Shown piece by piece: positions 1 through 64,000 of a stretch of 64,000 nucleotides of DNA. Position 1 is the first letter of the stretch. Every line of letters begins with the position of its first letter. The DNA comes from Candidatus Poribacteria bacterium (GTDB taxonomy: Bacteria > Poribacteria > WGA-4E > PCPOR2b). The position numbers and the translations under genes were made by a program. The DNA is taken from contig OZ242351.1 in NCBI GenBank assembly GCA_965208675.1, positions 800,001-864,000 of the forward strand. Direction: 5' to 3'. The notes under the pieces were generated by a model, which was not told where the DNA came from, made no database searches, and worked only from the letters and a program-made list of their open reading frames with translations.

Positions 1-82
1 GATCATCAACCTGCGAATTCCCCGCGACAGGCATTGCCATCAATAGGCTCACGATGGCTAACGTAACTACAATAAGTTTCAT
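1..82 (-). CDS. 5' end of a secreted protein, probably another LamG-like protein (runs off the window)
   Basis: RBS AGGAGG then ATG; translates MKLIVVTLAIVSLLMAMPVAGNSQVDD, a signal peptide; co-oriented with the neighbouring LamG gene. Confidence 0.65.
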   Translation of the reverse strand, partial: MKLIVVTLAIVSLLMAMPVAGNSQVDD

Positions 83-122
83 TATTGCTGATTCCTCCTA
101 TCCTAAGGTATGTGTGTTACGT

Positions 123-164
123 ACTCAACCTTCGGTGGTTTTTGACCCGCGTCGAAGGTTGAGT
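123..164. terminator. Intergenic stem-loop downstream of LamG gene
   Basis: 12-bp inverted repeat ACTCAACCTTCG / CGAAGGTTGAGT; T-rich tract only on the + side. Confidence 0.45.
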
Positions 165-193
165 TTATTTTACGAAATTGGAACACAATAGGG

Positions 194-976
194 TTAACGG
201 TCCCGCTTCAGATTTCCCCAGGTAGTGGCTAATTTACTTTCCGGTTCAACTGCGCCGCCAGGCTCGATTCCACCCATGTCTGCTTGGATTTGTTCTGGGC
301 TTCTTACGCCGTTCCACAGTGCAACTTCGTCAATAGCGCCCTTGAAAAATTCGCCAATAGCTTCTTTCGATCGAACGCCGACCACGAAACTCGGTGAACC
401 CTCGTATGTAGTTTCTCCATCACGGTCACCATTGTTGGCAACCTCCTCACCATTGACGTAAGAAATGGCTGTGTCCCCATCAAATGTAAAGGCTATGTGA
501 GTCCACACACCCGACTCAATCGATCCCGAGTCGTATTCGCGATCAACACCAGCAATGCTCACCCATGTTGCCATTGCGCCGCCGCGAACACCGATCTGCT
601 GACCGACCCAGGGATCGTCCCATTCAGCGCCATCATCAAAAGGCGTTCCACAAGCGAATTGCGTAGGACCCGCATCTTCGGAATTGACCCATGCTTCAAG
701 TGTGACGTATTTTGCAATTTGGAACATATCGGAATTCCCGGCGTCAATGAAGTCGTCTGCGCCGTCAAACTGAACAGCGCCGCCCATCGGACCCGACGTC
801 CTAGCAACACCGTTCATCAGAGTCCCATGATTCCCGTTGCCGCTGCCATCCATAGCCGTATCACCGGAACCCTCTTCGAAGTTGAAATACAGCACTAAAT
901 CTTGTGCGACACCAATCGAGGTAAAACCCGCCGTCAACAACGCGACAAGCGCAATTGTTAAACTCAAATTTCTCAT
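194..976 (-). CDS. Secreted LamG-like jellyroll (concanavalin A-like) domain protein
   Basis: Signal peptide; LVLYFNFEEG..DGSGNGNHG, TLEAWV, WTHIAFTFDG..YVNG, FKGAIDEVALWN motifs; C-terminal AVEPESKLATTWGNLKR tail. Confidence 0.92.
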   Translation of the reverse strand: MRNLSLTIALVALLTAGFTSIGVAQDLVLYFNFEEGSGDTAMDGSGNGNHGTLMNGVARTSGPMGGAVQFDGADDFIDAGNSDMFQIAKYVTLEAWVNSEDAGPTQFACGTPFDDGAEWDDPWVGQQIGVRGGAMATWVSIAGVDREYDSGSIESGVWTHIAFTFDGDTAISYVNGEEVANNGDRDGETTYEGSPSFVVGVRSKEAIGEFFKGAIDEVALWNGVRSPEQIQADMGGIEPGGAVEPESKLATTWGNLKRDR

Positions 977-1271
977 TCAAATTCTCCTAGTCTTATTTTA
1001 ATTTTTTCAGAATTTTCAGTGACATCTGTGAATCTACTATTATACTAATTTTCAAAAAAAAATCCAAGAAAAATATTGAACTTTAGACATACGCAGATTA
1101 ACATCCAAATTTTAGAACTCGGGTTATGCCATTCGGTTCATACCAACCACCTTTTCGATGCAAAGTGTCTGATGCCTAATGGCTTGAACAGATCCGATAA
1201 TGACGGACGCAGATAGAATTTTAAAGCCTTGTGAGAGAAGTTTTTAGACGGTTACATGTCACAGATTTTCG

Positions 1272-1300
1272 TTGCAGGCTCCATTCAGGTATGCTATAAT
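1272..1300 (+). promoter_or_regulatory. Sigma70-type promoter upstream of the ppa-like/mtnA genes
   Basis: TTGCAG-17 bp-TATAAT with TG extended -10. Confidence 0.55.
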
Positions 1301-1532
1301 GAGACAAAATGAAAATGAATTTACAGTCTTAATCCCGGCACGCTATTTCATAATAGGAGGTGCCGTAAAAAGGCAATTTTTTTCAGTCGAATTAACGTGT
1401 AGGAACCGGAATTCCCGTTTAGAATGGCTGCTTAATTTCAACTGAGAGCGGTTGATTTTTTTCTTGAATCATTCAGATCTCATGGGCCGAGAATATCAAA
1501 ACTAACTGTTAGCTACTATAGAAGGTAAAAAG

Positions 1533-2168
1533 ATGAATCTGCAGGAAATCTCCCTTGGACGTCATGCACCTTCGATAGTCAATGTCGTCATTGAAGCATC
1601 GAAGAACAGTCAGGAGAAATATCACTTCCACGCCAAGAGCGGCAGATTTAAACTGGCGTATAAGTTCAGCGTGCCGGTTCCAACAGAATACGGTTGGATA
1701 CCAGAAACCATAGCGGAGGATGGACACTTCCTCAATGCCATGGTGATTGGCCGTGAGCCGACTCACCCGGGTTATATCTGTGAGGCGCGCCCGATTGGCA
1801 TGCTGAAACGGAAAGACAACGATCATCACGTAATTTGTGTTCTGCTGGGCGACGAAGAGTACGCTTCCATTCAGGATATTGCCGACCTGAATATCAATTG
1901 GATACGGAAGATTGTCGCCTTTTTTGAACCCTACTTTGCGCTGTCCGGCTGGCTCACCAGAATCGAAGCAATAGAGGCGATTAAAACCGCGCACGGGAAA
2001 TACCGCACTAGACGCAGACGGCCGCACACTGCAAGAGGGCGCAGAAACAAACCGGCTCTAAGTGGTTCAAACAATACCCGCACGCCGCAGGTCGAATCGG
2101 GCGATGACCGTGAGCGAGTTGATGCACCTTATCCCGCGGAGGAAGAGGATGCCCACCCCAACAATTGA
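1533..2168 (+). CDS. ppa: Family I inorganic pyrophosphatase-like protein, degenerate active site, Arg-rich then acidic C-terminal tail
   Basis: VNVVIE..KY, YGWIPETIAEDG, PGYICEARPIGML and FFEPY match the PPase fold, but DGDPLD reads DGHFLN. Confidence 0.8.
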   Translation: MNLQEISLGRHAPSIVNVVIEASKNSQEKYHFHAKSGRFKLAYKFSVPVPTEYGWIPETIAEDGHFLNAMVIGREPTHPGYICEARPIGMLKRKDNDHHVICVLLGDEEYASIQDIADLNINWIRKIVAFFEPYFALSGWLTRIEAIEAIKTAHGKYRTRRRRPHTARGRRNKPALSGSNNTRTPQVESGDDRERVDAPYPAEEEDAHPNN

Positions 2169-3219
2169 GTGGGTTGATGGCGGCGTACGTCTGATCGATC
2201 AAACCCTGCTGCCGAATGAACTCAAACAGATAGATTGCAATGATGTAGAATGCGTTTGGGAAGCAATTAAGTCGCTTAGAGTTCGCGGTGCACCCGCGAT
2301 TGGAATAGCGGCCGCTTTGGGCACAGTTTTAGGAATCTGGAACTCAAAAAAAACAAGATACACTGAATTTGTCGATGAACTTCATGGAGTGACAGACTAT
2401 CTTGCGTCCTCTCGTCCAACGGCCGTGAACCTGTTTTGGGCACTCGACCGCATGAAGATGACAGCAGAAAAGCACAATCATCTAAAGATTGCCGAGATCA
2501 AGCGGATTTTGCTGGATGAAGCACTGAAAATCATCGATGAAGACCGCGCGATGTGCCGCGCAATTGGAGAACACGGTCTAAGTCTCATAAAAAACAACGA
2601 TACAATTTTGACACATTGTAATGCCGGAGGATTAGCAACTGCTGACTATGGGACGGCTCTAGCAGTGATGTTCAAAGCTCATGAGTCCGGTAAGAAAATT
2701 CGAGTCTACGCCGATGAGACGAGGCCGCTGCTCCAAGGATCCCGTTTGACGACTTGGGAGTTGATGCAAGCGGGTATAGATGTGACGCTAATCTGCGACA
2801 ACATGGCAGCACAAGTGATGAAAGAGGGTAAAATTCAGTGCGTTATTGTGGGCGCGGACCGTATCGCAGCAAATGGAGACGCAGCAAATAAAATTGGAAC
2901 ATACGGCGTCGCTGTACTAGCTGAAGCCCATGAAATCCCATTCTATGTCGCTGCCCCAACATCAACACTTGATTTCTCATTAGACACCGGAGCGCAAATC
3001 CCCATTGAACAGCGCCGCGCTGAAGAAATAACAGAGGGGTTTGGGAGACAGACTGCTCCGGAAGGCGTCAAAGTTTACAGTCCTGCCTTCGATGTTACGC
3101 CAGCCCGCTTAATTGATGCAATTATCACGGACAAGGGAATTGTACGCCCACCCTATGAAATTAACCTGAAAGTGCTCGCCGATAATCGAGAAATGCCCAA
3201 CCACGCTCAGAGTAGCTAA
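2149..3219 (+). CDS. mtnA: S-methyl-5-thioribose-1-phosphate isomerase
   Basis: LIDQTLLP, VRGAPAIG, SRPTAVNL, THCNAGGLAT, ETRPLLQGSRLT, GADRIAANGD, FDVTP motifs; ATG 2149 after GGAGG. Confidence 0.96.
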   Translation: MPTPTIEWVDGGVRLIDQTLLPNELKQIDCNDVECVWEAIKSLRVRGAPAIGIAAALGTVLGIWNSKKTRYTEFVDELHGVTDYLASSRPTAVNLFWALDRMKMTAEKHNHLKIAEIKRILLDEALKIIDEDRAMCRAIGEHGLSLIKNNDTILTHCNAGGLATADYGTALAVMFKAHESGKKIRVYADETRPLLQGSRLTTWELMQAGIDVTLICDNMAAQVMKEGKIQCVIVGADRIAANGDAANKIGTYGVAVLAEAHEIPFYVAAPTSTLDFSLDTGAQIPIEQRRAEEITEGFGRQTAPEGVKVYSPAFDVTPARLIDAIITDKGIVRPPYEINLKVLADNREMPNHAQSS

Positions 3220-3295
3220 AGTAGCTTGAAGTTGTTTCAGTGAGTTTGGCTTTAACCGAAACACCGCTAACCGCCACACCATTTTAAGGATGAAA

Positions 3296-4654
3296 ATGGC
3301 TACCCCTGTTGTTATGCCCAAGCTCGGGCAATCTGTAGAAAGTTGCATTATCGTCAGTTGGAAAAAAGAAAAAGGGGATTCTATCGCTGAAGGCGAATTG
3401 CTCTGCGAAATAGAAACCGATAAGGCAACGCTTGAACTGGAAAGCACCGCTGCTGGGACGATATTGGAACTATTTTTCAGCGAGGGCGATGAGGTCCAGG
3501 TTCAGTCCAATATCGCCGTAATTGGGGAACCTGGAGAAGATGTGAATAGCTGGCGGACCGACTCGGTGGCAAAGACCTCTGCGGGAGAAGGCACGGATCG
3601 TAATTCCGGTGACGCGGTTGAGCCAGCTCCAACCGAACAGAATACTTCACCGCAACCTCCCATCATCCAAGCTACGCCGACACGAACAAGTTTAAACTCT
3701 ACTAGGATGTCGCCTCGTGCCGCACATTTGGCGGCAAAGCACGGCGTAAATACTGCGAATGTTCGTGGAACTGGCCCGGGCGGCCGCATAATCGCACGAG
3801 ATATACAAACATCCCTCGCCGACAGACAGCCGATGACACCTCGTGCGAAGGACGCGGCGGCACAGGACGACCTCATTGCACCAACCCACGGTTCAGGAAT
3901 TGGCGGGCGGGTGACCGCTGGAGATCTGCGTGCTAAAGAGAATACCCCTTCGCCGGCGAGTGAAATAAACACGATTCCGCTTAAAGGCATAAGAAAGATT
4001 GTCGCCGAGCGCATGTTAAGTTCCATGCAATCCACAGCTCAACTCACACTTAATGCATCGGCGGATGCACGCGCGTTACTAGCGTATCGTGAGTGTTTGA
4101 AGCAAAGTGAGGAATCGCTCGACTTACGAGGCATCACCGTCAACGATTTACTGCTATTCGCCGTGTCAAGGACATTGGCTGAATACCCTGACTTAAATGC
4201 ACTTTTCACGGAAGACACAATTTACCAATATCGGGACGTACACCTAGGGTTTGCGGTGGATACGCCTCGCGGTTTAATAGTGCCGGTAATTCACAATGCT
4301 AACGCTTTAAATTTGAAAGGCATTTCTCAAGAATCGAAAAAGCTCGCTGCCGCCTGTATAGAAGGAAATGTATCACCCGACGCATTGACCGGCGGAACCT
4401 TTACAGTGACGAACCTCGGCGGATTAGGGATCGAGAACTTTACACCCATTCTCAATCCGCCTCAGACTGGAATTCTTGGAATAGGAAGCGTAAACCTAAA
4501 ACCGATGGAAATCGGAGGCGACGTGCAGTTTGTTCCGCACATTGGATTATCTTTGACAATAAACCACCAAGTGGTTGATGGAGCGCCTGCCGCGCGGTTT
4601 CTGCAGACGTTATCGCAACGATTGGCTAATTTCAATTCTTTGCTGGCTATGTAA
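3296..4654 (+). CDS. pdhC: 2-oxoacid dehydrogenase E2 (dihydrolipoamide acyltransferase)
   Basis: Lipoyl domain EIETDKA, two E3-binding GTGPGGRI/GSGIGGRV motifs, GGTFTVTNLG, HQVVDG catalytic motif. Confidence 0.92.
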   Translation: MATPVVMPKLGQSVESCIIVSWKKEKGDSIAEGELLCEIETDKATLELESTAAGTILELFFSEGDEVQVQSNIAVIGEPGEDVNSWRTDSVAKTSAGEGTDRNSGDAVEPAPTEQNTSPQPPIIQATPTRTSLNSTRMSPRAAHLAAKHGVNTANVRGTGPGGRIIARDIQTSLADRQPMTPRAKDAAAQDDLIAPTHGSGIGGRVTAGDLRAKENTPSPASEINTIPLKGIRKIVAERMLSSMQSTAQLTLNASADARALLAYRECLKQSEESLDLRGITVNDLLLFAVSRTLAEYPDLNALFTEDTIYQYRDVHLGFAVDTPRGLIVPVIHNANALNLKGISQESKKLAAACIEGNVSPDALTGGTFTVTNLGGLGIENFTPILNPPQTGILGIGSVNLKPMEIGGDVQFVPHIGLSLTINHQVVDGAPAARFLQTLSQRLANFNSLLAM

Positions 4655-4754
4655 CCGAGCTAAATCATCGCAGAAATAGCGGTAGACATAGATTTGGCAA
4701 TTCGAAAAGTGTCTGCGAATTTGCAAATGGATAGCAACATAGCTGGGGAATGCA

Positions 4755-5549
4755 ATGCCGAAATCCCGCATAATTTTTCTATTTCTAATCGTCCCGACAA
4801 TCGCTGGCTGTGCCACGCCGTATGTGCGGCAGTGGGAGTCTCAACTTTGGCAAGTGCCAAACGAATCCGCTGGCGCAACACCGGAATTCGGCCAGTTCAA
4901 TGCACAGGATCTAGATTTTGGAATAATCTGTACAGAATTCCGGCAGGTCGGTAATCCAAATAACCGTATCATCGGCATTGGTGTCTCATGCCGCAATGAC
5001 GCTATGGAACCAATGTCTTTGCCGTTAAATCCAATTCAGGTTGTTGATGCGTCAAAAGTATTGGCAAAACCTCTCTCCCTGAACCACGTTATGTATAAGT
5101 TTTACGGGGGCGGGTTGCGTGAAGACGCCCAGATTGAACGCCTTGCTGAAACCAGTAAGCCGTTAGCCGCTTACGGGAGTTCATTCTTGGAAAACGTGCT
5201 TATTGGGGTAATAAATGCATATCGGGAATACGAACACGGGGCAATTATTTCTGAATTCCACCGTAAGGAGGCCTTGCCGTACGATTTGTATTATAAAGGC
5301 TTCACACCGACGACATTGCCGACAGGCGTTTCAACGGTGTGGATAACATATTACCCTATTACAACGGACACATTAACGGTAATGTTACACGGAGGAAAAA
5401 TCGAGGAGGGAATAATCTTCGAACAACCGCCGCCGCCAGCACAACCAAAAGTAAATTCCGAGGAACGCGAAGCAGATCTTTCGGGAGTGTGGATATTGCA
5501 CGTTACTTTTGTTGCCTTCATGATTATTATCGTCATGAGTACGAATTAA
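4755..5549 (+). CDS. Hypothetical lipoprotein with C-terminal TM helix
   Basis: IAGC lipobox; Pro-rich linker; hydrophobic C-terminus. Confidence 0.65.
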   Translation: MPKSRIIFLFLIVPTIAGCATPYVRQWESQLWQVPNESAGATPEFGQFNAQDLDFGIICTEFRQVGNPNNRIIGIGVSCRNDAMEPMSLPLNPIQVVDASKVLAKPLSLNHVMYKFYGGGLREDAQIERLAETSKPLAAYGSSFLENVLIGVINAYREYEHGAIISEFHRKEALPYDLYYKGFTPTTLPTGVSTVWITYYPITTDTLTVMLHGGKIEEGIIFEQPPPPAQPKVNSEEREADLSGVWILHVTFVAFMIIIVMSTN

Positions 5550-5657
5550 CCTTTAAAACCACGACCGGGACAACGGAGAGAAGTTGCTATTCCAGTGAAC
5601 AAAGTTGCGAGAATTGTGTCCCAGCAAGTGTAGTTCATATGCATCTTAATTGTCACT

Positions 5658-6614
5658 TTACCCAATCCTATACTTTCCCAACCCGAACATTGCGTTATTG
5701 CCGACGTGCAGGAGTTCGCCTAGCACTACGAACGGCATAAACATCGCTAGTTCACCTTCATAAGTAACATTACCAACCAGTCCGTCGAACTGCGCCTTTT
5801 TATCCTGCCGCGACGCATGTTGTGTCACATCTTTCCACTCAAGTGAGGTTTCGGTCGTTTTAACAGTCTTCGCCTTTTCAATTAGTTCTTTAAAGTCGAT
5901 TTCTAGCGATTCACCGCAATGGAAATACGCCAGCGCCGAGATGCGTTCAATCAAATGCTTCCAGAAGACGTGGAACGGCAGCTTATCCATTAACTCTCCG
6001 TCATGCGCGATCCGTGTTGGTGCCAGTAGATGCAGCGTCAAGGTATTCAATGAGTCAAAACGCGCAGCGAGCAATGATAAGGCTTCCCTCTGAATCTCGG
6101 CAAATCTGAGAGCGTTATCAAAATTGTGCACCATCTGCGTGTCGCTATCATAGACCGACTCCCTGCTGTCGGTCAGGACTTGGGTCAACTGAAAGCGCCC
6201 ACGCTTCTTGCCAATGCCGCTCTCGCCCAAGTCGCGGAAACTGACTAAAAAATATGGCAGGTAATCAATAGCACGGCCGATGAGTGTAAGTTGAAATGCG
6301 AAGGATTCGCCGCGGCGGTATTCGCCTTGCGTACCTAACGGATCAATTACGAACGGTCTGGGCACATCGTCGTAGGATGGGAACTGATCCGCTCCTTCGA
6401 AGGGGGCGGTTTCAAAGTTGTAAGGGTAGGAACAGACTGTTTTGAGGGTGCAATCTCGGCAGTCAATGGATCCTTGCGTGCAGACCAACTTTCGGAATGC
6501 CGGTCCCAATCCCGCCCGGAGGGTAGAGCCGGTGTAAGGCGGCATCATAATTGTTGATCGCGCCGTTAGAATCACATGGTAACGCGCAAGCCGGAAGTTT
6601 TGCAGTAAGCTCAT
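5658..6614 (-). CDS. cas6: Orphan CRISPR-associated RAMP endoribonuclease Cas6 (Cys-cluster type)
   Basis: GSTLR, C-x6-CxxC-x5-C cluster, PRPFVI, LIGRAIDYLPY, C-terminal G-loop HVGNNAMFGLGKY. Confidence 0.88.
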   Translation of the reverse strand: MSLLQNFRLARYHVILTARSTIMMPPYTGSTLRAGLGPAFRKLVCTQGSIDCRDCTLKTVCSYPYNFETAPFEGADQFPSYDDVPRPFVIDPLGTQGEYRRGESFAFQLTLIGRAIDYLPYFLVSFRDLGESGIGKKRGRFQLTQVLTDSRESVYDSDTQMVHNFDNALRFAEIQREALSLLAARFDSLNTLTLHLLAPTRIAHDGELMDKLPFHVFWKHLIERISALAYFHCGESLEIDFKELIEKAKTVKTTETSLEWKDVTQHASRQDKKAQFDGLVGNVTYEGELAMFMPFVVLGELLHVGNNAMFGLGKYRIG

Positions 6615-7016
6615 CGGTTTAATCTTTTTACCATCTTGTGTTGATAATTGTCAATCAAAAAATGCACCATCCAATCGCGTCGCAAACAAAACAATCGAGT
6701 CTATTCATGCTAATTCAACATTGTTCTGAAGTTCTCAACTCACGCACGCAGGCTTGGTGGGATTCCTTAGTATGGCGGCGTATATCAAGCAGATAAGACT
6801 TGTTAATTTATTAACAACGCGTTATAATATACATCATATCTCGTACTGGTTTGGTTTGAAAGATTAGTGCTTGAATCGACCAATTTTAAGGTTGATTTTA
6901 CCGCCGTGCTGCAAAAAAGAGTCGCCTGAATCGTCGAAGTATATCTAAATTAGCGTTGACCGAGTCCATCTCAACTCATCCTGGACGTTTTTGTACATTT
7001 GAACGGGGTTAATTTT

Positions 7017-8393
7017 ATGAACAGCGGCGAAAAAGCAATTCGTTGGTTCAGAATTAGATTGGCGATGTTAATGGTGCTAAAAAAGGTCCTCGCAGCCGCA
7101 ACGGTATGGGGGTTGCTTTGGGGCACCGCGATTATCGTGCTCCGCGCAACTATTGGGATGCCGCGTTTCACGCTGCTGGTCGGCGTTATCGGTCTATCAA
7201 TTGCCGTAATCGTTGCTATTATACTCGCGTTGCGTAAAATTCCGAATCGAATTGCCGTAAGAGCTAGCCTAGACAAATACAGCGGCTCCGGCGGGCTTGT
7301 GATGGCGGCAGAAACTGAAGCGCTGGGAAAATGGTCTGAACACATGCCGCGGATCCACCAACCGCGTTTCCGTTGGCGCGGCGGGATTTCTTTAGTCCGC
7401 TTTGCCGGGGCTGCCGTATTTGTATTTATTAGCTTCTTGATTCCGCAACGGTTTGTAGAAATCTCTAAAGCACACCCTCTCGATATCAGCGAAGAGGTCA
7501 ACCAATTGGCGGACGGACTTGATGTGCTCAAAGAAGAAGAGATTATAGAATTAACCCAGGCGGAAGCGCTCGAAAAAAAATTGGATCAGCTCCAAACGGA
7601 GGCTGCAGGCGAAGATCCGGCCAAGACATGGGAAGCGTTGGACCATCTCACGGATGTCATCTCGCAAGAATCCACGGCGGCTGCGGAGGACGCCCTGAGC
7701 GAAACCGAAGGCTTGACGGAGGCAGAAACGCTGGCGGATGCGTTAATGAACGATGCATCAGAAATGGATTCCCGGCTGTTAGCTGAGGCAATGACGGCGT
7801 TGTCTGGTTTGCTTCAGAAGGCGGGTGAAGAGAATGAGTTGCTGGCTGAACAGCTTTCAAATTTGGATGCCGATGCGGGGGAGTTTACCTCCGAGCAACT
7901 TAAAGAAATCTCCGCGGCGTTGCGTCTCTCTAAACGAGAAATCATGGATCGCCTAGCGAAGCTTAATGAAGTTAATCTGATTGATTTGGAAACGCTGAAT
8001 GCGTGCGAGAAGCTTGGGGAGTGCAACAGCGATGGCCTTGCCGCTTTCCTCGCCGAAAACTCGGGACTCATGTCGGTATCCGATTGCGTCAGCGGTTGGT
8101 GTCAGGGCGGTATCGGACGCGGACCTGGCCATGCACCCATGACCTGGACCGACGGCTCCACGGAGGAGGGTGCGGAGTTCAAAGAAGAAACTCTTCCACT
8201 ATCGAACATCGCGTCGCTTCAGGATAGTGAAATTTTTGGGATTAGCGCGGCTGCACCATCAGTAGAGTCATCAAATCCGATAGTGCAATCGGCAGCACTC
8301 AATGGTGCAACGGTTGGCGGAGGTTCATCCGTAACTCAAACCGTCCTGCCCCGTCACAAAGCGTCAGTTAAACGGTATTTTGACAGGCCGTAA
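7017..8393 (+). CDS. Membrane-anchored coiled-coil protein of the MoxR/vWA locus
   Basis: Three N-terminal TM segments, acidic helical region, GGIGRGPGHAPMTW and VLPRHKASVKRYF C-terminal motifs. Confidence 0.75.
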   Translation: MNSGEKAIRWFRIRLAMLMVLKKVLAAATVWGLLWGTAIIVLRATIGMPRFTLLVGVIGLSIAVIVAIILALRKIPNRIAVRASLDKYSGSGGLVMAAETEALGKWSEHMPRIHQPRFRWRGGISLVRFAGAAVFVFISFLIPQRFVEISKAHPLDISEEVNQLADGLDVLKEEEIIELTQAEALEKKLDQLQTEAAGEDPAKTWEALDHLTDVISQESTAAAEDALSETEGLTEAETLADALMNDASEMDSRLLAEAMTALSGLLQKAGEENELLAEQLSNLDADAGEFTSEQLKEISAALRLSKREIMDRLAKLNEVNLIDLETLNACEKLGECNSDGLAAFLAENSGLMSVSDCVSGWCQGGIGRGPGHAPMTWTDGSTEEGAEFKEETLPLSNIASLQDSEIFGISAAAPSVESSNPIVQSAALNGATVGGGSSVTQTVLPRHKASVKRYFDRP

Positions 8394-8405
8394 TACAGCG
8401 TTGAC

Positions 8406-8496
8406 GTAGGCATAATTGAATTGACTCGCAATTAAATCTATACGGTAATTCTTAAACCTATCGAAAAGCGATGATGGCGGCGGTCATTATGCCTAC
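8406..8496. repeat. Inverted repeat pair with GTAG ends (REP-like)
   Basis: GTAGGCATAAT (8406-8416) and ATTATGCCTAC (8486-8496). Confidence 0.45.
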
Positions 8497-8801
8497 TATT
8501 TTCACTAGCAAGAGCACGGGGCACTCGGTGTTGTATTGCCAGAAGGAAGCCGCGTAAAGAAGCCTAATTAATTCAAAGGCTATTTCAATATCGAAGAAGA
8601 CAGATACTGATTACGAGTCTTGCTTGATATAGATTCTCCAATTCACATCAGCCGTCGGAATTGACACTATCAGGCAATCCAGCGGCGATTGCGATAGGCT
8701 TTACTGTAGGTTAAAAAGGTTAAAATTTTCACCTTCCCTTATCAGCCAGTTGATCCGCTTTAGAATAAGGGAGGATTCCTCGATCGAAGCGCAACGCACT
8801 A

Positions 8802-9002
8802 GGTTCTGTTGACATTTTGCGGCTACTGATTCGGCAAACGTTGTCACCATTGGATAATCTGATATAAGTAGCGCAAACTGTTAGTTTGCGGGCTCGAATC
8901 ACAATCTAACAGATTGTGTTACAAAAGATTCCTTTGTACTTGATAGGGACTGCCGTTTAACCGTTCAATTCAACCTACGGGATGCCAAATGTCAACAAAA
9001 CC
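8802..9002. mobile_element. MITE (about 200 bp) with terminal inverted repeats in a CTAG/TA target
   Basis: ACTAGGTTCTGTTGACATTT (8798-8817) vs AAATGTCAACAAAACCTAGT (8987-9006), 19/20 inverted match; no ORF inside. Confidence 0.75.
8868..8922. repeat. REP/REPIN-like palindromic doublet nested in the MITE
   Basis: GTAGCGCAAACTGTTAGTTTGCG ... CACAATCTAACAGATTGTGTTAC; each arm is palindromic and the arms are mutually inverted. Confidence 0.65.
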
Positions 9003-9092
9003 TAGTAAAATATTTTGTCCGATAGAGTTCTTCGCAAAATTTTGGATTTTCCGGTCAGCTTATTCACCCTCTCACTCCACACCTAAGATATA

Positions 9093-10148
9093 ATGCCAGA
9101 TAACGAGAAGTCCGAAAGCCTGCTTCAACCTGAAGAACTGAGCCCCGCTGTCGATCTTGCGGCGAGAGCACTTGCGGAACTCGACCGCATCCTCCTCGGT
9201 CGTTCCGATTTGCATCGCATGGTGCTCATCGGAATTCTGAGTCATGGACACATTCTGCTTGAGGGAGTGCCCGGAGTCGGTAAAACTGCACTTGTGAAGG
9301 CGTTGGGTCAGCTACTTAACCTCGAATTCAACCGCGTCCAGTTCACGCCAGACTTGATGCCGGGCGACATTGTCGGTACACATATACTGCAGCAATCCTC
9401 GGAGGGGAACCGGGAAATGACGTTCCAAGCGGGACCAGTTTTCACGAACATCCTGCTCGCCGATGAGATTAACCGCGCTTCTCCGAAAACCCAATCCGCA
9501 TTGCTTGAAGCAATGCAGGAGCGGTGCGTCACGCTGCTTGGGAATACTCGCCAGTTGCCGAATCCTTTTTTCGTCCTAGCCTCTCAAAACCCTATCGAAT
9601 TGGAGGGAACGTATCCGCTCCCCGAAGCGCAGTTGGATCGATTCCTGTTCAAACTAATCGTCCCTAACGCCGATGTGGAGGTGCTCGACGACATTATCTC
9701 AACCCGCCGGCGCGGCGAACCGCCCGTACCCGCATGGTCAATGCACGCCGAGGAACTGCATCAGCTATTCGATGTGATGGATAAAATATTTTTGCCCAAG
9801 CCCGTTTCGCGATACATTTCACGTTTGACCGCATCTACCCATCCAAATTTTCCTGAGTCTACCGATGATGTTAGAAGATACGTTACCTACGCCGCATCGC
9901 CGCGAGCTGCCATAGCGATGGCGGAGGCGGCGCGAGCCTCTGCTTTGATTTCGGGCCGCCCAACGGTTGGATTTGAAGATGTAAAATTAGTCGCTCCGTC
10001 CGTGCTGAATCACCGCGTAATTTTGAATTATCAGGCCCGCTTCGATAGTGTGGATACCTTCGCAGTAGTGAGTAGTCTTCTTGACTCCCTTGACGAAACT
10101 AACTTGAATCTGCCCGATGACGTTGAGATCCGATTCGAGTCAGAGTGA
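9093..10148 (+). CDS. moxR: MoxR family AAA+ ATPase
   Basis: LEGVPGVGKT, RVQFTPDLMPGDI, DEINRASPKTQSALLEAMQE, QNPIELEGTYPLPEAQLDRF. Confidence 0.96.
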   Translation: MPDNEKSESLLQPEELSPAVDLAARALAELDRILLGRSDLHRMVLIGILSHGHILLEGVPGVGKTALVKALGQLLNLEFNRVQFTPDLMPGDIVGTHILQQSSEGNREMTFQAGPVFTNILLADEINRASPKTQSALLEAMQERCVTLLGNTRQLPNPFFVLASQNPIELEGTYPLPEAQLDRFLFKLIVPNADVEVLDDIISTRRRGEPPVPAWSMHAEELHQLFDVMDKIFLPKPVSRYISRLTASTHPNFPESTDDVRRYVTYAASPRAAIAMAEAARASALISGRPTVGFEDVKLVAPSVLNHRVILNYQARFDSVDTFAVVSSLLDSLDETNLNLPDDVEIRFESE

Positions 10149-10275
10149 GTTTGGATCGTGAACCATCCTAACTAGAATTTGGCAATGGATGAAAACCAAC
10201 CCTTCATTTCATACCAATCGATACAAGACCGCGAATCACTTTTGCCACGACTGACATAATCGGAGGAATCTACCA

Positions 10276-12390
10276 GTGAAGCATTCCACGCCTTATTCCA
10301 TCCTCTTTCTTGCCGCCGTGTGGCTGTGTTATACCGAATCTAGTACATTCGCGCAGAAACATTTTGACGATATAATAATTACACCGGAACTCACCCCAAG
10401 CGGCAGTAGTTTCCACGGATATGCGGAATACAGAATTAATGTATCTAATCGCTCGCCTGACAAAGCGCATCTCGTAACATTGGCGTTGCCGAAGACCAAT
10501 TACGGAATGTTTGGCAATCAAATCCGAAAAATCACCCGTTCAGTAATTGTCGGCCCCTCCGCTACTGCCCGGGTCACCTTGTTTCAGCCTTCAGTAAGGC
10601 TAGATGGACACGGTCTAGAAGTCACCATAGACGGTAAAGTGCAAGATGACGCGGCTCCACTGTCTATCGGCAATCACGGCAGCCACGACAACTTTTTCAT
10701 GCGTCACCACACGGCGGGTATGCCGCACGCGGTACGCAGCAGCAATCCTGAGATTCGAATTTTGATTAGTCGCAGTGTGGACACAGCCGATTTGCATACG
10801 CACGTGGGTAATCAACTCCACACTTTGAGGTCAACAGGCGGCTTCTCACCATCTGGAGGTGTACCTCACCCATTTGCACCGCCAAGTTCGGGAACCGGTT
10901 ATGAAACCATCGACCTCGGATTCCCGGTTTCGGCGTGGAGCACCAGTTGGCTCGGTTATTCTCGATACGACAGCGTGATTGTCACAGGCGATGACGTTAA
11001 AATGATGCCGCCGGATGTTCAATCCGCGTTGTGGCGCTACGTGGAATGCGGCGGCGCTCTACTTGTATTGGGAGGACGGGAACTTCCCAATATTTGGGGG
11101 TTGAAGCCCGCGCCCGACACTACCGAATTTGATAACAATCATGTCGGTTTCGGTCAGTGCATCGTGACAGCTGACGTGAATACCACTCACTTAACGCCAG
11201 AACTGTGGTCTGAGATTGTGTCTTCGTGGTTGAAGACTGAAAATCCGGGGAGAACCGGTCGGACGGTTGAGGGTGCTAATGCGATGTTTCCGGTGGTGGA
11301 AGGTCTAGGGGTTCCTGCGCGCGGCATGTACCTATTAATGCTCCTGTTCGCCGTCACGATTGGCCCGGTGAACCTCATAATACTGTCGCGAAAAAAACGG
11401 GGCATCTGGATGCTTTGGATAGTGCCGGCAATCTCGCTCATGACGTGTCTCGCTGTCTTTGTGTACGCGACGTTCGCCGAAGGGTGGGAACGACACGCCC
11501 GAATCGAAGGGCTAACACTACTCAACGAAAAGACTCACCGCGCCACAACAATTGGTTGGACTGCGTTCTATTCAGCGCTCACGCCATCCGACGGTTTGCA
11601 CTTCGGTTATGATACGGAGTTGACGCCCCAAATTGCCTCTTCTCAGATGGCTGGTACACCTCGCTCGGTCGACTGGACGAACGGCCAACACATGGTAAGC
11701 GGTTGGATGACTGCGCGCGTTCCGGCGCATTTCATGCTGCGCAAGAGCGAAGTGAGGCGTGAGCGTGTCACGGTTAGACGGGGAACAGATAAACGCCTAA
11801 GCATTGTTAACGGTCTAGGAGCTGTCATAAAACAGTTCTGGTTGGCAGATTATGATGGTGCAATCTATTTTGGAAAGGACATTCCTGCAGGTGCGGAAGC
11901 GGAATTGAGTGCGCGTACGCAATTGCGTCTAGGCAACCCTGGTAGAGTTGATGAGACATTTCAATTTGAACTATGGGATTCATCTGTCAATATGGATCTG
12001 GATGCCGGGGAAATGTCCCCATTGCTAAGGGACGAGATGAAATGGCGAGGCGAGCCGCTCTCCGATGATGTTTCCGTAGCCGTTTCAAAGCACGGTCATG
12101 AGTGGGTGATAACGGATAGCCTCTTGAATCGGACTTACACCATTAAGGCAGACATTATCGACGGCCCACTCCGAATTCATAGTAACGCAGCGCCTAGTTT
12201 GCGGGGTATATTTGCCGCTGATGATTGGATTCACAACATTAATTATCTCAAGGAAGCTCCGGTAAACTATCTCCGCCGCAACTGTTATATCGCAGAATTA
12301 TCGTCTGCTCCATTTATTGAGGAGGGACTTCGAAACACGACAGAAAAAAGATATAGCTCCGTCGTTTATGGCATTTTGGACGAGGAATGA
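10276..12390 (+). CDS. Secreted/membrane protein of the MoxR locus (GATase-like segment plus two TM helices)
   Basis: Signal peptide; WLGYSRYD..ALWRYVECGG; IGPVN..LWIVPAISL TM hairpin. Confidence 0.75.
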   Translation: MKHSTPYSILFLAAVWLCYTESSTFAQKHFDDIIITPELTPSGSSFHGYAEYRINVSNRSPDKAHLVTLALPKTNYGMFGNQIRKITRSVIVGPSATARVTLFQPSVRLDGHGLEVTIDGKVQDDAAPLSIGNHGSHDNFFMRHHTAGMPHAVRSSNPEIRILISRSVDTADLHTHVGNQLHTLRSTGGFSPSGGVPHPFAPPSSGTGYETIDLGFPVSAWSTSWLGYSRYDSVIVTGDDVKMMPPDVQSALWRYVECGGALLVLGGRELPNIWGLKPAPDTTEFDNNHVGFGQCIVTADVNTTHLTPELWSEIVSSWLKTENPGRTGRTVEGANAMFPVVEGLGVPARGMYLLMLLFAVTIGPVNLIILSRKKRGIWMLWIVPAISLMTCLAVFVYATFAEGWERHARIEGLTLLNEKTHRATTIGWTAFYSALTPSDGLHFGYDTELTPQIASSQMAGTPRSVDWTNGQHMVSGWMTARVPAHFMLRKSEVRRERVTVRRGTDKRLSIVNGLGAVIKQFWLADYDGAIYFGKDIPAGAEAELSARTQLRLGNPGRVDETFQFELWDSSVNMDLDAGEMSPLLRDEMKWRGEPLSDDVSVAVSKHGHEWVITDSLLNRTYTIKADIIDGPLRIHSNAAPSLRGIFAADDWIHNINYLKEAPVNYLRRNCYIAELSSAPFIEEGLRNTTEKRYSSVVYGILDEE

Positions 12391-12605
12391 GTATCAAATT
12401 ACATTACAATTTAGGTGGGAATAAACGTAACTTTTGTTGGAGATTGTACGTAGCGCAACAAGACACTTGTCTCAATCTATCGCTTTGGGAAGAAATCTTA
12501 ATGACGAAGATCTAGACCTACAAATCAAGACCGATTGGTTTTTGTGTACCGCGTATAGTGCCATGAATAGCGGTGCAAACCGCTTTAAACCAAGGGAGTT
12601 CTCCG

Positions 12606-13535
12606 ATGCAAATCAATGTCGATCACGTCAAGAAATATTTCGGCCGAACCCGCGCCGTTGACAATATTTCATTCTCGTTTTCATCGGGAGACGTTGTCGG
12701 TTTTGTCGGTCCCAATGGCGCCGGCAAAACTACGATGATGAGAATCTTGGCGACACTTGATGAGCCGACGAGTGGTGACGCCACGATTGACGGTGTCTCT
12801 ATTGTCGAAGCCCCGGAAAATGCCCGCCGGCTGGTTGGGTATGTGCCGGACGCTCTTCCGGCGCACCGGGATATCTCTGTACACGACTACTTGGACTTTT
12901 TCGCCCGCGCTTACGGACTGGGCAGCGTCAAGCGTAAACAGGTGGTCGAAAGTATAGAAGGTTTTACTAACCTTACCGGTATTCGAGAAAAAACTCTTTA
13001 CGCACTATCAAAGGGTATGAAACAACGAGTTAGTCTTGCACGCGCGCTCGTACACGACCCGCCGGTATTGGTGATGGATGAGCCAGCCGCAGGGCTCGAT
13101 CCGCGGGCACGGGTCGAACTGAGAGAACTCTTGAGGATTCTTTCCGGTGATGGAAAAGCCATTCTAATTAGCTCGCACATCCTAACCGAACTCTCGGAAA
13201 TCTGCGACGGCGCAGTCATAATTGAACAGGGCAAGATTGTCGCATCTGGAAACCTACAAGAAATCGCTGGCCAGGGTACAGAGCAGTGCACGGTTGTGAT
13301 TCGATCTCTCAACCGGCAAGACGAAATGTATAAGGCGATGCTCATAATGCCGAACGTGGCGGCGGTAAATCAGTTGGGCGGCGAGATAGAGGTGAAAATC
13401 TCCGGATCGGAAGACACCTGCAGCGAACTGCTCGAAATTCTGATAAAGAGTGGATATCGAATCGTTGAGTTCAAACAACGGGGCAGCGATTTGGAATCGG
13501 TGTTCATGAATGTAACAACAGGGGTAGTGCAATGA
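12606..13535 (+). CDS. ABC transporter ATP-binding protein (ABC-2 type)
   Basis: GPNGAGKTT, LSKGMKQR, MDEPAAGLDP, SSHIL; ATG 12606 after AGGGAG. Confidence 0.95.
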   Translation: MQINVDHVKKYFGRTRAVDNISFSFSSGDVVGFVGPNGAGKTTMMRILATLDEPTSGDATIDGVSIVEAPENARRLVGYVPDALPAHRDISVHDYLDFFARAYGLGSVKRKQVVESIEGFTNLTGIREKTLYALSKGMKQRVSLARALVHDPPVLVMDEPAAGLDPRARVELRELLRILSGDGKAILISSHILTELSEICDGAVIIEQGKIVASGNLQEIAGQGTEQCTVVIRSLNRQDEMYKAMLIMPNVAAVNQLGGEIEVKISGSEDTCSELLEILIKSGYRIVEFKQRGSDLESVFMNVTTGVVQ

Positions 13536-15049
13536 ATTTCGTTACGGTTCTTCTTGAAAAATTTACCGACTCGCTCAATCCCATCGTTGTCAAAGAGTTG
13601 CGGCAAGCGGTGCAAGGCAAACTTTTTAGCGTGATATTGATGGTGTTTCTCGGATTGCTGCTGCTTACTATGGGATTATTCTTATCAAGTGAAACCATGG
13701 AATTGTCTTTCAATGCGGGGCGTAACCTATTTGGAGTATTGATCAGTATTTTACTAGGCACATGCTTGCTATTCGTACCGGCATATACGGGCATCCGGTT
13801 GGGAGCCGAACGGTCAGACGCCAACGTCGACCTGCTGTTCATAACGACGCTGCCGCCGCGTTCCATAATATGGGGCAAATTCCTCGCCGCCCTTGTGCTT
13901 ACCGTCTTGCTTTACAGCGCGTGCCTGCCGTTTATGACCTTTACTTATTTGTTGCGGGGCGTTGACTTGCCGTCCATTTTTGTCCTCATGGCGTTCACTT
14001 TTATTATTGCGGGGGTTGCCATCCAGTGCGCCATCTTTCTCGGTTGCATTCCTGCCAATCGGTTCTTCAGAGTAATACTCGGCGTTGGGTGGCTTGTCGC
14101 TGTAGCTTCCAGCATTCCAACATTGAGTATCATGATGTATGCTCCTGGCGGACTCCTTAACTCCGGCATAGGCAGCCTCATAGGGACATGGCGATTCTGG
14201 CGAATCGCACTGAGCGTGTTGGCTGGCGGGATGGCACTGATAAGTCTACTTGGTCTATTGTCAATCGCACTAATTAGCCCACTGTCGAGTAATCGAGCAC
14301 TGCCGGTGCGGCTCTTTGTCGCCGGAGTTTGGTTCTTAACCGGCATTGGCACCACAATTTGGAGCATTGCATCAAATAACCTCACTCCAGTCGGAGTGTG
14401 GGCAGCCGCGCACGTTCTTCTACATTCCATCGGTCTATTAATTGCAGTGAGCGAGAGAGAGCATTTAGGGCTACGGGTTAGCCACAGCATTCCGCGTAGA
14501 CGTTGGCGCCGTCCGCTCGCGTTTCTCTTTTACAGCGGTGCAGCCGGAGGCGTTTTGTGGTCATCGCTAACGATTGTCCTCACTCTAATTACTATTGTCG
14601 TATTAGTGGAGCGTTACCCGCTCATGTGGACCGGACAGTTTTATAACGATTTTCTGACAATAAATATCGTCATACCGCTCCACGCGTTAATCTATGCTCT
14701 AGGTGCCTCGATCATAAGAAGACGCTTCTTCGCAAATCGTATCTCCGGCGGTTATACCTGCCTCATAGCGATAATATTGTTCGGCGTTACGACGATGATT
14801 GTACCGCTCATTCTGTTTTTCATAACCGGAATTTGGCAAAAAGACTGGTTGGTTGGCAGTCCTATTGGCCCCATCCTTGCCGTCCCGGACAGTGAGTACC
14901 ACCTTGCCTACAGCAGTTTGGGAATAGCGGTCGTTGGTGCATTGCTAGTCTGTGCCTTAAGTATTCCGTGGTTTTTCAGACAAATCCGCAATTTTCATCC
15001 GCCAAATAAAAACACCACGCCTCAATTCCGGACAAATGAGCCTAGTTAA
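13532..15049 (+). CDS. ABC-2 transporter permease-like membrane protein
   Basis: NPIVVKELRQ, ER..DLLFITTL..SIIWGKF motifs; about 12 TM segments; ATGA overlap with the ATPase. Confidence 0.85.
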   Translation: MNFVTVLLEKFTDSLNPIVVKELRQAVQGKLFSVILMVFLGLLLLTMGLFLSSETMELSFNAGRNLFGVLISILLGTCLLFVPAYTGIRLGAERSDANVDLLFITTLPPRSIIWGKFLAALVLTVLLYSACLPFMTFTYLLRGVDLPSIFVLMAFTFIIAGVAIQCAIFLGCIPANRFFRVILGVGWLVAVASSIPTLSIMMYAPGGLLNSGIGSLIGTWRFWRIALSVLAGGMALISLLGLLSIALISPLSSNRALPVRLFVAGVWFLTGIGTTIWSIASNNLTPVGVWAAAHVLLHSIGLLIAVSEREHLGLRVSHSIPRRRWRRPLAFLFYSGAAGGVLWSSLTIVLTLITIVVLVERYPLMWTGQFYNDFLTINIVIPLHALIYALGASIIRRRFFANRISGGYTCLIAIILFGVTTMIVPLILFFITGIWQKDWLVGSPIGPILAVPDSEYHLAYSSLGIAVVGALLVCALSIPWFFRQIRNFHPPNKNTTPQFRTNEPS

Positions 15050-15302
15050 CTCTATTTCTCAAATCTGGCTTGGCGGCCAAATAATCGCGGCGTAATTTCC
15101 CCGCCGGAAATCTGCGTAGATTCAACTTGGTTCAGTTTACACCAGCGCAGTTCATCACGCGCCGAATTATTATCATCGCGCTTGTTAACTGCCTGAGATA
15201 CTATTTTGCGCAAAAAGTGGTATAGAGACTGAATCTTGGCGGAAGTAGCCGATGGCCTAAATAATCTCTGCACTAACTCTTTAAAACTCTGGAGGTAACA
15301 CT

Positions 15303-16550
15303 GTGAAATGTGTCATCAACATCTCACTCATTTTGAGTCTGCTTTTCTGTTTCTTCGTGCTCGAAATTGAGGCGGAACCGTCGTCAACCGTCGCAATACT
15401 CGGTGCATTCGATGAAGAAATCAGACTCCTTGAGGGTCAGCTTGCAAATTCAACGACCCACACAATCGAAAAACTGCGATTTGTGACAGGTTTACTCAAC
15501 GAACAAAATGTGGTAATCGCGACCACTGGCATCGGCAAGGTCAATGCAGCAATGACTGCGACTCTTGCCATTGAGCATTTTCGCCCAAATCAAGTTATCT
15601 TTACAGGAGTAGCTGGCGGTCTCAACTCAGATTTGAATTTAGGAGATATTGTTATTGCGGAGCGGACAGCCCAACACGATTTGGGTAAATTGGCGTCCGT
15701 AGAAATCGAAAATTTTGGCGTGCGGAACCCGATTACCGGGAAACGAAATCCTGTTTTCTTTCCAGCCGATCCGAGGCTTTTACAAGCCGCTCAGACCGCT
15801 CAAGAACGGGTTGAACTGAGTCCATTAGACACGCCCGACGGCCAGCGTCACCCGCGAATCGTCACGGGCACAGTCGTGACCGGCGATATTTTTGTCGCAT
15901 TTGATGCCAAAAGGACAACCTTGCATGAAAATCTCGGAGGGGACGCAGTAGAGATGGAGGGCGCATCGGTCGCGCAGATTTGCTGGCAGCACAATATACC
16001 TTGCTTGGTAATACGCAGCCTCAGCGATTACGCGGGTTCGAACGCTACCGACGACTTCAAGAAATACTACAAAATCGCGGCCCGCAACTCGGCGGCGTTA
16101 GTGACCCAGATTGTCGACGAACTCCGTTCCTCCGAATCGCTTCCGTGGGAATCTAAACAAGATGGAAGACTTACCGACAATGAAAAGAAATTTCAAGAAA
16201 TGCTTTCGAACGTAACTTTGGTTGGCAACTTCACAGTCGCGGGACAGGAAGATCAGCGTGCACTCCATGAAGAAAAATACACTATCGAAAGAGTCTCAAA
16301 ATTGGGTGGCGGCCGCTGGTTATTCGCTGCACGAGTTCAATACGCTGGGCGAGACGTAACAGTACCGCTACCGCTCGAAGTCAAATGGGCGGATGACACA
16401 CCCATTATCACACTCACCGATATGGAATTGCCTCAGCTAGGAACTTACACGGCGAGAGTCTTAATGTATCGCGGCATATACGCCGGCACCTGGAGCAGCG
16501 AAAAGCACGGCGGGCACCTGTTCGGGAAAATTATCAAGAATTCTGATTAA
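15303..16550 (+). CDS. mtnN: Secreted 5'-methylthioadenosine/S-adenosylhomocysteine nucleosidase with extra C-terminal domain
   Basis: GAFDEE, TGIGKVNAAMT, FTGVAGGL, VTGDIF, VEMEGA, IRSLSD; N-terminal signal peptide; about 130-aa C-terminal beta domain. Confidence 0.9.
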   Translation: MKCVINISLILSLLFCFFVLEIEAEPSSTVAILGAFDEEIRLLEGQLANSTTHTIEKLRFVTGLLNEQNVVIATTGIGKVNAAMTATLAIEHFRPNQVIFTGVAGGLNSDLNLGDIVIAERTAQHDLGKLASVEIENFGVRNPITGKRNPVFFPADPRLLQAAQTAQERVELSPLDTPDGQRHPRIVTGTVVTGDIFVAFDAKRTTLHENLGGDAVEMEGASVAQICWQHNIPCLVIRSLSDYAGSNATDDFKKYYKIAARNSAALVTQIVDELRSSESLPWESKQDGRLTDNEKKFQEMLSNVTLVGNFTVAGQEDQRALHEEKYTIERVSKLGGGRWLFAARVQYAGRDVTVPLPLEVKWADDTPIITLTDMELPQLGTYTARVLMYRGIYAGTWSSEKHGGHLFGKIIKNSD

Positions 16551-16834
16551 GCGCAAAATCAGGTGCCTCCGAATTATCTGCATTGTGACACTTGATATAT
16601 TCCATCAGAGATTGTAGTCTAATGACAATCTACATTTCCGCTCACGACTGGCTGGTTTCACCTGTAGCCAACGTTTGTCGCTCGCGTTACTGTGCCCCAA
16701 TTTCAGAAAAGCACGGTGAATTGAGCGTAAATGCACCATTGAAAAATCTCGATACTGACATTTTGAATAGGCACACATTGTGTCTACGACTTACAGACTG
16801 AAGGATATTTGAACCCGAAACGGAGGCAAGACAC

Positions 16835-18877
16835 ATGAAAGCCAATGAAGAGAATTTACTGAAATTCTTGGATGGAACAAAACAGTTTATACTGCCAATT
16901 TATCAGCGTCGGTACAGTTGGACGAAAGAACAATGCAAACAGTTACTAGAAGACGTGTGTCGTATTGGGAAAAATGAGAATATCACGTCTCATTTCCTGG
17001 GATCAGTTGTTTCACGGGAAGAGGTTAGTACAAGGGTTCAACAGTTATGCGTCATTGACGGTCAACAGCGATTAACATCGGTTTCGCTATTGCTATCTGC
17101 GCTTGGCAGAGCCATTCAAGCAACGGGGGCGGATATTGGCATCGATCAAAACCGGATAAAAGGGTACTATCTATTCAATGAAAAAGAGGATGGAGATCTC
17201 CGTTACAAACAGATACTCACAACGCACGACAAGGAGACGCTGATTCAATTGTTGGAGGAGGGAGAATCTCCCGATAACTCTTCCCTGTTGACGAACAACT
17301 ACCAATTTTTTGAAGATAAGCTCAAGTCCGTCGATCTTAATGTGGTGTATAAAGGAATTGACAAGCTAATGATTGTCAGTATCGCCCTGGAATCTGCCTC
17401 TGACAATCCTCAGCTAATATACGAGAGTCTCAATTCCACTGGACTTAAACTTTCGCAAGCCGATTTAATTCGTAACTATGTGCTTATGGGACAGAAGTTC
17501 GATTTTCAAAAGAGCCTATATGAAATTTATTGGTATCCGATGGAGCAGCGTTTTGGAGAGGAGTACGCCAAACGATTTGACCTTTTTATAAGGGATTATC
17601 TGACTCTGAAGACTCGACAAATTCCGAATAAGGGTCAAGTTTACGAAAGTTTTAAACGGTATGTGGACGACAAGAGGAAGCCAGAAGACTTAAAGGCAGT
17701 CATCAAGGAAATCGTCGACTTCTCCGAACTCTATGTGCGCATAGTTTTACTCGAAGAACCTGACCGAGAACTTCATTCTTGCTTTGAGGACATTCATGCC
17801 CTTGGTGTAGAGGTCGTCATTCCGTATTTGCTTGGTATCTACGAGGATTATACTCTAGGAAAAATCGAGAAGGCGGAGGTTATCAGGATTCTCCAGCTTA
17901 TTGAGAGCTATGTCTTTCGTCGTGCGATATGTGACATTCCCACGAATATCTTGAATAAAACCTTCGCGGGACTTATTGGCCAAATCGACGGGGGAGAACA
18001 CTTGCAAAGCCTGAAAATTAGTTTCTCGAAAATGAGTGGGAGGAGCCTTTTCCCAAAAGATGATGATTTTCGGCAGGAATTCCAGACTAAAGACGTTTAT
18101 AACCTCCGAACTCGCAATTATTTACTACGCAAGCTAGAGAACTATGAACGCAAAGAACCGATTCGTGTTAAAGACTACACAATTGAGCATGTGATGCCGC
18201 AAAGTCTGTCTGAAGAATGGCAGGCGGAGTTGGGCGAAAACTGGAGAAACACTCATGAAAAATATCTTCACACGATTGGAAATCTCACTCTTACGGGATA
18301 CAATCCGGAGCTAAGTAACAGTACATTCCTAGAAAAACAGAACATGAATGGCGGTTTTCTCGACAGCCCGTTGCGCTTAAATGAAAGCCTTCGCGAGGTA
18401 GAGCGGTGGAATGAGTATGTTATTGTTAAACGAGCGGAGATTTTATCGGAAAAAGCACTTAACATCTGGCGTTACCACGGGATAACAAGAGTAATCGAAC
18501 CGTCTGGAAAAGAAAAATGGACAATAAATGACTTTTCTTATCTCACAGGTGACATGCTGGACCTTTTTGAACAGTTAAGGCACAGTATTGTGTGCTTGGC
18601 TGCTTCTATTGAAGAACAGATTAACAAACATTACATTGTTTTCAAGTCAAATAAGATCTTTGTAAGTATTACACCGCAAGCAAAACGCCTCCTATTGATC
18701 TTAAACTTGCCCTTCGCCGAAATCAGTGACCCGAAAAGACAGTGCAGAGACGTTGCACATATCGGAAAATTAGGCCATGGAGATGTTCAGGTCGGCATCG
18801 CTTCAAAAGACGAAATTGACTACATCATGTTCCTGATTCGCCAAGCGTACGAAAAACGAAAATCAGACAGGATGTGA
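16835..18877 (+). CDS. GmrSD-like DUF262 + DUF1524 (HNH) nuclease with C-terminal DUF5655-like domain
   Basis: PIYQRRYSW, IDGQQRLTS, YESLNSTG..LSQADLIRN, TIEHVMPQ..IGNLTL..YNPELSN; visibly lower GC. Confidence 0.9.
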   Translation: MKANEENLLKFLDGTKQFILPIYQRRYSWTKEQCKQLLEDVCRIGKNENITSHFLGSVVSREEVSTRVQQLCVIDGQQRLTSVSLLLSALGRAIQATGADIGIDQNRIKGYYLFNEKEDGDLRYKQILTTHDKETLIQLLEEGESPDNSSLLTNNYQFFEDKLKSVDLNVVYKGIDKLMIVSIALESASDNPQLIYESLNSTGLKLSQADLIRNYVLMGQKFDFQKSLYEIYWYPMEQRFGEEYAKRFDLFIRDYLTLKTRQIPNKGQVYESFKRYVDDKRKPEDLKAVIKEIVDFSELYVRIVLLEEPDRELHSCFEDIHALGVEVVIPYLLGIYEDYTLGKIEKAEVIRILQLIESYVFRRAICDIPTNILNKTFAGLIGQIDGGEHLQSLKISFSKMSGRSLFPKDDDFRQEFQTKDVYNLRTRNYLLRKLENYERKEPIRVKDYTIEHVMPQSLSEEWQAELGENWRNTHEKYLHTIGNLTLTGYNPELSNSTFLEKQNMNGGFLDSPLRLNESLREVERWNEYVIVKRAEILSEKALNIWRYHGITRVIEPSGKEKWTINDFSYLTGDMLDLFEQLRHSIVCLAASIEEQINKHYIVFKSNKIFVSITPQAKRLLLILNLPFAEISDPKRQCRDVAHIGKLGHGDVQVGIASKDEIDYIMFLIRQAYEKRKSDRM

Positions 18878-19092
18878 GTTACGCACCTACAATCTCCGAT
18901 TGTGCGACCTACAGAGACATTTCTAATGTTATGGATAGCGTCTATTGCCGAAATATATTGGAAATCCGCAACATGGCGTTTCACTTGGACGCTTTGTAGT
19001 AATTGAGTTAGTTAATGTGACACATAAGCGGACATTTCAGTAGACACAGTTCTTTTGATATAGTACGCCACACAGGCACGATTCATCAATTC

Positions 19093-21846
19093 ATGACACT
19101 CCTCCAACCAATCTGGCTATTACTATGTATACCGCTTGGCGTATCGCTGTGGGTCTGGAAACCGAGTTCGCGGTTACTCTGGATATTGCGGTTCGTAATA
19201 TTATCTCTAGTCCTGTTAGCGATGTGCGGGCTTGCCGTGGAATTGCCGAGACGGGCCGGCACCATTGTCGTCATCGCGGACCGTAGCTTGTCGATGCCGC
19301 ACGGCAGCGAAGCTAGGCAGAAAGAAGCTATTGATTTAATACAGAGCGAGATGCCGAGCGATTCCCGCCTTGGCGTCGTCTCCTTTGGACGTGTGTCCGC
19401 GGTCGAACAGTCACCGCAAAGTGGAAAGTTCGCGGGTTTTGTCAACGAGGTGAACGGCGATGCGTCGGATCTAAACGCCGCAGTTGCGCAAGCCATTGCA
19501 CTCATACCGCGAGATTCGCCCGGCAGAGTGATTCTTCTGTCGGACGGCAGATGGACTAGTAACGACCCGATGGACACAGCAGCCCAAGCCGCAGCGCGAG
19601 GTATCCCCATTGATTACCGCGCCATGCGCCGGAACTCCGTAAACGATGTTGCCATCTCCCATGTAGATGCCCCCGATGTTGCAACACCCGGTGAATCGTT
19701 TATGATTGCCGCATGGATACACGCGCCGATTTCAGGAGAAATTTCATACGAGTTGTTGCGTAATAATCAACGCCTAACGGCTGGCAAGCGGAGCGTTCCA
19801 TCCGGGTTGAGCCGGCTGATTTACCGGGACAAAGCCGCGCAACCGGGTACTCATCAATACGCTGTGCGAATTGCGGGAAGCGAATCCGACCCGGTGCCAG
19901 AGAACAATACGGCAAAGGTCTTGATCGGTATTCAAGGGGCTCGCCCCATTCTTCATATCACAACCACTTCCAATACTGGGTTGGCGAATCTGCTGAAAGC
20001 GGGCGGTTTGGATGTAAAATCCGCACCGCCGTCGGCATACATCTGGTCGCTTGATGGACTTTCCGGATTTTCGGCAGTGCTGGTAGAGAATGTGTTCGCG
20101 GGTGAGATTGGCCTCCACGGCATGGAAAATCTTGCCGCTTGGGTCAGAGAGACTGGGTCGGGGTTCATGATGACCGGCGGCAAACACGCCTATGGACCGG
20201 GCGGCTATTTCAAATCTCCGCTCGAGCCAATCATGCCGCTCTCCATGGAGTTGAGACGCGAACATCGGAAGCTGTCGCTCGCGATAGTGGTGGCGATGGA
20301 CCGGTCCGGCAGTATGTCAATGCCGGTAGGCGGCGGCAGGACGAAAATAGATCTCGCAAATCTCGCGACAGCGGAAGTTTTTGACATGTTGTCACCGACG
20401 GATGAGTTTGGCGTAATTGCGGTCGACAGCGCCCCGCACATTATTGCCAACCTCGCGCCTGTTGACAAACTAGGAGGCACCCGGAGCAGAATCCTTCGAA
20501 TTGCTTCACAGGGCGGCGGTATCTTCGTCTACGAAGCACTTAGCGCCGCATCTTCAATGTTACTCCGCGCTCAAGCCGGTACGCGGCACATCATTCTGTT
20601 TGCGGATGCCGCCGATTCCGAGCAACCCGGACGCTATATAGAGTTGTTGGAGGAATGTCGAAAAGCTAACATTACTGTCAGCGTCGTAGGACTCGGAACA
20701 CCGTCCGATGTCGACGCTGGACTGCTGCGTGACATCGCCCGGCGCGGCGAGGGGCGTTGCTTTTTTACCGAAGATGCCGAAGAGTTGCCGCGTCTGTTCG
20801 CTCAGGACACGTTTGTGGTGGCGCGCAGCACGTTTGTTGACGAACCCACGCCGATTAAAACCACAGGCGGGATGGCTGCGTTGACCGGCGCTCAATATCA
20901 GATTCCGTCCTCTATCGGCGGGTACAACTTATGTTACATTCGTCCCGACGCAAACCTCGCTGCCGTGACCTTGGACGAATACAAGGCGCCTGTGGTAGCG
21001 GCGTGGCAGGCGGGTACTGGACGGGTGCTCTGCTATACAGGAGAAGCGGACGGGGCGCACACCGGCGCAATTGCCAATTGGAATGGTATTGGAAACCTGT
21101 TCACGAGCTTAGCACGCTGGACTGCTGGAGATTCTGGCAACCTCCCCGATGGGATGTTGCTCACACAAAAGGTCAGAAACGGCGTCGGCAAAATACAACT
21201 TCATCTCGACCCGGAACGAGAGGGTGAAATGTTCAGGGATCTACCTAGCGTGACTGTTCTACGCGGCGTAGTTGGAGAAAAGCCGACCGTGAGTAAAACA
21301 AAGTTGTCATGGACATCCGCCGACTCGCTCACTGCGGATGTTCCCATACACGGCGGTGAAACAGCGCTAGCGACCGTGGAGGTACCGGGGGCTGGAACTG
21401 TATCGCTGCCGCCGATTTGCCTGCCTTATTCACCGGAGTTTAAGCCCGCGCCGGACGAATCCGGTCTAGCGACATTGGAAAGGCTTGCCAAAACGTCCGA
21501 GGGAAAATCGAGAGTCAGCCTCGGTAGTATTTGGGACGATTTGCCGCGCAATCCCCGTCTAATAGGTCTCGCACCGTGGTTACTGATCGCGGCGCTTCTC
21601 CTTCTGCTGCTCGAAACACTCGAACGCCGTACAGGGTTGTTTTCCATGAAACGGACGTACAGAGTGGTAGAAGCAGTTTCGCAACGAATACCCCGAAAGG
21701 CGCGCCGCACATCGAGGACGATTTCATCGCCCGTAAAAACATCGCCGCACACTTCTCCAGAACCGGAGGGTAGCGTGGAGCGGGATGGAATGCTAGACGC
21801 CTTAACCCAAGCGCGAAGGCGTGCCAGCGGACGGACAGGGCAGTGA
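19093..21846 (+). CDS. vWA domain / glutamine amidotransferase-like membrane protein
   Basis: Two MIDAS-like motifs (DRSLSM, DRSGSM), LLSDG, GGKHAYGPGGY, N- and C-terminal TM helices. Confidence 0.88.
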   Translation: MTLLQPIWLLLCIPLGVSLWVWKPSSRLLWILRFVILSLVLLAMCGLAVELPRRAGTIVVIADRSLSMPHGSEARQKEAIDLIQSEMPSDSRLGVVSFGRVSAVEQSPQSGKFAGFVNEVNGDASDLNAAVAQAIALIPRDSPGRVILLSDGRWTSNDPMDTAAQAAARGIPIDYRAMRRNSVNDVAISHVDAPDVATPGESFMIAAWIHAPISGEISYELLRNNQRLTAGKRSVPSGLSRLIYRDKAAQPGTHQYAVRIAGSESDPVPENNTAKVLIGIQGARPILHITTTSNTGLANLLKAGGLDVKSAPPSAYIWSLDGLSGFSAVLVENVFAGEIGLHGMENLAAWVRETGSGFMMTGGKHAYGPGGYFKSPLEPIMPLSMELRREHRKLSLAIVVAMDRSGSMSMPVGGGRTKIDLANLATAEVFDMLSPTDEFGVIAVDSAPHIIANLAPVDKLGGTRSRILRIASQGGGIFVYEALSAASSMLLRAQAGTRHIILFADAADSEQPGRYIELLEECRKANITVSVVGLGTPSDVDAGLLRDIARRGEGRCFFTEDAEELPRLFAQDTFVVARSTFVDEPTPIKTTGGMAALTGAQYQIPSSIGGYNLCYIRPDANLAAVTLDEYKAPVVAAWQAGTGRVLCYTGEADGAHTGAIANWNGIGNLFTSLARWTAGDSGNLPDGMLLTQKVRNGVGKIQLHLDPEREGEMFRDLPSVTVLRGVVGEKPTVSKTKLSWTSADSLTADVPIHGGETALATVEVPGAGTVSLPPICLPYSPEFKPAPDESGLATLERLAKTSEGKSRVSLGSIWDDLPRNPRLIGLAPWLLIAALLLLLLETLERRTGLFSMKRTYRVVEAVSQRIPRKARRTSRTISSPVKTSPHTSPEPEGSVERDGMLDALTQARRRASGRTGQ

Positions 21847-21923
21847 ACGTAAAATTATTCAAATATCTTGAATTTTTCGATGCAGATGCGCTAGAATTAA
21901 CACCGACAACGGAGAGGTGTTTT

Positions 21924-22601
21924 ATGTTCATTCGATATCTAATTCTCTTCCTGCTATCGGTGGTAACTATGTACGGATGGGCGGATGTGGATGAATCATT
22001 ATCCACACAGCAGCAAGCCAACCGACCGACCTCCGTAACGCCTGCCTGAAGTGCCTGACCGGGCGAAGGCGCGCCGCTTCGGGGAAGCGGAATTCAGAAA
22101 AATTGGGCAATTTCATGGCGTTATATCCGCACCGAGTTGGACCGGCCTCGCTGGCGGACAACACTGAACTACGCGGTGGCAAATAGACTTCAACTCGGCG
22201 TCGAATTCAATCCCGCTGCTCGAGAGTTCGCACCGCTCGCCAACTTTTTTCTTTTCACTGAAACGAACGTCCGACCCGCGGCGGTTATAGGAACAAGTTC
22301 AGACCGTGTCGGGTCGCCGCCGAAGGAACAAGCATACTTTTTGACAATCGCCAAGCGTCTGCCGAGCGTGCCGATTTCGGCCTATGCAACCATCAACTAC
22401 TCTGAATGGGACGACGGGTTCAATTTCCCTTTCGGTGCTAGCATTGCCTTCGGTAAAGGCTTCACTTTACGCGGCATGTACGACGGAGATCTCCCCCACG
22501 TGATGTTGAACTACTACTATAAAGAGCTCAGCTTAAGTCTAATGTACATAAGTATCGATCAATCGCAAAGGCCGGGCATCGCGCTGTCCTCATCATTCTA
22601 A
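21924..22601 (+). CDS. Putative exported UxxU selenoprotein with beta-barrel-like C-terminal domain (reads through TGA 22047 and 22056)
   Basis: RBS GGAGAGG + ATG 21924, signal peptide, ...TPA-TGA-AGT-GCC-TGA-PGEG... continuing in frame into ORF 22137-22601; terminal Phe. Confidence 0.75.
22074..22090 (+). promoter_or_regulatory. Candidate bacterial SECIS hairpin
   Basis: CCGCTTC-GGG-GAAGCGG; G-rich apical loop about 22 nt after the second TGA and 31 nt after the first. Confidence 0.6.
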
Positions 22602-22632
22602 CCATTTTAATTGCCTGTTCACAACGTGTCAG

Positions 22633-23505
22633 ATGGACGAGACTTTCCGCCAATATCTCATAGACGGCGAACGCGCAGGGACGCAGTACACACTCACTGC
22701 ACCGCGCAATGTGCCCTTTGGGTTAGCCGGAAATCTAACAGGGAAGCGTCCGGGGAGTTCACTGGAGTTTATCGACCACCGGGAATACCAACCGGGCGAC
22801 GACCTGCGAAGAATTGACTGGGGCGGCTTCGCCCGAAGCGATAAATTGACCGTAAAGTTGTACCGGGACGAAGTCAACCCGCATCTAGACCTTGTCATTG
22901 ATGGATCGCGCTCGATGTCTCTCGAAAATTGCCCCAAAGCGCAAGCTACGCTTGGGTTAGCAGCAGTTTTTGCAACGGCGGCTGAGAATGTCGGTTATTC
23001 CCATTCCGCCTGGATCGCCGGGGATGGATATCGCAGGGTGGGAAACGGCGCAGACCGACCCTCAATTTGGCAGGGAATAGACTTTGAATATCGGGGCGAC
23101 CCTTCCACGTCTTTCGCCAAGCTCCCTCCGTCGTGGCGTCCCTATGGGATGCGCGTGTTACTTAGCGACCTGCTCTGGCCGAGCGACCCGACCGCGGCGC
23201 TGTCTCGATTCGGTGAACGCGCCGCCGCCGTCATTCTGGTCCAAATCTTATCGGAGGTAGACGTCAATCCCATCGAACGCGGCAACATTCGACTTGTCGA
23301 TTCAGAAACCGATGATGTGCAAGAAATATTCTTGGACGCGGTTGCTGAAAAGCGGTACCGCGCCGCATTCGCACACCATCAGGAGAACTGGAATCTCGCC
23401 GCGAAACGCGCTGGAATTGTGATGACAACAGTTATGGCTGAGCACATCCTGAGCGATTGGAGATTAGAAACGCTGGTTGGCGCTGAAGTGCTAAACATGG
23501 CATAG
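22633..23505 (+). CDS. DUF58 family protein (MoxR partner)
   Basis: GSSLEFIDHREYQPGDDLRRIDW, IDGSRSM, LLSDL. Confidence 0.92.
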   Translation: MDETFRQYLIDGERAGTQYTLTAPRNVPFGLAGNLTGKRPGSSLEFIDHREYQPGDDLRRIDWGGFARSDKLTVKLYRDEVNPHLDLVIDGSRSMSLENCPKAQATLGLAAVFATAAENVGYSHSAWIAGDGYRRVGNGADRPSIWQGIDFEYRGDPSTSFAKLPPSWRPYGMRVLLSDLLWPSDPTAALSRFGERAAAVILVQILSEVDVNPIERGNIRLVDSETDDVQEIFLDAVAEKRYRAAFAHHQENWNLAAKRAGIVMTTVMAEHILSDWRLETLVGAEVLNMA

Positions 23506-23611
23506 CCACTTAATATAACCGAAAACTATCACATTCAATCTGCGGACTAGTCGAATCAACATCTTGATATATAGCAATCGAATAAACTTTTTATATTATA
23601 TAGATTCACGC

Positions 23612-23641
23612 TTGACCTAACTTGCGGACTCATTATATAAT
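23612..23641 (+). promoter_or_regulatory. Sigma70 promoter for the TonB-dependent receptor
   Basis: TTGACC-18 bp-TATAAT. Confidence 0.6.
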
Positions 23642-23805
23642 ACCCGTTGATCCCTACGGATTTGAGCGCTGAAACACGATCCATGACGCCAATTCCTCGC
23701 AAAGCAATTTTTCGATTGATAAATCTACCGTAAATTCTGATTCCGAGTTGCTGCTTACGAGCGCAGCCATCAACAACCTTTCTTAGTACATAAGGAGATT
23801 CCAAA

Positions 23806-26696
23806 ATGCAACAATCCAAGTTAATAAATATTGTGTTATTAGTCGTGATTTTGACGGTAGCTGGGCTGATGGCGCCGGTACAATCCGCCGCCCAGACCAT
23901 GACCGATTCAGATACTCAATCCAGTGATGCATTCGACGATTCGGGCATGGATGCCGCGTCCGATACCGGGGATGCCATGGAGGACATGACCGATCACTCG
24001 TCAGAAATCATCGAACTGGAACAGGTATCCGTCACAGCCTCCCGACGCAGGGAAAAGGTGCTTGAAGCGCCGGCGTCAGTTGCCGTGGTGGGGTCTACCC
24101 AAATCAAAGATCGAGTCACGTCAACCCTGTCCGAACACGTAAAGTCTGTGCGCGGCGTAGACCTTGCTAAGACAGGATTGGGAGCGTCGCATGTCGTTGT
24201 GCGCGGCTTCAATAACGTCTTCTCAGGGACGCTGCTGTCGCTCGTTGACAACCGAATTGCCCGCGTTCCTTCGCTGCGTTTGAACGCTTACACGCTCATC
24301 CCGACTTCGAACGAGGATATTGAACAGATTGAAGTCGTCTCGGGCCCTGGCGCCGCGCTCTACGGCCCTAACAGCGCCAACGGCGTCATGCACATCCTTA
24401 CGAAATCTCCTTTCAACTCGCAAGGAACCACCGTCAGCATCGGCGGCGGCGAGCGGAGCGTGCTCCTGGGGTCGCTTCGGCACGCTGGCGTAATCAATGA
24501 AAATATCGGGTACAAGTTTTCTGCCAACGCATTCCGAGGTGATGACTGGGAAGAGGGACGCGCGGAAGCTGATTTAAACGGCGTAAAACCGCCCGAGTTT
24601 GATACCTATAGAGCTGGCGGTGACTTTCGCGTTGATTACCGCCCGACTAGCGACCTAACGACGATTGTTGCAAGTGGTTTTACCCAAACGACGGGTTTGG
24701 AAATGACTGGCATCGGCGCCGGGCAAGCCAAGAACTGGACTTACGGCTACGTCCAAGGCCGCCTCATCTACAGAGACCTTTTCGCACAAGCCTTTTGGAA
24801 CCGCAGCGACGCCGGGGATACCTACACGCTACGGGCAGGCGACCCAATTATCGACAATTCCGATTTGTATGTGGGACAGATTCAACACGGATACAGCTTG
24901 GGTGAGAATCAGCGGTTCACGTATGGCTTGGATTTATTGCTGACCCGCCCGGATACTGAAGGCTCAATCAACGGACGCAACGAGGACAATGACAACGTCA
25001 ACGAGGTCGGCGCTTACTTGCAGTCGGAAACTAAAATTCTTCCCGAGTTAAAGTTCATCGCCGCCGCGCGTGTTGATGACCACAACCACCTCAATGACCT
25101 CGTGCTTTCGCCGCGTGCGGCGCTCGCCCTTCAGCCAAACGATAACCACAACATCAGACTGACCTACAACCGCGCCTTCAGCACACCGTCTTCCTCGAAC
25201 CTATTCCTTGATGTCGTGTCGATTCCTGACGCATTCGGCTTAGGCGCCGCATTCCAACCCGCGTTGGGATTCAGCCCGGCAATCGATATTCGCGCGCAGG
25301 GGGTAAGCAGTGAAACCGGATTTACCTTCAAAAGGAGTGCGGACGGGCGGCCGGAATTTCGATCGCCATTCTCAGCGGCTGCAAATCTACCTGCCGACCA
25401 ATACATTCCGCTTGACGACCCTGTTTTTACCAACGTCATGTGGAGTGTCGGCAGATCCGCAATCTTGAGTGAAGCACAGCCCATGTTTGAAGCCGGGTTA
25501 AAGCAGGCGTTCACTCCTGAAACCCTGCCGCAATTACTGCAAAGCCAGTCGCCGGCGCAGATTGAGGGCATCGTGTCAACGCTGCCGGCAGAAGTGACGC
25601 AGCTTCTACCGCCGGCATTTCAACAGCCAGGTGCTATCGCGGCCTTACCTCCCGAAATCTTACAGCCGCTCATTCCCCAAGTGCTTGCGTCGTTGCCGGC
25701 GCCAGTGGTTGAAGGACTCACTGCTTCTCTCATCGCCGACCTGTCTGCCGGTTTTGCGAACGCCGTACCGGCACAGGTTTCAGGCGTGAAAAACTCCCTG
25801 CTTGCGCTAAATCCGGAAACAGAGGAATTTGAGCCGATTGCGGACGTAAACGACGTTGACCCCATTACTCCAACGATTACACAAACGTATGAAATGGGTT
25901 ACAAAGGGATTCTGATGGATAAAATCGCGTTCTCCGCTGACGTGTATCACACAAGAATTAACGATTTTATCGGTCCCTTGGTGGTTGAAACGCCCAACGT
26001 ATTCTTGGATGCAAATACATTAGGTGCTTCCATCGCCCAACAACTCACCGAGACGTTGAACGATCCGAAAAACGCATTGCTCAACCAAGCGTTGCTCGCA
26101 TTCGACTCGCCGGCACAAGGTGGAAATGGCGATGGTTCAGCCGTCGATGAGTTGACGAAGTTGTTCGTCGCGGGCACCGATAACAACGGCGCCGCGTTCA
26201 TTCCCTTGGCACCGTGTCCCCCGATCAGGCGGGCGATCCGAACGCAGTGATGCTTACCTATCGTAACTACGGCGACATCTCGCTTAACGGAACCGATCTG
26301 AGCCTAACGTATTATCTCAATCACAGCTTGAGTGTGACTGGAAATTACTCGTTCGTCAGCAAGGACCTGTTTGAGACCGATATCCGCAACATCGCCCTAA
26401 ACGCGCCAAAGAATAAGTTCGGCGCAAATGTCCAATACCTCAACCCCGATTTAGGTCTTGGCGCTGGCGTCGCGATGCGCTATGTCGCTGGATTTCCGAT
26501 GAACTCCGGTGTCTATATCGGTGACGTTGAGTCGTATTACACCATTGATGTTAGTGCGGGATACGATTTACCGTTCGGTCCAAAACCGCGCCTGTCGCTG
26601 ACCGTACAAAACCTTCTGGACAAAATGCACCAGCAATTTGTCGGCGCCCCGTACATTGGCCGCCTGTCAATGTTGCGCTTGACACAGACATTTTAA
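23806..26696 (+). pseudogene. TonB-dependent receptor split by a 1-nt frameshift near 26206 (error or pseudogene)
   Basis: TonB box/plug VSVTASRR, IEQIEVVSGPGAALYG; ORFs 23806-26250 and 26214-26696 join at IP-x-GTVSP; C-terminal NLLD..RLTQTF. Confidence 0.85.
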
Positions 26697-26868
26697 CAAT
26701 AGGCTTAACTGAGTCGAGATTTTGGGGTGACCGGGTTAGAATTGGCAAATTCGATAATAAATTTCCCTTTAGTTTGCCAAGAATTTGCTCCAATTTTCCT
26801 GTTGTTGGAATAGCATGGGGATTTCCCAAAATTTTGTTGCAGCCGAATTTTACCTTCAACCCATGCAC

Positions 26869-26931
26869 AGAAACCGAGTTTATTTCAATCCTGAAGCTAC
26901 GAGAACTTCATCGTGTATAAACTCGGTTTCT
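26869..26931. repeat. Perfect 15-bp inverted repeat in intergenic DNA
   Basis: AGAAACCGAGTTTAT / ATAAACTCGGTTTCT. Confidence 0.65.
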
Positions 26932-27112
26932 CTCAAATTTTTGCAGGACGCTGCTCCTCCTTAAAACGCGTTGTCGTTCAACTGTCGGCAGTCGGATGTC
27001 GTCCTATATTAGTGCGACTTTTACGGCTAGAGTCTGCCCGCCTTGCACCGTGGCTCCGTCAACGTTGAAGAATTAAAATGCCGCAAAAATCAATTGCAAA
27101 AGGAGGCAGCCC

Positions 27113-30100
27113 TTGAAAAAGTTTGTCCTGATTGTACTCGCCGCCCTAGCCTTTCCACAAGTCAACTCTACGCAAAGCACCACTGACCACTCCGCGCTCG
27201 AACCCATACAATCTGCACTACAGTCAAAGCGTTTCAAGGATGCAGTACACCTCATTGATACTGCATTGACGACGGCAGAGAATCAACGAGACTATCTGCT
27301 TTATCTCAAGGGTCTCGCGCTGTTCTATAACGGTGATTACAGGGGCGCAATTGAGACGTGCGTCCAATTCATTCAGGATCACCCTGATTCCACGTGGTTG
27401 AGGAAAGCAACGTTCCTTCAAGCCCAGTGTCATCTCAAACTGAAGGAATTTAAACAGGCTGAAGCAATCTACAGTAAAGAGGTTAGTCGGCTTCTCTCAT
27501 CAAGACGCAAATCGGAAATTGCCCAAATTTACATTCAGCTTGCCGAAACCTTCGCGCACAAACCCGATGACGCAGACCTCGACGCCCGCCAGCCGAACTA
27601 TCAGAAAGCGTATGAACTGTATCAAAAAGTTTTGGCGTTAGAGGTTGACCGTAACCTTCGCAAAACGGCTACCTTCCAACTCGGACGCATGATGCAGCTG
27701 CAGGAGAAATACGCACAAGCCGTTGTTGACTACGAAGCCTACCTTACACAGTTTGATCCCAATTTTCAGCGCCCGGCCGCTTTGCCAATGCCTTCAAAGA
27801 AGAGCAAAACGCCCGATGGCCGCCGCTATCAGGCTCATTACCATCTAGCGGAATGCCAGATAGCCTTGAATCAGCACCTACAGGCGCGATTGACGCTTGA
27901 GAACATATTAAAACCGGCCGAATTTGAAACGAAAGAACTACAGCCTCTCATTAAAAACGCTCGCTTCCTGTTGACCCGGACCTACCACTTCCCTAACCCC
28001 AAGTCAAACAAAGAGTTGGAGCTAGGCGTACAATCTGCCCGAAGGTTTCAGGAGCAGTTTCCGCGTGACCCGCGCTCAATGACACTAGCGCACGAAATCG
28101 GTGAGGCATATCGGATGCGGCATCGAAGCGAGGAAGCGCTCGCTGCGTACCAAGACGTTATCGACGGAAAGGGCTTCAAAGTAACCCAAAAGAAGCGGCA
28201 ATTTTCAAATCCCAACAATCAAGATTACCATCACCTCCGTATGTCCTCCGCATTTCAAATCGGGAGTATTCTGTTCAAACAGCGAAAGTATAACAATGCA
28301 ATTGAAGCGTGGAATAGATACATTCGAGAGTTTCCCAATGGACCTGAATGGACCGACGCTCAACAGGGGATTGTAAAAGCCGAATTTCAAATTGCTGTAT
28401 CGCTCCTTGCCGGCGAAAAATACGAAGAAGCTGTGCGTGCGTTCGATACCTTCCAAGCAAAACACCCGCTGGATGAACGCGTGCGGCAGATAATGTTTAT
28501 TTATGGCCAAATTCACGCTCACAAATCCGAACATCAGCTCGCAATTACCGAGTGGGAAAAGCTCGTGAGCAAATTCCCGAACACGGAAGAATCGTCACTC
28601 GCGCTCTTTCGCATAGGGCAGACGTACGAACTACCATTGGGCGATCTTGAAAACGCGCTAGAATCTTACCGAAGGCTAACCTGGGGAAGCTGGCACGCTC
28701 GTGCGCAAGAGGTCATACGCCAGATGACAGAGAAGCACCTCCAACTTGTCACACCGCGCACGTTCCGTACGAATGAACCGACACACGTGCAAGTGTCTCT
28801 TCGCAATATCGAATCCCTCACGGTGAATCTCTACAAACTCAATCTTGAAGCCTACTGGCGCAAGATGTACGATGTGAACGGCGTGGAAGATCTCGATCTC
28901 GACTTGATCGAGCCGAACAAGACTTGGCAATACAGCGTTCCAAACTACGAGAAGTACAAGAGCTTGGAGTGCAATATCAACATTCCGTTTGCCGGTCCCG
29001 GCGTTTACGCGGTGCAACTCGGCGATGAGTCGCTGGAATCCACGACACTTCTTATCCGCAGCGATATCGAGACTATCACCAAGACATCCCGCCGCGAGGT
29101 ACTTGTATTCGTGCAAAATATGCTGAATGGCGAAGTGGTCGCCGATGCTAAGGTGCTTGTAAGCGACGGCTCAAGCGTAATCTTCGAAGGACGCACCGGA
29201 GCGGACGGTGTACTCCATGCAACTGAACCTGACATTTCGGATTTCGCATTGGTAGAGAACCAACTTAAGGATGCGAGTCAGGTGGCGGTATTCGTCGTCA
29301 AGGGTGGACACGTGGCCGCAGACGGGTTAGATATTTCAGGGCTTGGCTTCAGTAAAGGCTTGACGCCGCGCGGCTATATCTACACCGACCGCCCCGCATA
29401 CCGACCGGGAGAACGCGTTTCAATGCGCGGCATTATCCGTGATGTCAGCAATGGCGCGTACGTGGTACCGGACGGTGCACCATGTAACGTCTCAGTGATC
29501 GATGCACGCGGACGCCAAATCCATAAAGAGGAGGTCAAACTCTCTCAGTTTGGCGGGTTCGTCACGCAGTTGCAGCTTGACAATGCCGCCGCTGTCGGCG
29601 AATACCGCATCCGTGTGGCAGAATTCGACCCAGATGCAAAGCTAGAAATCTCAAGCCACACATTCACAGGTAACTTTCAAGTTCAGCGATTTCAACTCGA
29701 AAAGGTACAGTTGCTGCTCGATTTTCCACGCAGTGTCTACTTCCGCGGTGAACAGGTGAATGCTACCTTTACGGCACGATACTATTACGGCCAGCCGGTG
29801 AAGCACGCAAAAATTCAATACAAACTTCCAGATGGCCGGAGCTATACGGAAACCGCTGATAATCAGGGAAAACTGCAGGTCAATTTCGATACGACATCTA
29901 TGCAACCCGGCAAACCGCTTCATTTCAGCGGGACAGTTCCGGGTGAGAATGCCAGCGTTAAAACCTCCGTGACGCTTGCACATCTCGGATATTCAATTTC
30001 TGTGCAACCTGACGCTAAACTTGTTCTCTCCGGTGAACCGTTCGACGTAACATTACATACAAAAGGCGCTGATGGTCATCCGGTTGGCGAAAAATTAACC

Positions 30101-33100
30101 GTCAAAGTAGTACAAAAGCAGAGCAGCGGTCCCATTTCGCCGGTACTGTCGCAGATTCCTTGGATAAAAAAGGAAGGTGTGTCCGGTTCTGCCGAGATAA
30201 TCATCCAAGAACACAACCTGCAGACAGATTCCCAGACGGGCGCCGGTACAATTCAGTTGACGCTAAACACTGGAGGTGTTTTTACAGTCCGTGCCCATGG
30301 AGTAGATCGGTTCGGACAACCCGTCGTCGGCTCAAGCCGTGTCACCATATCCGATGAGGATGATGACACCAAACTCCGCATTTTCGCCGATCGTTCGAAA
30401 ACACAGGTCGGCGCTTCCGAAAGGCTTCGCATTCACTCGCGATTGAAACCCGTTCACACACTAATCACGTATGAAGGTGAAATTGTTATTGGATATGAAG
30501 TACGCTTGCTGAAAACGGGAAAAAATCGGCTTCAGTTCACAATCGGGCACCAACACTTCCCGGATTTTTACATTGGTGTGGCGGCAATTGACGATCGAAT
30601 CCTACACACCGCAAGGAAACGCTTCACCGTCGAAAGGCAACTAAATTTATCCGTGACTTGGATGGATAGCAATCCGATTCACGGCTCCAATCAGACTCTT
30701 CCCGGCTATCTGCCCGGTGACGATGCGAAAATCCAAGTCCGCGCTACCGATCAACTTGGTCAGCCGGTCAAGGCTGAATTTTCTCTCGCGCTCGTGGACG
30801 AAGCCCTGTTCGCCGTCTACAAAGATGGCGTCATGAACATTAACGATTTCTTCCAGAAAGGACTCCGACGCCATGCATCCATGCGCACTGCTTCAAGCTG
30901 CGCCTTTCTTTACGCTCCCGACACACGTCACGTCATTAAGGAAATACTTGCAGAGGAACAACGGCTTGAAAAAACCTTCGTCAGTGCTGCGAAGATGAGC
31001 GGCGCGGTTATTGTCGAGGATGACGATGACAATGTACGGAAGCGCATGCGCATGCGCAGACGCGTTCGCAAGCCAGTAATTAAAGATCTTCGCCCAGCAC
31101 TTGCTGAACCGAAAGTGCGGGAAGAATCCACCTACGCCGGTTTTTGGATTGGAACCTTCATCACGGACGATGCGGGTTTGGCAACGTTAACCGTCCCGAT
31201 GCCAGAAAAGACGACGAAATGGCGGCTGACTGCGCGTGGATCCACCGTTGATACACTCGTTGGACAAGTCAGTGTGAACGCCATTACGCGGAAAGATTTC
31301 TTCCTCGACGTTCGCACCCCGGCATTTGTTACCGAAGGTGATGAGATTCGATTAGGTATCCGACTCCATAATATCACCGACTATAGTGGAGAAGCCGACG
31401 TTCAACTCAAGCTGTCAATTGGCGAATCGCAGCCGGTGTACCGAGACCACAAAAGAACTACGATTACTGCCAAAGACACGGCAGAGCTAATCTTCGACAG
31501 GTTCACCATTCCCGCTGGAAACCTGCACGCTGACCCACATCCAAGCCAACTCACCATTGAAGCGACGGCAACTGCGGGTTCATTGAGTGATGGAGTTCGG
31601 CGCACAATTCCGATTCGTCCGTGGGGGCTGGAATACACCGATACCCAGAGCGGAACGGCGGCTAGCAACAGAACCGTTTACGTCCAACTCTCGTCTGATT
31701 TACACTACACGCAGAAGGGACTCACTATCAATATTGGTCCGAGTGTCTCGCGGCTAATCTATGATCTCGCTCTCAACCACTATCCCCGACCATACCAGAG
31801 TGGGTCTATCAGACGTCCCGTCATCATACCCAGTGATTCTGGCAGCGACCTACTTGCTGTGGCGTCCGCTCTCGACTATCAAAAAAAGGTGGGCGACAAT
31901 CCAACCGATAATCGCAGCTTGCTCGCGCGCGCACGGACGCTCGTCAGCCGACTCGTAACAACACAAAATGACGACGGCGGGTGGAGTCTGGTTCGAGGCA
32001 CGGCGGCGAGCAACGACCGTGTAACAGCCCGCAACCTGTGGGCGCTGACAGCGACACGCGACAGTGGCGTGGCAGTTGACGACCAAGCCATTGCCAACGC
32101 CGCGAACTACCTCAAGACAGCTTTCGCTCAGACCAACAAAAACGGCGAAGACACAAAGGCGTCAATCCTTTATTCCCTCTCAACGCTAGATGACCTGGAT
32201 TTCGCGCGCGCAAACCGCCTGTATCGGCGCCGGAATCAGATGAGCAATGTTTCGTTGGCGTACGCTGCACTGGTCTTTGTCAATCTCAACCGCTTAGAAA
32301 TTGCAGACGAGATACTTGAAATATTGGAACGCCGCGGCCTGTTGCCCGATGAAGAGAGAAACTCGACGATTGTCAGCTCGCACACAGGCCACGGTCAAGT
32401 CGAGACTGTCGCTTTGGCGCTGTTAAGCATGCAAGCAGTCCGCCCAAGTTCAGCGTGGGTAAACGATGCGGTGGAATACCTAATTGGTCAGCGCCGTTAC
32501 TACGGCTATTCGGCGTACGCCGCTAAAGGTGCTGTCGTCGCCGCACTAGCAACCTACTATCAAACGACGCAACATGCGGCAGATGACTACAGACTAAGCC
32601 TGCTCGTGAACGGTGAACCGCTCGAAACAATTGCAGTTCAGAGGGATTCCGTTAACCGTCTAATTCACGTGCCAACCGCGCAAATTCTCGACGGACAGAA
32701 CCGCGTCGAGATGCAAATCGAAGGGCAGGGGACTTATACGTACCTTGTTACAATCAGCGGGTTTTCTCCAGACGTGCCGAACTGGGTCGGCGCTGAACCG
32801 GAGACTAACGGCAGTTTGAAAAACACACGAATTAACCGCCGCTACCTTCACCCACCGCTTGAATATCGGGGCAAACCCATCGGCGCGCGGAGCACGACAG
32901 GGATTACTCAATTGGAAGCCGGCGCAAAGATGGAAGTCTCTGTCAACATCGTGTATGGCATTGGCGCACTCACGCCCGACCACCATTCTAAGGGCAGGTA
33001 CGTTGTTGTAGATGAATTTTTCCCCGCCGGGACAACGGTCGTTGACGGTACAGTTAATGGCGATTTTCAACACTACGATGTCGGAGACGGTGTAATCCGT

Positions 33101-34966
33101 TTCTACTATGGGCCCCGCGCTACCTTTAGGGACTACAGCTATCAGCTAGTCAGCTATGCGCCCGGCGATTACCGCGTCCCCCCAACTGTAATGCGCGGCG
33201 TTCAAAGCCGCGATAATATGCGGCTGGGACCGGCGGCTTCGCTTACCGTGCTAGGACCAAGCGAAAAATCCAAAGACACCTATGAGATGAATAACGCAGA
33301 AAACTTTGCACTAGGGAAAGCGTATTTCGACGACGCAAATTATGGCGATGCGCGTCCATTGCTTGAAACGCTATCCAAAGACAGCCCAAAATTCAACGCG
33401 AAAGAGGCCGCGAAGATGCTTTTGTGGATTTACACGACAGAAGAACATTACAGTGCGAGGCACGTCGTCCAAGCATTTGAGGGTTCTCGCGACCACTATC
33501 CAGATCTCGAAATCCCTATTGACAGGATTCAGGTAGTCAGCTCAGCATACCGTGATATTGGAGAATTTGAACGCGCAACCATGGTTCATCGCTCCGCAAT
33601 CGAATCCAGCTTTGCTCGGGACACGAATGTTAGCACAGCTCTTCAGGACAATGGTGAATTCTTACGTTCGATCGAATTCATTGAAGATTTGTGGCGTGAA
33701 TACCCCGACACCCCTACTACCATTCACGCTTACTTCGCAATCGCACAGTCTCTCTATGCGAGTAAAGATGCCGCGGATGGAAGCGCCAAACCAGCGCCCA
33801 AAATTCAAACCCTTAATCGAACGGTAAAGATACTCACTCAGTTCCTGACGCTGTACCCTACGAATCCGCTCGCAGACGACGCCGCGTTTTCGCTCGCGAA
33901 CGCATATATGGACCTGGAGGATTTTCAGAATGTGGTGAAACTTTGCCGCTTGAATCAGGCGTACCGCCCGGACAGTGTGCTGCTGAGCAGTTTTCAATAC
34001 CTGAAAGCGCTCGGGCTCTTTGCACTGAACGAATATGATGAAGCCATTAAGGCAGCGACGCTCGTGGCATCAAGTGAAAGCGAAGACTGTGATTTTGCGC
34101 GGTACATCGTCGGGCAGATTTACCATGCGCAGGGCAAAACGAAACAGGCGATTGACTGGTACAGGCGAGTCAGGCAAATCTACCCCGATGCGGATGAATC
34201 CATCGCTCATTTTGAAGCACAGCAGATTTCCATTCCCGAAGTCACAATTAAGCGCCCGAATTTTGACGTGGTGTTGACGTTAAAGCATCGAAACATCTTA
34301 TCGGCAGAAATTCAGGTATACCGAATTGATTTGATGAATCTCTTTCTGCGTGAAAAAGATCTCAGCCGTGTAACTCAAGTACATTTAGCGGGTATAGAAC
34401 CGGAAATCAGCCAAACCGTTAATTTTGGTGACGCTAAAGATTTCATAGAGGCAACCCGAGACATTTCGTTACCCATTACAGACGAGGGGGCATACCTCGT
34501 CATCTGCCGCGGCGGCAATCTGTCCGCGAGCGGTTTAATTTTGATTACGCCGTTGGAGATTGAGGTACAGGAGGGCGCGGAGAGCGGCCGTGTACGTGTC
34601 GTTGTGCAGGACGCACTTTCAGGCAAATATCAACCGAGAGTCCATGTCAAAGCGGTAGGCTCCACAGGCGGGCGATTTATCTCAGGCGAAACAGATTTCC
34701 GCGGCATTTTCATCGCCGACGGTTTACACGGTACGACAACTGTCATCGCGCGTGACGGTATGAATCGTTATGCGTTCCATCGCGGCAATTTGTGGCTTGG
34801 CGCCCCACCCTCCGATTCAGAATCGCCCCCCAGCCCAAGGGCAGCAACGGACTATCGTCAGCATCTTGATCGCAAGAATCAGGAAATCCAAGCGGCAAAC
34901 GTTGAAGGGTTTGACCGTTTGCGTCGAGCACCCCGCGACGGAGTCCAGCTCCAGCACGCTTATTAA
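27113..34966 (+). CDS. Giant TPR-containing alpha-2-macroglobulin family protein
   Basis: Signal peptide; N- and C-terminal TPR arrays; MG2 YIYTDRPAYRPGE, SLALVDEAL, MPEKTTKWRLTARG, QNDDGGW; TTG start after AAGGAGG. Confidence 0.9.
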   Translation: MKKFVLIVLAALAFPQVNSTQSTTDHSALEPIQSALQSKRFKDAVHLIDTALTTAENQRDYLLYLKGLALFYNGDYRGAIETCVQFIQDHPDSTWLRKATFLQAQCHLKLKEFKQAEAIYSKEVSRLLSSRRKSEIAQIYIQLAETFAHKPDDADLDARQPNYQKAYELYQKVLALEVDRNLRKTATFQLGRMMQLQEKYAQAVVDYEAYLTQFDPNFQRPAALPMPSKKSKTPDGRRYQAHYHLAECQIALNQHLQARLTLENILKPAEFETKELQPLIKNARFLLTRTYHFPNPKSNKELELGVQSARRFQEQFPRDPRSMTLAHEIGEAYRMRHRSEEALAAYQDVIDGKGFKVTQKKRQFSNPNNQDYHHLRMSSAFQIGSILFKQRKYNNAIEAWNRYIREFPNGPEWTDAQQGIVKAEFQIAVSLLAGEKYEEAVRAFDTFQAKHPLDERVRQIMFIYGQIHAHKSEHQLAITEWEKLVSKFPNTEESSLALFRIGQTYELPLGDLENALESYRRLTWGSWHARAQEVIRQMTEKHLQLVTPRTFRTNEPTHVQVSLRNIESLTVNLYKLNLEAYWRKMYDVNGVEDLDLDLIEPNKTWQYSVPNYEKYKSLECNINIPFAGPGVYAVQLGDESLESTTLLIRSDIETITKTSRREVLVFVQNMLNGEVVADAKVLVSDGSSVIFEGRTGADGVLHATEPDISDFALVENQLKDASQVAVFVVKGGHVAADGLDISGLGFSKGLTPRGYIYTDRPAYRPGERVSMRGIIRDVSNGAYVVPDGAPCNVSVIDARGRQIHKEEVKLSQFGGFVTQLQLDNAAAVGEYRIRVAEFDPDAKLEISSHTFTGNFQVQRFQLEKVQLLLDFPRSVYFRGEQVNATFTARYYYGQPVKHAKIQYKLPDGRSYTETADNQGKLQVNFDTTSMQPGKPLHFSGTVPGENASVKTSVTLAHLGYSISVQPDAKLVLSGEPFDVTLHTKGADGHPVGEKLTVKVVQKQSSGPISPVLSQIPWIKKEGVSGSAEIIIQEHNLQTDSQTGAGTIQLTLNTGGVFTVRAHGVDRFGQPVVGSSRVTISDEDDDTKLRIFADRSKTQVGASERLRIHSRLKPVHTLITYEGEIVIGYEVRLLKTGKNRLQFTIGHQHFPDFYIGVAAIDDRILHTARKRFTVERQLNLSVTWMDSNPIHGSNQTLPGYLPGDDAKIQVRATDQLGQPVKAEFSLALVDEALFAVYKDGVMNINDFFQKGLRRHASMRTASSCAFLYAPDTRHVIKEILAEEQRLEKTFVSAAKMSGAVIVEDDDDNVRKRMRMRRRVRKPVIKDLRPALAEPKVREESTYAGFWIGTFITDDAGLATLTVPMPEKTTKWRLTARGSTVDTLVGQVSVNAITRKDFFLDVRTPAFVTEGDEIRLGIRLHNITDYSGEADVQLKLSIGESQPVYRDHKRTTITAKDTAELIFDRFTIPAGNLHADPHPSQLTIEATATAGSLSDGVRRTIPIRPWGLEYTDTQSGTAASNRTVYVQLSSDLHYTQKGLTINIGPSVSRLIYDLALNHYPRPYQSGSIRRPVIIPSDSGSDLLAVASALDYQKKVGDNPTDNRSLLARARTLVSRLVTTQNDDGGWSLVRGTAASNDRVTARNLWALTATRDSGVAVDDQAIANAANYLKTAFAQTNKNGEDTKASILYSLSTLDDLDFARANRLYRRRNQMSNVSLAYAALVFVNLNRLEIADEILEILERRGLLPDEERNSTIVSSHTGHGQVETVALALLSMQAVRPSSAWVNDAVEYLIGQRRYYGYSAYAAKGAVVAALATYYQTTQHAADDYRLSLLVNGEPLETIAVQRDSVNRLIHVPTAQILDGQNRVEMQIEGQGTYTYLVTISGFSPDVPNWVGAEPETNGSLKNTRINRRYLHPPLEYRGKPIGARSTTGITQLEAGAKMEVSVNIVYGIGALTPDHHSKGRYVVVDEFFPAGTTVVDGTVNGDFQHYDVGDGVIRFYYGPRATFRDYSYQLVSYAPGDYRVPPTVMRGVQSRDNMRLGPAASLTVLGPSEKSKDTYEMNNAENFALGKAYFDDANYGDARPLLETLSKDSPKFNAKEAAKMLLWIYTTEEHYSARHVVQAFEGSRDHYPDLEIPIDRIQVVSSAYRDIGEFERATMVHRSAIESSFARDTNVSTALQDNGEFLRSIEFIEDLWREYPDTPTTIHAYFAIAQSLYASKDAADGSAKPAPKIQTLNRTVKILTQFLTLYPTNPLADDAAFSLANAYMDLEDFQNVVKLCRLNQAYRPDSVLLSSFQYLKALGLFALNEYDEAIKAATLVASSESEDCDFARYIVGQIYHAQGKTKQAIDWYRRVRQIYPDADESIAHFEAQQISIPEVTIKRPNFDVVLTLKHRNILSAEIQVYRIDLMNLFLREKDLSRVTQVHLAGIEPEISQTVNFGDAKDFIEATRDISLPITDEGAYLVICRGGNLSASGLILITPLEIEVQEGAESGRVRVVVQDALSGKYQPRVHVKAVGSTGGRFISGETDFRGIFIADGLHGTTTVIARDGMNRYAFHRGNLWLGAPPSDSESPPSPRAATDYRQHLDRKNQEIQAANVEGFDRLRRAPRDGVQLQHAY

Positions 34967-35183
34967 GCGCGGCCATGTGGTATACCCCAACCGTCCCGCT
35001 TAGTTTACCACCACCACCCCGTTATTTACCCTACGCTCGCTTACCAATTCTAAACCAATATGGTGTTCTTCACGCAAAAAAAATTCGCCTTTGCGGGAAC
35101 ATCCGTAGAGAATTCGCGTCTTAATAATCAAATGTGAATTTCGAGATAATCGGCATTCCAAGACTTAACACCGGGAGATTTCA

Positions 35184-38030
35184 GTGGCGCAGAGTGATGC
35201 CGAACTCATAAAGCGTACGTTGGACGGCGATGATAACGCATTCGGCTTTTTGGTGGAAAAATACAAGGGCGCCGTACACGCCCTCGCTTACCGGAAAATC
35301 GGTGATTTTCACATCGCTGAGGACATTACGCAAGACACTTTCCTCAAGGCATACCAGAAACTTTCTACGCTGAAGCGTCACGAAAACTTTTCTGGATGGT
35401 TATATGTGATTGCGGCACGGTGCTGCATCTCCTGGCTTCGAGAGAATCAAAACCCAATGCAATCCCTTGAGCAGGTAGGTGCGGCGCAGGTCGAAGCATC
35501 CGCAGAAAGGGAATATTCGGACGATCGGGTGCGTAAGCGACTCCGCGATGCGCTGGAAAACCTACCTGAAAGCGACCGAACCGTTTTGACGCTGCACTAC
35601 CTTGGCGGGATGACCTACGAGGAGGTGAGCCGTTTCATCGGCGCCTCAACGAGCGCAGTCAAGAACCGTCTCTATCGGGCACGGCACCATTTGAAGGAGG
35701 AGTTAATTAAAATGATACATCAGACTTGGGGGACTCTCCAACTTCCACCAACTTTCACGCAGCAGTTGGTCGAAAAAATCTACCGTCTCAATCCAGCTCC
35801 AGCACCGGGCAGCAAGCCGCAGGCTCCATGGATCGCCGCGGTAACACTTGGCGCGGCGACGCTTGTTGTTTTGGTAGGCATGTTATCCACATCGGAATTT
35901 CAGCAACCCTATTCTCTCAACCCGTCTACGCCGGTTGAGATAGTCGAATTGACGGATGCGCCAATAGTTGAGACCTACTTGCCGAAACCGTCAATTTACG
36001 GTCACTCCGGGGGAGATGGAAATCCTGTTTTGGCTGTCACATCGGGAAGCGGTGATACGGTAGATAAACCGCGAGGTAGCATTACCGGACGTGTCACCTA
36101 CGCAGATTCTGGGAAGCCCGCCGCGAACGTACCCATTCGTGCTGCAGGCATCCAGCCGGGTATCGGAGATGCGCACGCGCACACGGGTGCAGATGGAACG
36201 TATGTTTTGGAGAATGTTCTCGTTGGACCATACGTTGTCATGATCGGCGACACCTGGGAATGGCATGAAACTTTTGATTGGCGGGCGCCGGCTAATGAAG
36301 GAATCCATGTCGAACCAGACAGCATCTCGACGGGTGTTGATTTTTCATTAACACCGGGAGGATTCGTAGAAGGCAAGATAACGGACGGCGACACAGGCGA
36401 ACCTGTCGCGGGCATACAGATCCAGGTTTACGATGCCGCGCATCCACCGAGTCAAGGCATGGGACATTGGCTCAACACCGACACCGATGGACGTTATCGA
36501 TTCCGTGTGGCACCTGGAAAAGTGGGCATTCATGTCGGTTCAATCAATACCAAAATACCATATTACATTAAATTACCCGGAGGTGAATTTTACGGGGAAG
36601 TCGTAGAGGGTGAGACGCTTTCTGATATCGACTTTGTATGCTTCCGTGGGTATAGCATACACGGTACGGTGCGTACAGCGGACAATCAGCCGGTAACGGG
36701 CGCATCCGTCCGGGCGCATATCATTCCCATTATGGGTTTAATTGAATTGCCGAATCACGCGTCGACTGATGAGCAAGGAAGATTCACATTGAAAGGCATT
36801 CCAGTAAACGAAGAAACAGAGCAGTTAGTTATCATTGCGGAACATGACAATCTCCACGGCAGAGCGAATTGGTCGAAGGAACAGGCTGATGCCGTTGAAA
36901 TTACGCTTATTCCCCGACCTACCGCTATCATCGCGGGTCAAGCAATCGACGAGCAGGGAAGTCCAATTTCCCATGCCGGAATTGGGTTGAGTTGGGAGGA
37001 GGGATTCGCAGGCACAGCCACTACTGCGCCCGATTCATCTGTTGCAGAATCTGATTCTGATGGAAATTTCACCGTCGGTCCAACATTCTCGTTTGGTAAA
37101 TCATGGTTGGAAGTCGGTGGAAAATATCAGATTCATGCCACGGCCGCCGAATATGGAAGGACTTCTTCCGAATGGTTTACTTTGCAAGAAGGCGATCATA
37201 TCGTTCCCGACCTCGTTTTGCCCAAGGCAGAATACTTCATTGCCGGGCAGGTGGTCGACTGGCAGGGTCAGCCTGTCGGCGGCGCAACCGTTTTCGCTGA
37301 AGGAACTCGTACAGCAGTAAACGGCGTCTCCGATCGTGACGGGAGATTCAATCTGAAAAATATTGCTGATAGTCGAATTCGAGTGTATGCTTTTCATCAA
37401 GGTCCCGACTGTTCTGATACAGATGCCGAATTTGATGCAAATCGGGAGGATGTGCGCGTTATATTGGCACCGAATAAACCCATGATTAGTGATGCTGCAG
37501 GTAATAGTATCCGATTCGACCCTTTTCCGTACCCGCTTGAAGGTAAGCAGGCACCCGAACTGAAAATCTATAGCCGGCACAGTTGGTTGAACTCCGAACC
37601 CATTGAGCTGAATTCACTGCGCGGCAAAATTGCTGTCTTAAATTTTTGGTCGACCTATGTCAACCAAGAAAGTTGCGACCCTTGGCTTCCAGCGCTAAGT
37701 CGCATCCATGAGAAATACAGCGATAGGAGAGTAATTGTAATCGGCGTACATACGTCCGTCCATCAATTGGAGGGACATCCTCGCATTCAAGAAATTGAGA
37801 AATCGGTTACCCAGCGGGGGATAAAATACCCGATTGCTATTGATGTGGCAGGAGCTAACGCTAATGTTGACGTGAATGACTGGCCGAGTCAATTCGGTGC
37901 AACATTTAACGACTACCTGGTACGGTCCCTTCCAACTATCCTATTCGTCGACAAGGCGGGCAAAGTCAGAACACTCTTTCTCATCGGAGGTACCCTCGAC
38001 GAGAAAGTGAACGCGTTATTGAACGAGTAA
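35184..38030 (+). CDS. ECF sigma factor fused to TM helix, carboxypeptidase-regulatory-like repeats and TlpA-like thioredoxin domain
   Basis: AEDITQDTFLKAY, WLYVIA, LHYLGGMTYEEV..VKNRLYRAR; repeated GxITGRV..G.P modules; LRGKIAVLNFWST..VIGVH..PTILFVDKAG. Confidence 0.9.
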   Translation: MAQSDAELIKRTLDGDDNAFGFLVEKYKGAVHALAYRKIGDFHIAEDITQDTFLKAYQKLSTLKRHENFSGWLYVIAARCCISWLRENQNPMQSLEQVGAAQVEASAEREYSDDRVRKRLRDALENLPESDRTVLTLHYLGGMTYEEVSRFIGASTSAVKNRLYRARHHLKEELIKMIHQTWGTLQLPPTFTQQLVEKIYRLNPAPAPGSKPQAPWIAAVTLGAATLVVLVGMLSTSEFQQPYSLNPSTPVEIVELTDAPIVETYLPKPSIYGHSGGDGNPVLAVTSGSGDTVDKPRGSITGRVTYADSGKPAANVPIRAAGIQPGIGDAHAHTGADGTYVLENVLVGPYVVMIGDTWEWHETFDWRAPANEGIHVEPDSISTGVDFSLTPGGFVEGKITDGDTGEPVAGIQIQVYDAAHPPSQGMGHWLNTDTDGRYRFRVAPGKVGIHVGSINTKIPYYIKLPGGEFYGEVVEGETLSDIDFVCFRGYSIHGTVRTADNQPVTGASVRAHIIPIMGLIELPNHASTDEQGRFTLKGIPVNEETEQLVIIAEHDNLHGRANWSKEQADAVEITLIPRPTAIIAGQAIDEQGSPISHAGIGLSWEEGFAGTATTAPDSSVAESDSDGNFTVGPTFSFGKSWLEVGGKYQIHATAAEYGRTSSEWFTLQEGDHIVPDLVLPKAEYFIAGQVVDWQGQPVGGATVFAEGTRTAVNGVSDRDGRFNLKNIADSRIRVYAFHQGPDCSDTDAEFDANREDVRVILAPNKPMISDAAGNSIRFDPFPYPLEGKQAPELKIYSRHSWLNSEPIELNSLRGKIAVLNFWSTYVNQESCDPWLPALSRIHEKYSDRRVIVIGVHTSVHQLEGHPRIQEIEKSVTQRGIKYPIAIDVAGANANVDVNDWPSQFGATFNDYLVRSLPTILFVDKAGKVRTLFLIGGTLDEKVNALLNE

Positions 38031-38177
38031 CCTATATATCCCTGTTCTCTTACTCAGCGCTATCGCGCCAAGATTCTCCCCCTAGTCAACGGTGAATAAG
38101 AGGGGGTCGCCGTCTTCCGGAAAAGCTCTCGAAGGTTGGGTGGCGCCAACGGCGAAATGCAATCTACAAACATTTGT

Positions 38178-38258
38178 AACCTCCCCTAACCCCTCCTTAG
38201 TAAGGAGGAGAATTGCAATAAAATCCTCTCCCTTGCCAAGGGAGGGCGAGAGGGGGTT
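38178..38258. repeat. REP-like inverted doublet of palindromic units
   Basis: AACCTCCCCTAACCCCTCCTTAGTAAGGAGG ... CTCCCTTGCCAAGGGAGGGCGAGAGGGGGTT between convergent genes. Confidence 0.65.
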
Positions 38259-38266
38259 TATACGGG

Positions 38267-38638
38267 TCATAACTGAATGCCAAGTTTCCGGCACCGCTTG
38301 CGAATCTTTTTTATTGCCCCGCCAACCTGTTTCCCGTTCCGTGTAACACCAAAAAGGTGTTGACTCACAACCCGCCGCCGAATCCCAAGCATATTTCCAA
38401 TCTCCTCCTGCGTCTTCCCCTCATAAAAGTAGAGTTGGACACACCGCGCCTGCTGGTACGTCAGTTCGTTTCCGATAATATGGCGAATTTGCTGCAAGAC
38501 CCGCTGCTGTTTGGCGCGATATTCGCTCGTATGTGCATCGACTGCTGATTGATACGGAAGATATTCTTCTGTGCTGAACTGCTCAAAATACTCTGGCGGA
38601 ACCGGAACTTCCCAAAAGTCCGGATTGAATTTTAGCAT
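38267..38638 (-). CDS. Small sigma70 region-4-like helix-turn-helix protein
   Basis: LTYQQARCVQLYFYEGKTQEEIGNMLGIRRRVVSQH. Confidence 0.8.
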   Translation of the reverse strand: MLKFNPDFWEVPVPPEYFEQFSTEEYLPYQSAVDAHTSEYRAKQQRVLQQIRHIIGNELTYQQARCVQLYFYEGKTQEEIGNMLGIRRRVVSQHLFGVTRNGKQVGGAIKKIRKRCRKLGIQL

Positions 38639-38879
38639 AGATCATTTCTCCTATAGTAGCCGCAAGTTACCCGCAATGCGGCAGGGTGCCTATGCCGTAT
38701 TCAATACCAACTCAGAGATAAAATCCCTTAACGGTAAATTCGGAGGACAAGGCACCACAGCCTTAGACAAGAAAAGTCAGTGTGAATTACCGACCCTTTC
38801 AAGGTTGTCATTCTGTTCCTCCTTTCCTTCTAATGGTGTTTCAATAGGTTGAGTAAAGCGAGAGAATAGATTAAACTAT

Positions 38880-38914
38880 TTACTCTTTACTCATTACGCA
38901 TTACTCATTACTCT
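38880..38914. repeat. Heptamer tandem repeat (TTACTCW/TTACGCA) x5
   Basis: TTACTCT TTACTCA TTACGCA TTACTCA TTACTCT. Confidence 0.7.
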
Positions 38915-39192
38915 GCATCTTCCGAATCGTTCGAGTCTTCCGGCGGAGTTACGCCAATCCACGGATTCAGACGTGAGTGGTGAATAACCCAGTAGACAGC
39001 CGCGACAAATAATCCGCCAAGAATCGCCGCAAGAGACCAAACGACTGGCGGCACGAGAATCGGTTTGCGGGGCAATCTCTTTGCATCTAGATACACTGCC
39101 ACACCAAAACACCCGTGCACGATTGCGGTGAGAAGTACGATAAGGATTGAGATTCCGGACACAGATTTCACCCAAAACTCCATGGCTTCCAT
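38908..39192 (-). CDS. Small hypothetical membrane protein
   Basis: Two TM segments; AVYLDA..W.LA.ILGGLF..AVYWVIHHSRL; start at 39192 chosen from RBS. Confidence 0.7.
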   Translation of the reverse strand: MEAMEFWVKSVSGISILIVLLTAIVHGCFGVAVYLDAKRLPRKPILVPPVVWSLAAILGGLFVAAVYWVIHHSRLNPWIGVTPPEDSNDSEDAE

Positions 39193-39507
39193 GACATCCA
39201 CCTTCACTCTCCTTTTTCTGCTCCACCCCATGAGCGCAACGCTAAAAGATCACGCTCCGCATAGTAAATTGTCGAAATGTAAACGACGACCCCTCGACTA
39301 TACACAAGTTCGGATGCACTTTTGAATGCCTTGTGTGAATAAAATGACGCTACTACGCTCCTAGACAACAAAATTCAACATCCAACTGAAGCATTATAGC
39401 CGTGCGTTGCACTGAATTCAAGCAAAAACTCTCCGGACGAAAACGAGCAGCTGCAAAATATTGCTTTCATGTGATACAATAAATCCCCGATCGAACAGGG
39501 TGTTCTG

Positions 39508-41241
39508 ATGCTGTGTAAAACCTCTCGGTTTCATTCGATCCAAAGCCAAAGGAGATTAAGCGACGTGTGTTCAAAAATGCCCCCTCCAAAATCCGGCACT
39601 GACAATCGCACACCGAAGGAAAAAATTGACGCCATCCACCGCCCGAAGTGGTGCATTGACACAGACGACGGCAGGCTTTACTGGGACGTAATCTGTGGGG
39701 CAATTCGCAACGATGAAAAGACGATCGCTGAGCATCTAAAGAGAAACCCGGACTGCGCACGCCTTGAGTTCTGGTATACGCCGCCGATTCATTTTGCCGT
39801 ACGCGAGGGGAATTTGGAGGCGGCGCGGCTGCTATGGAATGCATATGCCTACGAGGACGTGACCAAGCTCATCGCCATGGCGGACGACCGCGGACATGCC
39901 GGTGTTGCGGACTTTTTGCGCGGTTCAATCCAAAACGGATTCGCCGACGCGGATTTTCGGCTGCACAAGGTCGTTCAGACCCGAAATTACGGCGCTGTGG
40001 GACGGGTGTTAAGGACTCATCCGGAAATCGCCGAACACCGCGATTCAGAAGGCAGAACCGCACTCCACCTGGCGGTCATCTCCGGCAACCTGCACGCTGC
40101 ACGTTCACTATTAGCCGCCGGGGTGGAGATTGACCCTGTCGATCACTTCGGCTTTCGACCGGTTCACTACACCTGCTGGAAAAACCAATACTGGGCATGC
40201 GTTAAAGGCGGCGACACCCTCCTGAAAGCCCTGCTCGACGCCGGCGCCGCCGACAGTGCTACGCTCGCGGCGGCCCGCGGAGACCTAAACTCTGTGCGTG
40301 CATTCGTTGAGGCAAATGCGGCCAATGTGAACTACGGTGAATCGCTACAGAAACGGCCCCTATCTGCAGCGGTGGAGCGCGGTCATCGTGAAATCGTGCG
40401 TTACCTGCTTGACCGCGGCGCCGATCCGACACTGTCGGAAAGCCGGCTGTGTCCGCACGGTTCCGCACTCATGACGGCATCGGTGAACGATGATGTAGAG
40501 ATGGCACGATGGCTGTTGGACGAAGGCGCCAACCCCAATCACGGCATTGACTCGTCGGGAACGCCAGCGACTCGCGCATCGTCAGATGAAATGCGCGGGC
40601 TAATGTACCAATACGGCGGGCGCCCCGAAGCAGCCTGGGGCGTCGCGCAGCGCGGCGACCTTGAAACCTTAGCGGTGATTCTGAGTTACTGCGATGATCC
40701 CTTCAGGAATGCGGAGAGTGAATTTCTTTCGACGCCTTACACCGCCATCGTGAGCGGCTGCGGACGCCGCCTCGATAGGGGAGAGTCTACCGTTGCTTAC
40801 GAAGCCATGCTGCGCATATTCTTGCGCCGCCAGTTTCCCATGCCCAAGGTGTTAACCGAGTGCAAAAGTTACCTGTACCATGTGCCCCACATGACGCGGC
40901 AGTTGCTGGAGAACGGACTGGACCCCAATTTACACGACTGGCTGCGGCGCACGCCGTTGCACGACCTGTGCACCGGGTTGCGGCACGTAGCGGATGCAGC
41001 GGAGTTGGTGCAGATGTTTATCCAACACGGCGCCGATGTCAATGCGATTGACGAAGAAGATCGCTCGACCCCGCTTGGCATCGCTGCGCGTGAAGGGAAT
41101 GCGGCGCTCGTCAAACTGCTGCTGGAAAACGGAGCAGACCCAAACGGCTCCGGCACAAATTGGGCTAAGCCGCTGGCATGGGCGCAGCGGCGGGGGCACG
41201 ATATGATTGAGGCGACATTGCGTGAGTGCGGCGCCAACTAG
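39508..41241 (+). CDS. Ankyrin repeat protein
   Basis: Many TPLH/TALHLA..G..LL..GADPN repeats; real start may be 39565 or 39577. Confidence 0.9.
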   Translation: MLCKTSRFHSIQSQRRLSDVCSKMPPPKSGTDNRTPKEKIDAIHRPKWCIDTDDGRLYWDVICGAIRNDEKTIAEHLKRNPDCARLEFWYTPPIHFAVREGNLEAARLLWNAYAYEDVTKLIAMADDRGHAGVADFLRGSIQNGFADADFRLHKVVQTRNYGAVGRVLRTHPEIAEHRDSEGRTALHLAVISGNLHAARSLLAAGVEIDPVDHFGFRPVHYTCWKNQYWACVKGGDTLLKALLDAGAADSATLAAARGDLNSVRAFVEANAANVNYGESLQKRPLSAAVERGHREIVRYLLDRGADPTLSESRLCPHGSALMTASVNDDVEMARWLLDEGANPNHGIDSSGTPATRASSDEMRGLMYQYGGRPEAAWGVAQRGDLETLAVILSYCDDPFRNAESEFLSTPYTAIVSGCGRRLDRGESTVAYEAMLRIFLRRQFPMPKVLTECKSYLYHVPHMTRQLLENGLDPNLHDWLRRTPLHDLCTGLRHVADAAELVQMFIQHGADVNAIDEEDRSTPLGIAAREGNAALVKLLLENGADPNGSGTNWAKPLAWAQRRGHDMIEATLRECGAN

Positions 41242-41375
41242 ACCTCGCGCCCGCCTGCATGGGTTTTCCCGCGTAATGTGAGAATGTGTGGTGGTCATGG
41301 TCTGAACTGTGAAAATTAGGATTCAAGGATTTGCAGGACTAGTGGCACTACTGGATTGAGAATCCTCCATCAAGC

Positions 41376-41436
41376 AAAAAAAGCGGAGCCAACCCGAAAG
41401 GACGGAATCTTATTTCCCGTCTGGGTTGTACTCCGC
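41376..41436 (-). terminator. Rho-independent terminator for the 41452-42219 gene
   Basis: Stem GCGGAG-CAACCC..GACGG / CCGTCTGGGTTG-CTCCGC followed by a T run on the minus strand. Confidence 0.65.
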
Positions 41437-41451
41437 AGTGTAATGTCCATC

Positions 41452-42219
41452 CTAGTGATGGTGGTCGGATGTGTCATGGTCATGTTTGGACTTGTCATAA
41501 TCATGTTTCCACTTGCCATAACCATAGTCGTGTTTCGACTTGCCGTGTCCACGATCGCACTTCGACTTGCCATGGTCATCATCGTGTTTCGACCTGCCAT
41601 GTCCGTGACGGCGATGCCGCCCGTCTCGGCGATGATCATGATCTTTAAATTTTTTCTTACCGTGACCACGCCAGTCTTTAAACATCGCTAAACCGCTGTG
41701 TTTGCCGACGACGCCGGAAAGCGTTAGTAACGCTTCCTGCCGCGGGGTCAACCCTTCAAGAAGCGATGCCTCCAACGCCTCGAATTCTGTGCCTAACGCG
41801 GCCCGCTTATTTTTGAATTCTTCAAGCGCAGATGCGACTGTGGCGTCATCGCCCGCGACCATGGTTTTCTTGAGGTCTTTTAACATCGGACCCAACGTCT
41901 TGGCGCGCATCATTCGATGATGCAGCACAGCTTCAATCTTCGGCGCAAGGCCTTCTGCGTCTTCATCCGAGAGATTCAGGTTCGCAAGGATTTTCTTCGT
42001 TTTCCATTCGATACGTTTCGCGGCCTTGAGCTTGGCCATCTCCATCTTCTCAGCCTTTTCCTGCTCCCACTTCTCGGATTCAGAATCGTCTTTTTCAGCT
42101 TCCGCATGGGTTAAGAAGAAGCAGCTTCCGGCGAGAAAAAAGGCGACCGTTACCAAAAGCGCAATCGAACGACTCAATGCCAACTTAGACAACTTGGGAT
42201 TGTGCGACAAAATAGACAT
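41452..42219 (-). CDS. Exported helical protein (LTxxQ, Spy/CpxP-like) with His-rich repeat tail
   Basis: Signal peptide; LTPRQ motif; tail HGRSKHDDD-HGKSKCDRG-HGKSKHDYG...DHHH. Confidence 0.75.
   Translation of the reverse strand: MSILSHNPKLSKLALSRSIALLVTVAFFLAGSCFFLTHAEAEKDDSESEKWEQEKAEKMEMAKLKAAKRIEWKTKKILANLNLSDEDAEGLAPKIEAVLHHRMMRAKTLGPMLKDLKKTMVAGDDATVASALEEFKNKRAALGTEFEALEASLLEGLTPRQEALLTLSGVVGKHSGLAMFKDWRGHGKKKFKDHDHRRDGRHRRHGHGRSKHDDDHGKSKCDRGHGKSKHDYGYGKWKHDYDKSKHDHDTSDHHH
41479..41607. repeat. Coding 27-bp tandem repeat (about 4.7 copies)
   Basis: Units of the type ATCGTGTTTCGACTTGCCATGNNNNNN with 27-bp period. Confidence 0.8.
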
Positions 42220-43304
42220 CTTCTTTTCCTCCGTAGTTTAGTGAATTCTGTTGTTTCGTTATGATACAACCCGTGTCACTGTCCCTTTTGACAAATGGTG
42301 TCATAAAATGTTCGCAGTTTCCGCAAAAAGAAAAAATCCGCACCTTATCCTCCCCATTACCAATTTCACGTGTGAATTTACATAATCCACCCATATAATA
42401 AAGAAGAACGAGACCGTTCCCAGTAATGGTATGATCTGAAGCGGCCGCCGCATGTTATCCTCCCATTTACTGAGGGGAAGCGAGCGGGGGTTTTGTGCGC
42501 GGCAAATTTGGGCAGCTGGCACACATAAAATACAGTTTTTACAGTCTATAAAAAAGGGGTAAATTTGTGCAAGATTTCGTAGGTCGGTTAGAGCGGGAAT
42601 GATTGCGATGACCCCGAGATCTACAAATGGAGAGCATTTAGAGGTCGATGGCAAGTGTTAATGGCGTAGCGAAACCGAACGTTTTTTAGGCGTCTGATTA
42701 ATGGAGCGGCGAAAACGAATCAGGAAGTTAACTACAAGAACTGGTATGCTGGGAATAGACGTACCTTGGAAATTCAAGGTAACCAAAAGGTAACCAAAAA
42801 AAAAGATCGGTACTGAACTCGATGTCACAAATCTTAACATTTTGTCAAGTTTTGTCACATTACGTTACGTGCCCTGTGACATGAGAATCTCGTGATTCGA
42901 AAAGGCGGTAGATCCGCTTGCAATGCAGGTTTATTGTATGTTTATGTTTGATAAAATTTCGGGTTTAAATCACACCATGCCGTTTTTTTGAGTCGCCTTT
43001 AAGACGCAAACCCGTCCATATAAAAACCGCCAAAGTCCGATATTCACGGCGTTTATACGGATTTTTGGTTACCTTTAAACGCCAATAAATGTCACAAACC
43101 CTCACAAAATTTCGCATTTTCGGAAATTTCGCCTGATTTGGGATTTGCAGCATATTGGATTGACACAAGAGGAGATTTAGACCTTGATTTCAGAGTGTTG
43201 GATGGGGGCGCCCGCTAGCAGATTCTGGGCATGGGGGATACCAAGCTGCATGCGGCGAACAGCAAACTTAAATCATAATCGCTGTCGGGTTCATCAGGTT
43301 TCGG

Positions 43305-43676
43305 TTAAGACCCGAATCGTAGGATGTGACCGTCCGGGTCCTCGACTCTTAGCTCGTATGCCCACGGATAGTTTGTCGGCGTTTCTCGAAACGTCGCGCC
43401 ATTGGCTTTGAATTCGTCATAAATTGCGTCGGTGTCTGAGACGCCAATCCAGAGCCAGGTGCCGGGCTGGCCTTGTCCCCCTTCGCATAGCAAGATGGGA
43501 AAGTCATCGCGAGACACACTCGCAAAGTTGGGCGGATCGCCCCAGTCCCATTCTTTTTTAAAGCCGAGGCGGTTAATATAATAGTCAACGCTCACAGCGA
43601 CGTTCTTAACATATAAAATGGGTGTGATGCACTCCAATTCAATTGCTTTTTCTTTGTCTCCGGTAGTGTTCCACAT
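43305..43676 (-). CDS. VOC/glyoxalase/bleomycin-resistance family protein
   Basis: TPILYVKNV..SVDYY..LGF, PTNYPWAYELRVEDPDGHILRFGS. Confidence 0.9.
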   Translation of the reverse strand: MWNTTGDKEKAIELECITPILYVKNVAVSVDYYINRLGFKKEWDWGDPPNFASVSRDDFPILLCEGGQGQPGTWLWIGVSDTDAIYDEFKANGATFRETPTNYPWAYELRVEDPDGHILRFGS

Positions 43677-43877
43677 CTGAAGTTTCTCCTTTGTTTACAA
43701 AACACATAATTTTAGTATAACGTAAATTCGAAATAGGATATTAGGCATCCGGGGAATGAAAAACAGCAAACCTAGATATGGGTGAAATGGTACTATAGTT
43801 CTGTGATGGGGTTGATTTTCGAAAAAAATTAAATTTGCTTTTGGATTTAATCAGGTTCAAGGACGGATGACCACGCC

Positions 43878-44172
43878 CTACTGATGCGATTCCATATACC
43901 CCCGCAACACGCCGTTCATGCGGGTTTGGTAACCTTTTCCCTGAGATTTGAACCACTTGAGCACATCGCTGTCAGGGATTATTATCGCGCGGAAAATCCT
44001 ATCGCCTTCGCTATTCGCTCAGTTGATCCTCATCTGTCTGCTGGGCGTCGGGGTCCGATACGGCTGCCGCGTTAATTTCGGCCTCGGTCATATTTTTGAC
44101 CTTCTCCCAATCGGTTTGCGAATTTTTCGGTAGATCATCGAGAGAAACTCTCACGGTACGTTCTTCTTTCAC
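43878..44172 (-). pseudogene. brnA: BrnA antitoxin pseudogene
   Basis: QTDWEKVKNMTEAEINAAAVSDPDA, then TAG at 44011 and a frame break, then DSDVLKWFKSQGKGYQTRMNGVLRGYM. Confidence 0.8.
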
Positions 44173-44210
44173 GGCGATTCACCCTCCTCGCTGAAATGAT
44201 GACGCGGATC
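44135..44210 (-). pseudogene. brnT: 3' remnant of BrnT toxin gene
   Basis: RVIISARRVNRRERRTY overlapping the brnA start; no intact upstream frame. Confidence 0.65.
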
Positions 44211-44355
44211 TACAGATAGTCTACAATGTGTACATACAAATGTCAAAAATATGTGGGCTACCCCATGAAACGGTATCCCTTTGCAATCTCAACTCTTTGC
44301 CTCAAGTAAAAACCTCAACCACTTTCAAAGCCGCCGTGGAAGCACTATACAACGA

Positions 44356-44673
44356 TTAGTCGTCGTTTTCGGTGGTAAATACTTCCGGGTTAATATGTTT
44401 TAACTTGAGCGTGGATAACTTTTCACGGTCCCAATCCACCAACTCACCAAAATAGTTGAACGCCCGCAGCAATCCTAAATAACGCTTTACCTCCGGTATG
44501 GCTTCCCATTCCGCAGTTGCGGCTTCATCATCGGGATTGGGGCGCGGCGTGTTGGCTTTCACTTTTTCAAATTCGACATGAGCCTTTTCTAACTCCTCCG
44601 CGACTTCTCCGCGAAACGGCTCTTCATCTTCGATGTAGTCGTCAATCATTTTCCTCAGTTCTGCATCAGTCAT
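44356..44673 (-). CDS. Hypothetical acidic protein
   Basis: ORF with GAGGGGG RBS, last gene of a tight three-gene operon. Confidence 0.6.
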   Translation of the reverse strand: MTDAELRKMIDDYIEDEEPFRGEVAEELEKAHVEFEKVKANTPRPNPDDEAATAEWEAIPEVKRYLGLLRAFNYFGELVDWDREKLSTLKLKHINPEVFTTENDD

Positions 44674-44674
44674 T

Positions 44675-45178
44675 TTAGTCCCCCTCATAAAAGTTACGCT
44701 CTCGGATACTGGAATCTATTTCGCTCAGTTTCCGATTAATCATTTCGTGTGTTTCGACTAATTTGCCGGTGTTCGAATCCACCGCCTCTTTTAGCTTTTC
44801 GAGCTGATATATCAAGAAAATATAAGCGAAAACAAACATCTCGAAAAAGCCGATGTTTCTCCACTTTTCGAATTTGATAAAATTCACAAATACGGGATAG
44901 ACAATCATCACGCCCAAGAAGATGAACGGTAACAAAAACGCAAACGTGATTAATGTCCCGGAGCGGGACCGCTTGTTGTGGCGCGCTTCCAAGATGGCAA
45001 GAACTCCCGCAATGGCAATCGTTATCGCTCCAATCAGATATATTCGATGCTCATGGCCCCAATTCCAACTGGCATTGTCGGGGATAATCGCCTCCAAGCC
45101 CCTTTGTAAATATCCGAGTAAGAAAAAGCATCCGATTACTATGATGATATTCCGCCACCGGCGCAGCTTTTCAATCAT
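44675..45178 (-). CDS. Hypothetical 4-TM membrane protein
   Basis: Four hydrophobic segments; ATGA overlap with the upstream gene. Confidence 0.65.
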   Translation of the reverse strand: MIEKLRRWRNIIIVIGCFFLLGYLQRGLEAIIPDNASWNWGHEHRIYLIGAITIAIAGVLAILEARHNKRSRSGTLITFAFLLPFIFLGVMIVYPVFVNFIKFEKWRNIGFFEMFVFAYIFLIYQLEKLKEAVDSNTGKLVETHEMINRKLSEIDSSIRERNFYEGD

Positions 45179-45492
45179 TTTGCCCTCCATATGTTTTCTT
45201 CGCGGCAATCAAGAAGCGCTGATTTGTATACATCATCATAGACCTCTTCGGGCGATTTGATGGTTTCGGTATAGACCGCACCCAGCCGATGGGTGATTGT
45301 TCTGCTCGTTTCCCCGCCGAATTTATCTAGGTGTTGTTTCCGGGCGCGCCTTGCCTTTGCCTCGGCATAAGCCTCACAATCAATCTTGCCATCCCCGCAA
45401 CCGATGAGAGTGCCGATTAAATAAACTGCGATTGACATCAAGATTGCAAAGATAACGACGCGCTGATAGCGCCGAAACGAAAACTCAGTCAT
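45175..45492 (-). CDS. Hypothetical lipoprotein
   Basis: RBS AAGGAG; LIGC lipobox. Confidence 0.6.
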   Translation of the reverse strand: MTEFSFRRYQRVVIFAILMSIAVYLIGTLIGCGDGKIDCEAYAEAKARRARKQHLDKFGGETSRTITHRLGAVYTETIKSPEEVYDDVYKSALLDCREENIWRAK

Positions 45493-45751
45493 TTTGAATC
45501 TCCTTGTGGTTTAGGGTTTAGGCACAAAGAGAGCGAGACCGTGGAACTATTAAATTGTAGTTAGTTTTGGGGTATCGCAATCTCGCAATCGTCGCTGTGC
45601 CAAAGCGTGATGAGGGCGGCTGCCAGGACTGGCAACCGTAGCACCCCGATGGAACGTGGACTGAAGGCTTTTTCATTCCAGCGTAGATGTCATATTTTCG
45701 CAATGACAGTGACAGCCTCTACCGTGATGAAAAGTGGACTGAAAGTTTTAT

Positions 45752-45779
45752 TGAATAATGCGTAATGCGTAAAGAGTAA
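45752..45779. repeat. Heptamer tandem repeat, reverse complement of the 38880 family
   Basis: TGAATAA TGCGTAA TGCGTAA AGAGTAA. Confidence 0.55.
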
Positions 45780-45866
45780 AAGGCTTAAATGCAATGTAAA
45801 GCGAAAGTCTTGCCTGCTGAACTTCAGTCCGCCTCCAACGCAAAGTGATTAAGTGGGCTAGTTATC

Positions 45867-47339
45867 CTACCGTGAAAGCCGAGCACCGGAACCTCTTGAG
45901 ACGAATCCAACAGTCAGGAAATTGGCGGCTAACCCCCAAACCCCAGCGTGGATACCCATGGGTTTCGTTGCGATTCCCAGCCCAGCAAGGTTGGCGAACA
46001 TGATCGCCAGTGCAACGCAGGTTCCGATCACGAGCCCCGACAAAACCGCATCGGTACGCAGCGATTTCAAATGTACACCGAGAAAGATGGCGGGCGCGAC
46101 TTGGCACAGCAGTTCGAGTTTAATCTCTGTTAACCGCCAGAGTGTTTGTGGGAGTTGAATTGCCAGAAACACGAGTATCACCATAAGCCCCCACGAGAAA
46201 ACTTTACCCGTGACGGTCAGGCGATGCTGAGAAGAATTTGGACGAATCCGCATATACAGGTCTTGCGTAAATACGGAGGAGATTGCAAGGAGCGCGGAGT
46301 CAACGGTAGACATAATGGCAGCGACTGCGGCTGAAAGAAAGAGGATGAGCAGAATTCGCACACCGGGAAGCCGTTCCGCCATGTCATTGAGCAAGAACAG
46401 AGTAACCTGCTCACTGCCTTGTTTATCTAAGCCCGGAAACTGTGCCGCGCCGACGAGACCGACAACAAACATGAAAAAGGTAGTGAAAATTGGCATGAAG
46501 ACCATAATTTGGAAAGATCGCCGCAGCGTCAGTTCGTCCTTAGCGGCGTAGATGCGCTGGACGGCGTGCGGATAGATTGACGGACCAAAAAATACGATGA
46601 TCAATGTGCTCAGCCAAGTGAGCTTTTGCTGCAGCGATGGCGGACGCCAAAAGGCGGGTTGGGCCGTCATGAGTTTCTCCGCCGCGGCGGACAATCCGCC
46701 GTATTGGTAACTGATGACGCCAAAGATAAAAATGCATCCCGCCGCCAGAAGAATACCTTGGATAGCATCTGTCCAGGCGACACTTCGAAGCCCACCAAGC
46801 GTTTCATAAACCAACATAATTAATGATAAAAAAACTACGCCTTGAACAAATGTCACGTACCCTCCTGTCGATGCCTCAACGATGTAACCGATTGCTTTGA
46901 GGTTGCTTAGGATGTAATTCCCGAGCGTGATTATGAAAATTACGGTCGAGAGCGACGTCAGCGGGGTAGATTTGTATCGCTGCTGGATATAGTCGCCGAT
47001 TGTGATATAACCGTATTGGCGGGAGAGTCGATGGATTTTGGGAGCATATACGAGGTAAGCGCCGACGATTGACATCACAAACGTGACGCTAACCAGAAAA
47101 AAATATCCTGTTCGATATACATTTCCCACAAACCCGACTAGCGTGAGACCGCTGTATTGCGTTGCATACAGGGTAAGGAATAAGACCATCAGTCCGAGTC
47201 CCCGGTTGCCGAGGAAAAAGTCGGACATTGAGTTTTCACGGCGGGCAAAGCGTCCGGCAAGTCCGACTACAATCAGGGATGTCAAATAGATTCCCATAAA
47301 GATTACGCCGCCAGGACCGAGGAGTGCTGTCGTTTTCAT
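45867..47339 (-). CDS. Sodium:solute symporter (PanF-like)
   Basis: DFFLGNR, ATQYSG, GGLRSVAWTDAIQG, AAIMSTVDSALL; about 13 TM segments. Confidence 0.92.
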   Translation of the reverse strand: MKTTALLGPGGVIFMGIYLTSLIVVGLAGRFARRENSMSDFFLGNRGLGLMVLFLTLYATQYSGLTLVGFVGNVYRTGYFFLVSVTFVMSIVGAYLVYAPKIHRLSRQYGYITIGDYIQQRYKSTPLTSLSTVIFIITLGNYILSNLKAIGYIVEASTGGYVTFVQGVVFLSLIMLVYETLGGLRSVAWTDAIQGILLAAGCIFIFGVISYQYGGLSAAAEKLMTAQPAFWRPPSLQQKLTWLSTLIIVFFGPSIYPHAVQRIYAAKDELTLRRSFQIMVFMPIFTTFFMFVVGLVGAAQFPGLDKQGSEQVTLFLLNDMAERLPGVRILLILFLSAAVAAIMSTVDSALLAISSVFTQDLYMRIRPNSSQHRLTVTGKVFSWGLMVILVFLAIQLPQTLWRLTEIKLELLCQVAPAIFLGVHLKSLRTDAVLSGLVIGTCVALAIMFANLAGLGIATKPMGIHAGVWGLAANFLTVGFVSRGSGARLSR

Positions 47340-47442
47340 CTAGTGCGTTTCCGGAGGTTTGAGCTGTCTAACTTGGTGTGATAATGGACGGTTGTCATAA
47401 CTGATGAAACGTGAAGTTGCGTCAGTTTTCGCGTGGACTTAA

Positions 47443-47658
47443 TTATTGAGCGTCGTCGTCATCCTTGTTGGAGGATACCGACCAGTAGCGGTGGAGACAG
47501 ACCGCAACGATAACGGCGTACAGAATGGTCGTGCAAAAACTATAGAATGCCCAAGGCGGGAACCCGAAAATCTGAACCGAATGGGATTTTGTGAAGACCC
47601 AAGGAACGGTAGCCGCAAGGAAAAAGGTCAATATAAAATACAGTTTCTTTCGTGTCAT
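47443..47658 (-). CDS. Small 2-TM symporter accessory protein (YhdT/DUF997-like)
   Basis: VPW..IFGFPPWAFYS motif directly upstream of the SSS gene. Confidence 0.75.
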   Translation of the reverse strand: MTRKKLYFILTFFLAATVPWVFTKSHSVQIFGFPPWAFYSFCTTILYAVIVAVCLHRYWSVSSNKDDDDAQ

Positions 47659-48061
47659 AATTTTTGTTGTCTTCGAACCCACATAATGCGCGCGTAGTCG
47701 TCCGAGAAAATGCGCGACGATTCGCAGATGGGTGCGATTCTAATCACAGCGGAACACGGTTTTTGAAGGGAAAACAAAGTCTAAGTCCAATGTCTAAACC
47801 AACTGGTCCAATTTGGAGACAATCGCGCCAATCCCAGCATATTAACCGTGCGTCAATAACTAATTCCTCAAACAGGCAAGATGCGCCTTTCGGGTTCAAT
47901 ACCCCTAACCATAGCCGATTCTCGTGGGAATGTCAATATTTAAGATTTCTGCCAGCCCATTGTGCTGATGTCTGAGAACGCCGCATTGCTATTCACACCT
48001 TGACGGCAACACCCGCTTACCGCTAAAATATCCGATACAATTCACACATGGGAAGAATTAG

Positions 48062-50716
48062 ATGTTTCTTAAGCTGACAATGATGGGTGTCTGTAATCTG
48101 TTTATTCTCGGATTAACAGGTTACATTTTCAGATGCCTCCGAACTAAAACCTTTCATCTTGACCTGCCAATTTTTGGTTTCTTATCGATTTTCAATGCGA
48201 CGTTTTTCACATTTCTCTTCGGCGTCTTTGGTGCCTTGAAACCGGCCTTGATGACGCTTGTTAGCCTCATCGGCTTGTGTGTGATGGCAGTGCATGTCTA
48301 CCGGCGAAGGCTGCTCTCCGCTGCCACACGGACTGCGTTCTTCAATCGGGTAAAGGGCACAGAACTCACCGTCGTCGGGTGGTTTCTCGCCGCGGCGGCA
48401 GTCCTTCAACTGGGGCGCATTGCATTTCATGTTTGGTATATACCGCCTTATGTCCACGACACGCTAACCTACCATCTTCCCAATGTCGCCGAATGGGTGC
48501 AAAAGGCTAGAATCCACGCCATCTCAACGCCAGTCATTCGAAGTAACTGGCCCGCGGCGTTTGAGGTGTTTGAGACCTGGTTCGTCGTTTTCCTACATCA
48601 CGATCTTCTAATTCAACTCGGCAGCGCCGTTTGCTACCTGCTTGCAGTTGCATCGGTATTCGCCATAGGCCGAGCGTTAGGCATGGGAACGCATCTTGCA
48701 GTGGGAGTCGCGTTGCTCTTTGCCTATACACCATCGGTGGCGATTCACGCGACCTCTTGCAAAAACGACCTCGCTGCAGCGGCCTTATACCTGTTTTCAA
48801 TGGCAGTATTGGTGGACCTTTGGCGAAACGGAGACAATGCCAATTTTCCTTTGAATCGCCGGTTGCTGCTATTGGCGATGGCGTTTACCTTCGGTGTGGG
48901 CACTAAGGCATATACGGTTTTTATTGCGCCGGGTCTAATTCTCTTGGGAATTCTTGCGTTGTGCAAACACCGGTTGTTAAAAGCCAGCATCAGTGCGCTG
49001 CATCCCAGGATTTTCCCATCAAAACGGCTACTCTTGCTTTATGCTAGCCTTCTCTTAAGCAGCGGGATTTTGGCGTTCTACTGGTATGTGCGCAACTACC
49101 TGGTCTTTGATAATCCGTTCTATCCGGCCGATTTACGGCTCTTTGGGCATCTTATTTTTGGATCGGGAAACCCGCCCAACCCCGCCATATCTGCCCAATC
49201 TTCCTTTAGCTTGCACTCCATGTGGCAGAACACACGGCACCTCGTGTCTTTCAAGATTTTCGATCAACTCCGATATTACGCAGATTTACATCGCGTTACT
49301 GGCTGGGGCTGGTTTTGTTTTGCGTGTGGAATTTCGTCCGTAATTTACGGTGCAGTGTTTGACAGAAAGGTACGCGCTCTCATCTTCTGTTTTGTTCTTT
49401 CCTTGTTGTCGCTGTTGGGTTGGATATTCGTTGATGATTGGCACGGGCGGTTCCTTCATTTTTTCCCGCCCATCTTTGCGATTGCATTTGGTGCAATGCT
49501 GATGCATCTGCGAATGCGCTGGGTTTGGGCGCCGTTATCGGTGTTTGCCGCTATCTGCAGCCTTTGCAATTTCGTTGCGGTGCTCAATGTCGGTGTATTT
49601 GATAAAGAAAGCATGAAACATCTTATGAACACGCCTACGCTAAAGCGCTCTGCTGCCGACCGAAGTATTCGCTGGTCTGCCGGTGGTGCATATCAAGAGG
49701 TTCATAACCGTCTACCAAAGGATGAAGTTATCGGTTATAACGTTGGAAAAAACCACGTTATCTATCCTCTATTCGACAGCGACTTTTCCCGCCATCTCCA
49801 CTACATTCCCAATTCGATTGAAGACGTTAGAGATTATATGATATCTGAGGGAATCCACTACCTGTACGCCCCCGAAACGGGAGAACGGGGCGCGTGGGCA
49901 GATCCTTATGTCGGCCATCAAATTGGAATTCGGAACGGCAGAATGGCAACATGGTTCAACGTTCAGTCGGTCAACCGCGAATACGATTCCGGAACTATTC
50001 GCGCCGACGAATGGACACACCTCGCTTTTACCTTCAATGGGCAAGAGACCGTATCTTACGTGAACGGCGAAGTCGCAGCCAAACATACAGACCGACGAGG
50101 AAATATTGAATTTAGGGAAAATCCACATTTTGTTATTGGAGACCGATCTAACGCCGCGCCGGGTGAGCCTTTCAAGGGTTTGGTCGATGAAGTCACACTG
50201 TTCAATCGTGTGTTACGTCAACAAGAAATTGAAGCGGTAATGAACCGCGGGGTTGTTCCAGCTGTACGTGTCGATAACACATCATCCGTGACTTCAGCGA
50301 ACGCCGATGGTCTGGTAGCTTACTATACATTTGAGGAAGATACTAGAGACGTGTCGGGGAATGGACACGATGGAAAAATGGTCAGTGTTGTCGAGCTAAT
50401 TCCAGATGATGGGGCACCTATTCCCAACGGCAATGGGTGTGTCCGGTTTTCGGGTCGTTCGGGCGCGATGTTGAATTGCGGCAACGCACCAGAACTCCGA
50501 ATTGCGCAAAATTTGACGTTGATGGCATGGGTCAAAGCCGAAACAGTTGATCCTACGCAGTTCGTTGCAGGTCCAGCTTACGCTGGTGGAAAATGGTATA
50601 ATAATTCGCACATTCGAAATGCGTTTCGCAAAGGGGAACTCATTAAAATATCGGAGCATCTTTATGCGCTTAAGTCGACTCAAACAGATAGTCGGATTCA
50701 TGATTCTACCGATTAA
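48062..50716 (+). CDS. Polytopic membrane protein (GT-C/ArnT-like) with inserted circularly permuted LamG domain
   Basis: DTLTYHLP, KNDL, GVGTK, WYVRNY..FDNPFYP; LamG halves in reversed order at 49889-50600. Confidence 0.8.
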   Translation: MFLKLTMMGVCNLFILGLTGYIFRCLRTKTFHLDLPIFGFLSIFNATFFTFLFGVFGALKPALMTLVSLIGLCVMAVHVYRRRLLSAATRTAFFNRVKGTELTVVGWFLAAAAVLQLGRIAFHVWYIPPYVHDTLTYHLPNVAEWVQKARIHAISTPVIRSNWPAAFEVFETWFVVFLHHDLLIQLGSAVCYLLAVASVFAIGRALGMGTHLAVGVALLFAYTPSVAIHATSCKNDLAAAALYLFSMAVLVDLWRNGDNANFPLNRRLLLLAMAFTFGVGTKAYTVFIAPGLILLGILALCKHRLLKASISALHPRIFPSKRLLLLYASLLLSSGILAFYWYVRNYLVFDNPFYPADLRLFGHLIFGSGNPPNPAISAQSSFSLHSMWQNTRHLVSFKIFDQLRYYADLHRVTGWGWFCFACGISSVIYGAVFDRKVRALIFCFVLSLLSLLGWIFVDDWHGRFLHFFPPIFAIAFGAMLMHLRMRWVWAPLSVFAAICSLCNFVAVLNVGVFDKESMKHLMNTPTLKRSAADRSIRWSAGGAYQEVHNRLPKDEVIGYNVGKNHVIYPLFDSDFSRHLHYIPNSIEDVRDYMISEGIHYLYAPETGERGAWADPYVGHQIGIRNGRMATWFNVQSVNREYDSGTIRADEWTHLAFTFNGQETVSYVNGEVAAKHTDRRGNIEFRENPHFVIGDRSNAAPGEPFKGLVDEVTLFNRVLRQQEIEAVMNRGVVPAVRVDNTSSVTSANADGLVAYYTFEEDTRDVSGNGHDGKMVSVVELIPDDGAPIPNGNGCVRFSGRSGAMLNCGNAPELRIAQNLTLMAWVKAETVDPTQFVAGPAYAGGKWYNNSHIRNAFRKGELIKISEHLYALKSTQTDSRIHDSTD

Positions 50717-50862
50717 TTTGTGTTTATTTTACGTTTACTTCACCAAGCAAGCCAAGTTCTCGTTCGAGTTCATATTGTCACTGTTGCGGCGTTGAGTCAG
50801 TTGTCCGCGAATTCGTATAGTAGACGGCACACGGAGTGTACTTGCTGCTTTATGTTTTTTGC

Positions 50863-50891
50863 TTGACCGACCTACCTCCAAGTGATATGAT
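50863..50891 (+). promoter_or_regulatory. Sigma70 promoter for def
   Basis: TTGACC-17 bp-TATGAT. Confidence 0.55.
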
Positions 50892-50945
50892 TAGTGTCTA
50901 TTTCAAGGGAAATTTCATGAACTAAGGCAGGGTGTTTTCCTAGCG

Positions 50946-51557
50946 ATGGCAAAGCGCGGACGAAAAAAAAGGACAGCCTCGCCGCCAAGACCGAGGTTTT
51001 CCCGAACGCCGGAGGATGACGTATCGAACTACAACAATAAAGGGCCTCTCCGCATTCGACTCTATGGAGATCCGGTGTTGCGCCAAAAAGCGCTGCCCAT
51101 TCCGAAAATAACCGACGTTGAGCAGAAACTTGCTGAAGACATGTTGGCGACAATGTATGCCGCACCAAACGGCGTTGGGCTAGCAGCACCACAAGTGGGC
51201 GTTTTGAAGCGATTGATTGTAATTGACCTGAATCGAGATGATGTATCTAGCAAACCGTTAGTGTTGATTAATCCTGAAACACAGCGTCTTGATGGCGAAT
51301 CAATTGAAGATGAAGGCTGCTTAAGCATACCTAATATTACGGCGGAAGTCAAACGCGCCAACGAGGCGGTAGTTTCTGCGTTGAACTTGGATGAAGAGAT
51401 AGTCTCCGTCAAGACTGAAGGCTTACTCGCGCGCGTATTGCAGCATGAAATCGACCATCTTGACGGCGTCCTATTTATCGATCGCGTTAAGGGATTAAAG
51501 CGCCAGGTCTTGCGAAAGAAATTACGGAAACTCAAACATAACACGCTACGCCAGTAA
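50946..51557 (+). CDS. def: Peptide deformylase
   Basis: GVGLAAPQVG, EGCLS, QHEIDHLDG. Confidence 0.97.
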   Translation: MAKRGRKKRTASPPRPRFSRTPEDDVSNYNNKGPLRIRLYGDPVLRQKALPIPKITDVEQKLAEDMLATMYAAPNGVGLAAPQVGVLKRLIVIDLNRDDVSSKPLVLINPETQRLDGESIEDEGCLSIPNITAEVKRANEAVVSALNLDEEIVSVKTEGLLARVLQHEIDHLDGVLFIDRVKGLKRQVLRKKLRKLKHNTLRQ

Positions 51558-51685
51558 AGTGTTAACACAGCAGAACGGGTTGATACAAAGACGGGAAAGT
51601 AACGTGCACTCAAAATTCACGCTTGAGTATTTTAGCTTTGAGATCGAGGCATTGCACCAAGAATAGCCGTGTTGTCACGTAAGTA

Positions 51686-52528
51686 TTGTCTATGACAAAA
51701 GAAGCTGAATCTTTCAGTACACATCAGAAGTTAAATTTGCTTTTCGAGCGCATAAAATCCTACGGAAGTGTAATTGTGGCATTTTCAGGTGGGGTTGATA
51801 GCACGTTCTTAACTGAATGTGCCCACCGCACGCTCGGGAAGGACGCCCTTGCCGTGACAGCGATCTCGGATTCTTACCCCGAACGCGAGATGGAAGCGGC
51901 ACGGGAAATTGCCGAATTGATAGGCATTCGATTTGAAACGATACATACGGAAGAACTTGAGATTGAAGGATATACAAGCAATCCCACTAACCGTTGTTAC
52001 TTTTGCAAAACTGAACTATTTGATAAACTCCGCCCCATCGCTGAGAAATATCAAATTGGCACGGTTGTTTACGGCGCAATCCCAGATGACATCGGGGATT
52101 TTCGGCCTGGCATGGATGCAGCGAAAGCCATGGGCGTTCAAGCGCCTCTCATTGATGTAGGTTTGACAAAAGCAGAAATCCGGGAACTATTAAGAGATTG
52201 GGGCTTTCCGATATGGGATAAACCTGCGTTCGCTTGTTTGTCATCTCGATTTCCTTACGGGACGAGAATTACTCGCCAAAACCTGCGGAGGATTGATGCG
52301 GCGGAGCAGATTCTGTATGATTTGGGAATTCGTCAATTCCGCGTGCGTAATCATGAAAACCTAGCGCGGATTGAACTTAATCCAGAAGAGATCGAACACA
52401 TGGCCGCCAAACAGATTCGTGCCCAAATCTATGAAGAGTTAACGTCTCTGGGCTATCAGTTCGTCACCCTGGATTTACAGGGGTACAGGCCGGGCAGTTT
52501 AAACGAGGGACTGCAAATTCCAACATAG
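51686..52528 (+). CDS. larE: ATP-dependent sacrificial sulfur transferase LarE
   Basis: AFSGGVDS PP-loop, RCYFCK, FRPG, ACLSSRFPYG, FRVRNH, GYRPGSLN. Confidence 0.92.
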   Translation: MSMTKEAESFSTHQKLNLLFERIKSYGSVIVAFSGGVDSTFLTECAHRTLGKDALAVTAISDSYPEREMEAAREIAELIGIRFETIHTEELEIEGYTSNPTNRCYFCKTELFDKLRPIAEKYQIGTVVYGAIPDDIGDFRPGMDAAKAMGVQAPLIDVGLTKAEIRELLRDWGFPIWDKPAFACLSSRFPYGTRITRQNLRRIDAAEQILYDLGIRQFRVRNHENLARIELNPEEIEHMAAKQIRAQIYEELTSLGYQFVTLDLQGYRPGSLNEGLQIPT

Positions 52529-52575
52529 CAGCCAGCGTTCTTCAATGCTGTAAAAATATAATCTGGAAAAAAACA

Positions 52576-53913
52576 GTGCTGCAACAACACACGGAATCCG
52601 TTCGACCAGCTGAACCGATGATTGGCGCCGAGATATTCAATTGGACCAAGTGGGATGCTTGTACCCACTGCGGATTGTGCCTGCCGACTTGTCCTACGTA
52701 CCGTGAGCTGGGCCTGGAGACCGATTCCCCGCGCGGCAGACTCTATCTTATGGGTGCTGCATTTAGGGATGGAGATCCCGTTCCTCTCAATGATGACTGG
52801 GCAAAGTATATGTACCGGTGCTTGGATTGCCGTGCGTGCGAAACAGCGTGTCCTTCCGGGGTGCATTTTGGAGAGATAATGGAGGAAGCGCGCGCGATTT
52901 ACGAACTTAATACGAACCGTCCTGCAGAAGAAAAGTTTTGGAGGCGATTTGCCTTCAAGGAGATTCTCCCGCACAAGAAACGGTTGGATCTTATCTTCGG
53001 TGCGCTGTGGCTGTATCAACGGCTTGGAATTCGTTGGTTTGCCCAAAAGTCGGGTTTGCTCAGGTTAATGGGGAAACTAGGTGAAGTGGAGCCGCTCATG
53101 CCCACGGTTTCCAATCCGTACCTAAAATCCAAACTTCAGGAGTTCACACCGTCAAAAGGAAAAGCTCAATATCGGGTTGGGTTTATTTCCGGATGTGTCA
53201 TGAATCAGGTATTTGCAGAGACGAACTTGGCAACTGTCCGCGTACTAATCGAGAATGGCTGCGATGTCATCACGCCGGCTGCGCAGACTTGCTGCGGCGC
53301 ATTGCATGTCCACAATGGTGTGCGTGATGTTGGCTTGGACCTTGCGCGACAAAATATTGATACGTTTAGTGCGGAAGACCTAGACGCGATAATTATAAAC
53401 GCAGCGGGATGCGGCGCCACGCTCAAAGAATACGGGAGTTTGTTGGAACGGGATCCCATGTATGCCGAAAAATCGAAGGCGTTTAGTGCGAAGATGAGGG
53501 ACATTAGTGAGTTCCTTGCCGAGATTGGCATGAAGCCGCCTGAAGGCGTGATTAATCGCCGCGTGACGTACGACGAACCGTGCCATCTCGTACATGGGCA
53601 GGGAAGTCGACTCCAGCCTCGCAGTGTGCTGCAGTCTATTCCGGGACTGGATTTTATCGAATTGCATGAATCGGAATGGTGTTGCGGCAGTGCGGGGATT
53701 TATAACATTACACAACCAGAGATGTCGGCGCGGATACTGAAGCGTAAGATGGAACACATTGCGGAAGTGGACGCAGAAGTCGTCGCTACGGGCAATCCGG
53801 GTTGTGTTTTGCAACTGCAACTAGGCATTCAAAAACACAACTTACCGATGAAAGTGATGCACCCGATTGAACTACTTGATTGTTCTTATCGGGAGGTAGA
53901 TCCGCTTGGGTAA
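52576..53913 (+). CDS. glcF: Glycolate oxidase iron-sulfur subunit-like Fe-S protein
   Basis: CTHCGLCLPTCPTY, SPRGR, CLDCRACETACPSGV, two CCG domains. Confidence 0.9.
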   Translation: MLQQHTESVRPAEPMIGAEIFNWTKWDACTHCGLCLPTCPTYRELGLETDSPRGRLYLMGAAFRDGDPVPLNDDWAKYMYRCLDCRACETACPSGVHFGEIMEEARAIYELNTNRPAEEKFWRRFAFKEILPHKKRLDLIFGALWLYQRLGIRWFAQKSGLLRLMGKLGEVEPLMPTVSNPYLKSKLQEFTPSKGKAQYRVGFISGCVMNQVFAETNLATVRVLIENGCDVITPAAQTCCGALHVHNGVRDVGLDLARQNIDTFSAEDLDAIIINAAGCGATLKEYGSLLERDPMYAEKSKAFSAKMRDISEFLAEIGMKPPEGVINRRVTYDEPCHLVHGQGSRLQPRSVLQSIPGLDFIELHESEWCCGSAGIYNITQPEMSARILKRKMEHIAEVDAEVVATGNPGCVLQLQLGIQKHNLPMKVMHPIELLDCSYREVDPLG

Positions 53914-54014
53914 TTCGGCGCGTACAAATAGGCTTCACCTCAAACAGACTAACTTTCGCAATTTACTGGTGTACCAGCGTAAAGAAAGCCCACACCAGTT
54001 CCCACGTCCAAGAT

Positions 54015-55292
54015 TTACGTTGGCAATTCATGTTTGACGAACTTGCCTTCGATCATGACTGCTTTGGGGTTCAATTCGGCGTCTAGAATGACAAGATCCG
54101 CGTCTTTTCCGGGTGCAATTGAGCCCTTCTGATTATCCAATTTGAGACTTTTCGCGGGCGTGAGGGTCGCCATAGTCACGGCTTCCTCTAAGGAATATCC
54201 CCAACTGACGACGTTTCGCAATCCCTCCATCAGCGTAATCATCCCACCATAGAGTCTCGCGTCGCGTTCCCCCAGGTTTATCCAGACGGCTCGGTTTTTG
54301 ATGTAATAGTTAAGATTGGAGCCGGCGGATAATTTTTCCCAATCTAGCCGGTAAGCGTCGAGATTAGGCTCATACACTGAATGTTGTATCCACTCCTCTT
54401 TTGCAATACCCGCCAACGCGGTGCTATCCGTAACCAGTCCTACGCCTTCAATCCCTTTCCACATAATTAGCGTTTTCGCCCAAATAGGATTGACGTGTTG
54501 TCCATCGACGATGATTTCCGCATGAATCTTGGGATGCGTGAAGATCGCTTCGACTGCACCGAGGTTTCGGTGGTGCATGCCGCTCATGCCATTAAATGTG
54601 TGCGTCGCCCGTGTAATCCCAGCGTCTATTGCTGCCATGGCTTGGTCATACGTAGCGTTTGTATGTCCCATCGCAATGGTGATGTTATTGTAGGCTTCTT
54701 CACTGTAAGTGGCAAGGTGTTTGGTAAATTCTAGACCGTCATCATCTTCCGGTGCAATTGAAATTATTTTAATGGTGCCGTCTGAAGCCGCCCACATGGC
54801 GTGGAAATCTTCAAAATTCGGGGGACAAATGTACTCTAAATTTTGAGCACCCCGCTTTTCACGGCTCCCGAATTTTCCTTCCACGTAGGATCCCAGAATA
54901 CGCGCACCACCTTCAATGGGATTGTTCGCGAGGTATCCCACGGCTTCAAGCGATTGATTGATTTGTTCCATGCTTGCTGATGAGATTGTTAATACTATTG
55001 AAGTGACGCCTTGCACGGCGTGCGCTCGAGCTGTTTTTTCTAAATCCTTAGCATCGCTGAAAAGTGTGTCGGCACCGCCACCCCCGTGAACCAGCGTATC
55101 GATTAAGCCAGGAATCACGATGCAATCCGCCGCGTTGACAACAGTTGCCGATTGGTATTCGGATGCGTCGAACGATTCAGTACCAATCGAATAAATCTTG
55201 TCACCTCTAATGATGATGTTGCTTTTCGACTGATACAAGGGAGCATAAACCTCTCCGCCAATAATGGCGATTTTTGTATCATCTGGTGTCAT
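54015..55292 (-). CDS. nagA: N-acetylglucosamine-6-phosphate deacetylase (divergent)
   Basis: PGLID..HGGGG, RGAQ, IAPE, GHTNAT, THTFNGM..HHR, IVDGQH, LVTD, GKDADLV. Confidence 0.85.
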   Translation of the reverse strand: MTPDDTKIAIIGGEVYAPLYQSKSNIIIRGDKIYSIGTESFDASEYQSATVVNAADCIVIPGLIDTLVHGGGGADTLFSDAKDLEKTARAHAVQGVTSIVLTISSASMEQINQSLEAVGYLANNPIEGGARILGSYVEGKFGSREKRGAQNLEYICPPNFEDFHAMWAASDGTIKIISIAPEDDDGLEFTKHLATYSEEAYNNITIAMGHTNATYDQAMAAIDAGITRATHTFNGMSGMHHRNLGAVEAIFTHPKIHAEIIVDGQHVNPIWAKTLIMWKGIEGVGLVTDSTALAGIAKEEWIQHSVYEPNLDAYRLDWEKLSAGSNLNYYIKNRAVWINLGERDARLYGGMITLMEGLRNVVSWGYSLEEAVTMATLTPAKSLKLDNQKGSIAPGKDADLVILDAELNPKAVMIEGKFVKHELPT

Positions 55293-55503
55293 TTAGCATT
55301 CCATTTGATAGTTAAAATATTTTTCAATGGATTAGGAGTGTCGACCACGCGTCCATCTAGCAACGGGATTGCAAGAGATTAACCATGTATTGAAGATTTG
55401 CTAACTCAGTGATCGTAACCCGGGTTTCAGCTAACATAGGCTGAGTGTTTTGGGATAATTGGGTATTGACGGTGAATCGAAGGATTTCCATTTCTAGAAA
55501 CAG

Positions 55504-56250
55504 TCAATACGTTGCTCTGCCGCCACTCACATCGTAACACTGCCCCGTAACGAAACTTGCGTCGTCCGAAGCCAAGAAATGAACGACAGCGGCAACTTCC
55601 TCGGGCTTTCCCACCCGGCCTAACGGAATCTTGCTGACCATATAATCAATCGTAGACTGGCTTACTTGTTCGAGGATGCTTGTATCAATAACGGCTGGTG
55701 ATACACAATTAACGAATATGTTGTGCGCCGTGACCTCTTTGGCAAGTGCTTTAGTCAGGCAAATGACACCTGCCTTTGAAGCAGAGTAAGGAATAAGTGT
55801 TGGATTTCCTTCCTTGCCGGCGATTGAGGCAACATTCACAATCTTGCCGTACCGCCGCTGAATCATATGATCGATTACGGCTTTGCAGCAGAGGAAAACA
55901 CCCTTTAAATTTAAATCTATGACCTTATCCCAGTCGGATTCATCCAATTCCGTCAGCGGCGCAGTTTTGCCAGCGATGCCTGCATTGTTTATCAGAATAT
56001 CAATTTGTTCAAACGTGCTCAATGTCCGTTGGACCATGTCTTGAATCTCATCTCGTTTTGAGACATCAGCTTGTATGGGGAGCACTTGACATTGCGACGC
56101 TTCAATCTCTTGCGTTACTTCTTTAATGCTTTCCAAATCAATATCTACTAGGACAACGTCCGCTCCCGCCTGAGCGATGCGAAGTGCTATCGCCCGCCCA
56201 ATGCCTTTTCCCGCGCCAGTTACAATCGCAACCCTTCCGCTTAGGTTCAT
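55504..56250 (-). CDS. Short-chain dehydrogenase/reductase (FabG-like)
   Basis: TGAGKGIG, NNAG, YSASK. Confidence 0.93.
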   Translation of the reverse strand: MNLSGRVAIVTGAGKGIGRAIALRIAQAGADVVLVDIDLESIKEVTQEIEASQCQVLPIQADVSKRDEIQDMVQRTLSTFEQIDILINNAGIAGKTAPLTELDESDWDKVIDLNLKGVFLCCKAVIDHMIQRRYGKIVNVASIAGKEGNPTLIPYSASKAGVICLTKALAKEVTAHNIFVNCVSPAVIDTSILEQVSQSTIDYMVSKIPLGRVGKPEEVAAVVHFLASDDASFVTGQCYDVSGGRATY

Positions 56251-56407
56251 AAGCCCCCCCTTGTGTCACTTGAGTCTATTGCAGTCGTACAATACCAACA
56301 TTGAATGTTGGAATGAATGTAAATTGGTTTAATCGAAATGGATCGGAATTTTGGTGAATATGGTGATTATCCGTAGAGAACAGGTGGAAGAAAAACCCAA
56401 GGATGTA

Positions 56408-57064
56408 TCAACCATTGACCCGAAAATCATACAGCCCATGACGGAATATTACAACCCCGTTCATATTAGTTATATTGATTTTTATCTCATATCGACTAAA
56501 CCAAGCAACAAGCCCTGTTACAATTTCGCCCCCATGAAGCGTCGCCGTGACCAAAATTCTATCTTTGCAGCATTTATTGAGGATGTTGTCCTCAACGTGG
56601 AATCGATCGGATTTTGGGACGATAGCGTCTAGCTTCCGGCATTTCAATGCTTCATCGAAAACAATGTGCGGCAAAATTTGATATGCTTGATTTCGTTTAT
56701 ACATGTATTTGATACTCATTTTTTCAATTCGCCGGACCTTCCCGTCGGACAAAACATCTAAAGTGTAAGTCAGCCGGCGAATGATAACACCTACAAGCGT
56801 TTCGCCGTACCGTGCAAAAACCATGAGTGTCTTCTTTCGAATCTGCTTTTGGACGTAAGAACGGCCGAATCCCTCTGCACGGATTTGCGCCAACAATTTT
56901 GGGGCTAATTGACGGCGTGCCGGTGTATTCCGAGATTTATTATCCCGTTGCCTCCGTGCTTGTCCGTATGATACTTGGGACTGGGTGAAATACATCTGTG
57001 CTGCAGAAACTGAACCCCGTGAATCGCTTTGAGCGCGCAAGAAATGGGTTGTTGGATTTACCAT
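56408..57064 (-). CDS. Hypothetical basic protein with two putative Sm/Hfq-like domains
   Basis: VTATLHGGEIVTGLVAWFSRYEIKI..VVIFRHGL resembles Hfq Sm1/Sm2. Confidence 0.6.
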   Translation of the reverse strand: MVNPTTHFLRAQSDSRGSVSAAQMYFTQSQVSYGQARRQRDNKSRNTPARRQLAPKLLAQIRAEGFGRSYVQKQIRKKTLMVFARYGETLVGVIIRRLTYTLDVLSDGKVRRIEKMSIKYMYKRNQAYQILPHIVFDEALKCRKLDAIVPKSDRFHVEDNILNKCCKDRILVTATLHGGEIVTGLVAWFSRYEIKINITNMNGVVIFRHGLYDFRVNG

Positions 57065-57316
57065 TAGCGAGTTGAGTTCCTCATACCGGTTGCACGCGGC
57101 ATCGGCGGCGGTAGATTATTTAGAAACATGTATGTTTCAGTTCGTGAAATTGCCTGGTGTGGTTCATCAGCACACACTGCGATGTTTCTGCTGGAAAAAT
57201 TATCCTACTCTAATCCGGGCGCGATTTCACCTTTTATGCAATGAAATCAGGTTAAAATTCGTCTTTGCGTAGTACCGTCTTAAGAGTTTCATACTCGGTA
57301 AATAACCTGAATTATG

Positions 57317-57345
57317 TTGATAACGCATAGGAATTTTGGTATAAT
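57317..57345 (+). promoter_or_regulatory. Sigma70 promoter for the DUF1232 gene
   Basis: TTGATA-17 bp-TATAAT with TG extended -10. Confidence 0.6.
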
Positions 57346-57361
57346 TCGTCTGTTTTAACTC

Positions 57362-57736
57362 ATGCAGTCACGGTATGGTGCAATTATGCGATCGCCTTTT
57401 TTCGGTGGAAAAACTCCCAGGACGTTCCGTTTTCTACGCTTCCTTTATCACCTTCCGAATTTCGTTAAACTGACTTGGCGTTTGTTTTGGGACCCGCGTG
57501 TACCGGTTCATCGTAAGGCAATTCTCGTGATTTTTTGTATGCTCGCGATCGTTCTGTCGGTGGCTTACTTTTATCTTCCCTTTGACGCGATTCCTGATTT
57601 CCTTCCCATTGGAAGAGGTGATGATCTGCTCATCGGAATTTTCTTGATTTTGGTTCCAGGTGCATGGTTGTTCATCAAATGTTGCCCGGACGAAATCGTG
57701 AATGAACATGTTGACCAGATATCGAAGCGACATTGA
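57362..57736 (+). CDS. DUF1232 (YkvA-like) membrane protein
   Basis: DPRVP..K, YFYLPFDAIPDFLPIGRGDD; start may be 57386. Confidence 0.85.
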   Translation: MQSRYGAIMRSPFFGGKTPRTFRFLRFLYHLPNFVKLTWRLFWDPRVPVHRKAILVIFCMLAIVLSVAYFYLPFDAIPDFLPIGRGDDLLIGIFLILVPGAWLFIKCCPDEIVNEHVDQISKRH

Positions 57737-58034
57737 AATCGCCACAAAGATTATCATTGCGGAGCGGCGGGTATCAATTTATCTCACGACTAGCGCCAGC
57801 GCTATCCTCGAGTACGACTAAAAAGAGAATACCACGACATTGCAAAACACGCAACTAGAAAGTAGGAGGATACGCGTATTCTGATGTCCCTTTCGTCTTG
57901 ATGTGTATGTCTCGATTTGCTAAAATAGTCGTCTTGTTGAGATTCTCGTGAATTCGTCATATACACCATGTGAAGCAAAGTTTTATGAACATCGCTTTTA
58001 TTGTGATTTTGGGGAATAACAGAAGGAGAAGCTG

Positions 58035-59207
58035 ATGAGTCAATCGTGGATCCGAAGCGGCAATGAAGTGCTTGCAACTCTGCAAGATGTTGTTGCAACT
58101 GAAAGCGTGAACCCCGATTTGCCCGGCGGCTGTCGGGGCGAGATTGGCATGGTGGAATATATCTCTGATTTCTTCGACGCCGTAGGGATCCCTTATGCAA
58201 CACATGAAGTCCTACCGGGGCGGAGTAACATTGTCGCTACACTTGAGGGTGTAAACCCTGACCGTGTGTTGTTGTTTGAATGCCATATGGACACAGCTAG
58301 CGCCGACATCATGACCATACCGCCCTTTGAACCGCACATTCGCGAAGATTTATTGTACGGCCGCGGTGCGTCTGACACGAAGGCCGGCGGGGTGGCGATG
58401 ATGCATGCCATGAAACGGCTGAAATCGGCAGGCGTCAAACCGCCGTGCACCATCAAATACGCAGGCGCCGTGGATGAAGAATACCGCTTTCGAGGCGCGC
58501 TGCACCTTGCAACAACCGTCAAGGCGGACGCGGCGATTATCGCGGAACCAACTGAACTCGCTGTCATCCGTGCGCACAAGGGTATTGCACGTTTTCGAAT
58601 TGTAGTCAAGGGTATCGCGGCGCACAGTTCTAAGCCGCAGCTCGGTGTCAACGCCATATCCAAGATGGCTCGGATTATCAGCGCAATTGAAAGCGAAATT
58701 GTGCCGATGTACAATAAAAGTGTCCATCCTCTTGTCGGTAGTCCAACCGTGAATGTTGGCGTTATTTCCGGCGGGACACAGTTTAACTTCGTACCAGACC
58801 GATGCGTCATTGAGGTTGACCGGCGTGTCATACCCGGACAGACTCCGGAGGCGGCACTTGATGAGTTTCGCGAACTGTTGTCACGCGCTCAAGCGGTGGA
58901 TTCAGAGTTAGACGCATTTTTGGAGGAACCGTTTTTGCTGGATGGAGCCATGGAAACACCTGAAAGCGCGGCCATTGTTCAGACCGCAATCAATGCTTGC
59001 CGCGTTGTGCAAGGCGACGCGGCAATCACGGGTGTTCCTTATGGCACCGATGCCAGCAAATTTACGGCAGTCGGCATTCCTGCGATTGTCTTCGGTCCGG
59101 GCAGCATCGACCAAGCCCACGCCGCCGTGGAGTGGATATCTTGTGAACAAGTTCTAACGGCTGTAGACATTTATCAACAGATAATGATGACTGACCTTTC
59201 AGTTTGA
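58035..59207 (+). CDS. M20 family metallopeptidase (ArgE/DapE-like)
   Basis: HMDT, LYGRGASDTKAG, DEE, EPT, AHSSKP, GPGSIDQAH. Confidence 0.93.
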   Translation: MSQSWIRSGNEVLATLQDVVATESVNPDLPGGCRGEIGMVEYISDFFDAVGIPYATHEVLPGRSNIVATLEGVNPDRVLLFECHMDTASADIMTIPPFEPHIREDLLYGRGASDTKAGGVAMMHAMKRLKSAGVKPPCTIKYAGAVDEEYRFRGALHLATTVKADAAIIAEPTELAVIRAHKGIARFRIVVKGIAAHSSKPQLGVNAISKMARIISAIESEIVPMYNKSVHPLVGSPTVNVGVISGGTQFNFVPDRCVIEVDRRVIPGQTPEAALDEFRELLSRAQAVDSELDAFLEEPFLLDGAMETPESAAIVQTAINACRVVQGDAAITGVPYGTDASKFTAVGIPAIVFGPGSIDQAHAAVEWISCEQVLTAVDIYQQIMMTDLSV

Positions 59208-59239
59208 TTGTTAGGATTTTCGAACAGGAGGAAAAAGAT

Positions 59240-59710
59240 ATGTTATCGGTAAAGCAACTGGGACACGTAGGGATATTTTGCACGGACCTGCAGACGTCAA
59301 AGGAGTTCTATACTCGTATCCTTGGTCTCACCGTCACCGACGAGGATCCCGAAGGCCGCTTAATATTTCTCAGTGCGCGGCCTGAAGAGGAGCACCATGA
59401 AGTCGCCCTCTGCCCGGGCAGGGACACGCCGCCGGGGGCGAAGGTCATCCAGCAGATTTCCTTCATCGTGGAGGATCTTGCTACACTGAAACAAATTTAC
59501 CAACATCTCAAGCAAAATGGTGTGCGCTTCCGAAGCGTTGTGAGCCACGGCATGTGCATCGCTATCTACTTCTACGATCCCGACGATAATGTCCTTGAGG
59601 TTTACGCGAAGACCCCGTACCGAACGCCGCAGCCGTATATAGAGGACGTAAATCTCGATCTGACAGAACAGGAGTTGCTAGCCATTGCTGAAGCAAGCCT
59701 CCAGTCTTAG
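59240..59710 (+). CDS. VOC family protein
   Basis: LGHVGI..FYTRILGL, HHEVAL, IYFYDPDDNVLEV; ATG 59240 after AGGAGG. Confidence 0.88.
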   Translation: MLSVKQLGHVGIFCTDLQTSKEFYTRILGLTVTDEDPEGRLIFLSARPEEEHHEVALCPGRDTPPGAKVIQQISFIVEDLATLKQIYQHLKQNGVRFRSVVSHGMCIAIYFYDPDDNVLEVYAKTPYRTPQPYIEDVNLDLTEQELLAIAEASLQS

Positions 59711-59786
59711 CTTTGGTACTCTCAAATTTATTTGGTATGGCGTTATAGTATTATACTAACTACAGTGAATACTAGGAGATTATTCG

Positions 59787-61097
59787 ATGACTGAAACACG
59801 CAAACCGTATGTTTATGTTACGCTAGAAGGTCCTGATGATGGCGGTGATTTTGGGCCGAATACACCGGGAACCAAAACGAGCGGTTTCCAAGAAGCCATA
59901 GATTACGCACACGAAATCTGTAGGGATGTTTACGTCTTTGGGGGGAGAGGCGGAATGCACGGCGGCGAAGGCATACCACACAATGTGTATACGCTTGATG
60001 AGACGTTACGGATTCCTTGGAGTCAGGATTTTCGAATGGATGGTGGAAATTATCTGTTGGCCTATCAGCCGTCTAGCGGTGATGCAATACATATTGACAG
60101 CCAGATGAATTGCAGGTACAAGCTTGGTCTCCTTACTTGCGCTTCCGACGGCGCCACCGTCCGAATTAAACCGGAGACACCAGGTCCTGACGATTTTGTT
60201 GCTATTACTGCCAGTATTTTTGATTTCTCTGCGATCTGTTCTCAGGGAACCGGAATTGTTATTGATTCCTCTGAAGGGCTCATTATCAATAGTAAAGTCT
60301 TCGCCGAAGAAACGAACACACGCAAGCAGGGCGTCTATGTCACCGACGATGGCGGGTCGGGGCAATGGATTAGCAACAATCACATACAAGTAATGTATGG
60401 GAACCAATATCACGCCCATGCGAACTGCACGGGACTTCAGCTCGGCGACCCCGGATCAAGCAAGATAGTAAACAATACGTTTGAGATGTCGTTCCATTCG
60501 CCGAGAGGCGCATACTTGGATCCTGAGACCAAGAGATATCTGACTGCTGAAGACTTTGTCCCGGAAAATGCGGTAGGGGCAGATATTTTCGCTCAACGGA
60601 ATGTGCTGAACTTGTCATTTTACGGTAAAAGGTCTTCTGGACAGGACATAATTTTTGAGCCAGAATCGAGGGATAATACCATACACGCCTTCAACCTTCC
60701 GAATGGTATCACAAACCGGGCTACGGTGCCTACGAATCGAATCGTACCCAATTGGCCTATCGGTTTCGATTTGCCCACTCCACCAGTTCCGGCGTCGGGA
60801 GAATCGCTGGTGAATACCACCCCATACACTGCACAAATCATCATTCTTGCAACGGGTGAAGTCTCAAGTTGGACGCTAACGGATGCCGAAAGCCCCGATC
60901 AGACCTATCCACGAAACCTCAGTCTCGCGGACAATCTGAATCGACCGCAACTAACGGCGCCACCGCCTAGAGCACCAATTAACCAAACTATTTCTGCAGG
61001 CTTTTTCCCCGGACAGACAATTGTTTTGGAACCTGGGGAAAACATCCAACTCACGTATTCACAGGCGCCAACCTGGCGATGGAAGGCGTTAAGGTGA
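59787..61097 (+). CDS. Hypothetical protein, probable beta-helix (pectin lyase-like) fold
   Basis: DGGDFGPNTPGTKTSGFQEAIDYA cap, then short Asn/Gly-rich beta repeats; RBS AGGAG. Confidence 0.6.
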   Translation: MTETRKPYVYVTLEGPDDGGDFGPNTPGTKTSGFQEAIDYAHEICRDVYVFGGRGGMHGGEGIPHNVYTLDETLRIPWSQDFRMDGGNYLLAYQPSSGDAIHIDSQMNCRYKLGLLTCASDGATVRIKPETPGPDDFVAITASIFDFSAICSQGTGIVIDSSEGLIINSKVFAEETNTRKQGVYVTDDGGSGQWISNNHIQVMYGNQYHAHANCTGLQLGDPGSSKIVNNTFEMSFHSPRGAYLDPETKRYLTAEDFVPENAVGADIFAQRNVLNLSFYGKRSSGQDIIFEPESRDNTIHAFNLPNGITNRATVPTNRIVPNWPIGFDLPTPPVPASGESLVNTTPYTAQIIILATGEVSSWTLTDAESPDQTYPRNLSLADNLNRPQLTAPPPRAPINQTISAGFFPGQTIVLEPGENIQLTYSQAPTWRWKALR

Positions 61098-61224
61098 TTC
61101 TGCTGCGTCTGCGTATCCCAATGCAGCAAACAGAGCATTTATTTCTGTATGGACGGAAAAGCTATCGAATGAATTCGTGAATTTTCTAAGGCGGCGGAAA
61201 GAAGAGATAGCTTAATCGACTCTG

Positions 61225-62523
61225 CTAATAAGCTGCGTGGATAGTAAGCGAAGCGATGTGGTTGGTAAATTTCAGAAAGTCGAAAATTTTGGCTGTTTCG
61301 TTAGTACTATTTTTGGTGAGTTGGTAATCACCGAGTAGGTTAAGGCGGTCCCGGAGTTGCCAATTGAATCGGAGATTCAAGCCCGTCTGATTGTCCTTGC
61401 GTTTCTCGGCGTTTCCGTTTAGAACCAGCCCCTCGCCGCGTACTTCTCGCTCATCGAAATAAATTCCTAAACGGGACAGGCGCACGCGAGCCCAATTATT
61501 GCTGTCAATTTTGTAGAATGCGCTCATCGCTATTTCGATACTGGAATAGTCGTAGAAGCCGACATCAGAGTTGTTCAAGAACAGATTTAATTCTTCTTGC
61601 AATACAAATTGATCGGTCGGAATCTCGACCAGCTTGGCGGATAGAAATTGGCGCAGGTCTGTTCGCGATTCATCCCCTTGCAAGCCCGCAATAAATTGCA
61701 CGAGATTGTTCAGATTATTTCTGTAGTTCTCTCCTTCAATCGAATATTCAAACTTTCCCAATAAACGATTCACTATCCCCACCTGTATACGTGCCACGCC
61801 CTGATGACTCGTGGATCCGACAAGCAGAAAATCCTCCCGCCTTGTCAGGTCATCATCGAATGAGCGCGCGCGGAGATTGTATTCCAATAACTTACCGAAC
61901 CGGAAATTGATTTGGCGCTGTATGCTATCATAGGTGTCATCCCGCCGATCCAATCGCTGTAGTTGGTGTGATAAGCTAAGAAGTGGAAGTTTATCAGTCG
62001 GACGAAAATTAAGTTCTGTCAGAAAGAGATCTGTGAACGCATCAAATTCGTTGAGTTGTCCGTTTTCGCCGCTATAGTTTTCCAGTTGCGGAAAATACTG
62101 GAATTTCAACCCGAAATGAGATCCAAGCGGCAGAGTTCCTTGAAAGTTGACTCCGGCTTGATTTACAATACCTTGAAGCTGCGGGCTTTCGCGTCCCGCA
62201 AGGCTACTCGTATTGGGATCGATGCTCAAACCAAATTCAAGATGATTATTGAACGTATTGCTAAGCTGATAATCAACGGTTAGCTCGGGTTCAAAGATTG
62301 CCGGTTCTTCAATCTCTTGTTCAAACAATTCTTTGCCAAATTGCCTTTGAATCTGGGCCGAGGAGTTCAACACGCCGAATGTCAATTGGACAAAAATGCA
62401 AATCCAGATTGGCAGTTTAAAGCTGGCACGACTTATCTGTTGTTGCAATTGAACGTTCCTATTCCTTTCTAAGCTGAAATTAAGGATTGCAGGGGCATGA
62501 TTCGCGGTCAAAATATACCGCAC
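61225..62523 (-). CDS. Putative outer-membrane beta-barrel protein
   Basis: Signal-like segment, alternating amphipathic strands, terminal aromatic residue (..LTIHAAY). Confidence 0.65.
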   Translation of the reverse strand: MRYILTANHAPAILNFSLERNRNVQLQQQISRASFKLPIWICIFVQLTFGVLNSSAQIQRQFGKELFEQEIEEPAIFEPELTVDYQLSNTFNNHLEFGLSIDPNTSSLAGRESPQLQGIVNQAGVNFQGTLPLGSHFGLKFQYFPQLENYSGENGQLNEFDAFTDLFLTELNFRPTDKLPLLSLSHQLQRLDRRDDTYDSIQRQINFRFGKLLEYNLRARSFDDDLTRREDFLLVGSTSHQGVARIQVGIVNRLLGKFEYSIEGENYRNNLNNLVQFIAGLQGDESRTDLRQFLSAKLVEIPTDQFVLQEELNLFLNNSDVGFYDYSSIEIAMSAFYKIDSNNWARVRLSRLGIYFDEREVRGEGLVLNGNAEKRKDNQTGLNLRFNWQLRDRLNLLGDYQLTKNSTNETAKIFDFLKFTNHIASLTIHAAY

Positions 62524-62611
62524 TCAATTGGCCGGTCATCGTATATTAAATTTAACACGTCCGCTCGCTTTTAAAAAGTAATCTCTTCTTATGGGAAGTA
62601 GCGATTCGGAA

Positions 62612-63823
62612 TCAACTGCAAGCGACGCCCATCACACAAGCGAACTTTCCATCAACGGATAAACTGATCGGGGGATGCTGCGGCAAATCAACTGCGGATA
62701 TGACTCTGTAATTCTCATCATCGGCGGCATCGGCAATCAAGAATACACCGTTGCTACTTGTCGTACAAAGCGTGATTCCCATGAGTTGAATTTCAGTAAT
62801 CCGCCCCAGTAAGTTATCAGGCACGCGGACGGTCTTGCTCCATTTATCTTGTTCCATCAGCAAAACGCTACGAGGCGTAATGGCGGCATGCGTGGGCGTT
62901 CGATCGCTAATCTTGCGCTTTTCACTAAAGTAAAGATGCGCGAGATGGCTTGCGGCCGGATGAAAATATTTAAACTCTCCACGTATTGATGAAAGGCTGC
63001 GCCGTGCCAAGGCGATGCTTTGCCACGATCTCGAATCAACATATACCAGATGATCTTGTGAAACGCGCATCTTGTCAAACCACCCGTGAAATTCCAAAAG
63101 GTTCGTTCGATTCAATAATTCTTCCCAAATTTCAGGAGAAAACGACGGAGAATTAGGAAGCTGGATTATTTGAACCTTCGCTCCGTCGGCTCACACGCCA
63201 AGCAGCCAATAGTCATAAACTGTTACGGACTGGATCAGTCGAGGATGAACGGGGTCCGCTAAATCTAGAACGTGCAAATAGTGGTTTGTATCCATCACAT
63301 AAGCATAGGAGGCGTGGAGATTGATGTCCCGCACGGGCATGTTTTCATAAGATTCAGGACCGCCTGTCCACATAACAACTGGTTGGTGTGGATTCGATAT
63401 GTCCACTGTGTGCAGCCCATGACTGCTGCCAACATAAAGAAAATTCTGATATAATCTTACTTGATTGATTTTACCGGGCAACTCGACAGATGCAACAATC
63501 TTTAGATTCTGAGGGGTAGAGAGATTGATTATGTACAGCCCGCCGCTAGTTGTTGTACAGGCATACCCCTTCGAGAAAATAACATTGTTGTTTTTGTTGC
63601 TAAACGATTGAAGAGCAATTGAACTGAGAACTCGGGGATTTTGAAAATCCGATACATCAAGAATCGACAAAACGGTTTGATTATCGTTGACTCCGGCGGA
63701 CGTTACTTTGTTCTGTTCGATACCGATTACACTGCAACTCAGATGAACCAACATGATGAGGGTAAAAAACAATACCATCAGAGAAAATTTAACTGCTTGC
63801 CGATTCACATTTCGTGCACGCAT
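62612..63823 (-). CDS. LVIVD-repeat lipoprotein with one in-frame TGA at 63191-63193 (nonsense or recoded)
   Basis: LSC lipobox; ILDVSD..NP, IINLSTP, TVDISNP, VLDLADP repeats; ORFs 63191-63838 and 62612-63115 are in frame with no other stop between. Confidence 0.7.
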
Positions 63824-63887
63824 TGTTTGTCCCTCCATTGCGTAAACGGGAGTAGGTTGATGACCGCGTGTGAGCAGCGTACAATCA

Positions 63888-64000
63888 TTAGTAAATTGTG
63901 CAGACGCCGCCTGCGCAACTGCTGCCGGCTTTCTGAGTAATATCCCCGGCGACAGCGGATTCCTCGCTGGCTTCGAAATCCGCCAGCACTTCGGCAGTTT
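63888..64000 (-). CDS. 3' end of an unknown CDS entering from outside the window
   Basis: Open frame ..EVLADFEASEESAVAGDITQKAGSSCAGGVCTIY-TAA. Confidence 0.5.
   Translation of the reverse strand, partial: TAEVLADFEASEESAVAGDITQKAGSSCAGGVCTIY

Follow-up and report, generated by a model that had tools for sequence, protein, structure and literature searches.

A Poribacteria gene with two in-frame TGA codons that probably encodes an exported U-x-x-U selenoprotein tethered to a small outer-membrane barrel

In a stretch of 64,000 nt from a Candidatus Poribacteria genome (contig OZ242351.1, positions 800,001 to 864,000; hereafter the window), ORF calling with translation table 11 yields two neighbouring ORFs (21843-22049 and 22137-22601), and the question raised by this locus is whether they belong to a single gene in which two TGA codons are read as selenocysteine (Sec). 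Indeed, the frame 21924-22601 is open except for TGA 22047-49 and TGA 22056-58, separated by AGT GCC, and its read-through product is a protein of 225 aa with Sec at positions 42 and 45 (U42 and U45). A first-pass annotation, made from the letters of the window, had described a one-frame gene with a ribosome-binding site and an ATG, a product of 225 aa and a hairpin with a GGG loop, all of which are seen on the sequence. It had also described the downstream ORF as devoid of a ribosome-binding site of its own, and no GGAGG-like site was read before its TTG at 22137. Furthermore, in three loci of the same genus (L022-L024), a GGAG(A/G)-type site stands before the ATG that aligns with this one. 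Judged on sequence, the locus 21924-22601 is very likely a real UxxU selenoprotein, and the best explanation is very probably that of a single gene for an exported selenoprotein with two Sec residues (U-x-x-U) tethered to a small outer-membrane barrel. The features of the locus are as follows.

21911..21917, + strand: Shine-Dalgarno-like GGAGAGG, with a 6-nt spacer to the ATG at 21924-26
21924..22601, + strand: whole CDS of the probable UxxU selenoprotein, 225 aa plus a TAA stop at 22599-22601
21924..21983, + strand: predicted signal peptide, aa 1-20 (MFIRYLILFLLSVVTMYGWA), as the relatives likewise have basic and hydrophobic stretches ahead of the motif
21984..22046, + strand: linker, aa 21-41, with a conserved RPTS..TP[A/T] at its end (alignments; low pLDDT in both models)
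22047..22049, + strand: probable first Sec codon UGA (U42); every homologue that spans the motif has TGA here, and the CxxC forms have Cys
22056..22058, + strand: probable second Sec codon UGA (U45); the same holds as for U42, with TGA in every homologue that spans the motif and Cys in the CxxC forms
22074..22090, + strand: SECIS-type hairpin with a 7-bp stem and a GGG apical loop (fold energy, pairing conservation, bSECIS constraints)
22104..22598, + strand: predicted 12-stranded outer-membrane beta-barrel domain, aa 61-225, with a C-terminal Phe (AF2 model and structural matches)

The signal peptide forms a helix at residues 2-17 in model 1, and its cleavage is presumed to occur after GWA.

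Two TGAs are present in all 35 motif-spanning homologues from 61 related genomes, and TGA+TGA was found in 80 of 80 metagenome loci, retrieved with a search pattern that also permitted TGC or TGT at either site. Matches were likewise obtained in 26 of the 301 genomes of a second phylum (titled Acidobacteriota), where every motif-spanning sequence has two TGAs, and the UxxU family is also represented in KSB1-labelled records and in many metagenome contigs. The conservation is considered to exceed chance because both TGAs are kept in every homologue that spans the sites, and not on the basis of single-sequence statistics.

Homologues of the window protein have TGA at both sites and distant ones have Cys at both, a pattern that the first-pass annotation had suggested looking for. 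Distant relatives carry Cys-x-x-Cys in the columns of U42 and U45 (PTCAGCAGEAR...); seven of these CxxC forms (P0036, P0038, P0055, P0087, P0035, P0029 and P0030), with 25-28% identity, are aligned at both positions, and the PTCAGCAG motif was also read by eye, outside the alignment, in P0042, P0082, P0033 and P0060. In close relatives, Cys replaces either Sec in 0 of 80 loci, which appears unusual for selenoprotein families, and the Sec/Cys pairing comes from the remote homologues only, the Cys forms being from Armatimonadota. Motif-less forms exist as well, an example being WP_145191266.1 of Rohdeia mirabilis. Separately, the protein sequence of P0012 reads PACVGWPGEG at this place and could be a CxxU variant.

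Public annotation gives the UxxU locus as truncated 'hypothetical proteins' of 141-166 aa, which would suit TGAs that are true stops, the locus then being either a broken gene or a leader ORF of 41 codons with a distinct barrel gene behind it. These public gene calls, however, start at scattered sites inside or just ahead of the first barrel strand; no start codon downstream of the TGAs is conserved among the homologues, and the internal starts that are listed delete or shorten this strand. A barrel started internally would also be devoid of a signal peptide, the sole one lying 5' of the TGAs, and it is because of this position and of the scattered public starts that read-through appears to be needed for a functional product. 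Furthermore, a pseudogene would be expected to lose what over 100 independent sequences, drawn from at least two phyla, all retain here, namely the TGAs, the frame, the upstream signal peptide and the segment PGEGAPLRGSG between the second TGA and the barrel. The TGAs are not read errors either, as a contig from an independent study spans 21885-22650 and, among 12 listed differences, has 0 in either TGA or in the hairpin. Taken as true stops, the two codons would therefore make for a scarcely credible account of the locus.

Very improbable as well is a recoding of the UGAs as something other than Sec, that is, as Cys if a tRNA(ReC)-like tRNA acted in a SECIS-dependent manner, or as Trp or some other residue if the code were changed. 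According to PMC13582414, tRNA(ReC)-like genes are enriched in genomes with UXXU hydrogenases, whose UGAs are possibly read as Cys, and some public gene calls of the present family give W (e.g. APTWSGWPGEG). These W readings, however, are choices of the gene callers and not data, and the tRNA complement of the genome argues for Sec: of the 48 tRNAs found by ARAGORN, a single one is a tRNA-SeC(UCA), whose acceptor stem has 8 bp and whose discriminator is G, one is an ordinary 75-nt tRNA-Cys(GCA), and no further UCA tRNA is present. The Rfam tRNA-Sec model gave one match above its cut-off, the next-ranked hits that were retrieved (L014-L020) being Ser, Leu, Trp and Cys tRNAs. The genetic code is not reassigned, because TGA terminates the upstream VWA gene (at 21844-46) and serves as the terminator of the UxxU gene itself in 31 of 66 complete metagenomic homologues; the earlier statement that TGA is a normal stop in the window is borne out by both. 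Moreover, the machinery for Sec, whose presence the first-pass annotation had left to be confirmed, is encoded in full. Indeed, selA, selB, selC and selD all score above curated cut-offs in the Poribacteria genome, selA, selB and the tRNA-Sec gene are clustered together, and selD itself has an in-frame TGA. A selA gene is also present in 60 of the 61 relatives and in both non-Poribacteria genomes carrying the UxxU gene.

Published constraints on bacterial SECIS elements (bSECIS) comprise a loop of 3-9 nt, a stem of 4-16 bp, a G in the first two loop positions, a distance of 16-37 nt from the UGA and a fold energy of -7.5 kcal/mol or lower (PMC13188914). The hairpin of the window (CCGCTTC-GGG-GAAGCGG) falls within all of these limits for both UGAs: its loop lies 31 nt past the first UGA and 22 nt past the second, and alone it folds at -9.1 kcal/mol, a value equalled by 2 of 200 shuffles. 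It is paired in 97.5% of 756 cells, versus 29.6-68.7% when the partner is slid, and compensatory changes on both sides are found at 3 of the 7 pairs, in 50 cells. None of 500 shuffles matched its paired share, its cell count or its covariation score, and 68 of 500 matched its count of pairs with both-side changes. Of 12 loci from a divergent subfamily, 9 keep the same register, stem positions 1 and 4 being flipped there, and the fixed register fails in the other 3. As to single loci, a hairpin is re-formed from other letters in L091 and L142 and is absent from L124. The selD gene of the genome has an identical C-GGG-G apical loop. A genome-wide scan for C-GGG-G hairpins after in-frame TGAs, with an ORF filter that left out the target itself, gave only selD and two doubtful sites, so the GGG triloop does not appear to be a general mark in this genome.

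The structural support is confined to these 17 nt. Longer RNA structure around the UGAs is no better than in shuffles (z -0.46 and z -0.94), and when the segment 21800-22700 was compared with Rfam (E up to 10), no SECIS family and three chance-level matches only came back. Two further elements seen in the window, a possible lower stem (GAA/TTC) and a GUGCCU/AGGCGC helix, were discarded, as they are not kept in relatives (alignments read by eye, uncounted). The proposal that a single hairpin serves two UGAs agrees with the data in that conservation extends to just one hairpin, whose distance from each UGA is inside the published range. SelB with Sec-tRNA(Sec) would thus bind the hairpin 22074-90, and both UGAs, at 31 and 22 nt from its loop, would be recoded. 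PMC13582414, which in 2026 posed the question of one SECIS for two UGAs for UXXU hydrogenases, suggests such a sharing as a possibility only. The present gene, natural and compact, offers a test system for whether one bacterial SECIS can decode two adjacent UGAs.

The domain that follows the motif was initially described as beta-barrel-like, and it is now modelled by AF2 as 12 strands with a pLDDT of 84.6 for the model, most barrel blocks being at about 90 or above and the UxxU motif region at only about 60. The structural matches include KdgM (4pr7, Z 16.0, rmsd 2.5 over 154 residues), FapF (Z 16.4), a COG4313 channel (Z 15.8) and NanC (2wjr, Z 13.9), and Foldseek agrees on the barrel (TM 0.66, normalised to the target). 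Identity to the structural matches is 8-15% overall and 12-15% for KdgM and NanC. The KdgM/NanC porins, FapF and the COG4313 channel share the 12-strand outer-membrane barrel fold of the model, and the window protein likewise ends in Phe, but they have neither Sec nor a CxxC tether, and this likeness of fold is no proof of a common function. PcoB (7pge_B, Z 9.2, rmsd 4.3) matches no better than many unrelated barrels. The window protein has no Pfam match at E up to 0.1, and its model consists of a linker and a barrel, in agreement with the earlier view that it lacks a thioredoxin fold. Among curated selenoprotein HMMs, NCBIfam release 20.0, whose models include NF041115 (UxxU metal-binding), NF041384, NF041027 and NF049945, gave 0 families for the window protein (P0001) at E up to 1; NF041384 (YHS selenoprotein) was touched solely by YHS-fused Cys relatives, far under its cut-off.

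The first-pass annotation had assigned the protein a redox or metal-binding role; this assignment is still tentative, but some relatives have fused domains that speak for it, and these were obtained by profile search and genome search. The CxxC forms P0029, P0033, P0035 and P0060 each have a fused YHS domain that scores above the Pfam cut-off, P0030 being just below; weak YHS matches (19-21.5 versus a cut-off of 30.3 bits) occur in the Sec forms L206, L207 and L209. In 6 of 10 second-phylum loci examined (the UxxU forms L208 and L211-L215), the motif is immediately preceded by an in-frame Redoxin/AhpC-TSA domain, the WCxPC of which is distinct from the UxxU. His-rich linkers are also present in L208 and L213-L215. 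None of these three modules (YHS, His-rich, Redoxin) is present in the window protein, and a word-index search found no longer fused forms, which is weak evidence.

It is possible, though it falls somewhat short of an even prospect, that the UxxU motif acts at an outer-membrane channel as a soft-metal site, one that is maintained by redox. This reading is based on relatives in which YHS/TRASH domains, His-rich linkers or a TlpA-like WCxPC domain are fused directly upstream of the motif. The protein would be exported via its N-terminal signal peptide and the barrel inserted in the outer membrane, while PT-U-S-A-U-PGEG, a short segment near the N-terminus, would face the periplasm or lie within the barrel lumen. 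The two selenols could form a redox-sensitive site for a soft metal, copper being a first guess, which would have to stay reduced and would pass the metal to or from the barrel channel. The PT-U-x-x-U motif (PT-C-A-G-C in Cys forms) resembles M-T-C-x-x-C, a likeness that serves as a lead and not as a test. In bacteria, the periplasmic reductase TlpA acts on the copper chaperone ScoI and keeps a metal-binding Cys pair reduced. A TlpA-like WCxPC domain beside an envelope Cys/Sec pair would be analogous and fits a model of reduction before metal binding, although some relatives of the UxxU protein fuse both in one polypeptide with the barrel and the window protein has no TlpA-like domain.

The Redoxin fusions are equally compatible with a pure redox role, and a less likely explanation, identical as to gene and decoding, is that UxxU is a diselenide/selenol redox centre and not a metal site. 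Electrons would then be supplied by a TlpA-like reductase of the periplasm, which some relatives have as a fused domain and the window organism would have as a separate protein. The motif would either hand the electrons on to a substrate inside the barrel or past it, or serve as a redox gate by which the channel is plugged and unplugged. Most bacterial UxxU and UxxC families known to date are thiol oxidoreductases, and a segment located in the lumen is compatible with the FapF, COG4313 channel and autotransporter barrel matches, which reach into the N-terminal segment of the model (starts at residues 14-25). The motif, however, lies in a low-confidence linker outside a thioredoxin fold, other relatives have this motif joined to metal modules (YHS/TRASH domains and His-rich linkers), and a peptide diselenide is hard to reduce. 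Nor is a substrate or partner gene conserved nearby: neighbours vary across Poribacteria genera (PhyH, Gfo/Idh/MocA, sigma-70 and others), apart from ORFs that overlap the UxxU gene, no neighbour is met repeatedly in 82 other loci, and those of the window are unrelated (ABC transporter, phosphorylase, GmrSD, VWA, DUF58, TonB-dependent receptor and an A2M/TPR giant protein). A more elaborate version of the soft-metal reading, regarded as rather unlikely, would fold PT-U-x-x-U-PGEG into the barrel lumen as a selenolate/diselenide switch that binds a soft metal and gates passage, with a TlpA-like reductase recharging it from the periplasm. If true, it would give the first example of an outer-membrane channel with a gate or metal site based on selenium, and a natural case of one minimal SECIS hairpin recoding two UGAs 9 nt apart. 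For the soft-metal site itself, the YHS, His-rich and TlpA-like fusions make metal handling at the outer membrane experimentally approachable.

The UxxU barrel family is absent from the selenoprotein inventories that were consulted, among them one of 2026 with 119 families, and by this comparison the window protein is very probably the founding member of a widespread new selenoprotein family. The selenoproteomes of Poribacteria, of the Acidobacteriota-titled phylum and of KSB1 would be undercounted, because public annotation truncates the gene. Two Sec residues in the cell envelope, on an outer-membrane barrel and outside a thioredoxin fold, are an unusual placement, and it can be argued that selenium does something there that sulfur cannot, because Sec is kept at both positions in all 80 loci.

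The UxxU motif, held to be rare in the first-pass annotation, is indeed rare yet precedented in bacteria. In the bacterial Prx-like thiol:disulfide oxidoreductases of the UxxC/UxxU type (PF00578), both Sec codons of which lie within 12 nt, and in SelL, the eukaryotic diselenide UxxU protein, U-x-x-U likewise matches the C-x-x-C of Cys homologues; their motif is inside a thioredoxin or peroxiredoxin fold, whereas that of the window protein is in a linker before an outer-membrane barrel. A soft-metal site, as suggested here, has been proposed for a known UxxU protein, which differs in fold and cellular location from the window protein, the latter having no HMA match in Pfam and no match at all in NCBIfam at E up to 1. 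Predicted Sec-containing outer-membrane barrels include a GSU2204/MtrB-PioB-like barrel (NF041027) and a TonB-dependent receptor of the FCYXU type (NF049945) (PMC13188914, Table 1). These are large barrels with a single Sec, whereas the window protein would have two, outside the barrel, and belongs to a separate family.

PMC13582414 further describes UXXU-type Group 4 [NiFeSe] hydrogenases, whose two UGAs, at a distance of three codons, precede a single predicted SECIS. The phyla concerned, as given there, overlap with those of the present family (Poribacteria, Acidobacteriota, Armatimonadota and KSB1). In the same text, these hydrogenases are cytoplasmic or membrane-associated Ni-binding enzymes with a mix of CXXU, UXXC and UXXU forms, whereas UxxU is invariant (80/80) in the subfamily of the window protein.

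The first-pass annotation proposed an exported UxxU selenoprotein at 21924-22601 (+), and its sequence description was confirmed letter for letter on the window DNA. The split ORFs 21843-22049 and 22137-22601 are both present in the table-11 ORF list, and the gene is laid out as follows:

21911-17, + strand: Shine-Dalgarno-like GGAGAGG, 6 nt upstream of ATG 21924
ATG 21924 to TAA 22599-22601, + strand: open frame, with TGA 22047-49 and TGA 22056-58, separated by AGT GCC, as its sole interruptions
22074-90, + strand: hairpin CCGCTTC-GGG-GAAGCGG

The 225-aa read-through product consists of MFIRYLILFLLSVVTMYGWA, a 21-residue linker, TPA-U-S-A-U-PGEGAPLRGSGIQ and about 165 residues with an SSSF end; neither Pfam (E up to 0.1) nor NCBIfam (E up to 1) has a model that matches it. 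As had been stated, TGA is a normal stop nearby: the 917-aa VWA gene upstream terminates at TGA 21844-46.

The decisive observation is the conservation of both TGAs, which homologues retain in related genomes, in metagenomes and in a second phylum. Indeed, (i) a search of 61 related genomes (the close relatives being Candidatus Poribacteria MAGs), with the read-through protein as query and stop codons translated through, gave motif-spanning matches from four families, of which 35/35 carry exactly two TGAs, at identities of 51-99% (99% for the window's own genome, 51-91% for 34 relatives), the other rows being contig-end fragments or chance-level matches; (ii) a metagenome scan with a DNA pattern permitting TGA, TGC or TGT at both positions matched at least 120 stretches, and among the matches listed TGA+TGA is found in 80/80 loci, though the pattern allowed Cys codons; (iii) a profile search found the gene in 26/301 genomes (one of the 26 flagged as unpublished), with both TGAs in every motif-spanning match, the second phylum being Acidobacteriota according to the record of locus L078. 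In 30 fetched loci the motif context is ...PT-U-S-[A/G]-U-PGEGAPLRGSGI..., an upstream ATG or GTG is followed by a hydrophobic leader (except in L046, GTG only) and the C-terminus is always ...F. The residues between the Sec codons in the 80 listed metagenome loci are SG (50), VG (22), SA (5) and TG, GG and AG (1 each); 66 of these loci are complete downstream, 57 of them with a Phe end.

Reassignment of TGA was excluded because the same genes use TGA as both Sec codon and stop, the true stops of the 66 complete homologues being TGA (31), TAA (30) and TAG (5). The TGAs are also kept in another assembly: a contig of the window's own species from an independent study spans 21885-22650 with 12 listed differences, none of which falls in the TGAs or the hairpin. 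In one metagenome contig (L124:354-428), likeness to the family ends immediately past CCACTCC, there is no hairpin and the frame stops 12 codons past the first TGA; either the gene copy is disrupted or the contig is chimeric.

The conserved hairpin behaves like an RNA element. Pairing of the 7-bp stem holds in 97.5% of 756 cells of an alignment of 109 sequences (108 distinct), a share that falls to 29.6-68.7% when the partner is slid by 1-3 columns, and both-sided changes occur at 3/7 stem pairs in 50 cells (G-C to A-U, U-A to C-G, C-G to G-C). None of 500 shuffles reached the observed paired share, cell count or covariation score, and 68/500 reached the number of covarying pairs. With only the 37 sequences from genomes, 99.6% of 259 cells are paired and 2/7 pairs covary. 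The stem changes lie at third codon positions (CCG/CCA, CTT/CTC, GGA/GGG, AGC/AGT), which move together, while flanking third positions vary freely. A divergent subfamily keeps exactly the same loop register with the stem GCGGUCC...GGAC[U/C]GC, flipped at positions 1 and 4; this register fits 9/12 of its loci and fails in 3/12 (L211, L212, L214), which have only a weaker, shifted hairpin. Loci L091 and L142 re-form a 7-8 bp stem with a changed nucleotide sequence that also encodes other amino acids. [quoted passage not shown]

Since this is the sole conserved hairpin, the simplest reading is that a single SECIS serves both UGAs, a possibility also raised for the UXXU hydrogenases in PMC13582414.

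The host organism can make selenoproteins. Its genome, a single contig of 4.89 Mb, encodes the full machinery that the annotation proposed to confirm (selA, selB, selC, selD): selD, selA, selB and tRNA-Sec are all above curated cut-offs, and selB directly adjoins tRNA-Sec. ARAGORN found 48 tRNAs in the whole genome, with exactly one tRNA-SeC(UCA) (8-bp acceptor stem, G discriminator), one ordinary tRNA-Cys(GCA) and no second Sec-like tRNA among them. Furthermore, selA was detected in 60/61 related genomes and in both non-Poribacteria genomes first found carrying the UxxU gene. Host selD (G000:C1:4649539-4650462, outside the window) has one in-frame TGA and itself encodes a selenoprotein (KCAG-U-ASKLD). 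The hairpin there, GGAUCC-GGG-GGAUCU, begins 11 nt past the UGA and shares its C-GGG-G apex with that of the UxxU gene.

Searched with a profile, 1.84 billion representatives yielded 208 matches at E up to 1e-3, most of which start just past the TGAs and are truncated gene calls. Cys at both Sec positions, for which the annotation proposed to look, was found in distant homologues only: several motif-spanning representatives read PTCAGCAGEAR..., their two Cys lining up with U42 and U45 (25-28% identity). Other members lack Cys at these columns, among them one from Rohdeia mirabilis, a cultured planctomycete. The stretch GAPLRGSG past the motif is near-invariant in Sec forms and variable in Cys forms, a pattern that a constraint at the RNA level would produce. 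The named public Sec-form entries examined, including Poribacteria and KSB1 records, are all truncated 'hypothetical proteins' of 130-166 aa. A few database entries read APTW..WPGEG, the gene caller having taken TGA as W, and both TGAs are given as W in public metagenome gene calls for representatives P0083, P0159, P0160, P0162 and P0191; evidently some pipelines apply a TGA=Trp code to some contigs of the family, which hides selenoproteins as 'Trp' proteins. Representative P0012 (ENA cluster, 209 aa) reads PACVGWPGEGQF; should its W stand for a TGA, the protein would combine Cys and Sec as C-x-x-U and give the sole hint of a Cys/Sec intermediate.

The suggestion of a beta-barrel-like domain was borne out by structure prediction. 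The AlphaFold model from a 69-row alignment (pLDDT 84.6, pTM 0.80; an initial 22-row alignment gave a poorer model, pLDDT 70.1) has twelve barrel strands in mature residues 41-204, with block means of about 87-94, and the UxxU region at pLDDT of about 60. Outer-membrane barrels of 12 strands top the all-against-all structural search, and Foldseek concurs:

FapF: Z 16.4
KdgM: Z 16.0
COG4313 channel: Z 15.8
autotransporter barrels: Z 13.4-14.3
NanC: Z 13.9
LpxR: Z 13.6
PcoB: Z 9.2

Gene callers place the internal starts at scattered positions, many of which truncate the first barrel strand. An outer-membrane barrel depends on a signal peptide, and the sole one lies upstream of the TGAs, so a functional product of the modelled fold requires read-through.

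The function of the protein may be approached through fusions in its relatives. YHS domains, one or two per protein, stand N-terminal to the motif in Cys forms from Armatimonadota MAGs (four representatives above the Pfam cut-off, one just under), with secondary matches to a TRASH domain and to the metal-binding domain of cation ATPases. Ten second-phylum Sec-form loci were examined. In six, a Redoxin/AhpC-TSA domain with WCxPC is fused in frame (E 1e-15 to 1e-21), with no signal peptide separating it from the motif, and four of the six also have His-rich linkers; of the remaining loci, three give YHS matches below threshold and one lacks any added module. The two largest forms, L212:1501-2991 (-) and L211:1501-3195 (-), contain an extra Cys-rich segment, GQVVCC..CWAEADR...SCVEGG, between signal peptide and Redoxin domain, with no Pfam match. 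The fused modules assign the motif to the periplasmic side. The Sec pair could bind a soft metal and would have to be kept reduced, which fits the fused modules and has a possible analogue in TlpA, which acts on the copper chaperone ScoI. The main functional rival is a pure redox relay or redox gate, a role that the Redoxin fusions suit as much as soft-metal binding.

This is very probably a real double-Sec protein family, with no earlier description found in the sources checked. Table 1 of PMC13188914 (May 2026) has 119 prokaryotic selenoprotein families, with UxxU in the Prx-like family, NF041115 and the FmdB-like family, and with the GSU2204 barrel and a TonB-dependent receptor as outer-membrane entries; a small barrel with UxxU is absent from it. 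Nothing like the family appears in the available text of PMC9312934, PMC2398784, PMC12013277 and PMC13326102, and full-text literature searches retrieved no paper on it, though supplementary tables might list such a family. The Sec insertion mechanism belongs to a known type; what is new is the architecture, together with the strictness with which both Sec residues are kept.

No conserved gene neighbour was found across the loci examined. The VWA (917 aa) and DUF58 genes, families that usually travel together, flank the gene in the window's genus only (window 19093-23505; fetched loci L051-L053), and the flanking genes in other genera are PhyH, Gfo/Idh/MocA or DMFA2-like. A GmrSD-type restriction endonuclease gene (680 aa, window 16835-18877) lies upstream of the VWA gene, and a 2617-aa alpha-2-macroglobulin and TPR protein (window 27113-34966) is encoded downstream of the UxxU gene. 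The adjacent TonB-dependent receptor gene (window ~23806-26960) changes frame near 26190-26250: its table-11 ORF stops at 26250 with an odd tail, and a C-terminus typical of such receptors, ...LRLTQTF, is encoded in another frame to ~26960. A Sec codon was rejected as the cause, and the gene is either a frameshifted pseudogene or the product of an assembly error.
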